A stretch of 63,780 nt of DNA, filler included, from Octopus bimaculoides (lineage: Eukaryota), in assembly GCF_001194135.2 (NCBI RefSeq). It is 4 parts of 4 records of this genome, joined end to end, with 100 filler letters (N's around TTAATTAATTAA, not from the genome) between each part and the next. Parts side by side here need not be neighbours in the genome. Positions count along the whole stretch, not along the records: positions 28,599 to 39,270 come from NW_026328969.1; 3 more parts are not named here. The stretch is one strand, 5' to 3'. Made by a program: the position numbers and the translations under genes. The notes beneath the pieces are model-generated. The model did not search any database and was not told the origin of the DNA. It was given only the letters and a program-made list of their open reading frames with translations. Positions 1 to 63,780 of the stretch are shown here, in pieces; positions within the stretch are counted from its first letter, which is position 1, and each line of letters starts with the position of its first letter.

Positions 1-1754
1 TCTACAATTCAGTAGGTTGGTGGAGTTCTTACATTTAGATAGAATTTGAGTTCCGACGGTTGTACAAAGCCTGCACTCCTTTGATCTATTAACTTATAGC
101 GTGGTTCGTAGGGCGATCCACACTGTAAGTTGAGGGGCGTGATATTTTGTGTCTTAAAGTCCCATATATGGCAGGCTAACTAAGCGATTTTTTAAAGTTT
201 TTCTTTTTTGTCTACATTTGGGAAAGAAAACTGAAGTTTAGTATATCTTTCTTAAAAGTTACTTTCGTATATACCAATCTCCCTTTCTTCCTTTACTTGT
301 TTCTTTTTTCATTTTGTCTATTTCTCTCTTTCTACCCTTTCTATCCAGTTATTCCTCACTTTTTCTCAGAGAGTAGCCATGTCTCATTTTGAGCCCGAGA
401 GATTGCAAGAAAGTACTCGTCATGCTAGAGTTTGTTTGACAATTACACAATCGGAGTATGGAATTTATAGTAGCTGACAGTTAAATCATGTGTATGCGCG
501 CACGCACGTGTGCGTGTATCTGTGTGTGTGCGTGCGCGCGCGTGTCTGTGCGTGTGCTAAAACATTTTAGCAGCTCAATAATTTGTATGCAACCAGTGTG
601 TAATAGATAATTTACAGTGTCTAAATACAACCCTATTGACCCTAACGGTATTCCATGTATATATAACATAACCGAAATGACACTAATTTCATGCACTTCA
701 TATTCATTGCTAAATTTGCAGAAAGCCGTTAACACAGCTTCTTTTCAGATACAGTTAAATATTTTAAAATGTTCTAAAAAATTGTTACAAATGTATATAG
801 ACGCATTAACAAAAATGTCAAGTGACATAGAATTCATTTTGCTTAGTATAATATATTTGGTAGGATTATAATGACAGAACACAATTTTTGATTATTGAAA
901 ATACAGTAGTCATAATTAATGGAATCGAGTGTTTAAAATCTTCGAAATATATTTGCTTCCAAATGTTATCAAATGCTTATCAGACAATCAGGAATTTTAC
1001 TGTTTCTCCATTGAATGACTAATCGTTTAGGGACTAAATCGAAATAATATATATCTGAAAAAGAGACATATATGAAGATTTATTTTTGTACTCGCCAATT
1101 TCATACTTCGCTACGTCTGAATACTTGATGCTTGCATATTTGTATACTTCATAAGGAACACTATTAATCGAAAAATACATGACGCATACGTGAAAATAAA
1201 TATTTATGAAGTGTAAATTATTTATCGATGAAAAAGGAAGGAAAAAACATCATAAATGATACATTTTTAATCGATTATATTTTCAATGTATATAAGGTTA
1301 ATAAATCATGATCGAATGTCTGAGAAATATGACTGAATCGATAAAAATGACAAAACGGAATTGGACGTCGAAATAAGCATGAAATAAAATCATTATTTCA
1401 ATTTATTAGATATGGTGAGATATGACCTGCAATAAAAACCATTGCGTTGTGCCATCTGGAATTCTATGATTAAGCACCAACAAAAAATTGTGTCGATTGG
1501 CAGAGCTGTGTGAAATGAAATTATGGAATTAAGCGAACTCAAATTGATTGCAGTTTCGTTACTTTCGCGCGAATTCTACAGAAATGATAACAGCTATCTC
1601 TTTCAGAAGAGATACCCCATCGTTTTTTATTTATTATATTCTTGTTTCAATAGCATACCACTCGAATTCTACATTATTACTGTGCAATCTCATTAAGTGC
1701 GTGAGGGGACGAAAAGATTATTATCATTATTACAATTGTTGTTCTTTGAGATTA

Positions 1755-1804
1755 TGATTATTATTACTACTACTACTACTACTATTGTCATTATTATTAT
1801 TATA

Positions 1805-1848
<44 letters not shown>

Positions 1849-1856
1849 CATTATTT
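1755..1856. repeat. (TAT)n/(TAC)n microsatellite
   Basis: Directly visible. Confidence 0.95.
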
Positions 1857-4067
1857 CTATCTACTTGCAGTGCTAATAATTATTTCCCAGTGGTGTCGCT
1901 TCCTCTAAAACATATTTGTCACTCAGAAGCGAATCGACAAACATAATTGCTTTCTCAAGCATGATACCGGTCTAGGCTCCCTCAGAATTCAAAATGCATT
2001 GATCATTTCAAAAGATATCATCATGTGATTTGTAATTGTTATGGATTTTCTGAAACTTTGATTGGTTACATTCTGAAGAAGATTTTGATTTAGTAGTAAA
2101 TTGTGTGGACATTGAATTAATAAAAGGAGCACAGCATATTCCCTGATGAAATCTGAAAGCATCTGCATTAGGTTGTTTATGGTCAACATATCAAACTAAT
2201 GTGTCAAGGCAAATCTCGTGTAGTTAAATTTGACTAGATGTAGGAAAGATAAAATATATTTCTACGGAGAATATCTATAGGCACTGACGTATATCTTGCA
2301 CGAACTTTTAAATACATATCTGGATATCGCCCTACGTTTATATGAATGAGAGGAAGCGTATATACATTAACACGAATAACTGTATTTACGGCTCCATACC
2401 ACTTGCACTATTGACAATAGCAAAGTCTAACCTTACAAATCAACCAATATAAGCATATTTATACACACATCTCCATACATGCCTATATGAGGTATATTTG
2501 ATGTATATGATGTGTATATTATGCGTATACAGAAGGGTCGACATACCACACAAAAGAGCGCATACACACAAAAAACACTTGCACACACACACACAACAGT
2601 TTGACACTCCACCGCCTCAAGTAACTTCACTCGTGTGTCCGATGACCTTGATTTAGAGAGTGTATAAAGCATAAGAATGCGGAAAATCGGAGTAGCAGCG
2701 ATTCGGATCATCAACCTTATGCAATTAAAGATTACTTCTTTTATGAAGTACTTTTTTGTGTATTTATTTTTAAATGTGTATATATGTGTGTGTGCGTGCG
2801 TATGAGTTTGTGTGTAGTATTCAAAACAGTTTGATTTGAAATCCGTGTATATGTGTGTATATATATATATATATNNNNNNNNNNNNNNNNNNNNNNNNNN
2901 NNNNNNNNNNNNNNNNNNNNNNNNNNNNNNNNNNNNNNNNNNNNNNNNNNNNNNNNNNNNNNNNNNNNNNNNNNNNNNNNNNNNNNNNNNNNNNNNNNNN
3001 NNNNNNNNNNNNNNNNNNNNNNNNNNNNNNNNNNNNNNNNNNNNNNNNNNNNNNNNNNNNNNNNNNNNNNNNNNNNNNNNNNNNNNNNNNNNNNNNNNNN
3101 NNNNNNNNNNNNNNNNNNNNNNNNNNNNNNNNNNNNNNNNNNNNNNNNNNNNNNNNNNNNNNNNNNNNNNNNNNNNNNNNNNNNNNNNNNNNNNNNNNNN
3201 NNNNNNNATATATATATATATATATATATATAATATGTATGTCCGAATTCGGTTATCCCACCAGCCTGAAGAGACAGGTTCCATTACGAGCTTGTGAAAC
3301 TTGAAGTAGCACGGAATTCGAAAACTGTTTTGAATTCCAAATAAATGTACTAAGTATCCTTTCTTTCGCTTGTCCACTCACTCAGATATATATATACACA
3401 CAAACACACATACATATACGTAGGTATACATACATTCATACATATATAAAGCTCAAAGTTCTTCATCTCCCTCGGGCACATTTTACAACTCAAAAACAGT
3501 AGAGACCAATAGGCAAGTCAGCACCAGTTAGGTATATACAAGAGTGAACAACAAACAACTGTCACCCAGCAGGTATCAGCAGGTAAAACATGTAAGATTT
3601 AAATTCCTCTGACCATGTCTAAAAAGTTCACAACACATGTGTCAAAATACAATTACAGCACCCAACAGGTATCAATCAGTAAAATCAGTTTCACGAAAAC
3701 CACGTACAACACCTACTGCCCTCTCGTCAGTCGTTAGAAAAGTGATCTCACATGACTAAGAGTTATATCGACACTTATTTCTAGCAATGCTGGTGCTGAC
3801 TAGCACCCCCAGTCACTTTAGTAACGAATATACGTATGCATTTTGGTTGTAAATTACGGATAACCAACTTAATAATTTACACACACATATATATGAATAT
3901 ATGTGTATATGTATATGTACATATATATATATATATATACACATATATATATATATATATATNNNNNNNNNNCCAAAAAAGAAAAGACGAAGACTGGTGG
4001 TGTAGACAACAATCATGTATAACAATCATGTATAACAATCATGTATAACGCTCGGGAAGTGAAAAAA

Positions 4068-4104
4068 TCTTTAACGTTTCGAACCTACGCTCTTCCACAG
4101 AAGG
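4068..4104 (-). ncRNA. Minimal hammerhead-like motif (A6U core variant)
   Basis: Minus strand CCTT-CTGTGGA-A-GAGC-gtag-GTTC-GAA-ACGT-T-AAAG. Confidence 0.5.
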
Positions 4105-4199
4105 CCTTAGAATATTGTGTGTACACTGTTCCACTCGCACTTTTAAATATTTTTAAAAGTAGCAAAACTTAATATAGTGTGGTATTTTAATATCTACCA

Positions 4200-5300
4200 C
4201 GTTTATCTTAGGCTATAATTAGTGCATATTTATCAAATTTAAATTGAACTTTTATAGCATATTTTTGATCTCTCACCTTAATATATAATCTTCCTTTGAA
4301 AACTAAAAATTTTAACTTTATCCATGGATGATATATGGTTTTACTTAAATTTCTTCCATATTACATTTGCTATTGCTATTAGTTTAGTGTGTATTTTACT
4401 TAACTTTAATGAATAGGATGTTCTGAAATTACTTAATAGCTTTTAAACCTTTTAAAATTTTAATTCATGCCTGACCCTAAAGGATTCATGTTATTCCATT
4501 GTTGTTATAGTATTATCATTGTTATTTTATGGATGACTCAAATAAATCTAATCCTTGTTCCATTATTATTTTGTACTTTGCCCATGTTAGTTAACACAAG
4601 TTCCTGATAATTTAAGATAGTGCAATCTAATTAAATTAGTACATAATTATCATGTTCTCTATTAACAGTTTAGTTCACCATTATATTCTATGTTAATTCC
4701 AATTATTCATTTTATCAGTTTCTTAAACATTGATGAGTCCATCATTATAAACCATGTTAATCCTATGTATCAATTATTTACATTAGTTATATAATAAATT
4801 TTATCTCTTATGTCTCCTTTAAATGATATTAGATATATAATTTTAATTTTGAAATTTTAGTCCAATATATATAAAAAAATTTTAATTTCACATCTTATCT
4901 ATGGTTCCTTATATTGGTGTAAATAAGTCTAAATGTACTTTACCATAGCATTTTAAATTAATACCACTTCATGGTTTTTGCATACTGCATTAATTGATTA
5001 TTTACATTATCATACACTATTTCTTTTTTATGATTAGCTTTTATTTATTCACATATTAATAAAGCAAATATTGGTATCTCAAGTATTTCAAACTTAACAT
5101 ATCTAAAACAATACTGATACATTATTCTGATTAATGGGAACTATGAATAACCATTTACTGTATCTGTACACAATATAGCAACTTTATTTTATATACTTTT
5201 GACCTAGCTCCATTATAAACTGGTCTGCTAGTAGAGAAAACCCCCCACCTATAGTAGTTTGTCACTAAACCCTAAGAACTTTTATAACTATATCTTCCAT
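4200..5300 (-). mobile_element. Possible heavily eroded CR1-type reverse transcriptase remnant
   Basis: Very AT-rich stretch with faint, correctly ordered echoes of RT motifs on the minus strand. The motifs themselves are largely destroyed. Confidence 0.3.
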
Positions 5301-5691
5301 GTTTACTGTCTATACTGTTTACCCCTTTCCCTTCCCTACAAAGAAAATTCCAGTGCCACCTTAAGCTTTAAATCACTAGCTCTGATAAGATGATCCATAC
5401 ATCAGAAACAAAAAAAAAAAATAAAATCAGTGACAGCTAAAAAATCAGCCTGTATGGTCTGGCTAAGTCAAAATGTTTTTTTGTATTCTTCCTTTCTACT
5501 TGGAGAGTTTAAATGTAGTTATAAAAATATGTCCTGTTGAAATGTAATTTCACTAAAATCCTATATCTTTGTGCAGCTGAGGATTGCTCTGCCTTTTACA
5601 TTTGATGTAATGTTCACATTGCTTAATTAAATGGAGTCGCATGAAACGATCGTACTGCATTAACTTTGGATATCTTTGTTGCTTATTTTGA

Positions 5692-5726
<35 letters not shown>

Positions 5727-5741
5727 CGTGTGTGTCGGCAC

Positions 5742-5908
5742 TATGTTAAACAAAGATGTAAATCTTAATGTAATTACAAATGGAATTCAATAGTCTTACC
5801 TATGCCTAACTACATAAAAGCTATGTATGCGCAGACATAGTTAGGCATGGGTTAGACTATTGAATTCCATTTGTAATTACACCAAGATTTGCACATTTGT
5901 TTAACATA
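5742..5908. mobile_element. Foldback MITE (~72-bp arms, ~20-nt loop) with TA flanks
   Basis: Left TA|TGTTAAACAAAGATGTAAATCTTAATGTAATTACAAATGGAATTCAATAGTC pairs with right GACTATTGAATTCCATTTGTAATTACACCAAGATTTGCACATTTGTTTAACA|TA. Confidence 0.75.
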
Positions 5909-6182
5909 CTTCCAATATATTTGAAGAAAGATACGTGTTCCAAAATTTCAATTTAGGAAAGCACGTCTAACTTTCCAGAGCAATCCTCATAACGAATAAA
6001 TGCTTTATTGTGGTTTGTTATGAGGCCTAGCATGTTATATTACAATGACATACTATCCACAGATGTTTGTTGAACTTAAGAACTGTGTGCTATAACGTCA
6101 CAGACATCAGCGTAGAGTTAGAGAGGAGTGTAGTTTAAAATTTAGCTGCTTGAGGTTGAGCAATTTAACAGTTCTGCTATAA

Positions 6183-6224
<42 letters not shown>

Positions 6225-7084
6225 CAATACACACATACATGCAAACACACACGCCTGTACACACACACACAAACACACACACACACACACACACATATAG
6301 CCTTAGGGTATAGTTGGAAAAAGTTTTCAGAAAAAATATATCGTGAAACGTATGTCAACTAGCGCAAGGATATTATATCATTATATCACCCTGTTTTTAC
6401 ATCAGCAGTGATGTAAGATAAGTCTGAACATTCTCTCTTATCATGTTGGAAGGTCGTTCACAATAATTGTAAATTTATCAAGACAATTTTATAAAAATTG
6501 CCCTTAACGTATGATGTTTTACCGAATCAAAGATTATAATCAAGTCAATAGAGAAGTGATAACGGTCAAGATTCTATTCAGTTGTTATTTTGTACGTACC
6601 GAACGGAAAATATTATGTCTTAGGTTCCTTGTCTAACCCGAAAACCTGATCGCGATTCAGAAAGAGATATCTCAGAGTGTTTAATGAGCCTGTAAAGAAT
6701 ATTTCTACATTACATTTACGAGCATGCATACATTCATATATACATATATGCATAGATATATGCATTAATAAATAGGTATAAGCTTACATACAGTCATAGA
6801 TGCATATATCCATACATGCATATATACATACATGCGAATTTCTTTAAATCCTTCTAAAGGGGAAAAAAAACATATCAAAAGACATTTAATTTAATCTATT
6901 TAAATGAAATTGTAACTGATTTCACTAAATCACAAATTATATTGTAATTAATATTACTAGATCATAAATTAGATTGTAATTAATATTACTAGATCACAAA
7001 TTTTATTGCCAGCAATTTTACTGAATTAAAAGACTATGCTAATTAATTCCCCAGTAAATTAATTAAAAATTTTGTCACAAAGCC

Positions 7085-7272
7085 ATCAATTTTGAGGTAG
7101 GGGTAAGAAGATTACATCGACCTCAGTGTTCAACTGGCAACTATTATCGATCCTGAAAGGATGAAACGTAAAGTCGACCTCGGCGGAGTTTGAACCCAGA
7201 ACCTGAAGACGGATGAAATGCCGCTAAGCATTTTGCCCGGCGCTGTAACGATTCGGCCAGCTCACTGCCTTA
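7085..7272 (-). mobile_element. SINE family A
   Basis: gtcgacctcggcggagtttgaacccagaac...ccgctaagcattttgcccggcg...ggccagctcactgcc. Confidence 0.85.
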
Positions 7273-7454
7273 ATACTACAGTAAATTATTGTACTTACGC
7301 TCTTCTCTTTATATGTCATGATAAATTATGTCTATGTAGAGGGCTCTAATGTATTGATGAGAGGAAGTGTTCAACCTGATTTGACATCAATGCAATTAAA
7401 TATACGTATTAGCGAGGGTGCTTTTAATGATCATTCGACCTTTCAGATCCACAA

Positions 7455-7564
<110 letters not shown>

Positions 7565-9483
7565 CTATCTTTCTTTCAAACTGATGTGTGAATATTATAT
7601 ACACAGACACACAAATGTAGATACATGCACATATATGCGAAGTAACTATATGACAAAGATGGAGATTGTCCCGAATAGATGCCGTCGAACCTCTGCTTGA
7701 TCTGAGAGTCACCAACAATAGAAACAATGACAATAATGACAAAGAAATATATTATCCGTCCGGATGGACGAAAGCCAAATTTCACGCCTCCCATATCAGA
7801 TAACAAGCTAGATAACATAAAGAAATATCCAACTCATCTCTGCCCTATCCTTCTTGTACTATGTTGAATAATAACGCTAACCTATTTTCTGCTAAAGTAA
7901 CTTGGTCACAATCAGAAATAAGAGTTTCCGACATTTCAGTTTTACGCGTGTCAAATTAAAGGATCATATAAACTTTTTACTTGTACCCAAATGCTCTTTC
8001 ACTAATTCTGTATCTGGCTTTGTACAAATGTCTATCATTGAACGATTTCCTCCATTTTCTCCCCATTTCTATTCTCTCTCCCACACCACTCTCTTTCCCC
8101 GCTTTCTCTCTCTCATATCTCTTTTCTCCTTTTTACCCCTCTTAATTCCTTCTACTAATTACACTCCTATCCGTACACACCGCCACCTTTCAGCATAGGA
8201 GACAGACACAACACACACCTAAATACATGAGACCCCAGTATGTTATTACTGTCTTCAGCATGTAAGCCCTCTTCACTAATGAGTTCAGTCCTTCACATTT
8301 AAACATGTAATAAATGATACGTTGACTTTTTGTCAAAAATATGTTCTAAATGACATAACCACACAATTGGATTGTATAACATTACAAATAGAGTTAGTAT
8401 TCCACTGAACATGTACACACACCACACACGCACACACATATACATATATACACACATATGTAGGTATACATACATATATACGTGCCTGTGTGTATGTATG
8501 TATGTATGCATGTATGTATGTATGTATGTATGTATGTATGTATGTATGTGTGTATGTATGTATGCTTATGTTGGTAAATATTTTATCGTGCCTTCCAATT
8601 TCAAAATAATGATGAATAATATGAATCTAGTTAATGTCAGATATATTTTTGTATGTTGTACAATGTTCATAAGTAATATATTATTGAATTGTTAAAAGGA
8701 TATGCATGTCTTTATCATTGGGTAATAAAATTTCTTTAATTTTGGGGTTTTTTTTCAATTTAAAAACATGTCATCAGTGTAATCCTGTCAGCATCTTCGA
8801 AAACTTTTTTTCTGCAAAGACTATTCATTAAAGAATTATAAATATATTATTAAGGAAGTTATAAGGAAAGTAACAGCAGCCATACCTAGACACACATACA
8901 CACAGACACACACACACATATATACATATATATATATGTTTGTGTATATGTATATATATATATATATATATNNNNNNNNNNNNNNNNNNNNNNNNNNNNN
9001 NNNNNNNNNNNNNNNNNNNNNNNNNNNNNNNNNNNNNNNNNNNNNNNNNNNNNNNNNNNNNNNNNNNNNNNNNNNNNNNNNNNNNNNNNNNNNNNNNNNN
9101 NNNNNNNNNNNNNNNNNNNNNNNNNNNNNNNNNNNNNNNNNNNNNNNNNNNNNNNNNNNNNNNNNNNNNNNNNNNNNNNNNNNNNNNNNNNNNNNNNNNN
9201 NNNNNNNNNNNNNNNNNNNNNNNNNNNNNNNNNNNNNNNNNNNNNNNNNNNNNNNNNNNNNNNNNNNNNNNNNNNNNNNNNNNNNNNNNNNNNNNNNNNN
9301 NNNNNNNNNNNNNNNNNNNNNNNNNNNNNNNNNNNNNNNNNNNNNNNNNNNNNNNNNNNNNNNNNNNNNNNNNNNNNNNNNNNNNNNNNNNNNNNNNNNN
9401 NNNNNNNNNNNNNNNNNNNNNNNNNNNNNNNNNNNNNNNNNNNNNNNNNNNNNNNNNNNNNNNNNNNNNNNNNNNNNNNNNNN

Positions 9484-9563
<80 letters not shown>

Positions 9564-10092
9564 GTGTAATGACAGTTTAAACTAATATAAAATTTCTTTC
9601 TGATTGACTCGTAGCGAGAGGCGAATAATTATACGGTCTCCGGTAAATGACGGATAATATTTTTACTTCCACCGAAAAGAGGAATTGTTAAGTTGACCTT
9701 GGCAAGATTTGAACGCAAAGCCTAAAGAGGTAGATTTTAAGTTAAAAAAAAAAACCCAAGTACTTTGGGCAAGAGCGTTAACGATTCTACAAGATACAGG
9801 ATTTTCAGAAATCACTTCGAATTTAAAATATTCCTCTTGTCACTGGAATGCACCAGTACTACGAGATCCAGCAAAAATTGCGATAGAATTGAGAAGATAT
9901 TACGCATGTGCTTCAGCTGATCATTCTCAATGCTAGCAGACCAATTGGGAGAAGAAAGCGCAAAGAGACTTCCAAGTCCTAGCATTCAACGAATGAATTA
10001 TATGTCTATATGTATACACACACGTACACTCACATGGATATATATATATGTATATACAGACACACACTGACACAGTCTTTTTCTCTCTCCCT

Positions 10093-10153
<61 letters not shown>

Positions 10154-10832
10154 GTATATATTTATATTGGGTGGTGGTGAGTGCGTATGTATGAAAACAA
10201 ATTTCATTTCTGACAGAAGTGAAAGAATATCAGATATATGGCGAGGTAAATGCAGAATATTATTTACAAAGATTTACCTCGGTATATCTTCTAAATGTCC
10301 TCTCTCTGACATTTTGTATTTTTTCTGTATCAGTTTTCATCTTTCAGTTTTTATTGTATCATTTAGAGCTAGTCGTGAGGTCACTTATGTATTCAATAAT
10401 ATGTTTATATAGACATTTAAAATAAACAAATACATTAGGAAATATAGGGAATAAAAGATAATTTTTACTGAAATTCCTAATGGTAAACATAAAGTGGAGA
10501 TATGTATTGTTTATTTTCTCTTCATACTTGCAAATGTACCAAAGTATATTGGGAATATGACGACTAATTTGCTTCAAACAATTTATTTTTATTACTAAGG
10601 CAGCTGTTTTATCCACACACGCGCACACTTATACAGATGCGGATGTCAGTGAAAGCATATGTGTATATATGTTTGCGTATATGTGTGTACGTGTGAGTGT
10701 ATATGTGTGTGCAGGTGTACACACATGTGCACTCACACAGACACAGACACACACGCACACATATATATATATATATACACACAGACACATGCTTAGATAT
10801 ATCGTTTAGTCATACACACACGTATATATTCG

Positions 10833-10909
<77 letters not shown>

Positions 10910-12559
10910 ATGTATGTATGTATGTATATATGTATATATATATGCATGTACGTATATACATATGTATATATATATGTGTGTGTGTGTTTCTGTGTGTGTG
11001 TGTGTGTGTTTGTGTCTGTGTCTGTGTCTGTGTCTGTGCAATCTTGTGTGTATGAATGTTTTCTTCTTTGGTTTTATCTTTTTGTTCTGTAACACTGCCG
11101 GCATTAAAACTAACACACTGTTATTGCTAAATCTCCAACTCGTGTAAAAGCCACATCTCGTTCAAATCATATCATACTCTCTATACAATGGAAGGACACG
11201 TTATAAATGCTAAACCTTGATACACCATGTATAAAAATCAGAGATGAAGGCAGCGATTTGAATGTCTTCTATATCTCGGGTTTGCTGAATCAAGAGTGAC
11301 AAGGAATGAAATAATAATAATAATCTAACGCTATAGCAGATGCCTAAAAGTGCAAGAAATCAATGGTAAAAATCATGGCTCGTGATGACAGAATCAGTAG
11401 AGCGTTGGATGAAATATCTTGTGCCTTTTGTTACATCCATTTATGTTTTATGCTCAAATCACACCTGGGTGTATTTTACGTTGATGCAATAGGTATATGA
11501 AGTCGATGTAATTATGAATACAACAGTCGTTCTCAAACTGATAAATGCCGCCTTCCCTATTGTCTAAAATGTACTGAATATTCCACTCTGGAATCACATT
11601 TCTATATCAATGAAAAGAGATAATGGAGTTCTTACTTCGGTATGTTGTCCGGGAAGTTTAAACATGTAAAAGTGTTTCTCCTTTTTTATATTTCTTTATT
11701 AAACAACTCAATTTGTCAGCTACCATTTCCCTCTTCTGTGTACATCCTTGCCATAAGAAACACTGAGAAGTTAAGGTGTTATAGCATGAACTCACACTAA
11801 TGTCTGACATCAATAGAAGGTAAATAGGTTTGCATTGCTCCTCACCTTTCTCACCGATTCATTACTTTGATTTTTACGGGTGCTAAATGCCTCTTACTTT
11901 TCGAACTCCTCATGGTTAGAGACAATGACACAATCACAACTGCTCATAATGACAACTGCTGACGTACATATAAATTCCAGAAGCTTAGCATTCACCTCCT
12001 GTTCCATTTTCTTCTTCTAACGTAGATTCTACTAATAGTGATCCAAAACAAATTCCGAGGAAAACATAAGATATATAGTACTTGGATATTCCCAATATCC
12101 TGAGAGGCACTACTTTCTTCACAAGTAACCAATTTAGGTAGATTTCTCACTCTCATAAGTCACTTTTCACTGGTGCGCAAGTATTGGAAGATACGACATT
12201 TCCTTATTTGATCTTTTTTCTCCTCTCGCTCCATCGACAATGTATGCACACATACATAGATATTATGTAAGCAAAACAAGGTAGATTAACATAATCGTTA
12301 TATATATTCTATGGATATTGTGGTTTCTGCACGATAATTCTAAATGAACACATTTTCAATGTGAAATCTGCAGTGAAATCGGTTTTTAAATGAATGGCTG
12401 TATGTTCGCGTTTATACACATAGTAATACTAAACTCTCTTATCTCTCTCACTATCTCTCTCACTATCTCTCTCTCTCACCCTCTCTCTCTCACTCTCTCT
12501 CACTCTCTCTCTCTCTCTTTCTTTCACTCTGTGTCTCATATATGCATACATACACACAT

Positions 12560-12596
<37 letters not shown>

Positions 12597-12597
12597 C

Positions 12598-12652
<55 letters not shown>

Positions 12653-12654
<2 letters not shown>

Positions 12655-13325
12655 GGCGGAGGAAATTTGCTGACTGGGTTATGGAGAGACTTGCAGCAGA
12701 AAAAATTTTGCAAAGAAAATCATCTTCAGTGACGAGGCCCACTTTCGCTTAAGTGGATTTGTCAATAAACAGAACTGCTAGATTTGGGGAAATGAAAATC
12801 CCGCTAACAATGCAAGAGCGTGAAATGCATCCACTGAGAGCGACTGTGTGATGTGGTTTGGGGGCAGGTGGATTAATTGGACCGTTCTTCTTTGAAAATG
12901 ATGAGGGGAATGCAGTTACCATTAATAGAGAATGTTACGGAGACATGATATTCTCTCAGCTATGGCCGAACTTGGAAGATACAAAGATTGAAACCTCTGA
13001 TTTCAGCAGGATGGAGCGACCTGCAACTCTTGGTGACAAACGCTTGCATTACTCCACGAAAAATTTTCGCAACGAGTGATATCCTTGCATGGTGACCAGC
13101 AATGGCCACCAAGGTCCTGCGATCTTACCCCTTGTCATTCCTTGTTATAGGAGTATGTGAAATTACAATTCCTGAACTCAAGGTTTAAATCTGGCGTGTG
13201 ACTGGAGGCATCAAGCCACACATCTGTGTGAGAGTTATCGAAAAATTCGAGGAGTGCATAAATGTACGCAAACTTAGAGCAGGTGGACATACACTGACAT
13301 TGTGTTCAATACCTAAACGGGAGAC
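12653..13325 (+). mobile_element. Decayed Tc1/mariner-superfamily transposase, rosa/DD41D type, 5' truncated
   Basis: With frameshifts reads KIIFSDEAHFRLSGFVNKQNC.IWGNENP...GGLIGPFFFENDEG...FQQDGAT...WPPRSCDLTPC(H). Exactly 41 codons lie between the second Asp (GAT 13010-12) and the third-Asp position (now CAT, 13136-38). In-frame stops present. Confidence 0.9.
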
Positions 13326-13412
13326 ATAACTCATTAGAAATATGCATAATATAACCATGTTTATAAGAATTCGTTTTAATTATTCACCTTTCAAATTTGG
13401 CACCCTTTATGG

Positions 13413-13485
<73 letters not shown>

Positions 13486-13513
13486 NNNNNNNNNNNNNNN
13501 NNNNNNNNNNNNN

Positions 13514-13545
<32 letters not shown>

Positions 13546-14358
13546 GCAATCTCCCAAACCAGCTATTACCAAATCATGCTTGCTTAAGAAATACGCTATA
13601 CTTTTATTCACACGTACACCTACATATATATAGATGTATATATGTGTGTAAAAATGTGTATTATGTGTGTATATACGTGTGAATCTCTATGTATATCTAT
13701 ATGTACATATACATGTATACAAGTCATATATATGTGTGTGTGTATGTGTGTGTATGTATGTAGGTAGCTAGGTAGGTATACGTGTGTGCGTGTGTTTATG
13801 TGTGTATAGAATAGTGTTTTGAGTTTGACTATTACAGTAATTTAATTGTATAGTGTCTACAAATATATTTAGTTTAATAATCAACTTTACAAGATGAAGC
13901 ATTTTGTGTTGCTGATGACTTTATGTATGACTTCCTATGTACCACTTTGAAAGCAATATAAAGAGGAATTATGAAATAAAAATAATCTTGAGTTTCAATT
14001 TCCAAATCTAGAACAAAAATCGTATTGCCATTCGCAACTTACCATAATTGGAGCATCCATATCACCTAAATATAACTATTTTGCAAACCGCAAAATGTTT
14101 TCAATATCAAATTGCTTTGAATTTCAATTGATAACGTAGTAATTTGGAATAATACATTTAGGAAATACTGTCTAAATTATTAAACAATTATGTTCTGCGT
14201 GAGCCCTTTTTTTAATACGTATTTTATTTGTAATATTACTCTGCAGTAGATTATATTTGTTGCGCTATAATTATGGTGCGAAATTGAAGACGTTACGTAT
14301 TATGCATATATCACGTAAGTCATTTCTCAACGATAGACTGGTAAATATCTTAATTTAT

Positions 14359-14410
<52 letters not shown>

Positions 14411-14451
14411 CATATATTTATACGTATATGTACACATTCTATGTATGCATA

Positions 14452-14517
<66 letters not shown>

Positions 14518-14610
14518 CATCTCTGTATGTATACGTATACACACGTATAAGTGCTAATGCATGAAGCTATCAGCTCTTGAGTCCCTCTCTTACTACTGAT
14601 AAACGTTAAT

Positions 14611-14676
<66 letters not shown>

Positions 14677-15660
14677 GACTGTTCTCAGCACAGTCCTCTT
14701 TCACTGAATCTCACGCAGAATGCATGGTCCATAAAAGAAACACTTTTTTCCAAATGCCACGTAATGGGACTGATGCTGCAACCACTTATGTTTATGAATC
14801 GAGGCTTTTTTTTTTTTTAGAATCCCCAGCTCATTAGCGTAACTACTGTACTCGTTTAGCGGTTTTGCTGTATGATATTTTCTTTAATATGAAAACATGG
14901 ATGTAGTTCAGCGTATTGAAGTTTATTAAAGGTTTACAACGTAATTGTAATATATCATAACCTTATATATAGGTTATATCGTTGTTTTCCTTCAATCTTT
15001 AATATTGTTTATTTCTTATTCTAAAGTAAGATAAGTGATAATAACAACTTTCACAAAAATGATGGTTGCACTTCCAGTACTGCGTATGTGGAATTCATGC
15101 AAATCAAGAATTAAAGTCTGAATAAATGAAATTTTATAATAATTTTGCTTGTCATTGCGTTACTTACCCCGTCGCTAACGCTTTCACGTGATTGAAGAAA
15201 AAGAGGGAGAAAGGAAAGAAGAAGAGAGAGAAAAGGGAGGGAGAAGCGTCCATGACGTGAGGTAGAGGGAATTTAATTGTAACGCTTTCACATAATTAGT
15301 TGAAGGGAAAGAGAGAAGAAAGAAAAAAAGGAGAGAGAAAAGAGGACAAGGCGAAAAGTGAGGGAGAAAGAAAAGGAGGGAGAGAAAAGCGTCCATGACG
15401 TGAGGTAGGGGAACGTAATGTTTATTACGTGGTTAGTTGAAGGTAGAGGAGGATAGTCGAGAATATAATGTTAACAGAGGAGTGACGTTCTGATGGTGAA
15501 GTTAAAGAAAGGCAGAGAGAGAGGACAGAGAGAGACGACGGAAAGTGAGAAGGGAGAGAGAGGAAGGAGAGAGAAAAGGGAAGAGAGATGATGATGGCGG
15601 TGATTGGATTGTGAAAAGTGTATTCTTTATAATTGAACTATTTTTTATATCACTATCTGT

Positions 15661-15822
15661 TGTACCGACGTCCCCAAGTGAAGAAGTAGGAGCGCCCAAG
15701 ACATATAAATAGAAGTAGTCTGGCCGTAATAGAGGATTTGAGTAGCAGTCGAGTAGCAATTGTGTAGCGGTTGAGTAGAGATCATCCGAAAGTGCTAGAT
15801 AGCAGTAGCTTGAGACATAACA
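15661..15822 (+). repeat. ~162-bp TG...CA-bounded repeat with TATAAATA (short LTR-like), copy 1
   Basis: Closely matches 21497-21657. TATAAATA at 15704-15711. No TSD or PBS seen. Confidence 0.55.
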
Positions 15823-17577
15823 CCATCATTTAACGCATGCGCATATGTGCAAATCCGTGAAATATTCACGCTTATTTACGTGACAGATATGTGCAATTTA
15901 ACTAAAGTTTTATGAAATGTACAGAACATTTTTTTATGGGGGGAAATGGAAAAATAAGAGTGAATATTTATTTTATGAGTGCTGAGTATTCGGTTTATAA
16001 AATTGTGCATAAAGTATATAAAGTGTATATAAAGTACATTAAGTAATCATCGTATTCCAGTTCCTTTCACTTTTCAATGTGTAGCAGATAAGCGACTATC
16101 TTTCCATACAGACACAGCACAGGCTACAATTTCAAAGTTTTTGGATAAAGTTTTCAGAAATAACCCGATAGGTTTACCATTAATTCTGTGAAATATTCAC
16201 TGGTCCCGCCAGTAATAGAATTATACCTGAAAACATGTATTTCAGTATCTTGTACGTGTTTATATTTTTCAAACTAACCATGGAATTTCCAGAGGAACGA
16301 GTAGTGATAAATACTTAATCCTGTACTACAGCTTGAATTAAGTATATAAATAGTTTGAATGTAAACGTAATCGTTCAGTTCCTATTGAAGAGAAACACAC
16401 ATAGGAAGATATCAGTACATGGCATTCTTCATTAAATAATTTATGAAAGAGGCGAATTTGTAATGTCAGAAACAAAATGATGATTAACGTAATTCTGGAA
16501 TATACGATAAGCTGCAGTAACAGATGATAGGATACACTGCTTGAAGATTGAACAATATTTTGGATGACAGCCAGTGGAGGCCGAAATGCTGTGAATTAGG
16601 GAATCTGGTACTTCTTTTTACTCTGCCTAATATGCTATTGATTGTATGCGACGAATTACATAAGTTATCAGACTGTTTTGGAAGCTGTAATTACGACTGT
16701 CAATGTATAGCAAGAGAAATACAAAAGAAAATTTCTCTGATGTAGCGTTCCAAGTGTTAAAATATGATGCTAAATGTTCCCATGACTTCTGGATAGTATA
16801 AAGTTCGGCAGTTTTGCGATATAGTAGTTTCGGAGGAAGAAGTTCTTTGGTGATTTCCCTCTTCCGACAAAAAAATAAAAGATAAAAAATAACATAATTC
16901 TAATAAAAGAAGTAATTTTCAACAAAATACGATGTTTGTTCTTTTGGTGTCAAACAGCCTTATGTATCATTGTTGATTTTTCTTTGTTAAATTTCCTTGT
17001 TGATTTCCGATTGAATACAGTAACACGAGGAATTAAATGAGGTGGGTAATTAAACATATCAGTAATAACGGGATGCAGAAAATTAATGGGAAATAACTGA
17101 AGATATTTTTTGCAAAAGGCAAAAAACAATTTGTTTAATAAATGTACCTGATGCGCACTTAAATATATTTGGTATATGTGTGTAGCTGAGTTCCATCAAT
17201 ACAAGCGAGTAAAAGACATCCAAGAGAATGCTATGATTGTAACTGATTTCTTCTGTCCACTCAATGTGTTTACAAGGATTTGGTTGCAATCTAAAATGAC
17301 CACCTTGGTTTTCTCCCAAATTATCAGAGCCGTCATGCAAAGAGTGATAATTAAATGCATGTCACTTGCTAAATCCACCATGAAAAATTTCTAATGAGTA
17401 ATGCCGAGTTTAATTTTATGTCTCTATTCCTAGTTTTGTAAATTTATTGCTCTTATGTTAACACCGATAAGCGTTTTTCCCGTAGTCACTAAAGGCACTT
17501 TATAAGTATAAAGTGACTTCTGCGGAACCATATTCGAACTTGAGCACTGCAATCCAAGCACAATATATCACTCAATC

Positions 17578-18013
17578 TTAGAGGCTGGCAGAATCCTTCG
17601 AACACCCGCAAAATGCTTAGTGGCATTTCGTCTGTCTTTACGTTCTAAGTTTAAATTCCACCGAAGTCTACTTTGCCTATCATCCTCTTGGGGTCGATAA
17701 AATAAGTACCGGTTGAGACTGGGGTCCATATAATCGATTTATCTCGCTTCCCCGAAATTGCTGGCCTTGTGCCAAAATTTGAAACACTATTACTCCAGCT
17801 TAGAAGGCAGCGAACTGGTGGAGTCGTTAGTACGCCGGGCAAAATGCTTAGCGGCATTTTGTCTCTCCTTAAGTTCTGAGCTCATATACTGCCAAAGTGA
17901 CTTTTCATTTCAGCCTTCGAAATCGATAAAATAAGTACCAGTTGAATCATTCCCATCTTCAAAATTGCTGGCTTTGTGCCAAAGTATAAAACAAATATTA
18001 CTGCAGCTTAGAA
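17578..18013 (+). mobile_element. Two tandem SINE family A copies
   Basis: Copy 1 ~17578-17790, copy 2 ~17805-17995. Copy 2 is flanked by tattact(c/g)cagcttagaa. Confidence 0.8.
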
Positions 18014-18398
18014 CTATGGACTACGATCGGCTATGTTATTTATATAGATCAAAGAAAGCTCGATTTTCCAAAGTATTTTATCCACAAGGGCAGAAAAATA
18101 TGATTATCAACATTACAACGCAGTCCATTTCTCAATATGTTCTGAGATATGACTTCGACTCATCTATTCGTGCATTCGTGTCTACCCAGTGAAGCACGCA
18201 TTTATCCGGAATAAAATGAAACTCGCACGACTAAAATTAATTTAACTGCTTATCCTTTTTTTAATAAATGCATTCATACATTTATTTATCCTTTTATTTA
18301 TCAATATCCTTTGTAATTACTCTTCTAAGCATGTATATTTACTGCTCGTTCCAAGCAAGACATAAATCACTTATTTGCAACGGCAATATGCATATACA

Positions 18399-18435
<37 letters not shown>

Positions 18436-18526
18436 CAGTTTATACGACTGTGCAGTTGTGTGCGTGTGTAAGTATTTATATATGTATATACATATATGTG
18501 TGTGTGTATGTATGTCGATTTATAAG

Positions 18527-18565
<39 letters not shown>

Positions 18566-19740
18566 ATGCATGTATGTATGTATGTATGTATGTGTGTGCA
18601 TTTATTCACGGTATAATTTCTATTAAATTATATTTATTTATATGTATACATGCATATATATGCATAAACATTATTATTGCTGTTGTTGTTGTTAATATTA
18701 TTATTTTTATTTTCATCATCATCATCATTATTATTATTATTCTTATCATCATATACGTATATAATTTATATTTATAATTATCATATTAGATACCTGCCAT
18801 TAATACATTTTTAAAACGTTAACTTCAAATATATACACGTGTATGTGTGTCCGCGGGCACACATGTTTTATGATATCAAAACAATGCTAACAACTACGAT
18901 TAACTGGAAATAAAGACACTAGTAATATTTTAACGAAATAAATCGATATCACTCATACTTCTACTCAGAGATGTGTGTTTGCAAATGTATAAACAAACTC
19001 TCTTCAAACACACACATAGATAGATAGATAGATATCTTTCTATTATAGCCACACAGGGCTAAATACAGAAAATGGACAAATTACAAAGTAGAGCTTTTCT
19101 TGGGAGTGGGGATAATTTGGATCAAAAGGGATCGCGGGAAGAAAAAAATATTTTTAAAAANNNNNNNNNNNNNNNNNNNNNNNNNNNNNNNNNNNNNNNN
19201 NNNNNNNNNNNNNNNNNNNNNNNNNNNNNNNNNNNNNNNNNNNNNNNNNNNNNNNNNNNNNNNNNNNNNNNNNNNNNNNNNNNNNNNNNNNNNNNNNNNN
19301 NNNNNNNNNNNNNNNNNNNNNNNNNNNNNNNNNNNNNNNNNNNNNNNNNNNNNNNNNNNNNNNNNNNNNNNNNNNNNNNNNNNNNNNNNNNNNNNNNNNN
19401 NNNNNNNNNNNNNNNNNNNNNNNNNNNNNNNNNNNNNNNNNNNNNNNNNNNNNNNNNNNNNNNNNNNNNNNNNNNNNNNNNNNNNNNNNNNNNNNNNNNN
19501 NNNNNNNNNNNNNNNNNNNNNNNNNNNNNNNNNNNNNNNNNNNNNNNNNNNNNNNNNNNNNNNNNNNNNNNNNNNNNNNNNNNNNNNNNNNNNNNNNNNN
19601 NNNNNNNNNNNNNNNNNNNNNNNNNNNNNNNNNNNNNNNNNNNNNNNNNNNNNNNNNNNNNNNNNNNNNNNNNNNNNNNNNNNNNNNNNNTGATGCCACC
19701 TCCGCCCGGCCTTTTAGAGATAACTTTCTCTCAGCCCATG

Positions 19741-19794
19741 TATAGATAGATAGATAGATAGATAGATATATAGATAGATAGATAGATAGATAGT

Positions 19795-19869
<75 letters not shown>

Positions 19870-19907
19870 GCAGGAAGGCAGGCAGACAGGCAGGCAGACA
19901 TACAGAC

Positions 19908-19961
<54 letters not shown>

Positions 19962-19997
19962 GTAGATAGATAAATAGATAGATAGATAGATAGATAT
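19741..19997. repeat. Compound (GATA)n/(GACA)n/(GGCA)n microsatellite
   Basis: Directly visible. Further (GATA)n tracts at 12599-12652 and ~14613-14676. Confidence 0.95.
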
Positions 19998-20548
19998 GCA
20001 AAATTAGTTAAAGGAAATAAGTCAAGTGAGTCAATGTTGTGATCCGTGTATGCTTGCCTACGTAGATATGCGAGTATATATAGATACGTTTGTATGCATT
20101 CATATAATTATATACACCAAAAGAGTAAATGAAAGTGAGAGAGACAGAGAGAGAGAGAAAGAAATGTGTGTGTGTGTTTTCGTTTATATACGCTAGTGGA
20201 ACGACACAAAGACAAGGATATTACAACTTGTGAACATTCTCTATCAACGTTCTGCATGCAGCTATCATTTTAACTTTTATGGCATCTTACATATTATATA
20301 AGAATAAATGGTTTCGTTTTGTGATTTTTCATATCATTCCAATCAACCGCCAACTTTTGAATATCCTTAATTCCACAAGGAAATTATTATCAATACTGTC
20401 AGTAAAATCTCCCATATTTTCGTTTCGTTTACATATAACACGCATGCACATACACACACACTTGCATATATGTATATAGATACATATATAACTGTAATGG
20501 TTTAAATACATATGTGTATAAGTAATTATCCATCCATCTACTTATCGA

Positions 20549-20622
<74 letters not shown>

Positions 20623-21329
20623 TACATATGAAAGTATATGCGTGTATGTATGTAAATATGCATATATATATATATCTACATACATTCATATATATATTCT
20701 TAGATACGTGTGTTCATATCTGCGTTTTTGTATCTGCATGCATATCTATTTGGGCGTCGCTAAACGAAAAGAAGAAATAAATTATGTAAAGACTTAAATA
20801 CATATATTTAATAAAGAAACAGAAAGAGATACAGCAATTAAAGAGAAAAAAGCGAAAAGAAAAACATTAAAAATAACGTGAGACTAAGGTAGAGAAGCAG
20901 TGAACACACGAAGACACAGAAATAGTGAGTCATTCATTGTATGAATAATCTTTCTTCGAGATAAGCTTGTATATGACATTCGGATTGTTAGATTAAATTG
21001 TTGTATTTCGTCATCGGACATCCGTTGCTTGCGGGGATCTGTGCACATTATCCACCGATCCAAAAACAAGAGCCTTAGGTTTTCTCATTAGTAGCTTAGG
21101 ACATCGAATCCTCTGCTGTTTTTATTTGCCCTCAAGATCTTTAACCGAAACGAAGGATATTAGAAAATATATTTTACCAATAAACAGTAATATAAATAAT
21201 CCAGCGATACAGACATAACCACATTCATTTACACACACAGACGTAATTGAAAAAGAGAGAATGAAAAATGAAAAAGAGAGAAGTAGGATGGGATGGAGAA
21301 AGAATAAATGCTTGACGAAGGAGAAAATA

Positions 21330-21490
21330 GCAAATTATTGATACTGGCAGAACCGTTAATGCATCGGAAAGAGAAAAAAAACACATTTTTCAGTATTTTT
21401 CCTAGTTCTCTATTTTATATTCTGAGTTCAAATTCCACCGAGCTCCACTTTGTCTTTTATCCTTTCGGGTTCAATAAAATAAGTACCAGA
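21330..21490 (+). mobile_element. SINE family A 5' part, followed by the LTR-like repeat at 21497
   Basis: ctggcagaaccgtta...ttctgagttcaaattccaccgag...aataaaataagtaccag. More SINE-like sequence resumes at ~21700-21810. Confidence 0.7.
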
Positions 21491-21496
21491 ATGTTT

Positions 21497-21657
21497 TGTC
21501 GACGACTCCAGGCGAAGAAGTAGGATCTCCGAAGACATATAAATAGAGGTAGTCTGGCCGTGGTAGGAGTTTTGAGTAGCAGTCGAGTAGCAGTTGTGTA
21601 GCGGTTGAGTAGAGATCATCCGAAGGTGCTAGATAGCATTAGCGTTGAGACATAACA
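21497..21657 (+). repeat. ~162-bp TG...CA-bounded repeat with TATAAATA, copy 2
   Basis: Same boundaries as copy 1. TATAAATA at 21538-21545. Confidence 0.55.
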
Positions 21658-22447
21658 TAGAAGATCACAAAGATTGATGTAAACCACCTGTCTCTTCTAT
21701 CATCAAAATGCTGGTCTTGCGCCGAAATTTCAAACCATTATTATAATTTCATCATTTTGAGGTCGTCGAAATAATTACCAGTTGAGTACTGGGGTGATGT
21801 AATCGGCTAGTTTCTATTACACAAGCACATTTCAGATCATTTGCAATAGTATAAAGAATTAATGTGTAGTAGTAGTAGTAGTAGTATATGCTATCTTATT
21901 GCTACAAGTATTATGGGTGTATGTTTGAGTGAATATGCGTGTTTGTATATGTGTGTGCGTGTATCTATGCTCTCGTTAACAATACTACCGACACACTCAC
22001 AAATTTAATATCGTCCACGTTTACAAAGACGGAAACTGCACAAATACTTACGAATATTTCGACTTCATTGTAAGTAAACTGAAACGCTAATTCGTATACA
22101 TATCTCTACGGTATGCAAATGTCAAAACTTAGCAGATATATTCACAATAAGTATTCGTTTTATGATACTATTATTTAAACATTAGGCGTGTCTTGGTATC
22201 GTGTGTTCATTGATTATTCTAAAGACTTTTATTCTTTTCCTCAAGCGCATATGCATAATCTAACGCACAAATACATACATATACACACAGACACAAACAC
22301 ACCCCATCCACATACGGACACGCTATATACATTTATATATATATACATTTATATATATATATATATATATATGTATATGTACATACACATATATATGCGT
22401 ACACATGCATACATACATATGTATACATATATATGCATATTATATAA

Positions 22448-22553
<106 letters not shown>

Positions 22554-25243
22554 CAAATGGGTATGGGAAAATAGCTAGGAAGTTATGGGCCTGCGAACTT
22601 AATGTAAATACAGTAGGATCTCATACATGTTATATAATGATTTGGAATTGAAAATTTTAATTTTCTGCTTCGGCAAAACAAAGTTCATATAAATACTTAC
22701 ATATGCACAGATACATAATACATACTTATATGTGCACAGATACATAATAAATAAACTCGCTTAAATGCAAACTCACTAACACACCTACAATTGCATGCAA
22801 AAAATGAAAACACCCTATTACAAAAATGATGAGATTAACCAATGAAGTCCCGAGATAAACACCACCCAATCAATGAATACGCAAAATTAACCAATGAAAC
22901 ACAACCAAGAGACTGCTCACACAGACACACACAAATACATACACACCCCAAAGGACCTAAATACACTCCCAATACCGAGCTGCAACAGTTCTTGCCTTAA
23001 GATCGCAGTGGGGTAAAACTCATGTGGTAAAACAAACTTTCAGTTCCAATAAAAATCAAGTTATATTCTCTGCAACATATATTGATCACTTCTTTCTTAT
23101 TTGTCTGATGTAAATTAATATACTACCTACCAATATTATATATATATATATATATAACTACAAGTAGAAAGATATATTTTCAACGCGTAAACATTGAACA
23201 GTATATATGTACATGGGATAGAATACTTTTAAGAACATTTGTCGGCACTAGCAACCATGAGAAACGAACTCATACCCTTCTAATAACCGGTCAGAGTGCT
23301 CTACATTTAAGCTAAACTGCCGACCAACAAATTCTTCTGCAATTTTAGAAGTTATAAAATCATCGAGAAGCGCTAGATGTTTACGTCATATATAAACAAA
23401 CATAAGTTTGCTTTTGAAGTGTTGAAATGTAGTATAGAACAAGAATAAAGATATAATTTCGAACGCGTTCCTTCGCTTATACTTCTCTTTCATAAAGAAG
23501 CCCTTGCATTCAACAATTTACGAAGTTCTCGAACATGCATTACTCAATAAATATTTTACAAAAATAGAAAACAATAAACATTGAATATAACAAGAATTTC
23601 AAATTTACCATTATTCTGGTATTCGTTTCAACGGTTTTAAGTTCTAGTCTTATTAGTAACAATTTTACACGATTTTAAGCTTGGCCCAGTAACCCATATT
23701 TTTATTCTTGAGCATGGGCAAAGAAAAAAACTTGCCCTTTTGTGATTATAGCTTTGTATCGAGCATTAACTTGGAGTGGCGAGTAATATCTTAAAAGAAC
23801 GACGGACACTGCATTTTAACGTTAGAAGTACTCTTCCTGTTCGTGTATTGTAGAATTAATATTCCACTCTCTACATGTTCATTTACTATTTATCGTTTCC
23901 TTCTTGCCAGATTCGTAAATATAAGTTATTTTCAGGTGTATTTGGATTTTTCGATGAGAAATTACATACTAATCAACATGCTCTCTTTTTCTCTATTTCT
24001 TCCTTTACAAATTACACATCACTTTACATTTCTTATGCATGGCAATAATACACAAAGAAAATTTGGGTGAGAAGTGCCGTCCATTGGCCCGGGAAAATTT
24101 GTAATGCAAAGAGTACGACAAAGAAGTGCAATACGTAATTCAACTGTTCAAATATACAAGAGTTAATTGCAAGTCAGATAGGTAAACAATTTCTCAGTCA
24201 CAAAGAAACGGCTACAATTCAAACTGCAGAATGAAGACGAAGAATATTTCAAGAAGGCAAAATTTGACGTGAAATGGAGAGAAAAGGAAATGGTGACAAA
24301 AAAAGAAACCTAAAAAGAAAGAAGGAAGGTTTCGGTTTGAAAGACATATAAATCAAGAACGGCGAAATAAAATGCCTAAAGAAAAAACAGCAAGGCTTGG
24401 AAAAGAAAAGAAATAACTAAAAGACTGCAAGCAGAGGAAGCACAAAAAAGCTAATTGCTGGAGATAAATCGAGGATTTTATTGTTCGCGAAATTTAGGAA
24501 ACGAGAATCGGTACAAGAGAAAGTAATGGAAATACTATTCAAAATAAAAGAAATACGCAAGACCAGAACACTGGAGTCATCAGCAATGCTTTTCAAAAGA
24601 ACTGTTTTTTTTTCTTTTTTTTTTCTTTTTTCCCTTTTACTTTTTGCCATTCATGTGGGTTTATGAATATTGTTTGATAATCTATTAGCGGCAAACGGTA
24701 AATCGAAAATACTTTGTCAGAAAGATAAAATCATATTGGCTAACCGAAGAGAAACACCATATTCGCTATATATTTAGCAACTCCCAAAGTCCCAGTTACA
24801 AACATTTCAAAGACAACAGCAGTTTTTGCACCTCACCATTTTCTTCTTCTTCACTAGGAGTTCAGATATCTTATTTCAGGCATGTTCATGGTTAAATTTA
24901 CCATTGCACCAGCAATCTGAATCTTTGTAGATCTCTTCAATTTATCCAAGTTAAAATAACTGATTCGAAATGGCCTACGATATTAATTATATTATAGATT
25001 CAGAATAATAAACAGTGCATTCCTCAAATTGTGACTACTTTAAATTAAATTATTAGGGACGAATAAAATCCTAAAATTTGAAAATGAGGAAATTCAACAA
25101 GCATTATATTCGAATATCAGTCATCAGTACAGCTTGCAAGAGAAACTAGAACAACAATTGTAAATACAGTTCTATATTTAAGAGATGGGGAATTATGTAC
25201 ATTATTTACACTATTTACATTTGTCCTCATCATGTTTGTTGTT

Positions 25244-25290
25244 AACACAACGTTTCGGCTGATATACCCTCCAGCTTTCATCATGTGTCT
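25244..25290 (-). ncRNA. Degenerate minimal hammerhead motif in a Penelope-like repeat (~25160-25340)
   Basis: Minus strand GACAC-ATGATGA-A-AGCTG-gagggtatat-CAGCC-GAA-ACGT-T-GTGTT. C3 is changed to A and stem II has one mismatch. Confidence 0.55.
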
Positions 25291-26131
25291 AGGGGTAATT
25301 TCGAACCTGGGTTCTCATTCCTAAGATACTTTTCGATGTTGTTGTTGTTGTTGTTATTATTATTATGTCGAGTCTCTTAAAAGGAAACAAATAATGTGAG
25401 ATAACAAGAAAAAATTCTCAAGGTTGAAACTATTAAAAGCTATTGTTTATATGGTTACAGTTTCAGGTAATGCAGGAACTCCTTAGGACATTATTAGTTT
25501 AGCGAGATCATTTTGCATATATTTATTTTGCCATCATCATCTCTGAGGAACATGAGAGTGCTACCACGATGGAATGGCTGTGGTGAGAAATTTGAAATGC
25601 CAAAGACATACAACGCTTCCTGAGATGATATTAAATATAATCATTTTCGTGAATAATTCCCTTCAGATAATGGTGCAAGCATGGGTTGGATAAAATTGAA
25701 ATACTTATTGAAAAATATTATTTTGGAGAAATATTAATGCATATTTTTATTCTATCAAATTCCAGAAAGGCGATTAATTCGTACTCATATTCTGATCATC
25801 TATCAATTCGTGACTTCAACAAGACTATTCCGAAAATATATATGTTATCAGTCCAAAAGAGCCTGAACATTTTCATCTGAGAATATTATTGCACAGCGAG
25901 AAGTGAGCAATAAGCTTCCATCAATATCGAACTGTGGAAAGAACGTTTAAATCCATAGGACAAAGAACTTAATCAATAATGATGAACAGGTTTGATGTAT
26001 GGCTGAAGTTCCCATCTGACGAAAGTTTACTTCATATTCGATATTATTTGTTCGCTATAATATGGGCTATAAATTATCCTCACTCATTGCAACTCTATTA
26101 GAGGTTTAAAGAAAATGTGTCAGAAGATTAC

Positions 26132-27428
26132 ATACCAGACGCATTCCAGAGGATTTGAGGCTTTTTAGGAAAAGCAGTTATAACTGTCGTACATTATTGA
26201 AATTTTAGTATATATCTATACAACCAATAAGCTGATCTGCCAAATTTTTATTCTAGTTTGAAGGAGCTAGTTGTAACAGCATTTTGAACATAGCCTAGTG
26301 AACACTACTTGTTACAGCTAACTAGTTTGCAGAATGCTATCGGGAAGAAAATTTGGAACCTCACTATGAAATAAAGTTTCGTGTTAAACTAGACAAAAAC
26401 GATACAGAAACTTTGTAGAAGCTCCAGACTGCAGATAGATTCTTTTGTATAAGTGGAACATCTGTTTTTCACTGGCATAAGAGGTTCAAAGACGATAGAG
26501 AGAGTCAGAATATCAGAGTTGGTTGAGAAAATTTGCAAATTTCGCAATGAAGACCGCCGTGTGTCTATAAGGACAATAAGCATACAGTTTGGAGTTCGTG
26601 TGGTAAATGTACACAGTTATTCAAGAACATTTGAACATGCACAAAATTTGTGCAAACTTTGTTCCCAGGGATCTCAGTGATGAACAGATTGAAAGAATGC
26701 TAGTGACAACAGGAGATGGTCACCTCCAGTTCAAGAGTACTTGAATCCCTGGTGACTTCTGATGAAGGCTGGATCTACTGATATGATCCAGAAACAAAGA
26801 TACAAAGTGTTCAATGGAAGCATCTTGACTCATCCGGGCCCGAGAAAGCCAGGCAAAACAAGTTCATGATGACCGAAGATGACGCTCATGATGACCGATA
26901 TTTTTCACAGCAAAGGCATCGTCTACATCCACTGGACTCTCTCTGACCAGGCGATTCACAGAGAGCTTTGTGGAGGTTCTGTGGGAGTTCAGGAAGAGAT
27001 TTCGTCGCAAAAAACCAGAGTTGTTTCACTTGTGTTGGAGGCACTTACACCAGTCCACAGTTCCCCTTTGGCAACCAACACCTTGATAGTGATGGTTTCA
27101 AAATTGTCCCTCATTCTCCTTAAATGCCAGATCTTGCTTACTGTGATTTTTGGTTGTTCCCCAAGCTGAGGGGGAATACCAAGGGCAATAATTTTGAAGA
27201 CATTGAAAAAAAAATGAAGGAAGCTGTGACAATGGTTCTGGACATCTACACTTTGGAGGTCTTCCATGGGGTCTTCATGAAGTAGCAGGAGCATTACAAG
27301 TGCGTTTAAGTCAGAGGATCCTAGTTTGAAGGAAATAAGTTTTTTTTTGTTTTTTTTTTTTACTTCTTTGAAGTTATTAAAGATTTTTCTTTAAAAAAAG
27401 TCTCAAAACTTTTGGAATGAGCCTTCTA
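26132..27428 (+). mobile_element. Near full-length decayed mariner (DD34D) element with degenerate TIRs
   Basis: Motifs WHKRFKDxRES, KICANFVPRDLS, TSDEGWIYxYDPETK, HSKGIVYIHW and SPxxPDLAYCDFWLFPKL. Left end cattccagaggatttgaggcttttt is roughly the reverse complement of the right end aaaaagtctcaaaacttttggaatg. Many stops and frameshifts. Confidence 0.9.
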
Positions 27429-28498
27429 AAAAGGAGATCCTTTGATAACGGTAAGATAATGCTCGAAAGAGATTGGAAATAATTGAAAGTGTTCAGCATT
27501 GGAAGTGTTGGCTTGTTTCAGAGTATTTCACTCAACAACAAAACCTATCCAAACCAGTTGAAATTCAAGCATGAGTCAGAGCTTCAATTTTGGACATGAA
27601 AAAAAGTGTAAAATTTGTACGGCTGCATATCAAATTGTTGTTGCATTGAACGTATTTATATCAACCCAAATTTGAATTAACTATTTCTTCGCCTACACAA
27701 TTATCTTCACGTAAAATCTATCAGCACTTGACTTATGTAATATATAACTTACAAAAGCATAATATTCTCAAGCCTCATTAATCTTAATGATAATGTTACC
27801 CTATTTTCTAAATTACGTTCCATACTCCAGACAAAATGTAAAGAAACAGAAATGCTTTGAATTCAGATTTATATTTAAACCTGGACTCTCACAATATATG
27901 TTAATTAGGAATATATAGTAAAGTGGTCTTATATATACAATTTGGAGAAATGCTTATGAAACAAACTTCACAGTGATGACTCAACACATTGTAGTGATAC
28001 AATATCTAATGACGCTACTGTATATAATAGTCACGGTCAAACAGCTGCTTGGGAACCGCCTATCGCCGTGGGATTTTCTGCATTGCTCGCCTACCGAAAA
28101 AAATTACTTTGAATAATTTTAGGAGTGCAGCCCGTCGAATGATGATACATGTCTCATCTGATCCGCTTCTAGTAAATGGTTGCCCATGCCCGATATACAG
28201 GGATACTACTATATATATATATATATATATAATAATAATATTAGGGACAAAATCCAAAATTACAGGCAAAAAACTCAATTAAAATCAATTTATAAAAAAT
28301 TAAAATTAAATTGAGCCTTATAGATAAAGTATATATATAATATATAGTTTTAGGGAAAATAACCAATTATCAAGAACTCATCGATGAAAATCCACTATCA
28401 CATATAGAAAAATTAATAATTAAAAGCACAATAAATGAGTATAATATAAAGTAAAGTAAATATCATAAGTATATTTATCTTATGATATTTACTTTACT

Positions 28499-28598
28499 NN
28501 NNNNNNNNNNNNNNNNNNNNNNNNNNNNNNNNNNNNNNNNNNTTAATTAATTAANNNNNNNNNNNNNNNNNNNNNNNNNNNNNNNNNNNNNNNNNNNN
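28499..28598. other. Synthetic 100-bp scaffold join (44 N + TTAATTAATTAA + 44 N)
   Basis: Identical layout at 39271-39370 and 58963-59062. The 12-mer has stops in all six frames. Confidence 0.92.
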
Positions 28599-28639
28599 TA
28601 TATATAACGTGATCAGCCAGACTATCAGATATTACACAT

Positions 28640-29880
28640 CACTTTTCACCATGCACTGTGCACACACATATACAGAAGAACATTCTTAGAAGATGACACA
28701 GGTAGTAACCATGATCAGGTCATGAACTTCAGAGTGTACTTGAAGAGAATAAATCAACTCAAGGACCTCACTAAGCTTAAAGACCCTGCTATCACTGAAG
28801 AATTTCAAGCAACACTTGATGGAAAATTTTCACCACTGCTCCTCCTTGAAGATAACCTTACGTGAGATTCTGGCAAAAAGCCATTGCACATCCAAACTAT
28901 GGGTTATAGACAAAATATTGGGCATGTGTTTCAAAAGGAGTGAATTAAAGAAGGATAAGAATACAAAAGAACAAAGAACAAAATATATGACATCAACAAG
29001 AAAATTAAGAAAAGAGTAATTGAAGCAGAACAAAGATGGGAAACTGAACAACAAAAGGATATTGAAGGTAGCCTGCTAGCAACAACACGAAAAAGCATTT
29101 CATTTAGTAAAAAAGTTCACCAAAAGAAATAAATAAGCCAACAGCAAATGCCATCATAAGCAAATATAGTAAAAAGCTTACAGAACAAAAAAAAAAAAGG
29201 AAAAGAAGAAGGAAACAGAAAGTTGGGCTACAGAGCTACCAGAGCAGTGGAGATCCAAGTGTGTTAGCATACAGGTGTCTTTGTATGGCAATGACTACCT
29301 AATCATGCAAGATGAAGTTAAAGCTGCAGAAAGGTTCCTGAAAGATGGAAAATCAATAGGAGTTGACAACATCCTAGCTGAACTGAAGAAGCACAGAAAA
29401 GAAACAACATTCTTATGGCAACCTTCAATAAAATATGGCATACTGGTGAATGGCTAACCCCATTGACTCAGTCACTGATCATAATGTTTCTCAAGAAAGG
29501 CAGAATTATCACACCATCTTGAAGATCAGCTATGTAAGCTAAGTAATGCTCAGAGATATTCGGAATAGACTAGGACCCAGGAAGAACATATAGCTGAGGA
29601 ACGAGAGGGCTTATGTAAAAGTAGCAGTACCACTGAGAATATCTTCAGCCTGTGTGTGAAATACCTCTAACAACAAAAAAAGGCTTTACTATGTCTTTGT
29701 AGATTTTAAAAAGGTGTTAGATAAGAGTTTGGCATGATGCTGTATGGTCCCTAATGAGAACATTCAACATGGGAACAGAAATTGACGCATTATTCAACAG
29801 CTAGGGCAGTGTTCATAAAAGAGTGGTTCAATAATACCATAGGAATCAATCAGGGCTGCCTTCTCTCATCCATTTCTTCC
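28640..29880 (+). mobile_element. Decayed RTE-clade LINE ORF2 fragment (linker plus reverse transcriptase N-terminal part)
   Basis: Across frames: EEFQATLDGKF, KDGKSIGVDNILAELKK, TQSLIIMFLKKG, STTENIFSL, YVFVDFKKVLDKVWHDAVW and GINQGCLLS. Confidence 0.85.
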
Positions 29881-31139
29881 TAGAGTAGATAATGAATTGA
29901 AGACTAAATCCTTTCTTGCTGCCAATTCTCATCTATTTCCAAACAAGTCTTCCCCATCATTAGACATGTTTCTTAGAGGTTAGAAACAAAGGACACCACT
30001 TGGATGGACTAGAAACAATACCTATTCGTAAGAGACAACTAGCAAATAGGTATTGTTTAAACCAGATAAACCAATCACAACTAGTAATCAGATAGTTATA
30101 TCAGACACAATGTACAACTGGCAGCTTAGTGACTAGTGTTTGTAAAATCAGACAAGAAGAATATTTAATACCATAGTTACTAGCTGTGGTTATGGACAAG
30201 AGACAGTAACTAGGAACTGTGGTGTAAACAAGATGGTAAGGCTAGTGAAAAAAGTGAAGACAGCTGAAGTCAAACAGAAGTAAATCCACATAATTTGACA
30301 TCAAAGACATTCTTTCCGCAGCAATATAGTAAATATAAGGATACTAGCATAGTATTCAGTGTAAAGATGAAAGAATGCTACAGCAAATGGCAGGATACAT
30401 CAAGAAAATTTAAGAACGTAGCAGTGGCGCAGTGACTTTGAGAGATACATTGTTATTTGTGGAAATTTTTACTATTATAAACCTAATCCATATATGTTAA
30501 AATAATTACGTGGAACTTCATTTACTTTCACTTTCATTTAAGGTAATAGCGACACCTTAAGAGTGCAGGCATGGCGAACTTTATTGTGTATGCATATCTT
30601 CACGAATAAATTGGTTCCCAATTTCTTGTCTAGTAAATCTGAAGCAGGGCAGAGGTTACCCATAATTTGCTTTCATTTTCTCATTTACATTATAGTGAAA
30701 ACTTAAGGGTGCATATATTAAGAACCCCGGTGTGTGTGCAATATGTCTTTCTCCATAAATTGATGCTCAGTTTCTTGATAGGTAAATCTGAAGTAGTATA
30801 AAGATTATTCAATAATTCAATACTTTAGTTTGCAGCTTGTGGAATCCTTATCTAACGAAAATGATGCAAAGCTTGTTTGCTGCAGGAGTTAAGCCATCAT
30901 CTCTGAATCACTTCCGACTCTCAACTATTCATAAGTCCAACATATTTCGAGACACAATTCTTAAATGTCACAATGCAGGCTAGCAATTCAATTCGTTGTA
31001 GATTAAACTGTCTGTGTACTCTACCGCTTTAAAAGATTGTTTACTTAAATTTTGTATTATTCACATATTACATCTAATGATATTGTTTACATAACATCTG
31101 ATATTAAATTTAGCAGCAACAGTAGAGCTCCAGATAGAA

Positions 31140-31310
31140 GGCCTTAACCGTATTTAGTAACATCCTTTTATTGCCCGAGTTAAAATCCCGCCGAAGTTGA
31201 CCTTGCCTTTCCTCCTTATGGGGGTCAATAAAATGAGTACCAGACTGGATTTATTTAATAGACTGTGTTGCGTTCCCTAAAATGTGTGGCCATGTCACAG
31301 TATATGAAAT
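31140..31310 (+). mobile_element. SINE family A (diverged); a further diverged minus copy at ~31640-31770
   Basis: gagttaaaatcccgccgaagttgaccttgcctttcctccttatggggtcaataaaatgagtaccag. Confidence 0.65.
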
Positions 31311-32459
31311 CATTACTGACATTAATAATTAAGTTTATACCATTAAAGTTACATAACAGAAATATAATTAAAACTAATGATAATGCCCTAAATATTTAAA
31401 AAGACTAAGCAAAAATATATTGCACGTCTGGGTTATAAACTAAAATAATAAAACAATTCAAGGGGATTTGAAAATTCAGAAAATATATTGGATTATCGAA
31501 ATGGAAAAGCAATGACATATAAGAGGATGGAAACCAGAGCACCTGATTGCGACATACCATTTAATATTGTGAGTGTCTTTTGTGATAACGTACAAGCCAC
31601 GTACACACAATAGCAATAATAATAATAATAATATTTTCTTACGTGGGCGCAAGGCCAGATATTTGGTGAGAGGGAACTGTCGAATATATAGACCCTAGAA
31701 TTTTACTGGTACTTTATTTTATCGAAACAGGTAGGATGAAAGACTAAGTAGTCCTCAGCAGGGTTTAATAATACATATACGTGATTACGAACACATTCAT
31801 TAAAGACAGAAAACTGCTTACAAAGAGAAAGGAATTATGTAAGGATTATCTCTCATAAATAATTTTAAATATTTCTAAATTATTTCAGAAACAATTAATA
31901 CCTAATTATGAATAGCAATCGTATTGATTAATAAAAAGATCTATATAAAACGGAGAAAAATCGACCAGATCCCTTAACAGAAAATATGCTAGCAACACAA
32001 TTATCAAACTATGTACAAGACAAATGCCGTATAGAAACAAACTTCGAGTTTTCACGAGACAATTTCAAATTTTTAACGAGTTCCTTTTTGAATTCAAATA
32101 ATGAAAAATAAAATTGGAATCATTTTTAATTTCAATTAAACGAAAACAAAATTGTACAGGAAAGGGAAGTAAAACTGTTCTTTAATCTATAAGAAATCTG
32201 ATTAAAAATAACTTCAGTGAACTTTCTTAAAGTTATAAACTTAATGATAGGCCAAAGCAATATAAAGAGTTTTTTTATTGATAGTCATGAATGTTTTCGG
32301 TTAAGTGGCTTCGGTAAAGAACCAAGAGGATTGCTTTAATTTGACTGTAATCCTTGTTAGAAGCAGGCGATAAACCAAAATGAAATGGGATAGGTTGTGC
32401 CATAGGAATGAAATCTAAATTGGAGGATTGCAAAAAGAGAAAGTAATGACAAAACTCAC

Positions 32460-32618
32460 TTCAGGAAGATTTGAACGACATGTGGGGCAGTAATTCTCCA
32501 TACATAAGACTCTCAGTCGTGTGGAGCACTTGTAGCAGATGGGATGATCGCAAACACCTACAGCAAAAATGGTTATCTCATCGCTGCAGACAACACAAAT
32601 ATTTTCTTCCCCTTCCAT
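32460..32618 (-). CDS. ZNF598: First recognisable coding exon of E3 ubiquitin ligase ZNF598 (Hel2 orthologue), N-terminal C3HC4 RING
   Basis: ATG at 32618 reads MEGEENICVVCSDEITIFAVGVCDHPICYKCSTRLRVLCMENYCPTCRSNLPE (53 codons), matching the ZNF598 RING pattern C-x2-C...CDHPxCxxCSTxxRVLC...YCxxCR. It ends at a canonical phase-0 donor GAA|gtgagt. The ORF-track start at 32624 is a TTG. Confidence 0.93.
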
Positions 32619-33025
32619 AGCCAACAGTTAATAAAACTGCCAAATCAATTTTTTAAAACAACTACTTTAATGCTGTTTTTGTAATAAAGAAACCTCGAAG
32701 CAGGCTGAAGTTTGTGCCAAACCGACACAAGCTAAAGAGGGAATAGTATGCCAAGTATGAATACTACATCATAACTATGCGAGTATTACGTGGCAACACA
32801 AACATTTCTCTTAAGGCGAAATCATCCGAATAAAATATTATTTTACTTTTTAAAATTACTTGTCTAGATGTAATTTCTATTTAGAAATAATCAATTTTCA
32901 ATACAATAAAAAAATTAATAAACAATTTTAACTTTGACGTACTGCGTCTCGGCTTGAGTTCTTAATTTATTGCACATAATTGTTGACGTCACAGTGTTTT
33001 GCGTAGTTATTGAAACAAATCCAAG
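32619..33025. promoter_or_regulatory. Putative shared (bidirectional) promoter and 5' UTR region between ZNF598 and synaptogyrin
   Basis: 407 bp between two divergent ATGs, with no transposon or microsatellite recognised in it. TSS positions cannot be seen from sequence. Confidence 0.7.
32984..32991. promoter_or_regulatory. Full palindromic CRE (TGACGTCA)
   Basis: Exact consensus 34 bp upstream of the synaptogyrin ATG. Related ACGT-core motifs at 32935-32942 (TGACGTAC) and 32786-32794 (TTACGTGGC). Confidence 0.45.
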
Positions 33026-33127
33026 ATGTCGAGTGGAGGTGCTTATGGTGCTGGCAAAGCTGGTGTTGCATTCGACCCTCTGGTATTCTTCCAACGGCCA
33101 CAGGTTATTATTCGGATAATTAGTTGG
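33026..33127 (+). CDS. SYNGR: First coding exon of synaptogyrin (MARVEL-domain synaptic vesicle protein)
   Basis: ATG at 33026 reads MSSGGAYGAGKAGVAFDPLVFFQRPQVIIRIISW (34 codons), matching the synaptogyrin N-terminal signature GGAYGAGKAGxAFDP...P..I.R..SW. Phase-0 donor TGG|gtatgt. Too short for the ORF track. Confidence 0.93.
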
Positions 33128-35646
33128 GTATGTGGTTGTGTTTTACTCTAATTTCCTCACACGATTACTTATTCTGTTTTCTTTACCAGTCGCCTCTGTC
33201 AAACCTTCTTTCCACCTCATACAATCTACCTAATGTTACCACCTAATCAGCTACACCTCGATCTATCAAAGATCAGTGGTCCAGATAGTTTATAATTAAC
33301 TGCTTACTATGGTTAATAGCTAAATTCCTTTTGTAAATTATGCATTTTTTCTCGTCTTTTATGTTGATCAATTGATTCTTCAGTCGATCACACTTTAATT
33401 TCATTTGGTCCGTTCTATTTTTTTTTTTTTTTTCTTGTTACAACAAAATTTTATCAACTGACTTTTATCTTTCTCTTACAAATATAATTTTTGTACAGAT
33501 GTTTCTTCTTTCCAAAATCATGTCTTGTGCCTAACTAAAATATTAGCTCCTTTTTATCATTAATTCTTTAAAAAACGAAACCATCTTTTATTGAATAGAA
33601 AGAGAAAGTAGCAGAGGCTCTCCTAATTATATATTCATTGAGACAAGAATCGAAGGACCAAAAATATATCCAGACATCTATTTCACTACTTAACGCTGTT
33701 GCATTCATTATTTCTTTCATTTACTGTTAACATACCTTGTTTACTATTAAAAAAGATAATTTTCGGTAACTATATTCATACCAAATCCAACATTAGATTC
33801 TACACAATCAAAACTTCGATTCCATTTAACCATTTATTTTCTGTTTATTTTTATCTGAAGCTATTTTATTGTCGAATTGACTATATTTACGTAATCTTAA
33901 TTTCTCGTGCGATTGGACACCTGCTTTTGTTCTATGAATTAATAAATTTCATTTAATTACTCATCTGAGTTTTCAGAATTTAGAAGCGTATTTTTTTCTT
34001 TAACTTTTACAAGCTCTAAAGACACATACACGCATTACTTCAAAGATCAAGTGGACCAGTATTGAAATAAAACTAAATGCGTGATGTAGTTTTGTTAAAT
34101 CACTAATTTATCATAGCATAGGTATCAAAATATCTTTATCATGGCAACAATAAAGAATGTGTGTCTGTGTGTGTCCTGCAAGGTTACACCATCCCAGCTT
34201 AGCTGTTGCTACACTTTCTAGTTTATTCCCACTGGTTGATATATTTTATCTTTTTAGTTGCAGATAGATGAAATTACAGTACATTTATTGTGAACTAAAA
34301 TGCTGTTGTCACTAATTACTATTCTATTTCTATTTTTTATCTTTGCCATACATCTACAGTTTTGACAGTCACCCTTACAGATTTTTTTTTTTTTGTCCTA
34401 TCGAAATCCCCCGATTTTATTTTTGTCTTTGATGTATGAGCAATCAGTATGCGACTATGCAAATTGTGGAATGTGGAAGTATTATAATGTTTTATTAGCC
34501 CAACCACCCACCTTTTGCAGCGGAGAAATCCTACTGTTTGCTCATGCTACTACTATTTAGTACAAGCAGCTACCGTCGCCGCCACCACCACCGCTGCTGC
34601 TGCTGTCGTACTTTCACTTTTGCTTCTCTGCCTGTTAATCGCTGCTGCTACAGCACAAACCTAAATTCCTCAACCGATCATTTTCCCATCTGTTCACCTT
34701 TCCAACTGGTGATCAGTGCAAATAGTAACAGTGTTAGGTATTTGTGTATGTATATATGATAGAAAGATGGAAGGATAGATAGATCCTGTGTGGGTGTAAT
34801 ACACACGCATATAAAGTCATAATGTAGCTTACTGGCCATGAAAAAAACGTAGAATGATTTAATGTCTGTTTTAGTTAGTGGTCATTGTTTCATAACCAAA
34901 TGTGTTTTTTATTTCGCTTCTAAAATTTTAGAACACTCCCAACACCCAGTCGAAGTAGGATGTTTAGTGGTAGCTGTGAATTTAATACGTCTAGTTTTAC
35001 ATTTTTTCTCTTCTTTTATTCTTTTTAAAATGTCATTTCCTCTATTATTGAGTACCAAGGAGATACTAGACATTTTAGAAATTATTAAATTGTTATATAT
35101 TTTATTACTGTGGCCCTTTCCATTTAATCAAATTGTCGGAGTTCCAATTCACTGAAAATTTTATTTCGCCGTTTTTTTGTTTTTTTTTTCCTATCGGTTT
35201 TTTTTTCTCCTATCATCGAATTTATGCATACTTATTATGTAATTGCTCGTCCCAAAGATTTCTCTCTCTCTCTCTCTCTCTCTGTGACACACACACACAC
35301 ACACACATACACACACTCACACGTCATTTCAGCCGTTCGATTTATTATAATCATTCCTCCCCTTCCTTTCTTCATTGAATAACCCACTTCCTTTGGTGTC
35401 TTCCTTATGCCTGATTACATTTCTGTTTATGATTTTATTATAGATTTCCAAATCCCAATATTGCTTTACGAATGTTTGATCTGAACGCATTTTCTGTTTC
35501 TCTGATGCGGGGCATAGTTGAATAATTACAATAATTAACAGTAATTACAACATATGAAGACTTCGGCTGTAGCGATTTTCCAAGTGGTGGAATTGTTAGT
35601 TACATGACTACTACATTGGGAAATACGAATAGACATATCCTTAATA

Positions 35647-35712
<66 letters not shown>

Positions 35713-36000
35713 CCACGTATATATTATATGCATATTAATATATGTGTATCAGTGTACTCATTTATGTTTTCTGATGTCAGATCAGTTCCAGAGTCTTTTC
35801 TTGTAACCTTGAAAAATCAATGTCGTATATTATATAGCCATACGAAACTAGATGTACATAGGCACGCATAATATATGTTATATAATTATAATACACGCAT
35901 CTATCTAGTGACATATATATATATATATATCGTGAATTATATATTAATACTAAAACAATATATATATATATTATCGTGAATTATATATTAATACTAAAAT

Positions 36001-36082
<82 letters not shown>

Positions 36083-36167
36083 AAATGCTTGTGTTCCAAT
36101 GTGTGTGTATGTATATATATTTGTATATACATATGTGTGTATGTGAATATTTCTAATATGGATGTGT

Positions 36168-36330
36168 ATCATCATTTAACGTTCGTCTTCCATGCTGGTA
36201 TTGGTTAGACGGTTCGACAATGTCTGATGAGTTAGAGGACTGCATCGTGCTCTGGAATTTGTTTTGGCATGGTTTCTATGGCAGAAGGCTCTTCCTAACG
36301 CCAACCACTTTACAGAATGTACAGGGTATG
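36168..36330 (-). mobile_element. 3' end of an RTE-type LINE or RTE-tailed SINE
   Basis: Forward catcatttaacgttcgtcttccatgctgg...ggcatggtttctatggcagaaggctcttcctaacgccaacc is the reverse complement of a typical RTE 3' UTR with (GAT)n tail. A tail-only copy lies at ~56470-56510. Confidence 0.6.
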
Positions 36331-37977
36331 AATTTGCTATGTAACCCATTAGACTAAAATATCCCCTTGACTGAGAGGGAGTATAGAAGAGAAGGAGGCA
36401 GCTATACACAAGATATTGATAATTAAAGAATGAAAGAGGAACAAAAACAATGTGGTTACCCCACGTTAAGGGTGGGCGGGAGTTATTGGGGGTGATGCCA
36501 GAAAGAGAGATAAAGATGGTGGTGATGAGGTATCAGCATACCCTCAAGGTACAGCAGGAATGAATAAAAGAGAGAGACTGGAGACAAGATCAGGATGGGT
36601 TGATGGTGAAAATTGTAAGAGTGTGGGAAAAGAGGGAGAAATAGTTAAGAGTGGAGGGGTGGTCATTAATAAATATGAATTGGGAGAGGTGGTAAGGAAG
36701 TGGGTCAGAGGAGAAGATGTTATGATTCACAATACTGAAAGAATGAAAAGCAGCAAAATAAAACTGTTGACAGGATCAGAATGAGATAGGGCGAGATAAG
36801 TGAAAGTGGGTGGGTAAAAGTTACAAGACTTGTGGTGGGGGAGAGACACACTAAGAGATCTATGCTGATAGGGGTGAAGCAGGGCAAAAGTACATAGAGG
36901 TGAATGTAACCAGAGGCAAACAAAAATGAGGGTTCTGGTTGACAGGACATAAGAATGAAGTATGGGTGTAAAGAGGGAAGGAGAGATATCTAATCACTTT
37001 ACAAAGGTGATCAATAGAGAATAAGATGAAAGGGACAGTATTAAGAGTGTTTTTTTTTTTTCTGTGTCTCATTAGTTGATCAATCGAGAATAAGAGGTGA
37101 GAGGGAGACAATATTAAGAGTGTGTATGTATTTTTGTGACTATGTATATCATCATCTTTTGGCATCTGTCATTCATGCTAGCATGAGTTGATCATCTTAT
37201 AGTTACATGTGTGTCTGGGTCAGATAACAGAAACATCTGGCTCAGTCATCTCCATCACCAAAGTTCATGCTGTTGTGTCAGCCATGTCACTTACCTTAGT
37301 GAGTAATGTTGTAAGGGAAGGAGTCAAAAGACCTAAATAGCTGTTTCGCTGCCTGATGAGATATCAACTGCAATCAGAGGAGAGTAGCAATATCTTCAGC
37401 ACACACGTGTTTACCCTAAAAATGTGTCTGCAACATGCATATGTATATTGTATATGAATACATGTAAATAAATATGCATATATATCTTGTATATAATAAA
37501 ATGGAAGATGTGTGTGTGTGTAGGCCTTTTTCTCGATCCTCCTTAAAATCAATATCTTTCTGAATTCGCACACGCTGGGAGCATACATCACTGATGTTCT
37601 AGAGATGGTCATAGACTCTTCAAATTTTCCACATAATGAGTAATGCCGCCCCTAGGGGACAAAAACTCCTATTCGATAAATAAAAAATTCCAACGATCGT
37701 TGCTTCAAGGGACATTACTCTTGATGGTGTAGCTATGCTACTTTAACTTCATCTTCTACTACAGTTTTTACTATGCACATTCACTGTAAACTGCCAGTAT
37801 TTGCACATTAGCGATTCCTTGTGGTAGCCATGCAATTTAAATCAACTTTCAATTAATTTTAAATGCCTTCAGACATTAGTCCATATTATATTCTCTGCTT
37901 CTACTCATACAAAGTTGTGACAATTATACAGTTTTTACAATGTCCATTCACTGCCAACTGCTGATATTTGCACATTA

Positions 37978-38570
37978 GCACAGAGCTGTCCTTGCACCTA
38001 CAAATGCTGGTGTAACCACTCTTAACTACAACCTACTCAGTAAGCTGCCTTCTTGAGAACGTTGTTACAGATCAGTTGACACTGTTATCAACCTCTATCA
38101 GGTTACATCCTTTTCAACAGAACTTCTCAACTCTCAACATCCTCCCCAAGAACTTCACTTAAAAGTCGGTTGCTCTGTCATCCTCCTATGCAATCTAAAC
38201 ACACCCACACTATGCAATGGAACTCACTTTGTGGTCAAACAAATGATGGGCCACGTCATTGAAGCCCAAATTATCACAAGAAATGGCAAAAACGATGCCA
38301 TTTTTGTTCCGAAAATTCCGCCAATCCCAGCAGACTGCCCCTACTGTACACGGAGATGTCAGTTCCCTCTCAAACTCAGCTTCATCATGATAACTAACAA
38401 AACCCCAGGTCAATCACTGAAAGTTGTCGGATTGTACCTTTGAAAGTCATGCTTTTCACATGGACAGTTCTATGTCGGTTGTTCCAGAGTTGGCCATCCA
38501 GATAACTTATTTACCTATGCTCCTGAAGGAAAAACGAAAAATGTCATTTACAAAGCAGCTCTACAGTAGT
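37978..38570 (+). mobile_element. Helitron Rep/Hel C-terminal PIF1-like helicase fragment (decayed)
   Basis: RAVLAPTN...ELHLKVGCSVILLCNLNTPTLCNGTHFVVKQMMGHVIEAQIITRNGKNDAIFVPKIP...RRCQFPLKLSFIMITNKTPGQSLKVVGLYL*KSCFSHGQFYVGCSRVG...KTKNVIYKAALQ*, the classic Helitron helicase C-terminus. Confidence 0.92.
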
Positions 38571-39270
38571 TACTCCTCTACTGTGATCTTCACATCTACG
38601 CCAAACTGTGGCCATTAGCAATCACTTCCTACAAGCATTTCATTGATATTTTGCTTCATTTCTGTGATTGCTGTTAGCAGAACATTACCTTCATTCATGC
38701 TGTTCATTTATAAGCATGCTCTGACATCTATTTATCTACATGCCATTATTCTATTTGTGTGTTTGCAATAAATGTTCGCTTTTGTTTATCATACATGACC
38801 TTCATTGAAAAATTCTTCAATGCAGCTATGTTGGGCATTATGAGTAAAATAACTACATGCTACAAAACACTTTAGGTAAGATATTGGATCCCTAATACCT
38901 ACTGCAATTCTGATCTCATTTCATAGACATTCATTTATTACTAACTTCCAAATAAGTGATCACAAAACTTCATTCATTACCTAGGGTGCTTAATACCATA
39001 TAATAAACTGCTAACGAAATTGGTAATTCCACATTTTATATTTATCAACTATGAATGACTACATATATAGATATATATATACATATGTGTGTATATATAT
39101 ATATATATAATATATATATTTATTTATTTATTTATTTATGGGTTTCAGCCAAGTGGCTGTGGTCATGCTAGAGCACCACCGTGACTTTCCGTCTTTATGC
39201 TGTGCTCTCTTCACGTTCACTGCATGGCTCTTCTCCTCCACCTGATATAGTCCAATCAAGTGTTTTGATG

Positions 39271-39370
39271 NNNNNNNNNNNNNNNNNNNNNNNNNNNNNN
39301 NNNNNNNNNNNNNNTTAATTAATTAANNNNNNNNNNNNNNNNNNNNNNNNNNNNNNNNNNNNNNNNNNNN
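39271..39370. other. Synthetic 100-bp scaffold join
   Basis: 44 N + TTAATTAATTAA (39315-39326) + 44 N. Confidence 0.92.
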
Positions 39371-39739
39371 GTGGTTAGGGCAGCGGACTCGCGGTTATAG
39401 GATCGCAGTTTCGATTCCCAAACCGGGCGTTGTGAGTGTTTATTGAGCGAAAACACCTAAAACTCCACGAGGCCCCGGCAGGGGATGGTGGCGAACCCTG
39501 CTGTACTCTTTCACCACAACTTTCTCTCACTCTTACTTCCTGTTTCTGTTGTACCTGTAATTCAAAGGGTCAGCCTTGTCATACTGTATCACGCTGAATA
39601 TCTTCGAGAACTACGTTAAGGGTACACGTGTCTGTGGAGTGCTCAGCCACTTGCACGTTAATTTCACGAGCAGGCTGTTCCGTTGATCGGATCAACTGGA
39701 ACCCTCGACGTCGTAAGCGACGGAGTGCCAACAACAACA
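39371..39739 (+). mobile_element. tRNA-derived SINE family C ending in (AAC)n; diverged minus copy at ~54258-54430
   Basis: Head gtggttagggcagcggactcgcgg...gtttcgattccc. Tail agcaggctgttccgttgatcggatcaactggaaccctcgacgtcgtaagcgacggagtgccaacaacaac. Confidence 0.8.
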
Positions 39740-40203
39740 TAATCTTCACATACATTCTTTGAAGATGGAACAATTTTAGCACTTTGTAATATCGAAAATA
39801 CATCCCATTGAATTAAACACTGCGCCATAAAAGAAATGGTGTAAACATTTCGATAATTACATATGCTAAGTGTCAGAGAATATCTACTCCTCTTTTCCTA
39901 GTTATTCCGAGAACCTCAGGCTATCCTGTTACTATTTTGTATAATGAAAGTTCAGGCAGAAATGTCAGTAAACACGTAGTCAATGATAATTTAGTTGAGT
40001 CGCATTTATTTATTTCAGTACAACTAACTATTCTAGTTTATATTCCGCCTTAATAACAGGCGTGGATGTTTCAGGTTTCGAAGACAAATATTTTTAGCTG
40101 AAATCCATTCTGAAGCCAGAGCAATATTTTCAATTCCACAATGATAAACCTCTTCATTTTTAATATTTCTTATTAAAACTGATATTTCAAATAGCATCTA
40201 AAG

Positions 40204-40451
40204 TAATGGTTCTCAACCGGGGTCCACATACCGGTTTCCATTTAAAATTTTGCTGTTGAAATTTATATGTAATAAAATGTTTATACAAATACACAAAATA
40301 TTTTCATTTTTTTATACAATTCCTATTAATATTTAATTATAAAAAATATAATAATAATAGGATTTTTTAAACATCGAATGGCTATGAGGGCTCATCCATG
40401 TAAAATGAGAAGCAAAGGGGTCCATAGGCAAAAAATGGTTGAGTATTACTA
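40204..40451. mobile_element. Degenerate hAT (Charlie-like) MITE
   Basis: Left taatggttctcaaccggggtcc, right ggggtccatagg...ggttgagtatta, resembling the CAGTGGTTCTCAACC terminus. Confidence 0.5.
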
Positions 40452-42744
40452 CTGATCTAATGAATATTGTTGCTTGTTTGTAAACTTGCTAGAGAAGTCT
40501 ATGAATTTCGTAGTCTTACTTAGACTGATGAAAGTAACGAGACGGGTGTCTAGCTTAAAAAGTGTAAAATCTGATAATATGCATCTTTATATTCAGGGAC
40601 CAGAACAGATCAAGCGAATTCCTATCGATATTGTTAGAACCGTGAAGTCTTAGAAAATATGCACAAAAAAAAAAAAAAAAAAAAAANNNNNNNNNNNNNN
40701 NNNNNNNNNNNNNNNNNNNNNNNNNNNNNNNNNNNNNNNNNNNNNNNNNNNNNNNNNNNNNNNNNNNNNNNNNNNNNNNNNNNNNNNNNNNNNNNNNNNN
40801 NNNNNNNNNNNNNNNNNNNNNNNNNNNNNNNNNNNNNNNNNNNNNNNNNNNNNNNNNNNNNNNNNNNNNNNNNNNNNNNNNNNNNNNNNNNNNNNNNNNN
40901 NNNNNNNNNNNNNNNNNNNNNNNNNNNNNNNNNNNNNNNNNNNNNNNNNNNNNNNNNNNNNNNNNNNNNNNNNNNNNNNNNNNNNNNNNNNNNNNNNNNN
41001 NNNNNNNNNNNNNNNNNNNNNNNNNNNNNNNNNNNNNNNNNNNNNNNNNNNNNNNNNNNNNNNNNNNNNNNNNNNNNNNNNNNNNNNNNNNNNNNNNNNN
41101 NNNNNNNNNNNNNNNNNNNNNNNNNNNNNNNNNNNNNNNNNNNNNNNNNNNNNNNNNNNNNNNNNNNNNNNNNNNNNNNNNNNNNNNNNNNNNNNNNNNN
41201 NNNNNNNNNNNNNNNNNNNNNNNNNNNNNNNNNNNNNNNNNNNNNNNNNNNNNNNNNNNNNNNNNNNNNNNNNNNNNNNNNNNNNNNNNNNNNNNNNNNN
41301 NNNNNNNNNNNNNNNNNNNNNNNNNNNNNNNNNNNNNNNNNNNNNNNNNNNNNNNNNNNNNNNNNNNNNNNNNNNNNNNNNNNNNNNNNNNNNNNNNNNN
41401 NNNNNNNNNNNNNNNNNNNNNNNNNNNNNNNNNNNNNNNNNNNNNNNNNNNNNNNNNNNNNNNNNNNNNNNNNNNNNNNNNNNNNNNNNNNNNNNNNNNN
41501 NNNNNNNNNNNNNNNNNNNNNNNNNNNNNNNNNNNNNNNNNNNNNNNNNNNNNNNNNNNNNNNNNNNNNNNNNNNNNNNNNNNNNNNNNNNNNNNNNNNN
41601 NNNNNNNNNNNNNNNNNNNNNNNNNNNNNNTATTCATATATATTTTCACACATACATACATACACACGCATAAAATTGTAAAAACACTTTTTCTTTACAT
41701 TTAAAAAAAAAATTCCTTTTTCTTTTCAATGATTTCTCTTTAATTAACATATTTGTCTTTTATTTTTTTTTTTATTCTCAACTTTGTTCCTTTACTTCCG
41801 TTTTTGTGTCACTTTATTAGCCAAGTTTTTTCATTTTTATCATTGTTACAGTTAAATCTTTATATTTTTCATATAATCTGATAATGTATTGTGATTTTAA
41901 GCTTGATAACCCACTACATTTTACGAAGTTACTATTCAAAACTGGAATAATTCTTCTACTACTTGGCAGGGGTCATATATTCAAGAACGTCAAACAAAAA
42001 CTAGAATATAACAAAAAAGGAAAAAAATGTGCCTCACAATGGTTAATAGGTTACTATATTCCACTTCCACATCCTTTGAAATTTCTGTAATTTTCTAGTT
42101 CAATCCCCTATTTTTATGAAGTGAATACATTTTGTTACCACATTCATTTATATTATTCTTTCTTAGAGAATGTACTCTTGTTGATAACGACAAACTGTTA
42201 AGATAATAGAATCCAGTTGAAGGTTTTCTCATTCTTTCTTAACGCAGCACTTCTGAGATCCTACTATAGACGGCGTATTGTGAGTAATTGTATCGTAAGT
42301 TTTTCATCAGGTAAATCGAAAATGCTTCTTGCTGTTCCGAACCTGTAGAACAGATTCTCATATCTGATAGACCTCTTTGTCGATTTTAAAGCAAATAAAT
42401 ATCACATCATAAAATCTGGTGTTATCTCAGACCCAAATATAGTCAACTCTGCTGTATTTATCACGTCCGTTGTACTGTCTACATCTATCGGATCAGAAAT
42501 GTTAATGTTGTTTCTTTCAAGGGTACTGAGGTGTCGTAGTCATGTCTCTTATAGGGTCATAAACTGTCCTCCGCCATCAACTATTATTCCCAAACATAGA
42601 AAATCTCGAATCGGTTAAATTTCATGTAACAGCGGTTCTATTATACTTTGTTTTGATCCACTGAAAACCGCTTACTTTTATGGTACTTATAAAAATAAGC
42701 AGACTTATGTCTGCTAATTGTTGGATGGTATCTATCTCATAATG

Positions 42745-42935
42745 CTTTCTGTTATAGGCACAAGGCCTGAAATTGCTGGGGTGGGGCTAGTCGATTACAT
42801 GTACTTATTTCATAAACTCCGAATGGATGAAAGGCAAAGTTGCCTTGGTGGAATTTGAACTTGCAACATAATACCGGAAGAGATGCTGCCAAGCATTTTG
42901 TCTGGCGTGCTAACGATTTAGCCAACTCACCGCTT
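42745..42935 (-). mobile_element. SINE family A (older copy)
   Basis: Diverged match to 53690-53920, with a degenerate flanking duplication tatctatctcataat / tacctatctaataat. Confidence 0.8.
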
Positions 42936-42956
42936 TGTACCTATCTAATAATAATA

Positions 42957-43806
42957 TACGAGGTCTGATCAATAAATATCCGGACTGTTGCCATAGTAAC
43001 GAAACTAAAGCACTCAGAGGGAAGTCACTTGGCAGATTGACCTTGACCTCTGCTGTGCATGCGCACTAAATATTAACGTTCTAGCTCACTTCCGCTATTT
43101 ATAGCAGTGCTTGGAAGGAAGGTGTGTAGCATGTGATCGTGGCATTGACCATGACAAAGAAATTGTCATGGCGATACCTGCTCAGAGGCCTACACAAAGT
43201 TGCAGAAAGTGTCTAGAGAGGAGTATATGAGCCGCACACACGTGTACGAGTGGTTCAGATGTTTCCAAGATGGCCGAAAAATGTCGATATTGACGAACGT
43301 TCTGGGAGATCCGCAACCAGCAGAACTGAGAAAAACATCGTAGATGTGCGTGCAGCTGTGAGGGGAAGTCGTCGAATCACGGTGAGTTATTAGCGGATGT
43401 GCAGGTTAGATACGGTTCAGTTCAATCCATTATCACTGAAGATTTGGGTATGAGACGCGTGTCTGCCAAGTTTGTGCCAAAACTGCTTTCAGCAGACCAA
43501 AAACACACTCGGGTTTCAGTTGCCCAAGATTCCCTTGATTGTGTCGAGAACGATGAAAACTTTTTGGTATCACCAAGCTTTTGGCAAAATTTGATGCAGA
43601 TTCTCCGCTCAACTTTCTGTCATGGTCAATGTGACGAACACACGCTACACACGTAACTTCCAAGCACTGCTGTAAACAGCGGAAGTGAGCTGGAACGTTA
43701 AAACTTAGTGTGCATGCACAACAGAGTTCAAGGTCAATCTGTAACAAGCGGCTTTACTCTACGTTACTATGGCAACAGTCCGGATACTTATTGATCAGAC
43801 CACGTA
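42957..43806 (+). mobile_element. Non-autonomous mariner derivative with TA target duplication and ~200-bp inverted ends; retains only the DNA-binding half of the transposase
   Basis: TA|CGAGGTCTGATCAATAAATATCCGGACTGTTGCCATAGTAACG...CGTTACTATGGCAACAGTCCGGATACTTATTGATCAGACCACG|TA. Internal coding remnant MSRTHVYEWFRCFQDGR...LGMRRVSAKFVPKLLSADQK stops before the first catalytic Asp. Confidence 0.92.
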
Positions 43807-45095
43807 AAAAATATAACCGACCTGTCTAGTTTCTTGTTGAGATCCTTAATTTGGTCCCTTCTACTTGAATCCATTGCCAGATTTCTTTCTTATTTAAGTG
43901 AAATAATCAATTTGTTTATGTATTATATTCGTTCAGTTATGATTAAATGACTGCGGAAACTATTATGTAATATACATTATTTAAATGCGTGACTGTAAAA
44001 TTGTTCTCAGCCACGTCTATATACATGATGCCTGATTTATCACCCGCAAGTTGTTGAAACTTGTGCAAGCTACAAAATAAATGTAACACCTGCTCCTCTA
44101 GTCTTCATTTATTATTAATACTCCGCGACAGAAGTAACTCTTCCAGATTTTCTGTTTGTATGAAACGTACGTTACTACCAGAGAAATTCTCCTTTGCACA
44201 AATTTAGACAGCTGCTGTTCGCGTGAGTGCTACCTGAGATAAACGCCTGTATCATCTGATCACTTCTCACTTGCTATATAAGTATAATATAAAGATATAC
44301 ATATTCGCGCGTGCACGGGCACGCATGCACACATGCGCGCGCGCTACATTCATTTATAGCTTATTTATATTTTAGTTGCGATCGTGTACTTTCTAGAGTG
44401 TTGGTGTCTGCTGTACTAAATGTTTTCATATAGTTTACAACGGCATAAGAGTGAACTCCCTGAAAGCTATACCACTGTAGGATTTTTGATGAGGTTAAAA
44501 AAATCTCATAAATCTAACGAAAGAAGACAACAAAATTGATATTAATGGCGGAATACTCGAAAGAGAGAGAGAGAGATTTTATGTTTTGTATTACTGCTGG
44601 TATTGGTGCTGACCTGCAGTTCAAATTTTATTTAAAAAAAAAAAAGAGATCTAGGAGTTAATGTTTCAGAATTCAGTGTTCTAGTTTTTCATAGTTCTTG
44701 CGTTTTTCTTTTTTTTTTTCGGTGAAGTATGATAACTCATCCCCTCGAACGTCACAACCACCACTATAAACACACACATACACACAATAAACAGAATAAA
44801 TACAAACATACACACCCAAAAACAAAATACCAGAAAGAACAACAAATCAAACAAACAAACAAACAAACAGAAAACCATGATTTGATGATGACACTGGCAT
44901 AAATTCATGGGTATTTCGTTGAAATTCTGAGTAATTTTTCAAAGAAGAACTGGAGTTACAGGGGGAAAAAAATTATTTCTAGTTCAATTTTCATATATTT
45001 CGCATTACTAATATAGTATTGCATCGTGGAAGGTGTTTATAAGCCATTTAAAAATACATAAAAACCGTTAGATTCACTTCAACATTTAAATTTAA

Positions 45096-45146
45096 TTTAA
45101 CAAAATATTTTCGTCGCTTTGAGACCACGACCTGTTCACTGACAAA
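45096..45146 (-). ncRNA. Minimal type-I hammerhead-like motif with G3-C8 swapped core
   Basis: Minus strand TTTGTCA-GTGAACA-G-GTCGT-ggtctcaaa-GCGAC-GAA-AATATT-T-TGTTAAA: stem I (one mismatch), core, 5-bp stem II, GAAA, palindromic stem III, cleavage triplet, stem I. Confidence 0.5.
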
Positions 45147-45296
45147 ACACCTTCCACGATGCAATTATTTTTATTTCAGCAAACGATCTCAGATCAGGTC
45201 ACTTGCTATGCAAGTACGTCTCCGTAATAATATAGTATTATTAAGAAGAAACTTTTACGGAAACAGTAATTCTATCCCAAGTTATTGAGCGAATAT

Positions 45297-45525
45297 TCTT
45301 TTCTACTCTAGGCACAAGGCCCGAAATTTTGGGGGAGGTGGTGGTGGTGGGGGCAGTCGATCAGATCGACGCCAGTACGCAACTGGTACTTAATTTATCG
45401 ACATCCCCGAAAGGATGAAAGGCAAAGTCGACCTCGGCGGAATTTGAACTCAGAACGTAAAGACAGACGAAATTCCGCTAAGCATGTCACCCGGCGTGCT
45501 AACGATCCTGCCAGCTCGCCGCCTT
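45297..45525 (-). mobile_element. SINE family A
   Basis: ggcacaaggcccgaaatttt...ccgaaaggatgaaaggcaaagtcgacctcggcggaatttgaactcag...gccagctcgccgcc. Confidence 0.88.
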
Positions 45526-46279
45526 TGTTGATTGAAGATATTGTTGATTGAAGATATTGAGTATTAATAATAAATGAAGACTAGGGGAGCAGGTATTACA
45601 TTTATTTTGTAGCTTACACAAGTTTCAACAATATGCGGATGATAAATCAGGCATCATGTATATAGACACGGCTAAGAACAATGTTACAGTCACGCATTTA
45701 AATAATGTGTATTACATAATAGCTTCCGCAGTCATTTAATCATAACTGAACGAATATAATACATAAACAAATTGACTATCTCACTTAAATGGGGAAAACA
45801 ATCTGGCAATGTATTCAAGTAGGAGGGACCAAATTGGGCTGTACTGTCTAGTGTTATTGTTGTTGTTGTTGTTGTTATTTTGGTGTTTCGGGAGATCGTT
45901 GCCGCTACACCAGTACATCTAACTTAAAATCTACTATCACAAATATTGGTCATTATGACCCTTAAGAGGGAATATCGTGTACACTACAACAGACTTGCTT
46001 CCTTTCACACTAAAAATGTGAAGAATAACTCCTCTGAGACCTTTCAAATGATAAATGAGTTATGAAGAGATTAAACTTAGAAGAGCACATCGTTAAGAAC
46101 GCTCACAGACCCTTAGCATACCAAAGATGCTCGCCTGCCAAATATTTTGCATTTTATTAAAAGAGTTTGGGTAATATAAGCAATGTTATTAGATATACAG
46201 AATACAAGACCATAGTAGATTTACGAAGTTTTCTAAGAAAACAAAATGGAACCCAGAGATTTCTACAATTTTTTTTACT

Positions 46280-46468
46280 TGTTCCAAATCCTTAGACTGC
46301 GGCCATGCTGGGGCATTGCTTTGAAGGGTTTTAGTCGAGCAGATCGATCCTAGTACTTACTTTTAAGTCTGGTGCTTATTTCATCGGTCCGTTTTGCCGA
46401 AGCGCTAAGTTACGAGAACGTAAACAAACCAACACCGGTTGTCAAGCGGTTAGGTAACTCTCTCTCTC

Positions 46469-46508
<40 letters not shown>

Positions 46509-47347
46509 NNNNNNNNNNNNNNNNNNNNNNNNNNNNNNNNNNNNNNNNNNNNNNNNNNNNNNNNNNNNNNNNNNNNNNNNNNNNNNNNNNNNNNNNNNNN
46601 NNNNNNNNNNNNNNNNNNNNNNNNNNNNNNNNNNNNNNNNNNNNNNNNNNNNNNNNNNNNNNNNNNNNNNNNNNNNNNNNNNNNNNNNNNNNNNNNNNNN
46701 NNNNNNNNNNNNNNNNNNNNNNNNNNNNNNNNNNNNNNNNNNNNNNNNNNNNNNNNNNNNNNNNNNNNNNNNNNNNNNNNNNNNNNNNNNNNNNNNNNNN
46801 NNNNNNNNNNNNNNNNNNNNNNNNNNNNNNNNNNNNNNNNNNNNNNNNNNNNNCACACACACACACACACATACATGTATGTCACTGTGTCTGTGTTTGT
46901 TCCCCATTGCCGCTTCACAACCGTGTTGGTGTGTTTACGTCTCCGTAACTTAGTGGTTCGGGAAATGCGACCGATAGAATAAGTGCCAGGCTTAAGTACT
47001 GGGGTTGATTCATTCGACTAAAATTTTTCAAGGCAGTGGCCCAGCTTGGCTGCAGTCTAATGACTGAAACAACCAAAACATAAAAGATATACATACATAC
47101 ATACATGTATACATACATACATACACACACACACATACATACATACATACATACATGCATGCATACATACATGCATGCATGTGACGGGTTCTTTCAGTTT
47201 CCTTCAACCAAATTCTCTTACATAACTTTGGTCGGTCCGGGACTCTTGAAGAAGACACACTCCCAAGGTTCCACACAGCGGGGGACTGAACCCAGAACCA
47301 CGTGGTTACAAAGTGAGCTTCTTAACCATACAGCCATGCCTGCGCCA
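46280..47347. mobile_element. Nested SINE family B pieces: minus 3' half (46280-46470), plus 3' half (46870-47090), minus 5' half (47180-47347)
   Basis: Each piece matches part of 57476-58350. They are separated by microsatellites and an N-gap. Confidence 0.75.
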
Positions 47348-47849
47348 AGAGGAATATTTGTCAACGTTCATAATACCCCAGAAGGGAATTTACTACAAAT
47401 TCTTCCTCTGCGAGCATATATAAATGATTTATTTCTAGTAAATAATGGCTTGAAACGAAACGAACACCAAAGTGAAACTATGATGGAATGGCTTGTGTCA
47501 GAAGACAGAAATATCAATTTATAAAATCAAATTGATGACAAATAAAGTAAGAGGCCATTTTAACACACATGAATTATGTTCAGTGACTCATTATTCAACG
47601 TTCAAGTTCCAATATGATCTGCTTGTACGTTTTATTTATCCAGAGTTGATAGAATAATGCACTGGGAGTGCTGTTTTGCCTCAACAGAACTCTAAGGCTT
47701 TGCATCGGGGACCAAATGTGACTATCTCGTCTTTTTTTTTTTTCTGATGTAATTTATCTTGGATGAGTGGACGACAGGATCGATTAACGTCAGCGGGTTT
47801 AGAAGTCAGAACACAGTTAACTAACGTAGTCCAGTATCTTTAAATAGAT

Positions 47850-48044
47850 GTTCTTTTCTACTCTAGGCACAAAGCCCGAAAGTTTTGGGGAGCGGGGGCC
47901 AATCGATTAAATCGACCTCAGTACGCAACTGGTACTTAATTTATCGACCCCGAAAGGCTGAAAGGCAAAGTCGACTTCGGCGGAATTTGAACTTAGAACG
48001 TAAATACAGACGAAATACCGCTAAGCATTTCTGCCAGCTCACCT
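47850..48044 (-). mobile_element. SINE family A with 15-bp TSD
   Basis: Same body (gtcgacttcggcggaatttgaac; cgaccccgaaagg). TSD tatctttaaatagat at 47835-47849 and 48045-48059. Confidence 0.88.
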
Positions 48045-48641
48045 TATCTTTAAATAGATATTCCTTCATGTATATCTTCCACCTTTTTTTGTTTTTTGTA
48101 CATTGCATTCACATTTGGATATTCATGCCGTCAATAATGACAGCGGGTGTTTTACTAATCTTTGTGATCATTACAATATTTAGTATTGTATTTAGGAATA
48201 CTCGATTTTTCCAGTTGGAGGTATTGACGAAAAATGTACTTGAAAGTTGCTAATGAGGTTATGAGGGTTTAAATAACAATGCCAAAATAACAGGTAAAAA
48301 AAAACATGTTTATTACCCCGCAAATACTATATAAGTTTGGTTACTTTCAATAAGTACAATATGTTATAGTCAATGAATCACTCACTCGCTATTCTCCATT
48401 ATGTGCGCGCGGCGTAATAAATAAATTTGCTAAAGGTGAATGCAGGATATCTTTCAGTAAGTTGAATACGAAAGCTATTAGTGGAACATAGTTGAATATA
48501 TAAAGTAGAATAATTAATGGTAGAAGGATTGTATATACAAATATATATATAGCGTATTAAATGTATATTGATGACACATAATGCATTATGTGTGTGTGTG
48601 TATGTATATATTTGTGTGTCTGTGTGCATATATATGTATAT

Positions 48642-48694
<53 letters not shown>

Positions 48695-48899
48695 CATGAA
48701 CAAAAGTATACAGTAAGATTCATGATAGTAGAGTCTGAAAAAGGTAAAGTTCCAAAGGTAATCCGGGTGGAGTGATGGTAAGATGGATTAGGAGAGGTAC
48801 CAAAAGTCTGAGAAGAAGGTAGGAGAGGTGAGGGCACAAGAGAGGAGGAAGTCCAGTCAGACAGGATGAAACTGGGGTGACCACGTGAGCGTATATTTC

Positions 48900-49271
48900 A
48901 TATGGTTCAAATGCACAGAAAATAAAAGATGATGACAAGTGAGAGAACAACAAGCAAGTGTATTAGTTTGACGCTCAGGAAGAATGGAAACGTCTTGGGC
49001 GTTTCGAGCCTACGCTCTTCAACAGAAAGGGATGAGAGGGAAAAAATGGAGAGAGAATGAAGAAAACAGAAAGAGAAAAAAATGTGTCGGGATTAACGGT
49101 TTAACATGATGAAACCGTTAATCCCGACAAATTTTTCTCTCTCTCCATTTTATGTCAAAGAGCGTAGGCTCGAAATATCAAAAACTTTTCCATTCTTCCT
49201 GAGCGTCAAACTAATACACCTGCTTGTTGTTCCCTCACTTGTCTTTGTCTTTTGCTTTCTGTACATTTGAA

Positions 49272-49277
<6 letters not shown>
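48900..49277. repeat. ~380-bp foldback: two inverted copies of a hammerhead-bearing repeat around a perfect 18-bp hairpin
   Basis: Outer arms atatggttcaaatgcacagaaa...gagcctacgctctt and aagagcgtaggctc...tttctgtacatttgaaccatat. Central tgtcgggattaacggttt (49085-49102) pairs with aaaccgttaatcccgaca (49112-49129). Confidence 0.85.
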
Positions 49278-49302
<25 letters not shown>

Positions 49303-49857
49303 NNNNNNNNNNNNNNNNNNNNNNNNNNNNNNNNNNNNNNNNNNNNNNNNNNNNNNNNNNNNNNNNNNNNNNNNNNNNNNNNNNNNNNNNNNNNNNNNNN
49401 NNNNNNNNNNNNNNNNNNNNNNNNNNNNNNNNNNNNNNNNNNNNNNNNNNNNNNNNNNNNNNNNNNNNNNNNNNNNNNNNNNNNNNNNNNNNNNNNNNNN
49501 NNNNNNNNNNNNNNNNNNNNNNNNNNNNNNNNNNNNNNNNNNNNNNNNNNNNNNNNNNNNNNNNNNNNNNNNNNNNNNNNNNNNNNNNNNNNNNNNNNNN
49601 NNNNNNNNNNNNNNNNNNNNNNNNNNNNNNNNNNNNNNNNNNNNNNNNNNNNNNNNNNNNNNNNNNNNNNNNNNNNNNNNNNNNNNNNNNNNNNNNNNNN
49701 NNNNNNNNNNNNNNNNNNNNNNNNNNNNNNNNNNNNNNNNNNNNNNNNNNNNNNNNNNNNNNNNNNNNNNNNNNNNNNNNNNNNNNNNNNNNNNNNNNNN
49801 NNNNNNNNNNNNNNNNNNNNNNNNNNNNNNNNNNNNNNNNNNNNNNNNNNNNNNNNG

Positions 49858-50042
49858 GGAAAGGCAAAGGCCGATACAGCTTGGCACCTGTGACGTCGTA
49901 ACTCATTTTTACAGCTGAGTGAACTGGTGCAACGTGAAATAAAGTGTCTTGCTCAAGAACACAACACGCAGCCCGGTCCGGGATTCGAATTCACAACCTC
50001 ACGATCGTAAGCACGACGCTCTAGCCACTGAGCCATGCGCCT

Positions 50043-50043
<1 letters not shown>
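49858..50043 (-). mobile_element. tRNA-derived SINE family D
   Basis: Minus strand tggaggcgcatggctcagtggctagagcgtcgtgcttacgatcgtgaggttgtgaattcgaatcccggacc (A and B boxes), followed by a non-tRNA body with no CCA arm. Not a genuine tRNA. Confidence 0.82.
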
Positions 50044-50083
<40 letters not shown>

Positions 50084-52598
50084 CTAATACGCATAACGTA
50101 TTATATATATCGTTGATAATCCTTCACGTATGTTCACATATTCCTTAACATGCATTTACACATTCTTTCACAAATATCCACATATTCCCTTACATATATA
50201 TTCACACGTTCCTTACATAGTATAAACTTTCAAACATTGTCTCAATTTTTCCAAATCTTGCTGCATTTCATATGGAAATTTTGTTCCTCCAAAGTCGTGT
50301 TGGGATATAAGTCGACCTATCTTTTTTTGGTTGTAAATTTTGGTCTGAAAATTCAAGTTGTATGCCGGAATATACAGTACAACATCGATATTGTGTAACA
50401 GTAAAATAATAATGGAAAAAATGAGTCCTATAAATCTACAATAACCCTGAGGGTTAAGTATTAGCCTGTAACTTCGGAAACAGCGATGTAATTTATTATA
50501 ATATAACGTTTTCTATGAATATACCAACCGTTTCTTTGTAGAAAACATTCATGCTACAGAAACCCTTCATCAAAACTGTCGTAGCCAATTAGTTTTCTGT
50601 ATATAAAACAACTAAATTGAAGACAACTTTCTTTTGATAAATTTATCATAAGAATGCTATCTTTGATAAAGAATTAATAAAACAAACAATTCTTTGATAA
50701 AGAATTCTGTATCTTAGTTATTGTGTCATGTTTTGTTTAGATGATGATTGATAACACCTGTCAGTTGTATTGTCTTCTCCACAGCCCTTTGTCTTTCTCT
50801 CACTCTCTGTCTCTCTTTATTTTTTATGTTACTCGACAAGGTGTATGAATTGTGAAACAAAGGCCCAGAGGGGCAGACCAGTTATGAATTCAAGAATATG
50901 GAACAAGCAAATTCAAGGACCCAATCTCTGTTGATATGTCGTTCTAATCTCAAAGGGCGGTTGATAACAAAAACGGCAGATAAAATACCTAACAACATTA
51001 TTTTTATTTTCTTTTTTAATTATTTGATCTTGGAGGAAGTGAGTTCTGCCCCATGGTCTTTGCAGGAGTTACATCTGTTTACCTCCTGAATTTAAATCTC
51101 ACCCACGTTAACTTTTATCTTCCAGTCGTCAATTAACTCTTGAAAATATTCTTATTCAAAAGCCCAGTCCTGTGATATTTCCATTATAGAACAAAAATGG
51201 ACGCTAGAAGAAGAAAATAGATCAGAGTTTTCTCCTTTACATCAGAAAGCTGCTCATTTCCTTGCAAATGAAGTAAACGAGGTTAGTACGATTTTTGTGA
51301 TATCGTGTGTTTCAAGGCTGGTTAACTGATACAATCCTGTGATGTTCTGTGCCATACAGAAAGTTAAGAGTTAAATTGTAGTCAAATATTCGACCAGGTT
51401 TCAAACTACTAAACTCCAACCCTATTTGTTTGACATTGTCAATGTCGAAAATCAATTATATTTTTACAAATGTAAAGTCGTTAGAATTCGAAGACTTCGT
51501 AAGTCATCAATAATATATCTGTAACTATGAATCTTGACCCCTTAATTCGCTCTCATTCATCCTCCCAGTATGTAAACTGCTACAATAGATTAGACAATTA
51601 TCCTTAACATTATCGTCACCCAATCTTACACCCATTCCTCTATGGGTGTTTGGTAGGTAAGTACGAGTGTCACCCTTGTAAATATGTCCAATATATAACA
51701 GCAGCAACAACAACTAGTTGTAGTGGTATAATGCAACACGGGCATGTTGTGAGTATAAGGGGGTAACTGACAATTTCGAACTTCACGTCCAATTGTTTAT
51801 TATAACTACATAATTATCTCCCATAAGTTGCTATGTATGTATGTATGTATGTATGTCATTATTCATTTTTATTTCAAGATAAAGAGCCGGTTTCTAACAA
51901 TGATCCAAGGTTCCTTCATTGAAATTTCAACATCAACGGGGTATTTTTGTATGTATGTATGTATGTATGTATGTATGCATGTATATATGTATGCATGTAT
52001 GTATGTATGTATGTATGTACGTATGTATGTATGTATGTATGTATGTATGTATACGTGCAGATTCGTACAGATTTTTACAGTTCCAGTGATGGATTGGATC
52101 TGTAGTCTTCGAACCAGCTTTCTCATTTCTAATTTGTCAAAATTGCTATTTAGACAGTGTGTTACATATCTCAATGCCCCCAAAATTACATATTTGTATG
52201 TATGTATGTATGCATGTATGCATGCATGTATGTATGTATGTATGTATGTATGTATGTATGTATGTATGTATGTATAGACAAGCTACTTTCTATATAAGAT
52301 ACTTTAAACCTTCACTCCAATGTAATAAGTACGTGGGTTTGTGTGCTTCTATCTGCGAATGATATTTAACATTTAACAACTAGCCTGCTGTTAGCTTGTT
52401 TGTGATTCACATTTAGCATAAGAGTGAAAACTGGTGTTGTTGTTTAGTTCTAGGTCAGTGATCAAAGGTTTTCTACCCAAGCAACTCACATGTTGTTTTG
52501 GAAACAGGATGGTTTGACTTGAGGAATATACGTTGCTGCTCCTAGCTGATCAGTGATCACGTAGACGGTCCCACGTTACACCGAAGGCTGCTTTACCC

Positions 52599-52653
<55 letters not shown>

Positions 52654-53273
52654 NNNNNNNNNNNNNNNNNNNNNNNNNNNNNNNNNNNNNNNNNNNNNNN
52701 NNNNNNNNNNNNNNNNNNNNNNNNNNNNNNNNNNNNNNNNNNNNNNNNNNNNNNNNNNNNNNNNNNNNNNNNNNNNNNNNNNNNNNNNNNNNNNNNNNNN
52801 NNNNNNNNNNNNNNNNNNNNNNNNNNNNNNNNNNNNNNNNNNNNNNNNNNNNNNNNNNNNNNNNNNNNNNNNNNNNNNNNNNNNNNNNNNNNNNNNNNNN
52901 NNNNNNNNNNNNNNNNNNNNNNNNNNNNNNNNNNNNNNNNNNNNNNNNNNNNNNNNNNNNNNNNNNNNNNNNNNNNNNNNNNNNNNNNNNNNNNNNNNNN
53001 NNNNNNNNNNNNNNNNNNNNNNNNNNNNNNNNNNNNNNNNNNNNNNNNNNNNNNNNNNNNNNNNNNNNNNNNNNNNNNNNNNNNNNNNNNNNNNNNNNNN
53101 NNNNNNNNNNNNNNNNNNNNNNNNNNNNNNNNNNNNNNNNNNNNNNNNNNNNNNNNNNNNNNNNNNNNNNNNNNNNNNNNNNNNNNNNNNNNNNNNNNNN
53201 NNNNNNNNNNNNNNNNNNNNNNNNNNNNNNNNNNNNNNNNNNNNNNNNNNNNNNNNNNNNNNNNNNNNNNNNC

Positions 53274-53327
<54 letters not shown>

Positions 53328-53329
<2 letters not shown>

Positions 53330-53546
53330 AGATAGATATGACTGGTTTATGGGGTAACCCGGGGTTTCACGTCCATAAAGCACTGAGCTTTATAGCATTT
53401 CTTTAGACCTTAAGCCTCACTAGAGAGGCCATTTGCTTAAGAGGCCATAGGCCAACGGGTTTAGGGTCTGAAGAAACGCTGTTATGCCAAGTGTTTTATA
53501 GTCGTGAAATCCCGGGTAACCCCATAAACCGGCCATATCTATCTTT
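53328..53546. mobile_element. MITE-like element with ~43-bp inverted ends
   Basis: Left aaagatagatatgactggtttatggggtaaccccggggtttcacg versus right cgtgaaatcccgggtaacccataaaccggccatatctatcttt. Confidence 0.7.
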
Positions 53547-53689
53547 ATCTATATACTCTACTGCTCTATAACCTAGAGTGTACTTCTCTTTCGGATTTAT
53601 GATTTACTGAAGATGTATATATGTATGTATATATTTATATAAGGAATTAGCGATTATCGTATGAACTTCCCTAGCTTACAGCTGTTTCT

Positions 53690-53920
53690 TATTTCTTTAT
53701 TGCCCTCAAGGGACTAAAGATAGAGGGGACAAACAAGGACAGACAAGGAGATTAAGTCGATTACATCGACCCCAGTGCGTAACTGGTACTTAATTTATCG
53801 ACCCCGAAAGGATGAAAGGCAAATTCGACCTCGTCGGAATTTGAACTCAGAATGTAACAGCAGACGAAATACCGCTAAGCATTTCGCCCGGCGTGCTAAC
53901 GTTTCTGTCAGCTCGCCGCC
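53690..53920 (-). mobile_element. Full-length tRNA-derived SINE (family A) with perfect 18-bp TSD
   Basis: A-box/B-box-like head (ggcggcgagctgacagaaacgttag...gagttcaaattc). TSD tagcttacagctgtttct at 53672-53689 and 53921-53938. Confidence 0.9.
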
Positions 53921-54077
53921 TAGCTTACAGCTGTTTCTGTTGTAAGTTGCAGTGGACTCATAGCTGAATGTTTGAGTAACGCCTTATAGCTTCATCGGAG
54001 CCTCAGATATGAAGTGTAGTATATTTGAATTACATTTAAGCACCTATATACGAAAAAGCATTACCAATATATATATG

Positions 54078-54238
54078 AGGGACTTCTTTCAGTTTCCATC
54101 TACCAAATCTACTCGCAAGGCTTTGGTCAACCCATAGCTATAGTAGAGGACACTTGACCAAGGTGTCACGCAGTGGGATTGAACCCGGAACCATGTGGTT
54201 GGGAAGCAAGCTTACCGCATAGCCGTGCCTGCACCTAT
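54078..54238 (-). mobile_element. SINE family B 5' half
   Basis: Reverse-complement match to 57476-57640. Confidence 0.8.
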
Positions 54239-54609
54239 TTCTCTCTCTCTCTCTCTCTGATCTCGGTCGTTCAACGACGAGGATTCAGTTGTTCGATCAA
54301 CTGAGTTACCTGCTCCTGAGTTAATGTGTAAGTGACTGAGATAACCGCAGACATGTATACCCTTGATGCTGTTCGCAGGCAGAATCAGCACAGCAAGGTG
54401 TGTGATGAGGCTGTGTCATTTAAATTACGGGTACAATCTAACCGACGGTCTCCTATGCATTTCCCGTCCACCCAGTTTCACTGACAAGGAATGGGACAAC
54501 CAACATCTATAGAAAATAACATTTGCGCAAGATACCAGACAACGGGATCGAACCTGGAACCTCGTGGGAGCGGAGCGAATTTCTTAACCGTTTCGCTATA
54601 CTGCACCTT

Positions 54610-54655
<46 letters not shown>

Positions 54656-55166
54656 CATTCACATAAACACACGCACGTAGTTAATTACAGTGTTGAGGCT
54701 ACTTTGTTGCTACTCCAAGTTTCGCGTTCCATGACGCTTCGCTAAGTATGCAAGAAAAAGCTCTCTGTCTCTCTCCTCTCTCTCTTACTCTATCTGCCAT
54801 TAATTAGCAAAACCTCAGAGAACTAACCTCCATACAAGAAAAATAATAAATTACATGCGCGAGTGCATGTGTGTGTATGACTAAGTATAGGAGTAGGTGA
54901 ACTATATTCGGTTCGCTACCAAGAGGATCCAGGTTCGAGTATCGTTAGGCCCAAGCGAAATCATAGTTATATATATGTATATACATATACATACATATTT
55001 CGTTTTGGTATCTGGTTTGCAAGATTCTTTATGTGAGTTCGTGTATTGAAGTATATTCTGTTGTGTCTGGGGAGAGCCATTTTCTTTTTGTGCCTTATAA
55101 TTTAACACACTCACCGGTAAAATTTCCACTTAATCCTTATTTTTATTTTCCTCTCTTCTGTCTCCT

Positions 55167-55201
55167 GTTTCTGAAGAAGAATTTTTCCTGAAACGTAAAA
55201 C
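55167..55201 (+). ncRNA. Minimal hammerhead-like motif with intact core and damaged stem II
   Basis: GTTT-CTGAAGA-AGAATTTTTCCT-GAA-ACGT-A-AAAC; stem I is GTTT/AAAC and the triplet is GUA. Confidence 0.45.
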
Positions 55202-56122
55202 TAACTTTCTTTCCTTTCCTTAGCGTCTGTTAATGCTTTGCGTGTATCACGTCCTCGCGTTGTTGTTTTTCTCTTCTTGTGCTTTTCTTCGTTTTTTTTT
55301 GGTGGGGGGGATTAATTATATATANNNNNNNNNNNNNNNNNNNNNNNNNNNNNNNNNNNNNNNNNNNNNNNNNNNNNNNNNNNNNNNNNNNNNNNNNNNN
55401 NNNNNNNNNNNNNNNNNNNNNNNNNNNNNNNNNNNNNNNNNNNNNNNNNNNNNNNNNNNNNNNNNNNNNNNNNNNNNNNNNNNNNNNNNNNNNNNNNNNN
55501 NNNNNNNNNNNNNNNNNNNNNNNNNNNNNNNNNNNNNNNNNNNNNNNNNNNNNNNNNNNNNNNNNNNNNNNNNNNNNNNNNNNNNNNNNNNNNNNNNNNN
55601 NNNNNNNNNNNNNNNNNNNNNNNNNNNNNNNNNNNNNNNNNNNNNNNNNNNNNNNNNNNNNNNNNNNNNNNNNNNNNNNNNNNNNCACGGACTGCAAATT
55701 AAATTAAAATTAAAATTAATTCAAATTAAATTTGTAACGTGGAGGAATGTAGTGGCGGACAAAACAAAACAGGAAAACGAAACAGAGAACAAACAAGAAG
55801 GCTATACGGCCTGTTGTTAAATACTCGAAATACGAGACAAGAAAAACAGCCAACAGCTGATGAAGGGTCGTTCTTTATGTTGCTTGTTTTGTTTTCCATT
55901 TGTGTCTTTCGCTGTTCGAAAGAATAGCTCATGTTCCATATACTCGTGCTTCGTACTTTTTTGTTGTACACGTTTCGTGACGTCCTGTGCCTACATATGC
56001 ATAGATATATACGTATAGATGTAAGTATGTACATATACGTATGTATATATGCATATATATATATGTATACACACACACATATATATATACATACATATAT
56101 ATATAAACATTTATATATACAT

Positions 56123-56153
<31 letters not shown>

Positions 56154-56185
56154 CATATATACATATATATATACANNNNNNNNNN

Positions 56186-56224
<39 letters not shown>

Positions 56225-56624
56225 TATAGAAATGGCAAGACAACAAAAGAATGAGACATCGATATTATGTAAATAGAGGAATTTATCTGTAAATATCATG
56301 TGACAATTACGCGATTACTATGGACATTTTTATCCCCTTACCTTTACTCCCTCCCCTTACCTAGCGGTCATTCTAATAGCTCTTTTGTCTTAATAACGGT
56401 CAATCACACAGTAATTTCCCTTTGTTTTAACGGTCATTTTCATAGCATTTTTTCGATGGTCCCGATATATATCATCATCATCATCATCATTTAACGTTCA
56501 TTTCCCATACTGATATATTTATTAATAATTCGAAGTGTCGTTGGCTCGTCAAGAATAGGCGAAAATGTTTCGTTCTTTTGTTCACTTTCTCGCGCGCGCG
56601 CGTGTTTATATTCCCTTCAATATC

Positions 56625-56712
56625 GGCTACCTCTGATGAGCGTAGAGTTATATAATTGGATTGTTACTTAACACTCTGTTGTATTCTTTACGTGAGACCG
56701 ACTGGTAAGACC
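56625..56712 (+). ncRNA. Degenerate hammerhead-like motif with long stem II
   Basis: GGCTACCT-CTGATGA-GCGTAGAG...CTTTACGT-GAGA(C)CGAC-TGGTAAGACC. Stem II is 8 bp; GAAA has become GAGA and stem III is damaged. Confidence 0.35.
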
Positions 56713-56814
56713 AGCCCTGATGGATACTTAACAATAAAATTCGGATAATATATATATAGGTTTGATAAGTGTTAACGCACGGTACTCTGTGCCCTTGAGT
56801 CACTCTGTTGCTTC

Positions 56815-56853
<39 letters not shown>

Positions 56854-56884
56854 AGCCATGCTGGAGCACCGCCGTTTTGCTATA

Positions 56885-57435
56885 CTGTTATTACTGAGAG
56901 CCTCCTCTAATATGTGGCACTTGATGAAGAATGGAGTTTGGTGGAGCTACCCTCATTTGCACCTTTTGCCGTGAGGTAGGTTCATCTGGGACTCTCGACA
57001 GGAACAGGTCCAGCCTTGATTTACAAACACCTACACCTACTTTGTGCGGGTTCCTCAGGCTCTTTGTGAGAATATCAAAAAGCTGTGGGTCCCTGAAACC
57101 CAGGCTGTTGCAAAATTGGTCCTGAAGCGCGATGGCATTGCTGGGATCTTTGGCACTGTGCAGTGTCGACCCGTTCTGGCATTGGTGTATCTTTCAGTGC
57201 CAAAATTTGGCACAATTCCTTCCAGGATCTTCCAGATGTATATTGCTGCATACCACTCCTACCTTCGCTCCAGGGAGTAGAGTCTTAGCTGTTTCAGCCT
57301 TTTCCAGTAGCTTTGTAAAGTTTCGCTAGATTGCTTCAAGGTCCGCTGTTAATTTTACACGGTTGGGTGACCATAGATGGGAGCAGTAATCCAGGCGGCT
57401 GAGGACGAATGTTCTCCAAAGGATCATCATGGTTT
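56885..57435 (-). mobile_element. CR1/L2-clade LINE ORF2 3' fragment
   Basis: Minus strand reads LWRTFVLSRLDYCSHLWSPNRVKLTADLEAI*RNFTK and, after a frameshift, LKQLRLYSLERR*EWYAAIYIWKILEG, typical of the post-RT region of CR1-clade elements. Confidence 0.8.
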
Positions 57436-57475
57436 CCTTATCTCTGGTTCTGAATGTTCTCAGGGTTCATATATA

Positions 57476-58350
57476 GGCGCAGGAGTGACTGAGTGGTAAG
57501 AAGCTTGCTTCCCAAACACATGGTTCCGGGTTCAGTCCCACTGCGTGACACCTTGGGAAAGTGTCTTCTACTATAGCTTCGGGCTGACCAAAGCCTTGTG
57601 AGTGGATTAATTAGACGGAAACTGAAAGAAGTCCGTCGTATATATNNNNNNNNNNNNNNNNNNNNNNNNNNNNNNNNNNNNNNNNNNNNNNNNNNNNNNN
57701 NNNNNNNNNNNNNNNNNNNNNNNNNNNNNNNNNNNNNNNNNNNNNNNNNNNNNNNNNNNNNNNNNNNNNNNNNNNNNNNNNNNNNNNNNNNNNNNNNNNN
57801 NNNNNNNNNNNNNNNNNNNNNNNNNNNNNNNNNNNNNNNNNNNNNNNNNNNNNNNNNNNNNNNNNNNNNNNNNNNNNNNNNNNNNNNNNNNNNNNNNNNN
57901 NNNNNNNNNNNNNNNNNNNNNNNNNNNNNNNNNNNNNNNNNNNNNNNNNNNNNNNNNNNNNNNNNNNNNNNNNNNNNNNNNNNNNNNNNNNNNNNNNNNN
58001 NNNNNNNNNNNNNNNNNNNNNNNNNNNNNNNNNNNNNNNNNNNNNNNNNNNNNNNNNNNNNNNNNNNNNNNNNNNNNNNNNNNNNNNNNNNNNNNNNNNN
58101 NNNATATATACATATATATATATATACATATGTATACATATATATATATACATATATATATGTATATTGTATGTATTTGTTATTTGTGTATTTGTTCCCT
58201 CCACCATCGTTTGACAACCGATGTTGGTGTGTTTATGTCCCCGTAACTTAGCGGTTCGACAAAAAGAGACCAATAGAATAAGTCCTAGGGTCGATTTGTT
58301 CGACTAAAGGTGGTACTCCAGCATGGCCACAGTCAAATAACTGAAACAAA
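57476..58350 (+). mobile_element. tRNA-derived SINE family B with an internal (TA)n/(TG)n microsatellite (gap 57646-58103 inside)
   Basis: 5' half ggcgcaggagtgactgagtggtaagaagc...gggttcagtcccactgcg...gacggaaactgaaagaagtccgtcgtatat. 3' half ...cgtaacttagcggttcg...ctccagcatggccacagtcaaataactgaaac. Confidence 0.85.
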
Positions 58351-58396
58351 AGAATATATATATATATATATATTACTAAATGTATATATTCTACTA

Positions 58397-58434
<38 letters not shown>

Positions 58435-58764
58435 TACTAATACACACATATATATAGATATATATATATATATCATGCACGTACACACGAGCGCGCGCAT
58501 GTTATTTTTGTGTGCAGTTATGATTTTTGCCCATATGTCTTCAGGATTGTGTGCATTGTTCTGTCTTCGGAAGGCGTATAAGTCTGTAAATGTAGGCAAG
58601 TTGCCGAGTGAGAATTTCTTCACCTCTGGATATATTCATTGGTGTTGCGTGATTGTCCTTCATAAGGATTCTAATTCTGGCAAAGGTAATACTTCTATAA
58701 GAGTTACTAGGTCATGGTTATGGTTTTGTTGCACACACGCACGTAATAAGTGTGTGTGTATATA

Positions 58765-58813
<49 letters not shown>

Positions 58814-58962
58814 GTGTGTGTGTGTGTGATAACATAAATAATATATAAATATATGCATATATCCATACATATATGTACATACCTACATCTATATGTATAC
58901 ATACATGCATATATGGGTACAGGACATCACAATATACATATATATATATATGTGTATATATA

Positions 58963-59062
58963 NNNNNNNNNNNNNNNNNNNNNNNNNNNNNNNNNNNNNN
59001 NNNNNNTTAATTAATTAANNNNNNNNNNNNNNNNNNNNNNNNNNNNNNNNNNNNNNNNNNNN
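58963..59062. other. Synthetic 100-bp scaffold join
   Basis: 44 N + TTAATTAATTAA (59007-59018) + 44 N. Confidence 0.92.
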
Positions 59063-62000
59063 ATGTACAAACAAACCAACGTATATACGTAGTACGTACC
59101 TATGTAGGTACGAATGAGCGTACGTACATACGTAAGTCCGAACGAACGAGCGAACTTACTTTCGTACGAACAAAAGAACAAACGTACGTACGTACGTACG
59201 AATGAACGATCAAACGAACGAACGTAGGAACGTACGTACGTACGTAAGAACGTACGAACGAACGAACGAACGTACTAACGAACGAACGTACGTACATACG
59301 TACGAATGCACAAAAACAAATGAACGATCCAACGAACGAACGAATGAACGAACGAATGAACGTACGTACGTACGTACGAACGGACCAATCGAACAAATAA
59401 AAAGAAAGGATTGAAGGAACGTACGAATGTAAATATGTACGTAGGTATGAATGAAAGAACGAACGAACGAACGAACAAACGTACGAACGAACAAACGAAC
59501 GAACGAACGCAATAGCGACCGTAGGAACGTTCGTTCGTTGGAATGAAATAACGAGCGTATGTAAGTACATACGTACGTACGAACTTCCGAACGGACGGAC
59601 GGACGAAGGAACGAACGTACGTACGAACGAACGACGGTACGTACCTACGGACGTACGAACGAACGGAGGAATGATCAAACGTACGAGCGTACGTAAGTAC
59701 GAATACAGAAAAGAAAAACGAACGATCCAACGAACGGACGTAAGTACGTACGTAAAAACGAACCAACGTATATACGTGCGTACGTAAGTACGTACGATTG
59801 AACGCACGAACATACGTAAGTACGAACGACGGAAAGANNNNNNNNNNNNNNNNNNNNNNNNNNNNNNNNNNNNNNNNNNNNNNNNNNNNNNNNNNNNNNN
59901 NNNNNNNNNNNNNNNNNNNNNNNNNNNNNNNNNNNNNTACGTGAGCACGAACGAACGAACGATCGAACGAACGAACGTAGGAACCTAATACGTGCCTACG
60001 AACGAACGAACGAACGTAGGAACGTACGTATGAATGAAAGAAGGAACGTACGTACGTGAGCACGAATGAACGAACGATCGAACGAACGAACGAAAGTACG
60101 TGCATACGCACGTACGTACGGACGCTCAGACGGACGAAAGAATAAACGAATGAAAGCATCTACGTTTCTCCGTACGTAAGTACGTACGAACGAAGTAACG
60201 AACGATTGAAATGACGGAGCAAGAGAACGTACGAACGAACATACGAACGAACGAACGAACGAACTAACGAATGAACTTACGTACGTACGTAAGTACGTAC
60301 GGAAGAACGAAACATCGTACCTACGTGATTACGTATTTACGATCGAACGAACGAACGAACGATTGAAATGAAGGAGCAAGAGAACGTACGAACGAACATA
60401 CGAACGANNNNNNNNNNNNNNNNNNNNNNNNNNNNNNNNNNNNNNNNNNNNNNNNNNNNNNNNNNNNNNNNNNNNNNNNNNNNNNNNNNNNNNNNNNNNN
60501 NNNNNNNNNNNNNNNNNNNNNNNNNNNNNNNNNNNNNNNNNNNNNNNNNNNNNNNNNNNNNNNNNNNNNNNNNNNNNNNNNNNNNNNNNNNNNNNNNNNN
60601 NNNNNNNNNNNNNNNNNNNNNGTACGTACGTACGTACGTTAGTACGTACGAACGAGCGATCGATCGATCGAACGAACGAACGCAAGAGCGACCGTAGGAA
60701 CATACGTTCGTAGGAATGAAATAACGAACGAACGTACGTACATATGTACATACGAACGACCGAACGGACGGACGAGCGAAAGAACGAACGTACGTACGAA
60801 CGAAAGCACGAACGAACGAACGTAGGAACTACCTCCCTACCTACGAACGAACGGAGGAACGTACTAACGAACGAATGTACGTACGTACGTACGACTGCAC
60901 AAAAAACAAATGAACGAGCCAACGAACGAACGTACGTACGTACGCACGTACAAACAAACCAACGTATATACGTACGTACGTACCTATGTAGGTACGAATG
61001 AACGTACGTACATACGTAAGTCCGAACGACGAGCGAACTTACTTTCGTACGAACGAAAGAACAAACGTACGTACGTACGTACGTACGAATGAACGATCAA
61101 ACGAACGAACGTAGGAACGTACGTACGTACGTACGTACGTACGTAAGAACGTACGAACGAACGAACGATCGTATTAACGAACGAACGTACGTACTAACGA
61201 ACGAACGTACGTACTAACGAAGGAACGTACGTACGTACGAATGCACAAAAACAAATGAACGATCCAACGAACGAACGAATGAACGAACGAATGAACGTAC
61301 GTACGTACGTACGATTGGACCAATCGAACAAACAAAAGAAAGGATTGAAGGAACGTACGAATGTAAATATGTACGTAGGTACGAATGAAAGAACGAACGA
61401 ACGAACGAACGAACGAACAAACGTGGGAACGAACGTACGTAAGTTAGTACGTAAGTTATACGTAAGTACGTACGTAAGTAAGTACGTAAGTACGTACGAA
61501 AGAACGAACGGAGGAATGATCAAACGAACGAGCGTACGTAAGTACGAATACGGAAAAGAAAAACGAACGATCCAACGAACGGACGTACGCACGTACGTAA
61601 GTACGTACGTACAAACGAACCAACGTATATACGTGCGTACGTACGTACGTACACATGAACGTACGAACATACGTAAGTACGAACGACTGAAAGAACGAGC
61701 GAACGTACGTACGAACGAACTAATGAATAAAANNNNNNNNNNNNNNNNNNNNNNNNNNNNNNNNNNNNNNNNNNNNNNNNNNNNNNNNNNNNNNNNNNNN
61801 NNNNNNNNNNNNNNNNNNNNNNNNNNNNNNNNTACGTTCGTTGGAATTAATTAACTATCGAAAGTAAGTACATACGTCCGTACGAACGACCGAACGGACG
61901 GAGGGACGGACGAATGAACGTACGTATGAATGAAAGAAGGAACGTACGTACGTGAACACGAACGAACGAACGATCGAACGAACGAACGTAGGAACGTACT

Positions 62001-63780
62001 ACGTGCGTACGAACGAATGAATGAACGAACTTACGTACGTACGTACGGATGAACGAACGATCCAACGAACGAACGAAAGAACTATCGAATGTAAGTACGT
62101 ACGTACGAACGGACCAATGAACGAACGATCGAACAAAAGAACAAATAAAGGAACGAACGAATGTACGTACGTAGGTACGAACGAACGAACGAACGAACAA
62201 ACGAGGAAACGAACGTACGTACGAATGAACGAACGATCGAACGAACGAACGAACGTACGTGCGTACGCACGTACGTACTGACGGTCAGACGGACGAAAGA
62301 ATAAACGAAAGAAAGCATCTACATTCCTCCGTACGNNNNNNNNNNNNNNNNNNNNNNNNNNNNNNNNNNNNNNNNNNNNNNNNNNNNNNNNNNNNNNNNN
62401 NNNNNNNNNNNNNNNNNNNNNNNNNNNNNNNNNNNNNNNNNNNNNNNNNNNNNNNNNNNNNNNNNNNNNNNNNNNNNNNNNNNNNNNNNNNNNNNNNNNN
62501 NNNNNNNNNNNNNNNNNNNNNNNNNNNNNNNNNNNNNNNNNNNNNNNNNNNNNNNNNNNNNNNNNNNNNNNNNNNNNNNNNNNNNNNNNNNNNGAACGAA
62601 CTAACGAGTGAACTTACGTACGAACGTAAGTACGTACGGAAGAACGAAACATCGTACCTACGTAATTACGTATTTACGATCGAACGAACGAACGAACGAA
62701 CGCACGTACGTTGGTACGTACGAACGAGCGATCGAACGAACGAACGCAAGAGCGACCGTAGGAACATACGTTCGTAGGAATGAAATAACGAACGAACCTA
62801 CGTACATATGTACGTACGAACGACCGAACGGACGGACGAGCGAAAGAACGAACGTACGTACGAACGAACGAACGAACGAACGAACTTAGGAACGTACCTA
62901 CGTACGTACGAACGAACGGAGGAACGTACTAGAGAACGAATGTACGTACGTATGTACGACTGCACAAAAAACAAATGAACGATCCAACGAACGAACGTAC
63001 GTACGTACGTACGAATGAAAGCAAGAACATACTTAAGTACGAACGACGGAAAGAACGAGCGAACGTACGTACGAACGAACTAATGAATGAAATTACGTAC
63101 GTACGTATGAACGTACGTAAGTGCGTACGTACGAACGAAATATCGTACGTACGTAATTACGTAATACGAACGAACGAACGAGCGATCGAACGAACGAACG
63201 AACGAGCGATCGAGCGAACGAACGAGCGATCGAACGAACGATCGCAAGAGCGACCGTAGGAACGTACGTACGTTGGAATGAATTAACTATCGAAAGTAAG
63301 TACATACGTACGTACGAACGACCGAACGGACAGAGGGACGGACGAACGAACGTACGTATGAATGAAAGAAGGAACGTACGTACGTGAGCACGAACGAACG
63401 AACGATCGAACGAACGAACGTAGGAACGTACTACGTGCCTACGAATGAACGAATGCACAAAGGAAAAACGAACGAAAATACGTACGTACGAATGCACAAA
63501 GGAAAAACGAACGATCCAAAGAACAGACGTACGTACGCACGTACAAATGAGCCAACGTATATACGTACGTACGAATAAACGTACGTACATACGTAAGTAC
63601 GAACGACCGAAAGAACGAACGAACCTACTTTCGTATGATAGAAAGAACGAACTTACGTACGTACGTACGGATGAACGAACGATCCAACGAACGAACGAAA
63701 GAACTATCGAACGTACGTACGTACGTACGTACGAACGGACCAATGAACGAACGATCGAACAAAACAAAAAAGAACAAATA
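59063..63780. repeat. Complex CpG-rich (AACG)n/(TACG)n satellite with ~2-kb higher-order structure
   Basis: Mosaic of cgaa and cgta tetramers with recurring landmark strings; the block at 59065-59830 recurs at ~60947-61700. Contains several N-gaps and runs off the window end. Confidence 0.95.

What the first reader, a model, noticed from the sequence alone, without database searches (positions are those of the whole stretch)
32460..33127. ZNF598 and synaptogyrin head-to-head: possible ancient microsynteny with human SYNGR3-ZNF598
Seen: the two start codons are 407 bp apart on opposite strands, in a region otherwise saturated with repeats. From memory (needs verification), human SYNGR3 and ZNF598 are immediate neighbours on 16p13.3, but tail-to-tail. 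Inference: either a bilaterian-age linkage kept through a local inversion, even in a heavily rearranged coleoid genome, or a convergent adjacency. A shared promoter would couple a ribosome-collision E3 ligase with a synaptic vesicle protein.
Basis: partly seen in the sequence, partly recalled or inferred. Interest (0 to 1): 0.75.

Follow-up and report, generated by a model that had tools for sequence, protein, structure and literature searches.

The report
Ancient ZNF598–synaptogyrin divergent gene pair
In this octopus sequence the first exons of a ribosome-quality-control ligase (ZNF598) and a synaptic-vesicle protein (synaptogyrin) point away from each other across only 407 bp, and the same back-to-back pair occurs in bivalves, a brachiopod, an annelid and a horseshoe crab, so it is an old, conserved gene pair and not an octopus oddity.

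Summary
Window 32618-32460 (-) is ZNF598 coding exon 1, with a Pfam RING_ZNF598 match (E 1e-19) and 53/53 identity to Octopus vulgaris ZNF598. Window 33026-33127 (+) is synaptogyrin coding exon 1. The start codons are separated by 407 bp.

The same head-to-head pair, with gaps of 315-744 bp, occurs in O. vulgaris, Argonauta, two bivalves, Lingula, Owenia, Limulus and one metagenome contig. It is absent within 10 kb in amphioxus and in a nemertean. In a mammal (ferret) the genes are adjacent but tail-to-tail. Published gene lists put SYNGR3 next to ZNF598 in human and goat.

Octopus therefore keeps a layout at least as old as the protostome ancestor, and the vertebrate layout is probably the derived one. 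Going from one layout to the other is an order swap, which a single inversion cannot produce.

A perfect CRE (TGACGTCA) lies 26-45 bp upstream of the synaptogyrin ATG in five lineages, more than shuffled sequences ever gave. The spacer is not CpG-depleted, unlike its flanks.

Best reading: a compact two-way promoter region whose disruption is selected against. Start sites and co-expression were not tested. This is a new example of a known kind (conserved divergent gene pairs), of moderate interest.

The parts
32460..32618 (-). ZNF598 coding exon 1 (53 codons, most of the RING finger); donor GTGAGT follows at 32459
   Evidence: Translation. Pfam RING_ZNF598 E 1e-19. 53/53 identical to O. vulgaris ZNF598 P0154. 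tblastn with P0154 hits only here in the piece. The exon end after ...LP(E/K) is the same in all nine other ZNF598 loci inspected.
32619..33025 (.). 407-bp spacer between the two start codons; candidate two-way promoter plus both 5' UTRs
   Evidence: GC 0.30, CpG observed/expected 1.17 against 0.50 for the piece. 97.1% identical to O. vulgaris against 90.3% for the whole piece, and 79% identical to Argonauta, where almost nothing else aligns. Spacers of the same kind, 315-744 bp, occur in eight other loci.
32984..32991 (.). Perfect palindromic cAMP-response element TGACGTCA, 34 nt upstream of the synaptogyrin ATG
   Evidence: It is the only full CRE in the 10.7-kb piece. It sits in a block of about 70 bp nearly invariant between Octopus and Argonauta. 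A full CRE lies 26-45 nt upstream of the ATG in Argopecten, Solemya and Lingula, with TGACGTAT in Owenia and TGACGTTG in L049 at the same place. Five of 7 lineages carry the full site, against a maximum of 2 in 2000 dinucleotide shuffles.
32786..32793 (.). TTACGTGG, a bZIP/E-box-like site on the ZNF598 side of the spacer
   Evidence: It lies within TTGCCACGTAATACTCG, which is invariant between window, O. vulgaris and Argonauta. Its function is inferred only, and it was not checked outside octopods.
33026..33127 (+). Synaptogyrin coding exon 1 (34 codons); donor GTATGT follows at 33128
   Evidence: Translation. Identical to exon 1 of the MARVEL gene (PF01284) next to ZNF598 in O. vulgaris and Argonauta. 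47-62% identical to exon 1 in seven other species, with the same exon end. The Lingula orthologue, rebuilt from DNA, is exactly XP_013417531.1 'synaptogyrin-1-like'. An exon-1 HMM hits only these loci, E 1e-18 to 1e-22.
28599..32459 (-). Start of ZNF598 intron 1, cut by the edge of the piece
   Evidence: No further ZNF598 exon found. No alignment to Argonauta. CpG observed/expected 0.06-0.2 at 28.6-30.2 kb.
33128..39270 (+). Start of synaptogyrin intron 1, cut by the edge of the piece. It holds four blocks conserved with Argonauta: 33550-33645, 34413-34751, 35316-35547, 35786-35847
   Evidence: blastn to Argonauta locus L002 gives 75-87% identity in these blocks only. No Rfam family or tRNA. 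Microsatellites at 35.2-36.2 kb.

Best explanation
The region is the 5' junction of two real genes, ZNF598 (ribosome-collision E3 ubiquitin ligase) and the octopus synaptogyrin. They are transcribed away from each other across a 407-bp spacer. This divergent pair is inherited rather than local: it dates back at least to the last common ancestor of protostomes, and octopus has kept it despite the reorganisation of coleoid genomes. It is probably homologous with the vertebrate SYNGR3-ZNF598 adjacency, where the order has been swapped to tail-to-tail. Proposed mechanism, inferred: the spacer holds both core promoters and both 5' UTRs in one compact region that is unmethylated in the germline. A CREB/ATF-type site is fixed about 30-45 bp from the synaptogyrin ATG. 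Any chromosomal break between the genes would damage at least one promoter, so breaks there are removed by selection and the pair travels as a unit. Shown: gene identities, spacing, cross-phylum conservation of order, orientation and exon boundaries, conservation of the CRE, and the CpG pattern. Inferred: promoter sharing, CRE function, and selection as the cause of persistence.
For: Gene identities. Head-to-head pairs, as bp between start codons: window 407; O. vulgaris 405 and Argonauta 401; Argopecten 372 and Solemya 441; Lingula 744; Owenia 315; Limulus 531; metagenome contig L049 440. Downstream synaptogyrin exons were confirmed by tblastn in Solemya, Lingula, Owenia, Limulus, ferret and L049. 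Ferret has NPW(-), ZNF598(+), then a 229-aa SYNGR3-like gene (-), with 4147 bp between the stop codons. Human and goat gene order. Spacer CpG observed/expected is 1.17 against 0.50 for the piece and <=0.2 in parts of the introns, and 0.70-1.49 in the other species. Between Octopus and Argonauta, conservation is concentrated on exon1-spacer-exon1. CRE conservation exceeds shuffles. In human, CREB binds preferentially at bidirectional promoters, often downstream of the start site (PMC2774331). Divergent orientation and spacers under 1 kb are over-represented among anciently conserved gene pairs (PMC3514665).
Against: No start-site, chromatin or expression data were available, so promoter sharing and co-regulation are untested. 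A CRE 34 nt from the ATG implies either a very short 5' UTR or a site inside the UTR. The pair is not indispensable: it is absent within 10 kb in amphioxus and in the nemertean Tubulanus, and it is rearranged in mammals, where the ferret SYNGR3 promoter is GC-rich with no proximal CRE. Limulus keeps the pair without a proximal CRE. From general knowledge, ZNF598 is broadly expressed and synaptogyrin largely neuronal, which argues against simple co-expression. No cnidarian, echinoderm, hemichordate, squid, Nautilus, chiton or insect locus could be examined.
Confidence: 0.7

Rival explanations
1. Passive persistence. The genes stay together only because a spacer of about 400 bp is a tiny target for breakpoints and most sampled genomes (scallop, Lingula, Owenia, Limulus) rearrange slowly. 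There is no regulatory coupling.
For: The pair has been lost or rearranged several times: amphioxus, Tubulanus and mammals. Limulus lacks the proximal CRE. No expression data link the two genes.
Against: The pair is retained in octopods, whose genomes are heavily reorganised (PMC9023564). The orientation and the sub-kb spacing are retained in five phylum-level lineages. A cis-element is conserved in position across phyla. Most neighbouring pairs do not survive such distances (PMC3514665).
Confidence: 0.25
2. The vertebrate SYNGR3-ZNF598 adjacency arose independently of the protostome pair (convergence), so the linkage is protostome-age and not bilaterian.
For: Amphioxus has ZNF598 head-to-head with NPHP3 and no synaptogyrin within 10 kb. 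The mammalian orientation differs and shares no promoter features. No other deuterostome was sampled.
Against: By inference, with about 20,000 genes, four SYNGR paralogues and two neighbour positions, the chance of adjacency is of the order of 4 in 10,000. The mammalian layout keeps the two genes on opposite strands, as expected from a simple order swap of the ancestral pair.
Confidence: 0.15
3. Bystander-type constraint. Enhancers of one gene lie inside the other gene, and that interdigitation locks the genes together, not a shared core promoter.
For: Four non-coding blocks conserved between Octopus and Argonauta lie in synaptogyrin intron 1. This mechanism is documented for many conserved pairs (PMC3514665).
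Against: The conserved blocks lie in synaptogyrin's own intron. The 3.9 kb of ZNF598 intron 1 present here shows no conservation with Argonauta. Sub-kb divergent spacing is the typical signature of the promoter-sharing class.
Confidence: 0.1

Closest known systems
Conserved ancient microsyntenic pairs with 5'-5' orientation (Irimia et al. 2012, PMC3514665), for example HSPE1-HSPD1 sharing a bidirectional promoter
   Same: Two unrelated genes, divergent orientation, spacer under 1 kb, with order and orientation kept across phyla.
   Different: The partners here have no evident common pathway, unlike HSPE1/HSPD1. Promoter sharing and co-expression are unproven. The pair is rearranged in vertebrates. 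Whether it is among the roughly 600 pairs in that study's supplementary list could not be checked, because the supplement is not held.
Human and mammalian SYNGR3-ZNF598 neighbours on 16p13.3
   Same: The same two gene families are immediate neighbours on opposite strands.
   Different: They are tail-to-tail, with about 4.1 kb between stop codons in ferret. Each gene has its own promoter. NPW lies upstream of ZNF598. The SYNGR3 promoter is GC-rich without a proximal CRE.
CREB-bound bidirectional promoters in human (PMC2774331)
   Same: A full CRE lies in a divergent promoter under 1 kb, close to or downstream of the likely start site.
   Different: Binding of a CREB/ATF protein in octopus is not shown. 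The human study concerns GC-rich CpG-island promoters, whereas this spacer is 30% GC.
Metazoan microsyntenic blocks retained in cephalopods (Schmidbaur et al. 2022, PMC9023564)
   Same: An ancient gene linkage that survived the coleoid genome reorganisation.
   Different: Clusters of fewer than three genes were excluded from that study's compactness analysis. Neither ZNF598 nor synaptogyrin occurs in the supplementary text held.

Membership tests
ZNF598 / Hel2 E3 ubiquitin ligase | N-terminal ZNF598-type RING finger | tested here: met
   PF25447 RING_ZNF598 E 1e-19, 71 bits against a cutoff of 27. 53/53 identical to O. vulgaris ZNF598. 141 library proteins at E<=1e-10; every named one among those looked up is a ZNF598 or RING-type E3 ligase from an animal.
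ZNF598 / Hel2 E3 ubiquitin ligase | C2H2 zinc fingers and C-terminal PAH-like domain | not testable with these tools
   These exons lie outside the piece. The orthologous O. vulgaris product carries PF23230 and PF23202.
Synaptogyrin (MARVEL superfamily) | Conserved N-terminal segment G-A-(Y/F)-G-A-G-x-A-G-x-x-F-D-P...KKPQVILR ending at a conserved intron | tested here: met
   Alignment of eight exon-1 peptides gives 47-62% identity to the window, with the same exon end. The exon-1 HMM finds only the ZNF598-adjacent genes.
Synaptogyrin (MARVEL superfamily) | Four-helix MARVEL domain, and orthology to proteins named synaptogyrin | tested here: met
   This was not testable in the window itself. 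The O. vulgaris and Argonauta gene products with the identical exon 1 carry PF01284. The Lingula orthologue matches PF01284 at E 3e-27 and is XP_013417531.1 'synaptogyrin-1-like'.
Bidirectional promoter (divergent genes with start sites under 1 kb apart) | Divergent orientation with less than 1 kb between the genes | tested here: met
   407 bp between start codons.
Bidirectional promoter (divergent genes with start sites under 1 kb apart) | Mapped transcription start sites within the spacer, with activity in both directions | not testable with these tools
   No transcript or CAGE data were available. The gene ranges returned by the tools are coding ranges only, as verified for Lingula.
Conserved ancient microsyntenic pair | Adjacency of orthologues in several distant phyla | tested here: met
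   Mollusca (4 species), Brachiopoda, Annelida and Chelicerata are head-to-head. A mammal is adjacent tail-to-tail. The pair is absent in amphioxus and Tubulanus.
cAMP-response element (CREB/ATF site) | Palindrome TGACGTCA, conserved in position | tested here: met
   Window 32984-32991. Five of 7 lineages carry the full site, and 6 of 7 carry TGACGT/ACGTCA within 60 bp of the ATG. Shuffle maxima were 2 and 3 in 2000.
cAMP-response element (CREB/ATF site) | Bound by a bZIP factor and required for transcription | not testable with these tools
   This needs ChIP or CUT&RUN and reporter mutagenesis.

The most novel reading that the evidence does not exclude
The spacer is a genuinely shared, CRE-dependent two-way promoter. 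Neuronal activity or cAMP signalling would then adjust the ribosome-collision sensor ZNF598 together with a synaptic-vesicle protein. On this reading the regulatory module is older than the protostome radiation, and vertebrates dismantled it after their genome duplications.
Probability: 0.1. Interest if true: 0.7.

Novelty: new member of a known kind. Interest (0 to 1): 0.42.

Why it matters
This is a clean, easily assayed case of a sub-kilobase divergent gene pair kept across at least four protostome phyla, with one transcription-factor site held at a fixed position. The spacer is short enough to clone whole into a two-way reporter. It can therefore test whether such pairs persist because their promoters overlap, because they are co-regulated, or only because the target for breakage is small. 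It provides a landmark of conserved local gene order in cephalopod genomes that are otherwise reorganised. The pairing of a translation-surveillance enzyme with a synaptic-vesicle protein has no obvious functional logic, so any demonstrated co-regulation would be informative.

Tried and rejected
- The word-indexed protein search with the 53-aa exon found nothing, although an exact match exists in the collection. The 34-aa exon was too short for that tool.
- Intronic ORFs gave no Pfam family, so the idea of a LINE reverse-transcriptase fragment at 29275-29457 is unsupported.
- Rfam and tRNA scans of the piece gave only sub-threshold hits on simple repeats.
- Look-ups for a chiton (Liolophura, isoform X2) and marmoset (isoform X3) failed because only the longest isoform is on record.
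- No paper mentions ZNF598 together with synaptogyrin, or synaptogyrin with microsynteny. The pair is not named in the Irimia 2012 main text or the Schmidbaur 2022 supplements.
- Searches for Drosophila gene identifiers and for a CREB-synaptogyrin link were uninformative.
- A k-mer screen for other motifs shared across phyla was dominated by AT-rich words indistinguishable from shuffles; only the CRE-related words stood out.
- The idea that the window is O. vulgaris itself was rejected: identity is 90.3% over 10.5 kb, so it is a congener.
- 'One local inversion' as the link between the octopus and human layouts was rejected on geometric grounds.

Full report
**1. The observation**

- The minus strand carries an ATG at 32618 and an open frame of 53 codons to 32460, followed by the donor GTGAGT.
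- The peptide MEGEENICVVCSDEITIFAVGVCDHPICYKCSTRLRVLCMENYCPTCRSNLPE matches Pfam RING_ZNF598 (PF25447) at E 1e-19, above the curated cutoff.
- It is identical over all 53 residues to the N-terminus of the NCBI protein 'E3 ubiquitin-protein ligase ZNF598 [Octopus vulgaris]' (P0154).
- The plus strand carries an ATG at 33026 and 34 codons to 33127, followed by GTATGT.
- The piece contains only these first coding exons. tblastn with the full O. vulgaris ZNF598 hit nothing else in the piece, and no further synaptogyrin exon was recognised; no octopus synaptogyrin protein was available to search for later exons.
- The piece is 90.3% identical to the O. vulgaris chromosome over 10.5 kb. It therefore comes from a congener, not from O. 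vulgaris itself.

**2. Identity of the right-hand gene**

- The 34-residue exon is too short for Pfam.
- In O. vulgaris and Argonauta hians, the gene lying head-to-head with ZNF598 starts with exactly this peptide, and its product carries the MARVEL domain PF01284.
- In Lingula the whole neighbouring gene lies inside the fetched locus. Only one combination of GT/AG splice sites gives the annotated length of 222 residues.
- That rebuilt sequence is an exact match to XP_013417531.1 'synaptogyrin-1-like [Lingula anatina]', with MARVEL at E 3e-27.
- The exon-1 peptides of eight species align at 47-62% identity to the window and end at the same position.
- An HMM built from them finds only the ZNF598-adjacent genes among the 90 loci held.
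- The gene is therefore the octopus synaptogyrin.

**3. The pair in other animals**

ZNF598 orthologues were found with an exhaustive HMMER search seeded by the window exon. They were named by cluster look-up and word-indexed searches, and their genomic surroundings were fetched. The ranges returned are coding ranges, verified for Lingula, so gaps are start codon to start codon.

| Species or locus | Group | Arrangement | Gap |
|---|---|---|---|
| Window | octopod | head-to-head | 407 bp |
| Octopus vulgaris | octopod | head-to-head | 405 bp |
| Argonauta hians | octopod | head-to-head | 401 bp |
| Argopecten irradians | scallop | head-to-head | 372 bp |
| Solemya velum | protobranch bivalve | head-to-head | 441 bp |
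| Lingula anatina | brachiopod | head-to-head | 744 bp |
| Owenia fusiformis | annelid | head-to-head | 315 bp |
| Limulus polyphemus | chelicerate | head-to-head | 531 bp |
| Metagenome contig L049 | unknown, spiralian-like | head-to-head | 440 bp |
| Branchiostoma hybrid | amphioxus | no synaptogyrin within 10 kb; NPHP3 is head-to-head with ZNF598, 918 bp away | n/a |
| Tubulanus polymorphus | nemertean | no synaptogyrin within 10 kb; the neighbours are a thioredoxin/PDI-like gene, Nuf2, Ras-family genes and TEX33 | n/a |
| Mustela nigripes | ferret | adjacent, tail-to-tail | 4147 bp between stop codons |

- Exon 1 of each neighbour translates to the synaptogyrin N-terminus.
- tblastn with the Lingula protein finds the downstream exons in Solemya, Lingula, Owenia, Limulus and L049.
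- For amphioxus and Tubulanus, both tblastn and the exon-1 HMM are negative across the 10 kb on each side.
- In ferret the order is NPW(-), ZNF598(+), then a 229-residue MARVEL gene on the minus strand. That gene's first exon, MEGASFGAGRAGAALDPVSFARRPQTLLRVASW, belongs to the same family.
- Published gene-order lists put SYNGR3 next to ZNF598 in human and goat.

**4. What this means for history**

- Independent origin of the same divergent, sub-kilobase pair in four phyla is not credible. The pair was present at least in the protostome ancestor.
- By inference, the chance that ZNF598 borders one of four synaptogyrin paralogues in vertebrates by accident is of the order of 4 in 10,000. Homology of the vertebrate adjacency is therefore likely, but it currently rests on vertebrates alone among deuterostomes.
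- The octopus layout is the common one, and the vertebrate layout is probably the derived one.
- The two layouts keep the genes on opposite strands and differ only in their order. That cannot result from one inversion. It needs two single-gene inversions, a transposition, or a tandem duplication of the pair followed by reciprocal loss.
- That last route is speculative.

**5. The spacer**

- Composition: it is AT-rich (GC 0.30) but not CpG-depleted. Observed/expected CpG is 1.17, against 0.50 for the piece and 0.06-0.2 in parts of the flanking introns. This is the usual mark of a region that stays unmethylated in the germline. The spacers of the other species give 0.70-1.49.
- Conservation: against Argonauta, almost the only alignable DNA is 32432-33308, which is exon 1, spacer and exon 1. 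Two strongly conserved blocks abut the two ATGs, and the AT-rich middle is less conserved.
- CRE position: the block next to synaptogyrin contains the only perfect CRE (TGACGTCA, 32984-32991) in the 10.7-kb piece, 34 nt from the ATG.
  - A full CRE lies 30 nt upstream of the ATG in Argopecten, 26 nt in Solemya and 45 nt in Lingula.
  - Owenia has TGACGTAT and L049 has TGACGTTG at the same place. Limulus has none.
- CRE statistics: in 2000 dinucleotide-preserving shuffles, at most 2 of 7 lineages acquired a full CRE (5 observed). At most 3 had TGACGT/ACGTCA within 60 bp of the ATG (6 observed).
- Vertebrate contrast: the ferret SYNGR3 promoter is GC-rich with no proximal CRE.
- Context: in human, CREB binds preferentially at bidirectional promoters and often downstream of the start site (PMC2774331).

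**6. Mechanism**

- The best-supported reading is a compact region that holds both core promoters and both 5' UTRs. A break between the genes would cripple at least one of them, so the pair is inherited as a unit.
- This matches the class of anciently conserved 5'-5' pairs with very short spacers described by Irimia et al. (PMC3514665).
- Start sites, chromatin state and co-expression were not testable here.
- The repeated loss or rearrangement of the pair (amphioxus, nemertean, vertebrates) shows that the constraint is not absolute.
- Purely passive persistence, vertebrate convergence and enhancer interdigitation remain possible, at lower probability.

**7. Novelty**

- No paper in the searchable library mentions the two genes together in this sense.
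- The pair is not named in the Irimia main text or in the cephalopod microsynteny supplements held. The Irimia supplementary list could not be read.
- This is a new, well-documented example of a known phenomenon. It adds a cross-phylum, position-conserved CRE and corrects the polarity of the rearrangement. Interest is moderate.

Noticed in passing
window 33550-33645, 34413-34751, 35316-35547, 35786-35847: Four non-coding blocks in synaptogyrin intron 1 are 75-87% identical to Argonauta, while the surrounding intron does not align. They are candidate enhancers or unannotated exons. The 34413-34751 block is relatively GC-rich and holds a GCC/GCT-rich run.
   Followed up: partly
window 28599-30200 and 36400-37400 versus 31400-33200: CpG observed/expected is 0.06-0.2 in two intronic stretches and about 1.0-1.2 across roughly 1.8 kb centred on the spacer. 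This suggests methylated, transposon-derived DNA flanking an unmethylated promoter region. No transposon protein domain was detected.
   Followed up: partly
L005 (Branchiostoma hybrid) 1-10000: In amphioxus ZNF598 is head-to-head with NPHP3, 918 bp between start codons. ZNF598 has therefore acquired a different divergent partner there.
   Followed up: no
L007 (Lingula) 17328-22742; L006 (Tubulanus) 16050-17900 and 22404-24135: A small Ras/Rab-family gene lies just downstream of ZNF598 in both the brachiopod and the nemertean. This may be a second conserved neighbour relationship that outlived the loss of synaptogyrin adjacency in the nemertean.
   Followed up: no
L008 (Owenia) spacer, 207 nt from the synaptogyrin ATG: Owenia has its full CRE (GGTGACGTCAAAA) on the ZNF598 side of the spacer, about 100 bp upstream of the ZNF598 ATG, in addition to the 7/8 site near synaptogyrin.
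   Followed up: no
window 32689-32701 (minus strand, ZNF598 side): TTCCCTCTTTAGC is invariant between Octopus and Argonauta. It resembles a polypyrimidine (TCT/TOP-like) initiator of the kind found in translation-related genes. This is speculative.
   Followed up: no
window 33021-33025 and the equivalent positions in other loci: The bases just before the synaptogyrin ATG read (T)(T/C)CAA(G/A/T) in nearly all species, for example CCAAG, TCAAG, TCAAAG, TTCAAT. This start-codon context is conserved across phyla.
   Followed up: no
window 35287-35322, 35644-35692, 35913-36079, 39063-39139: There are (AC)n and long (AT)n microsatellites and a 44-bp tandem unit in synaptogyrin intron 1. They produce the only (spurious, sub-threshold) Rfam miRNA hits.
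   Followed up: yes
tool behaviour: The word-indexed protein search returned no hit for the 53-aa exon even though the collection holds a protein whose first 53 residues are identical. Short queries can give false negatives with that tool.
   Followed up: yes
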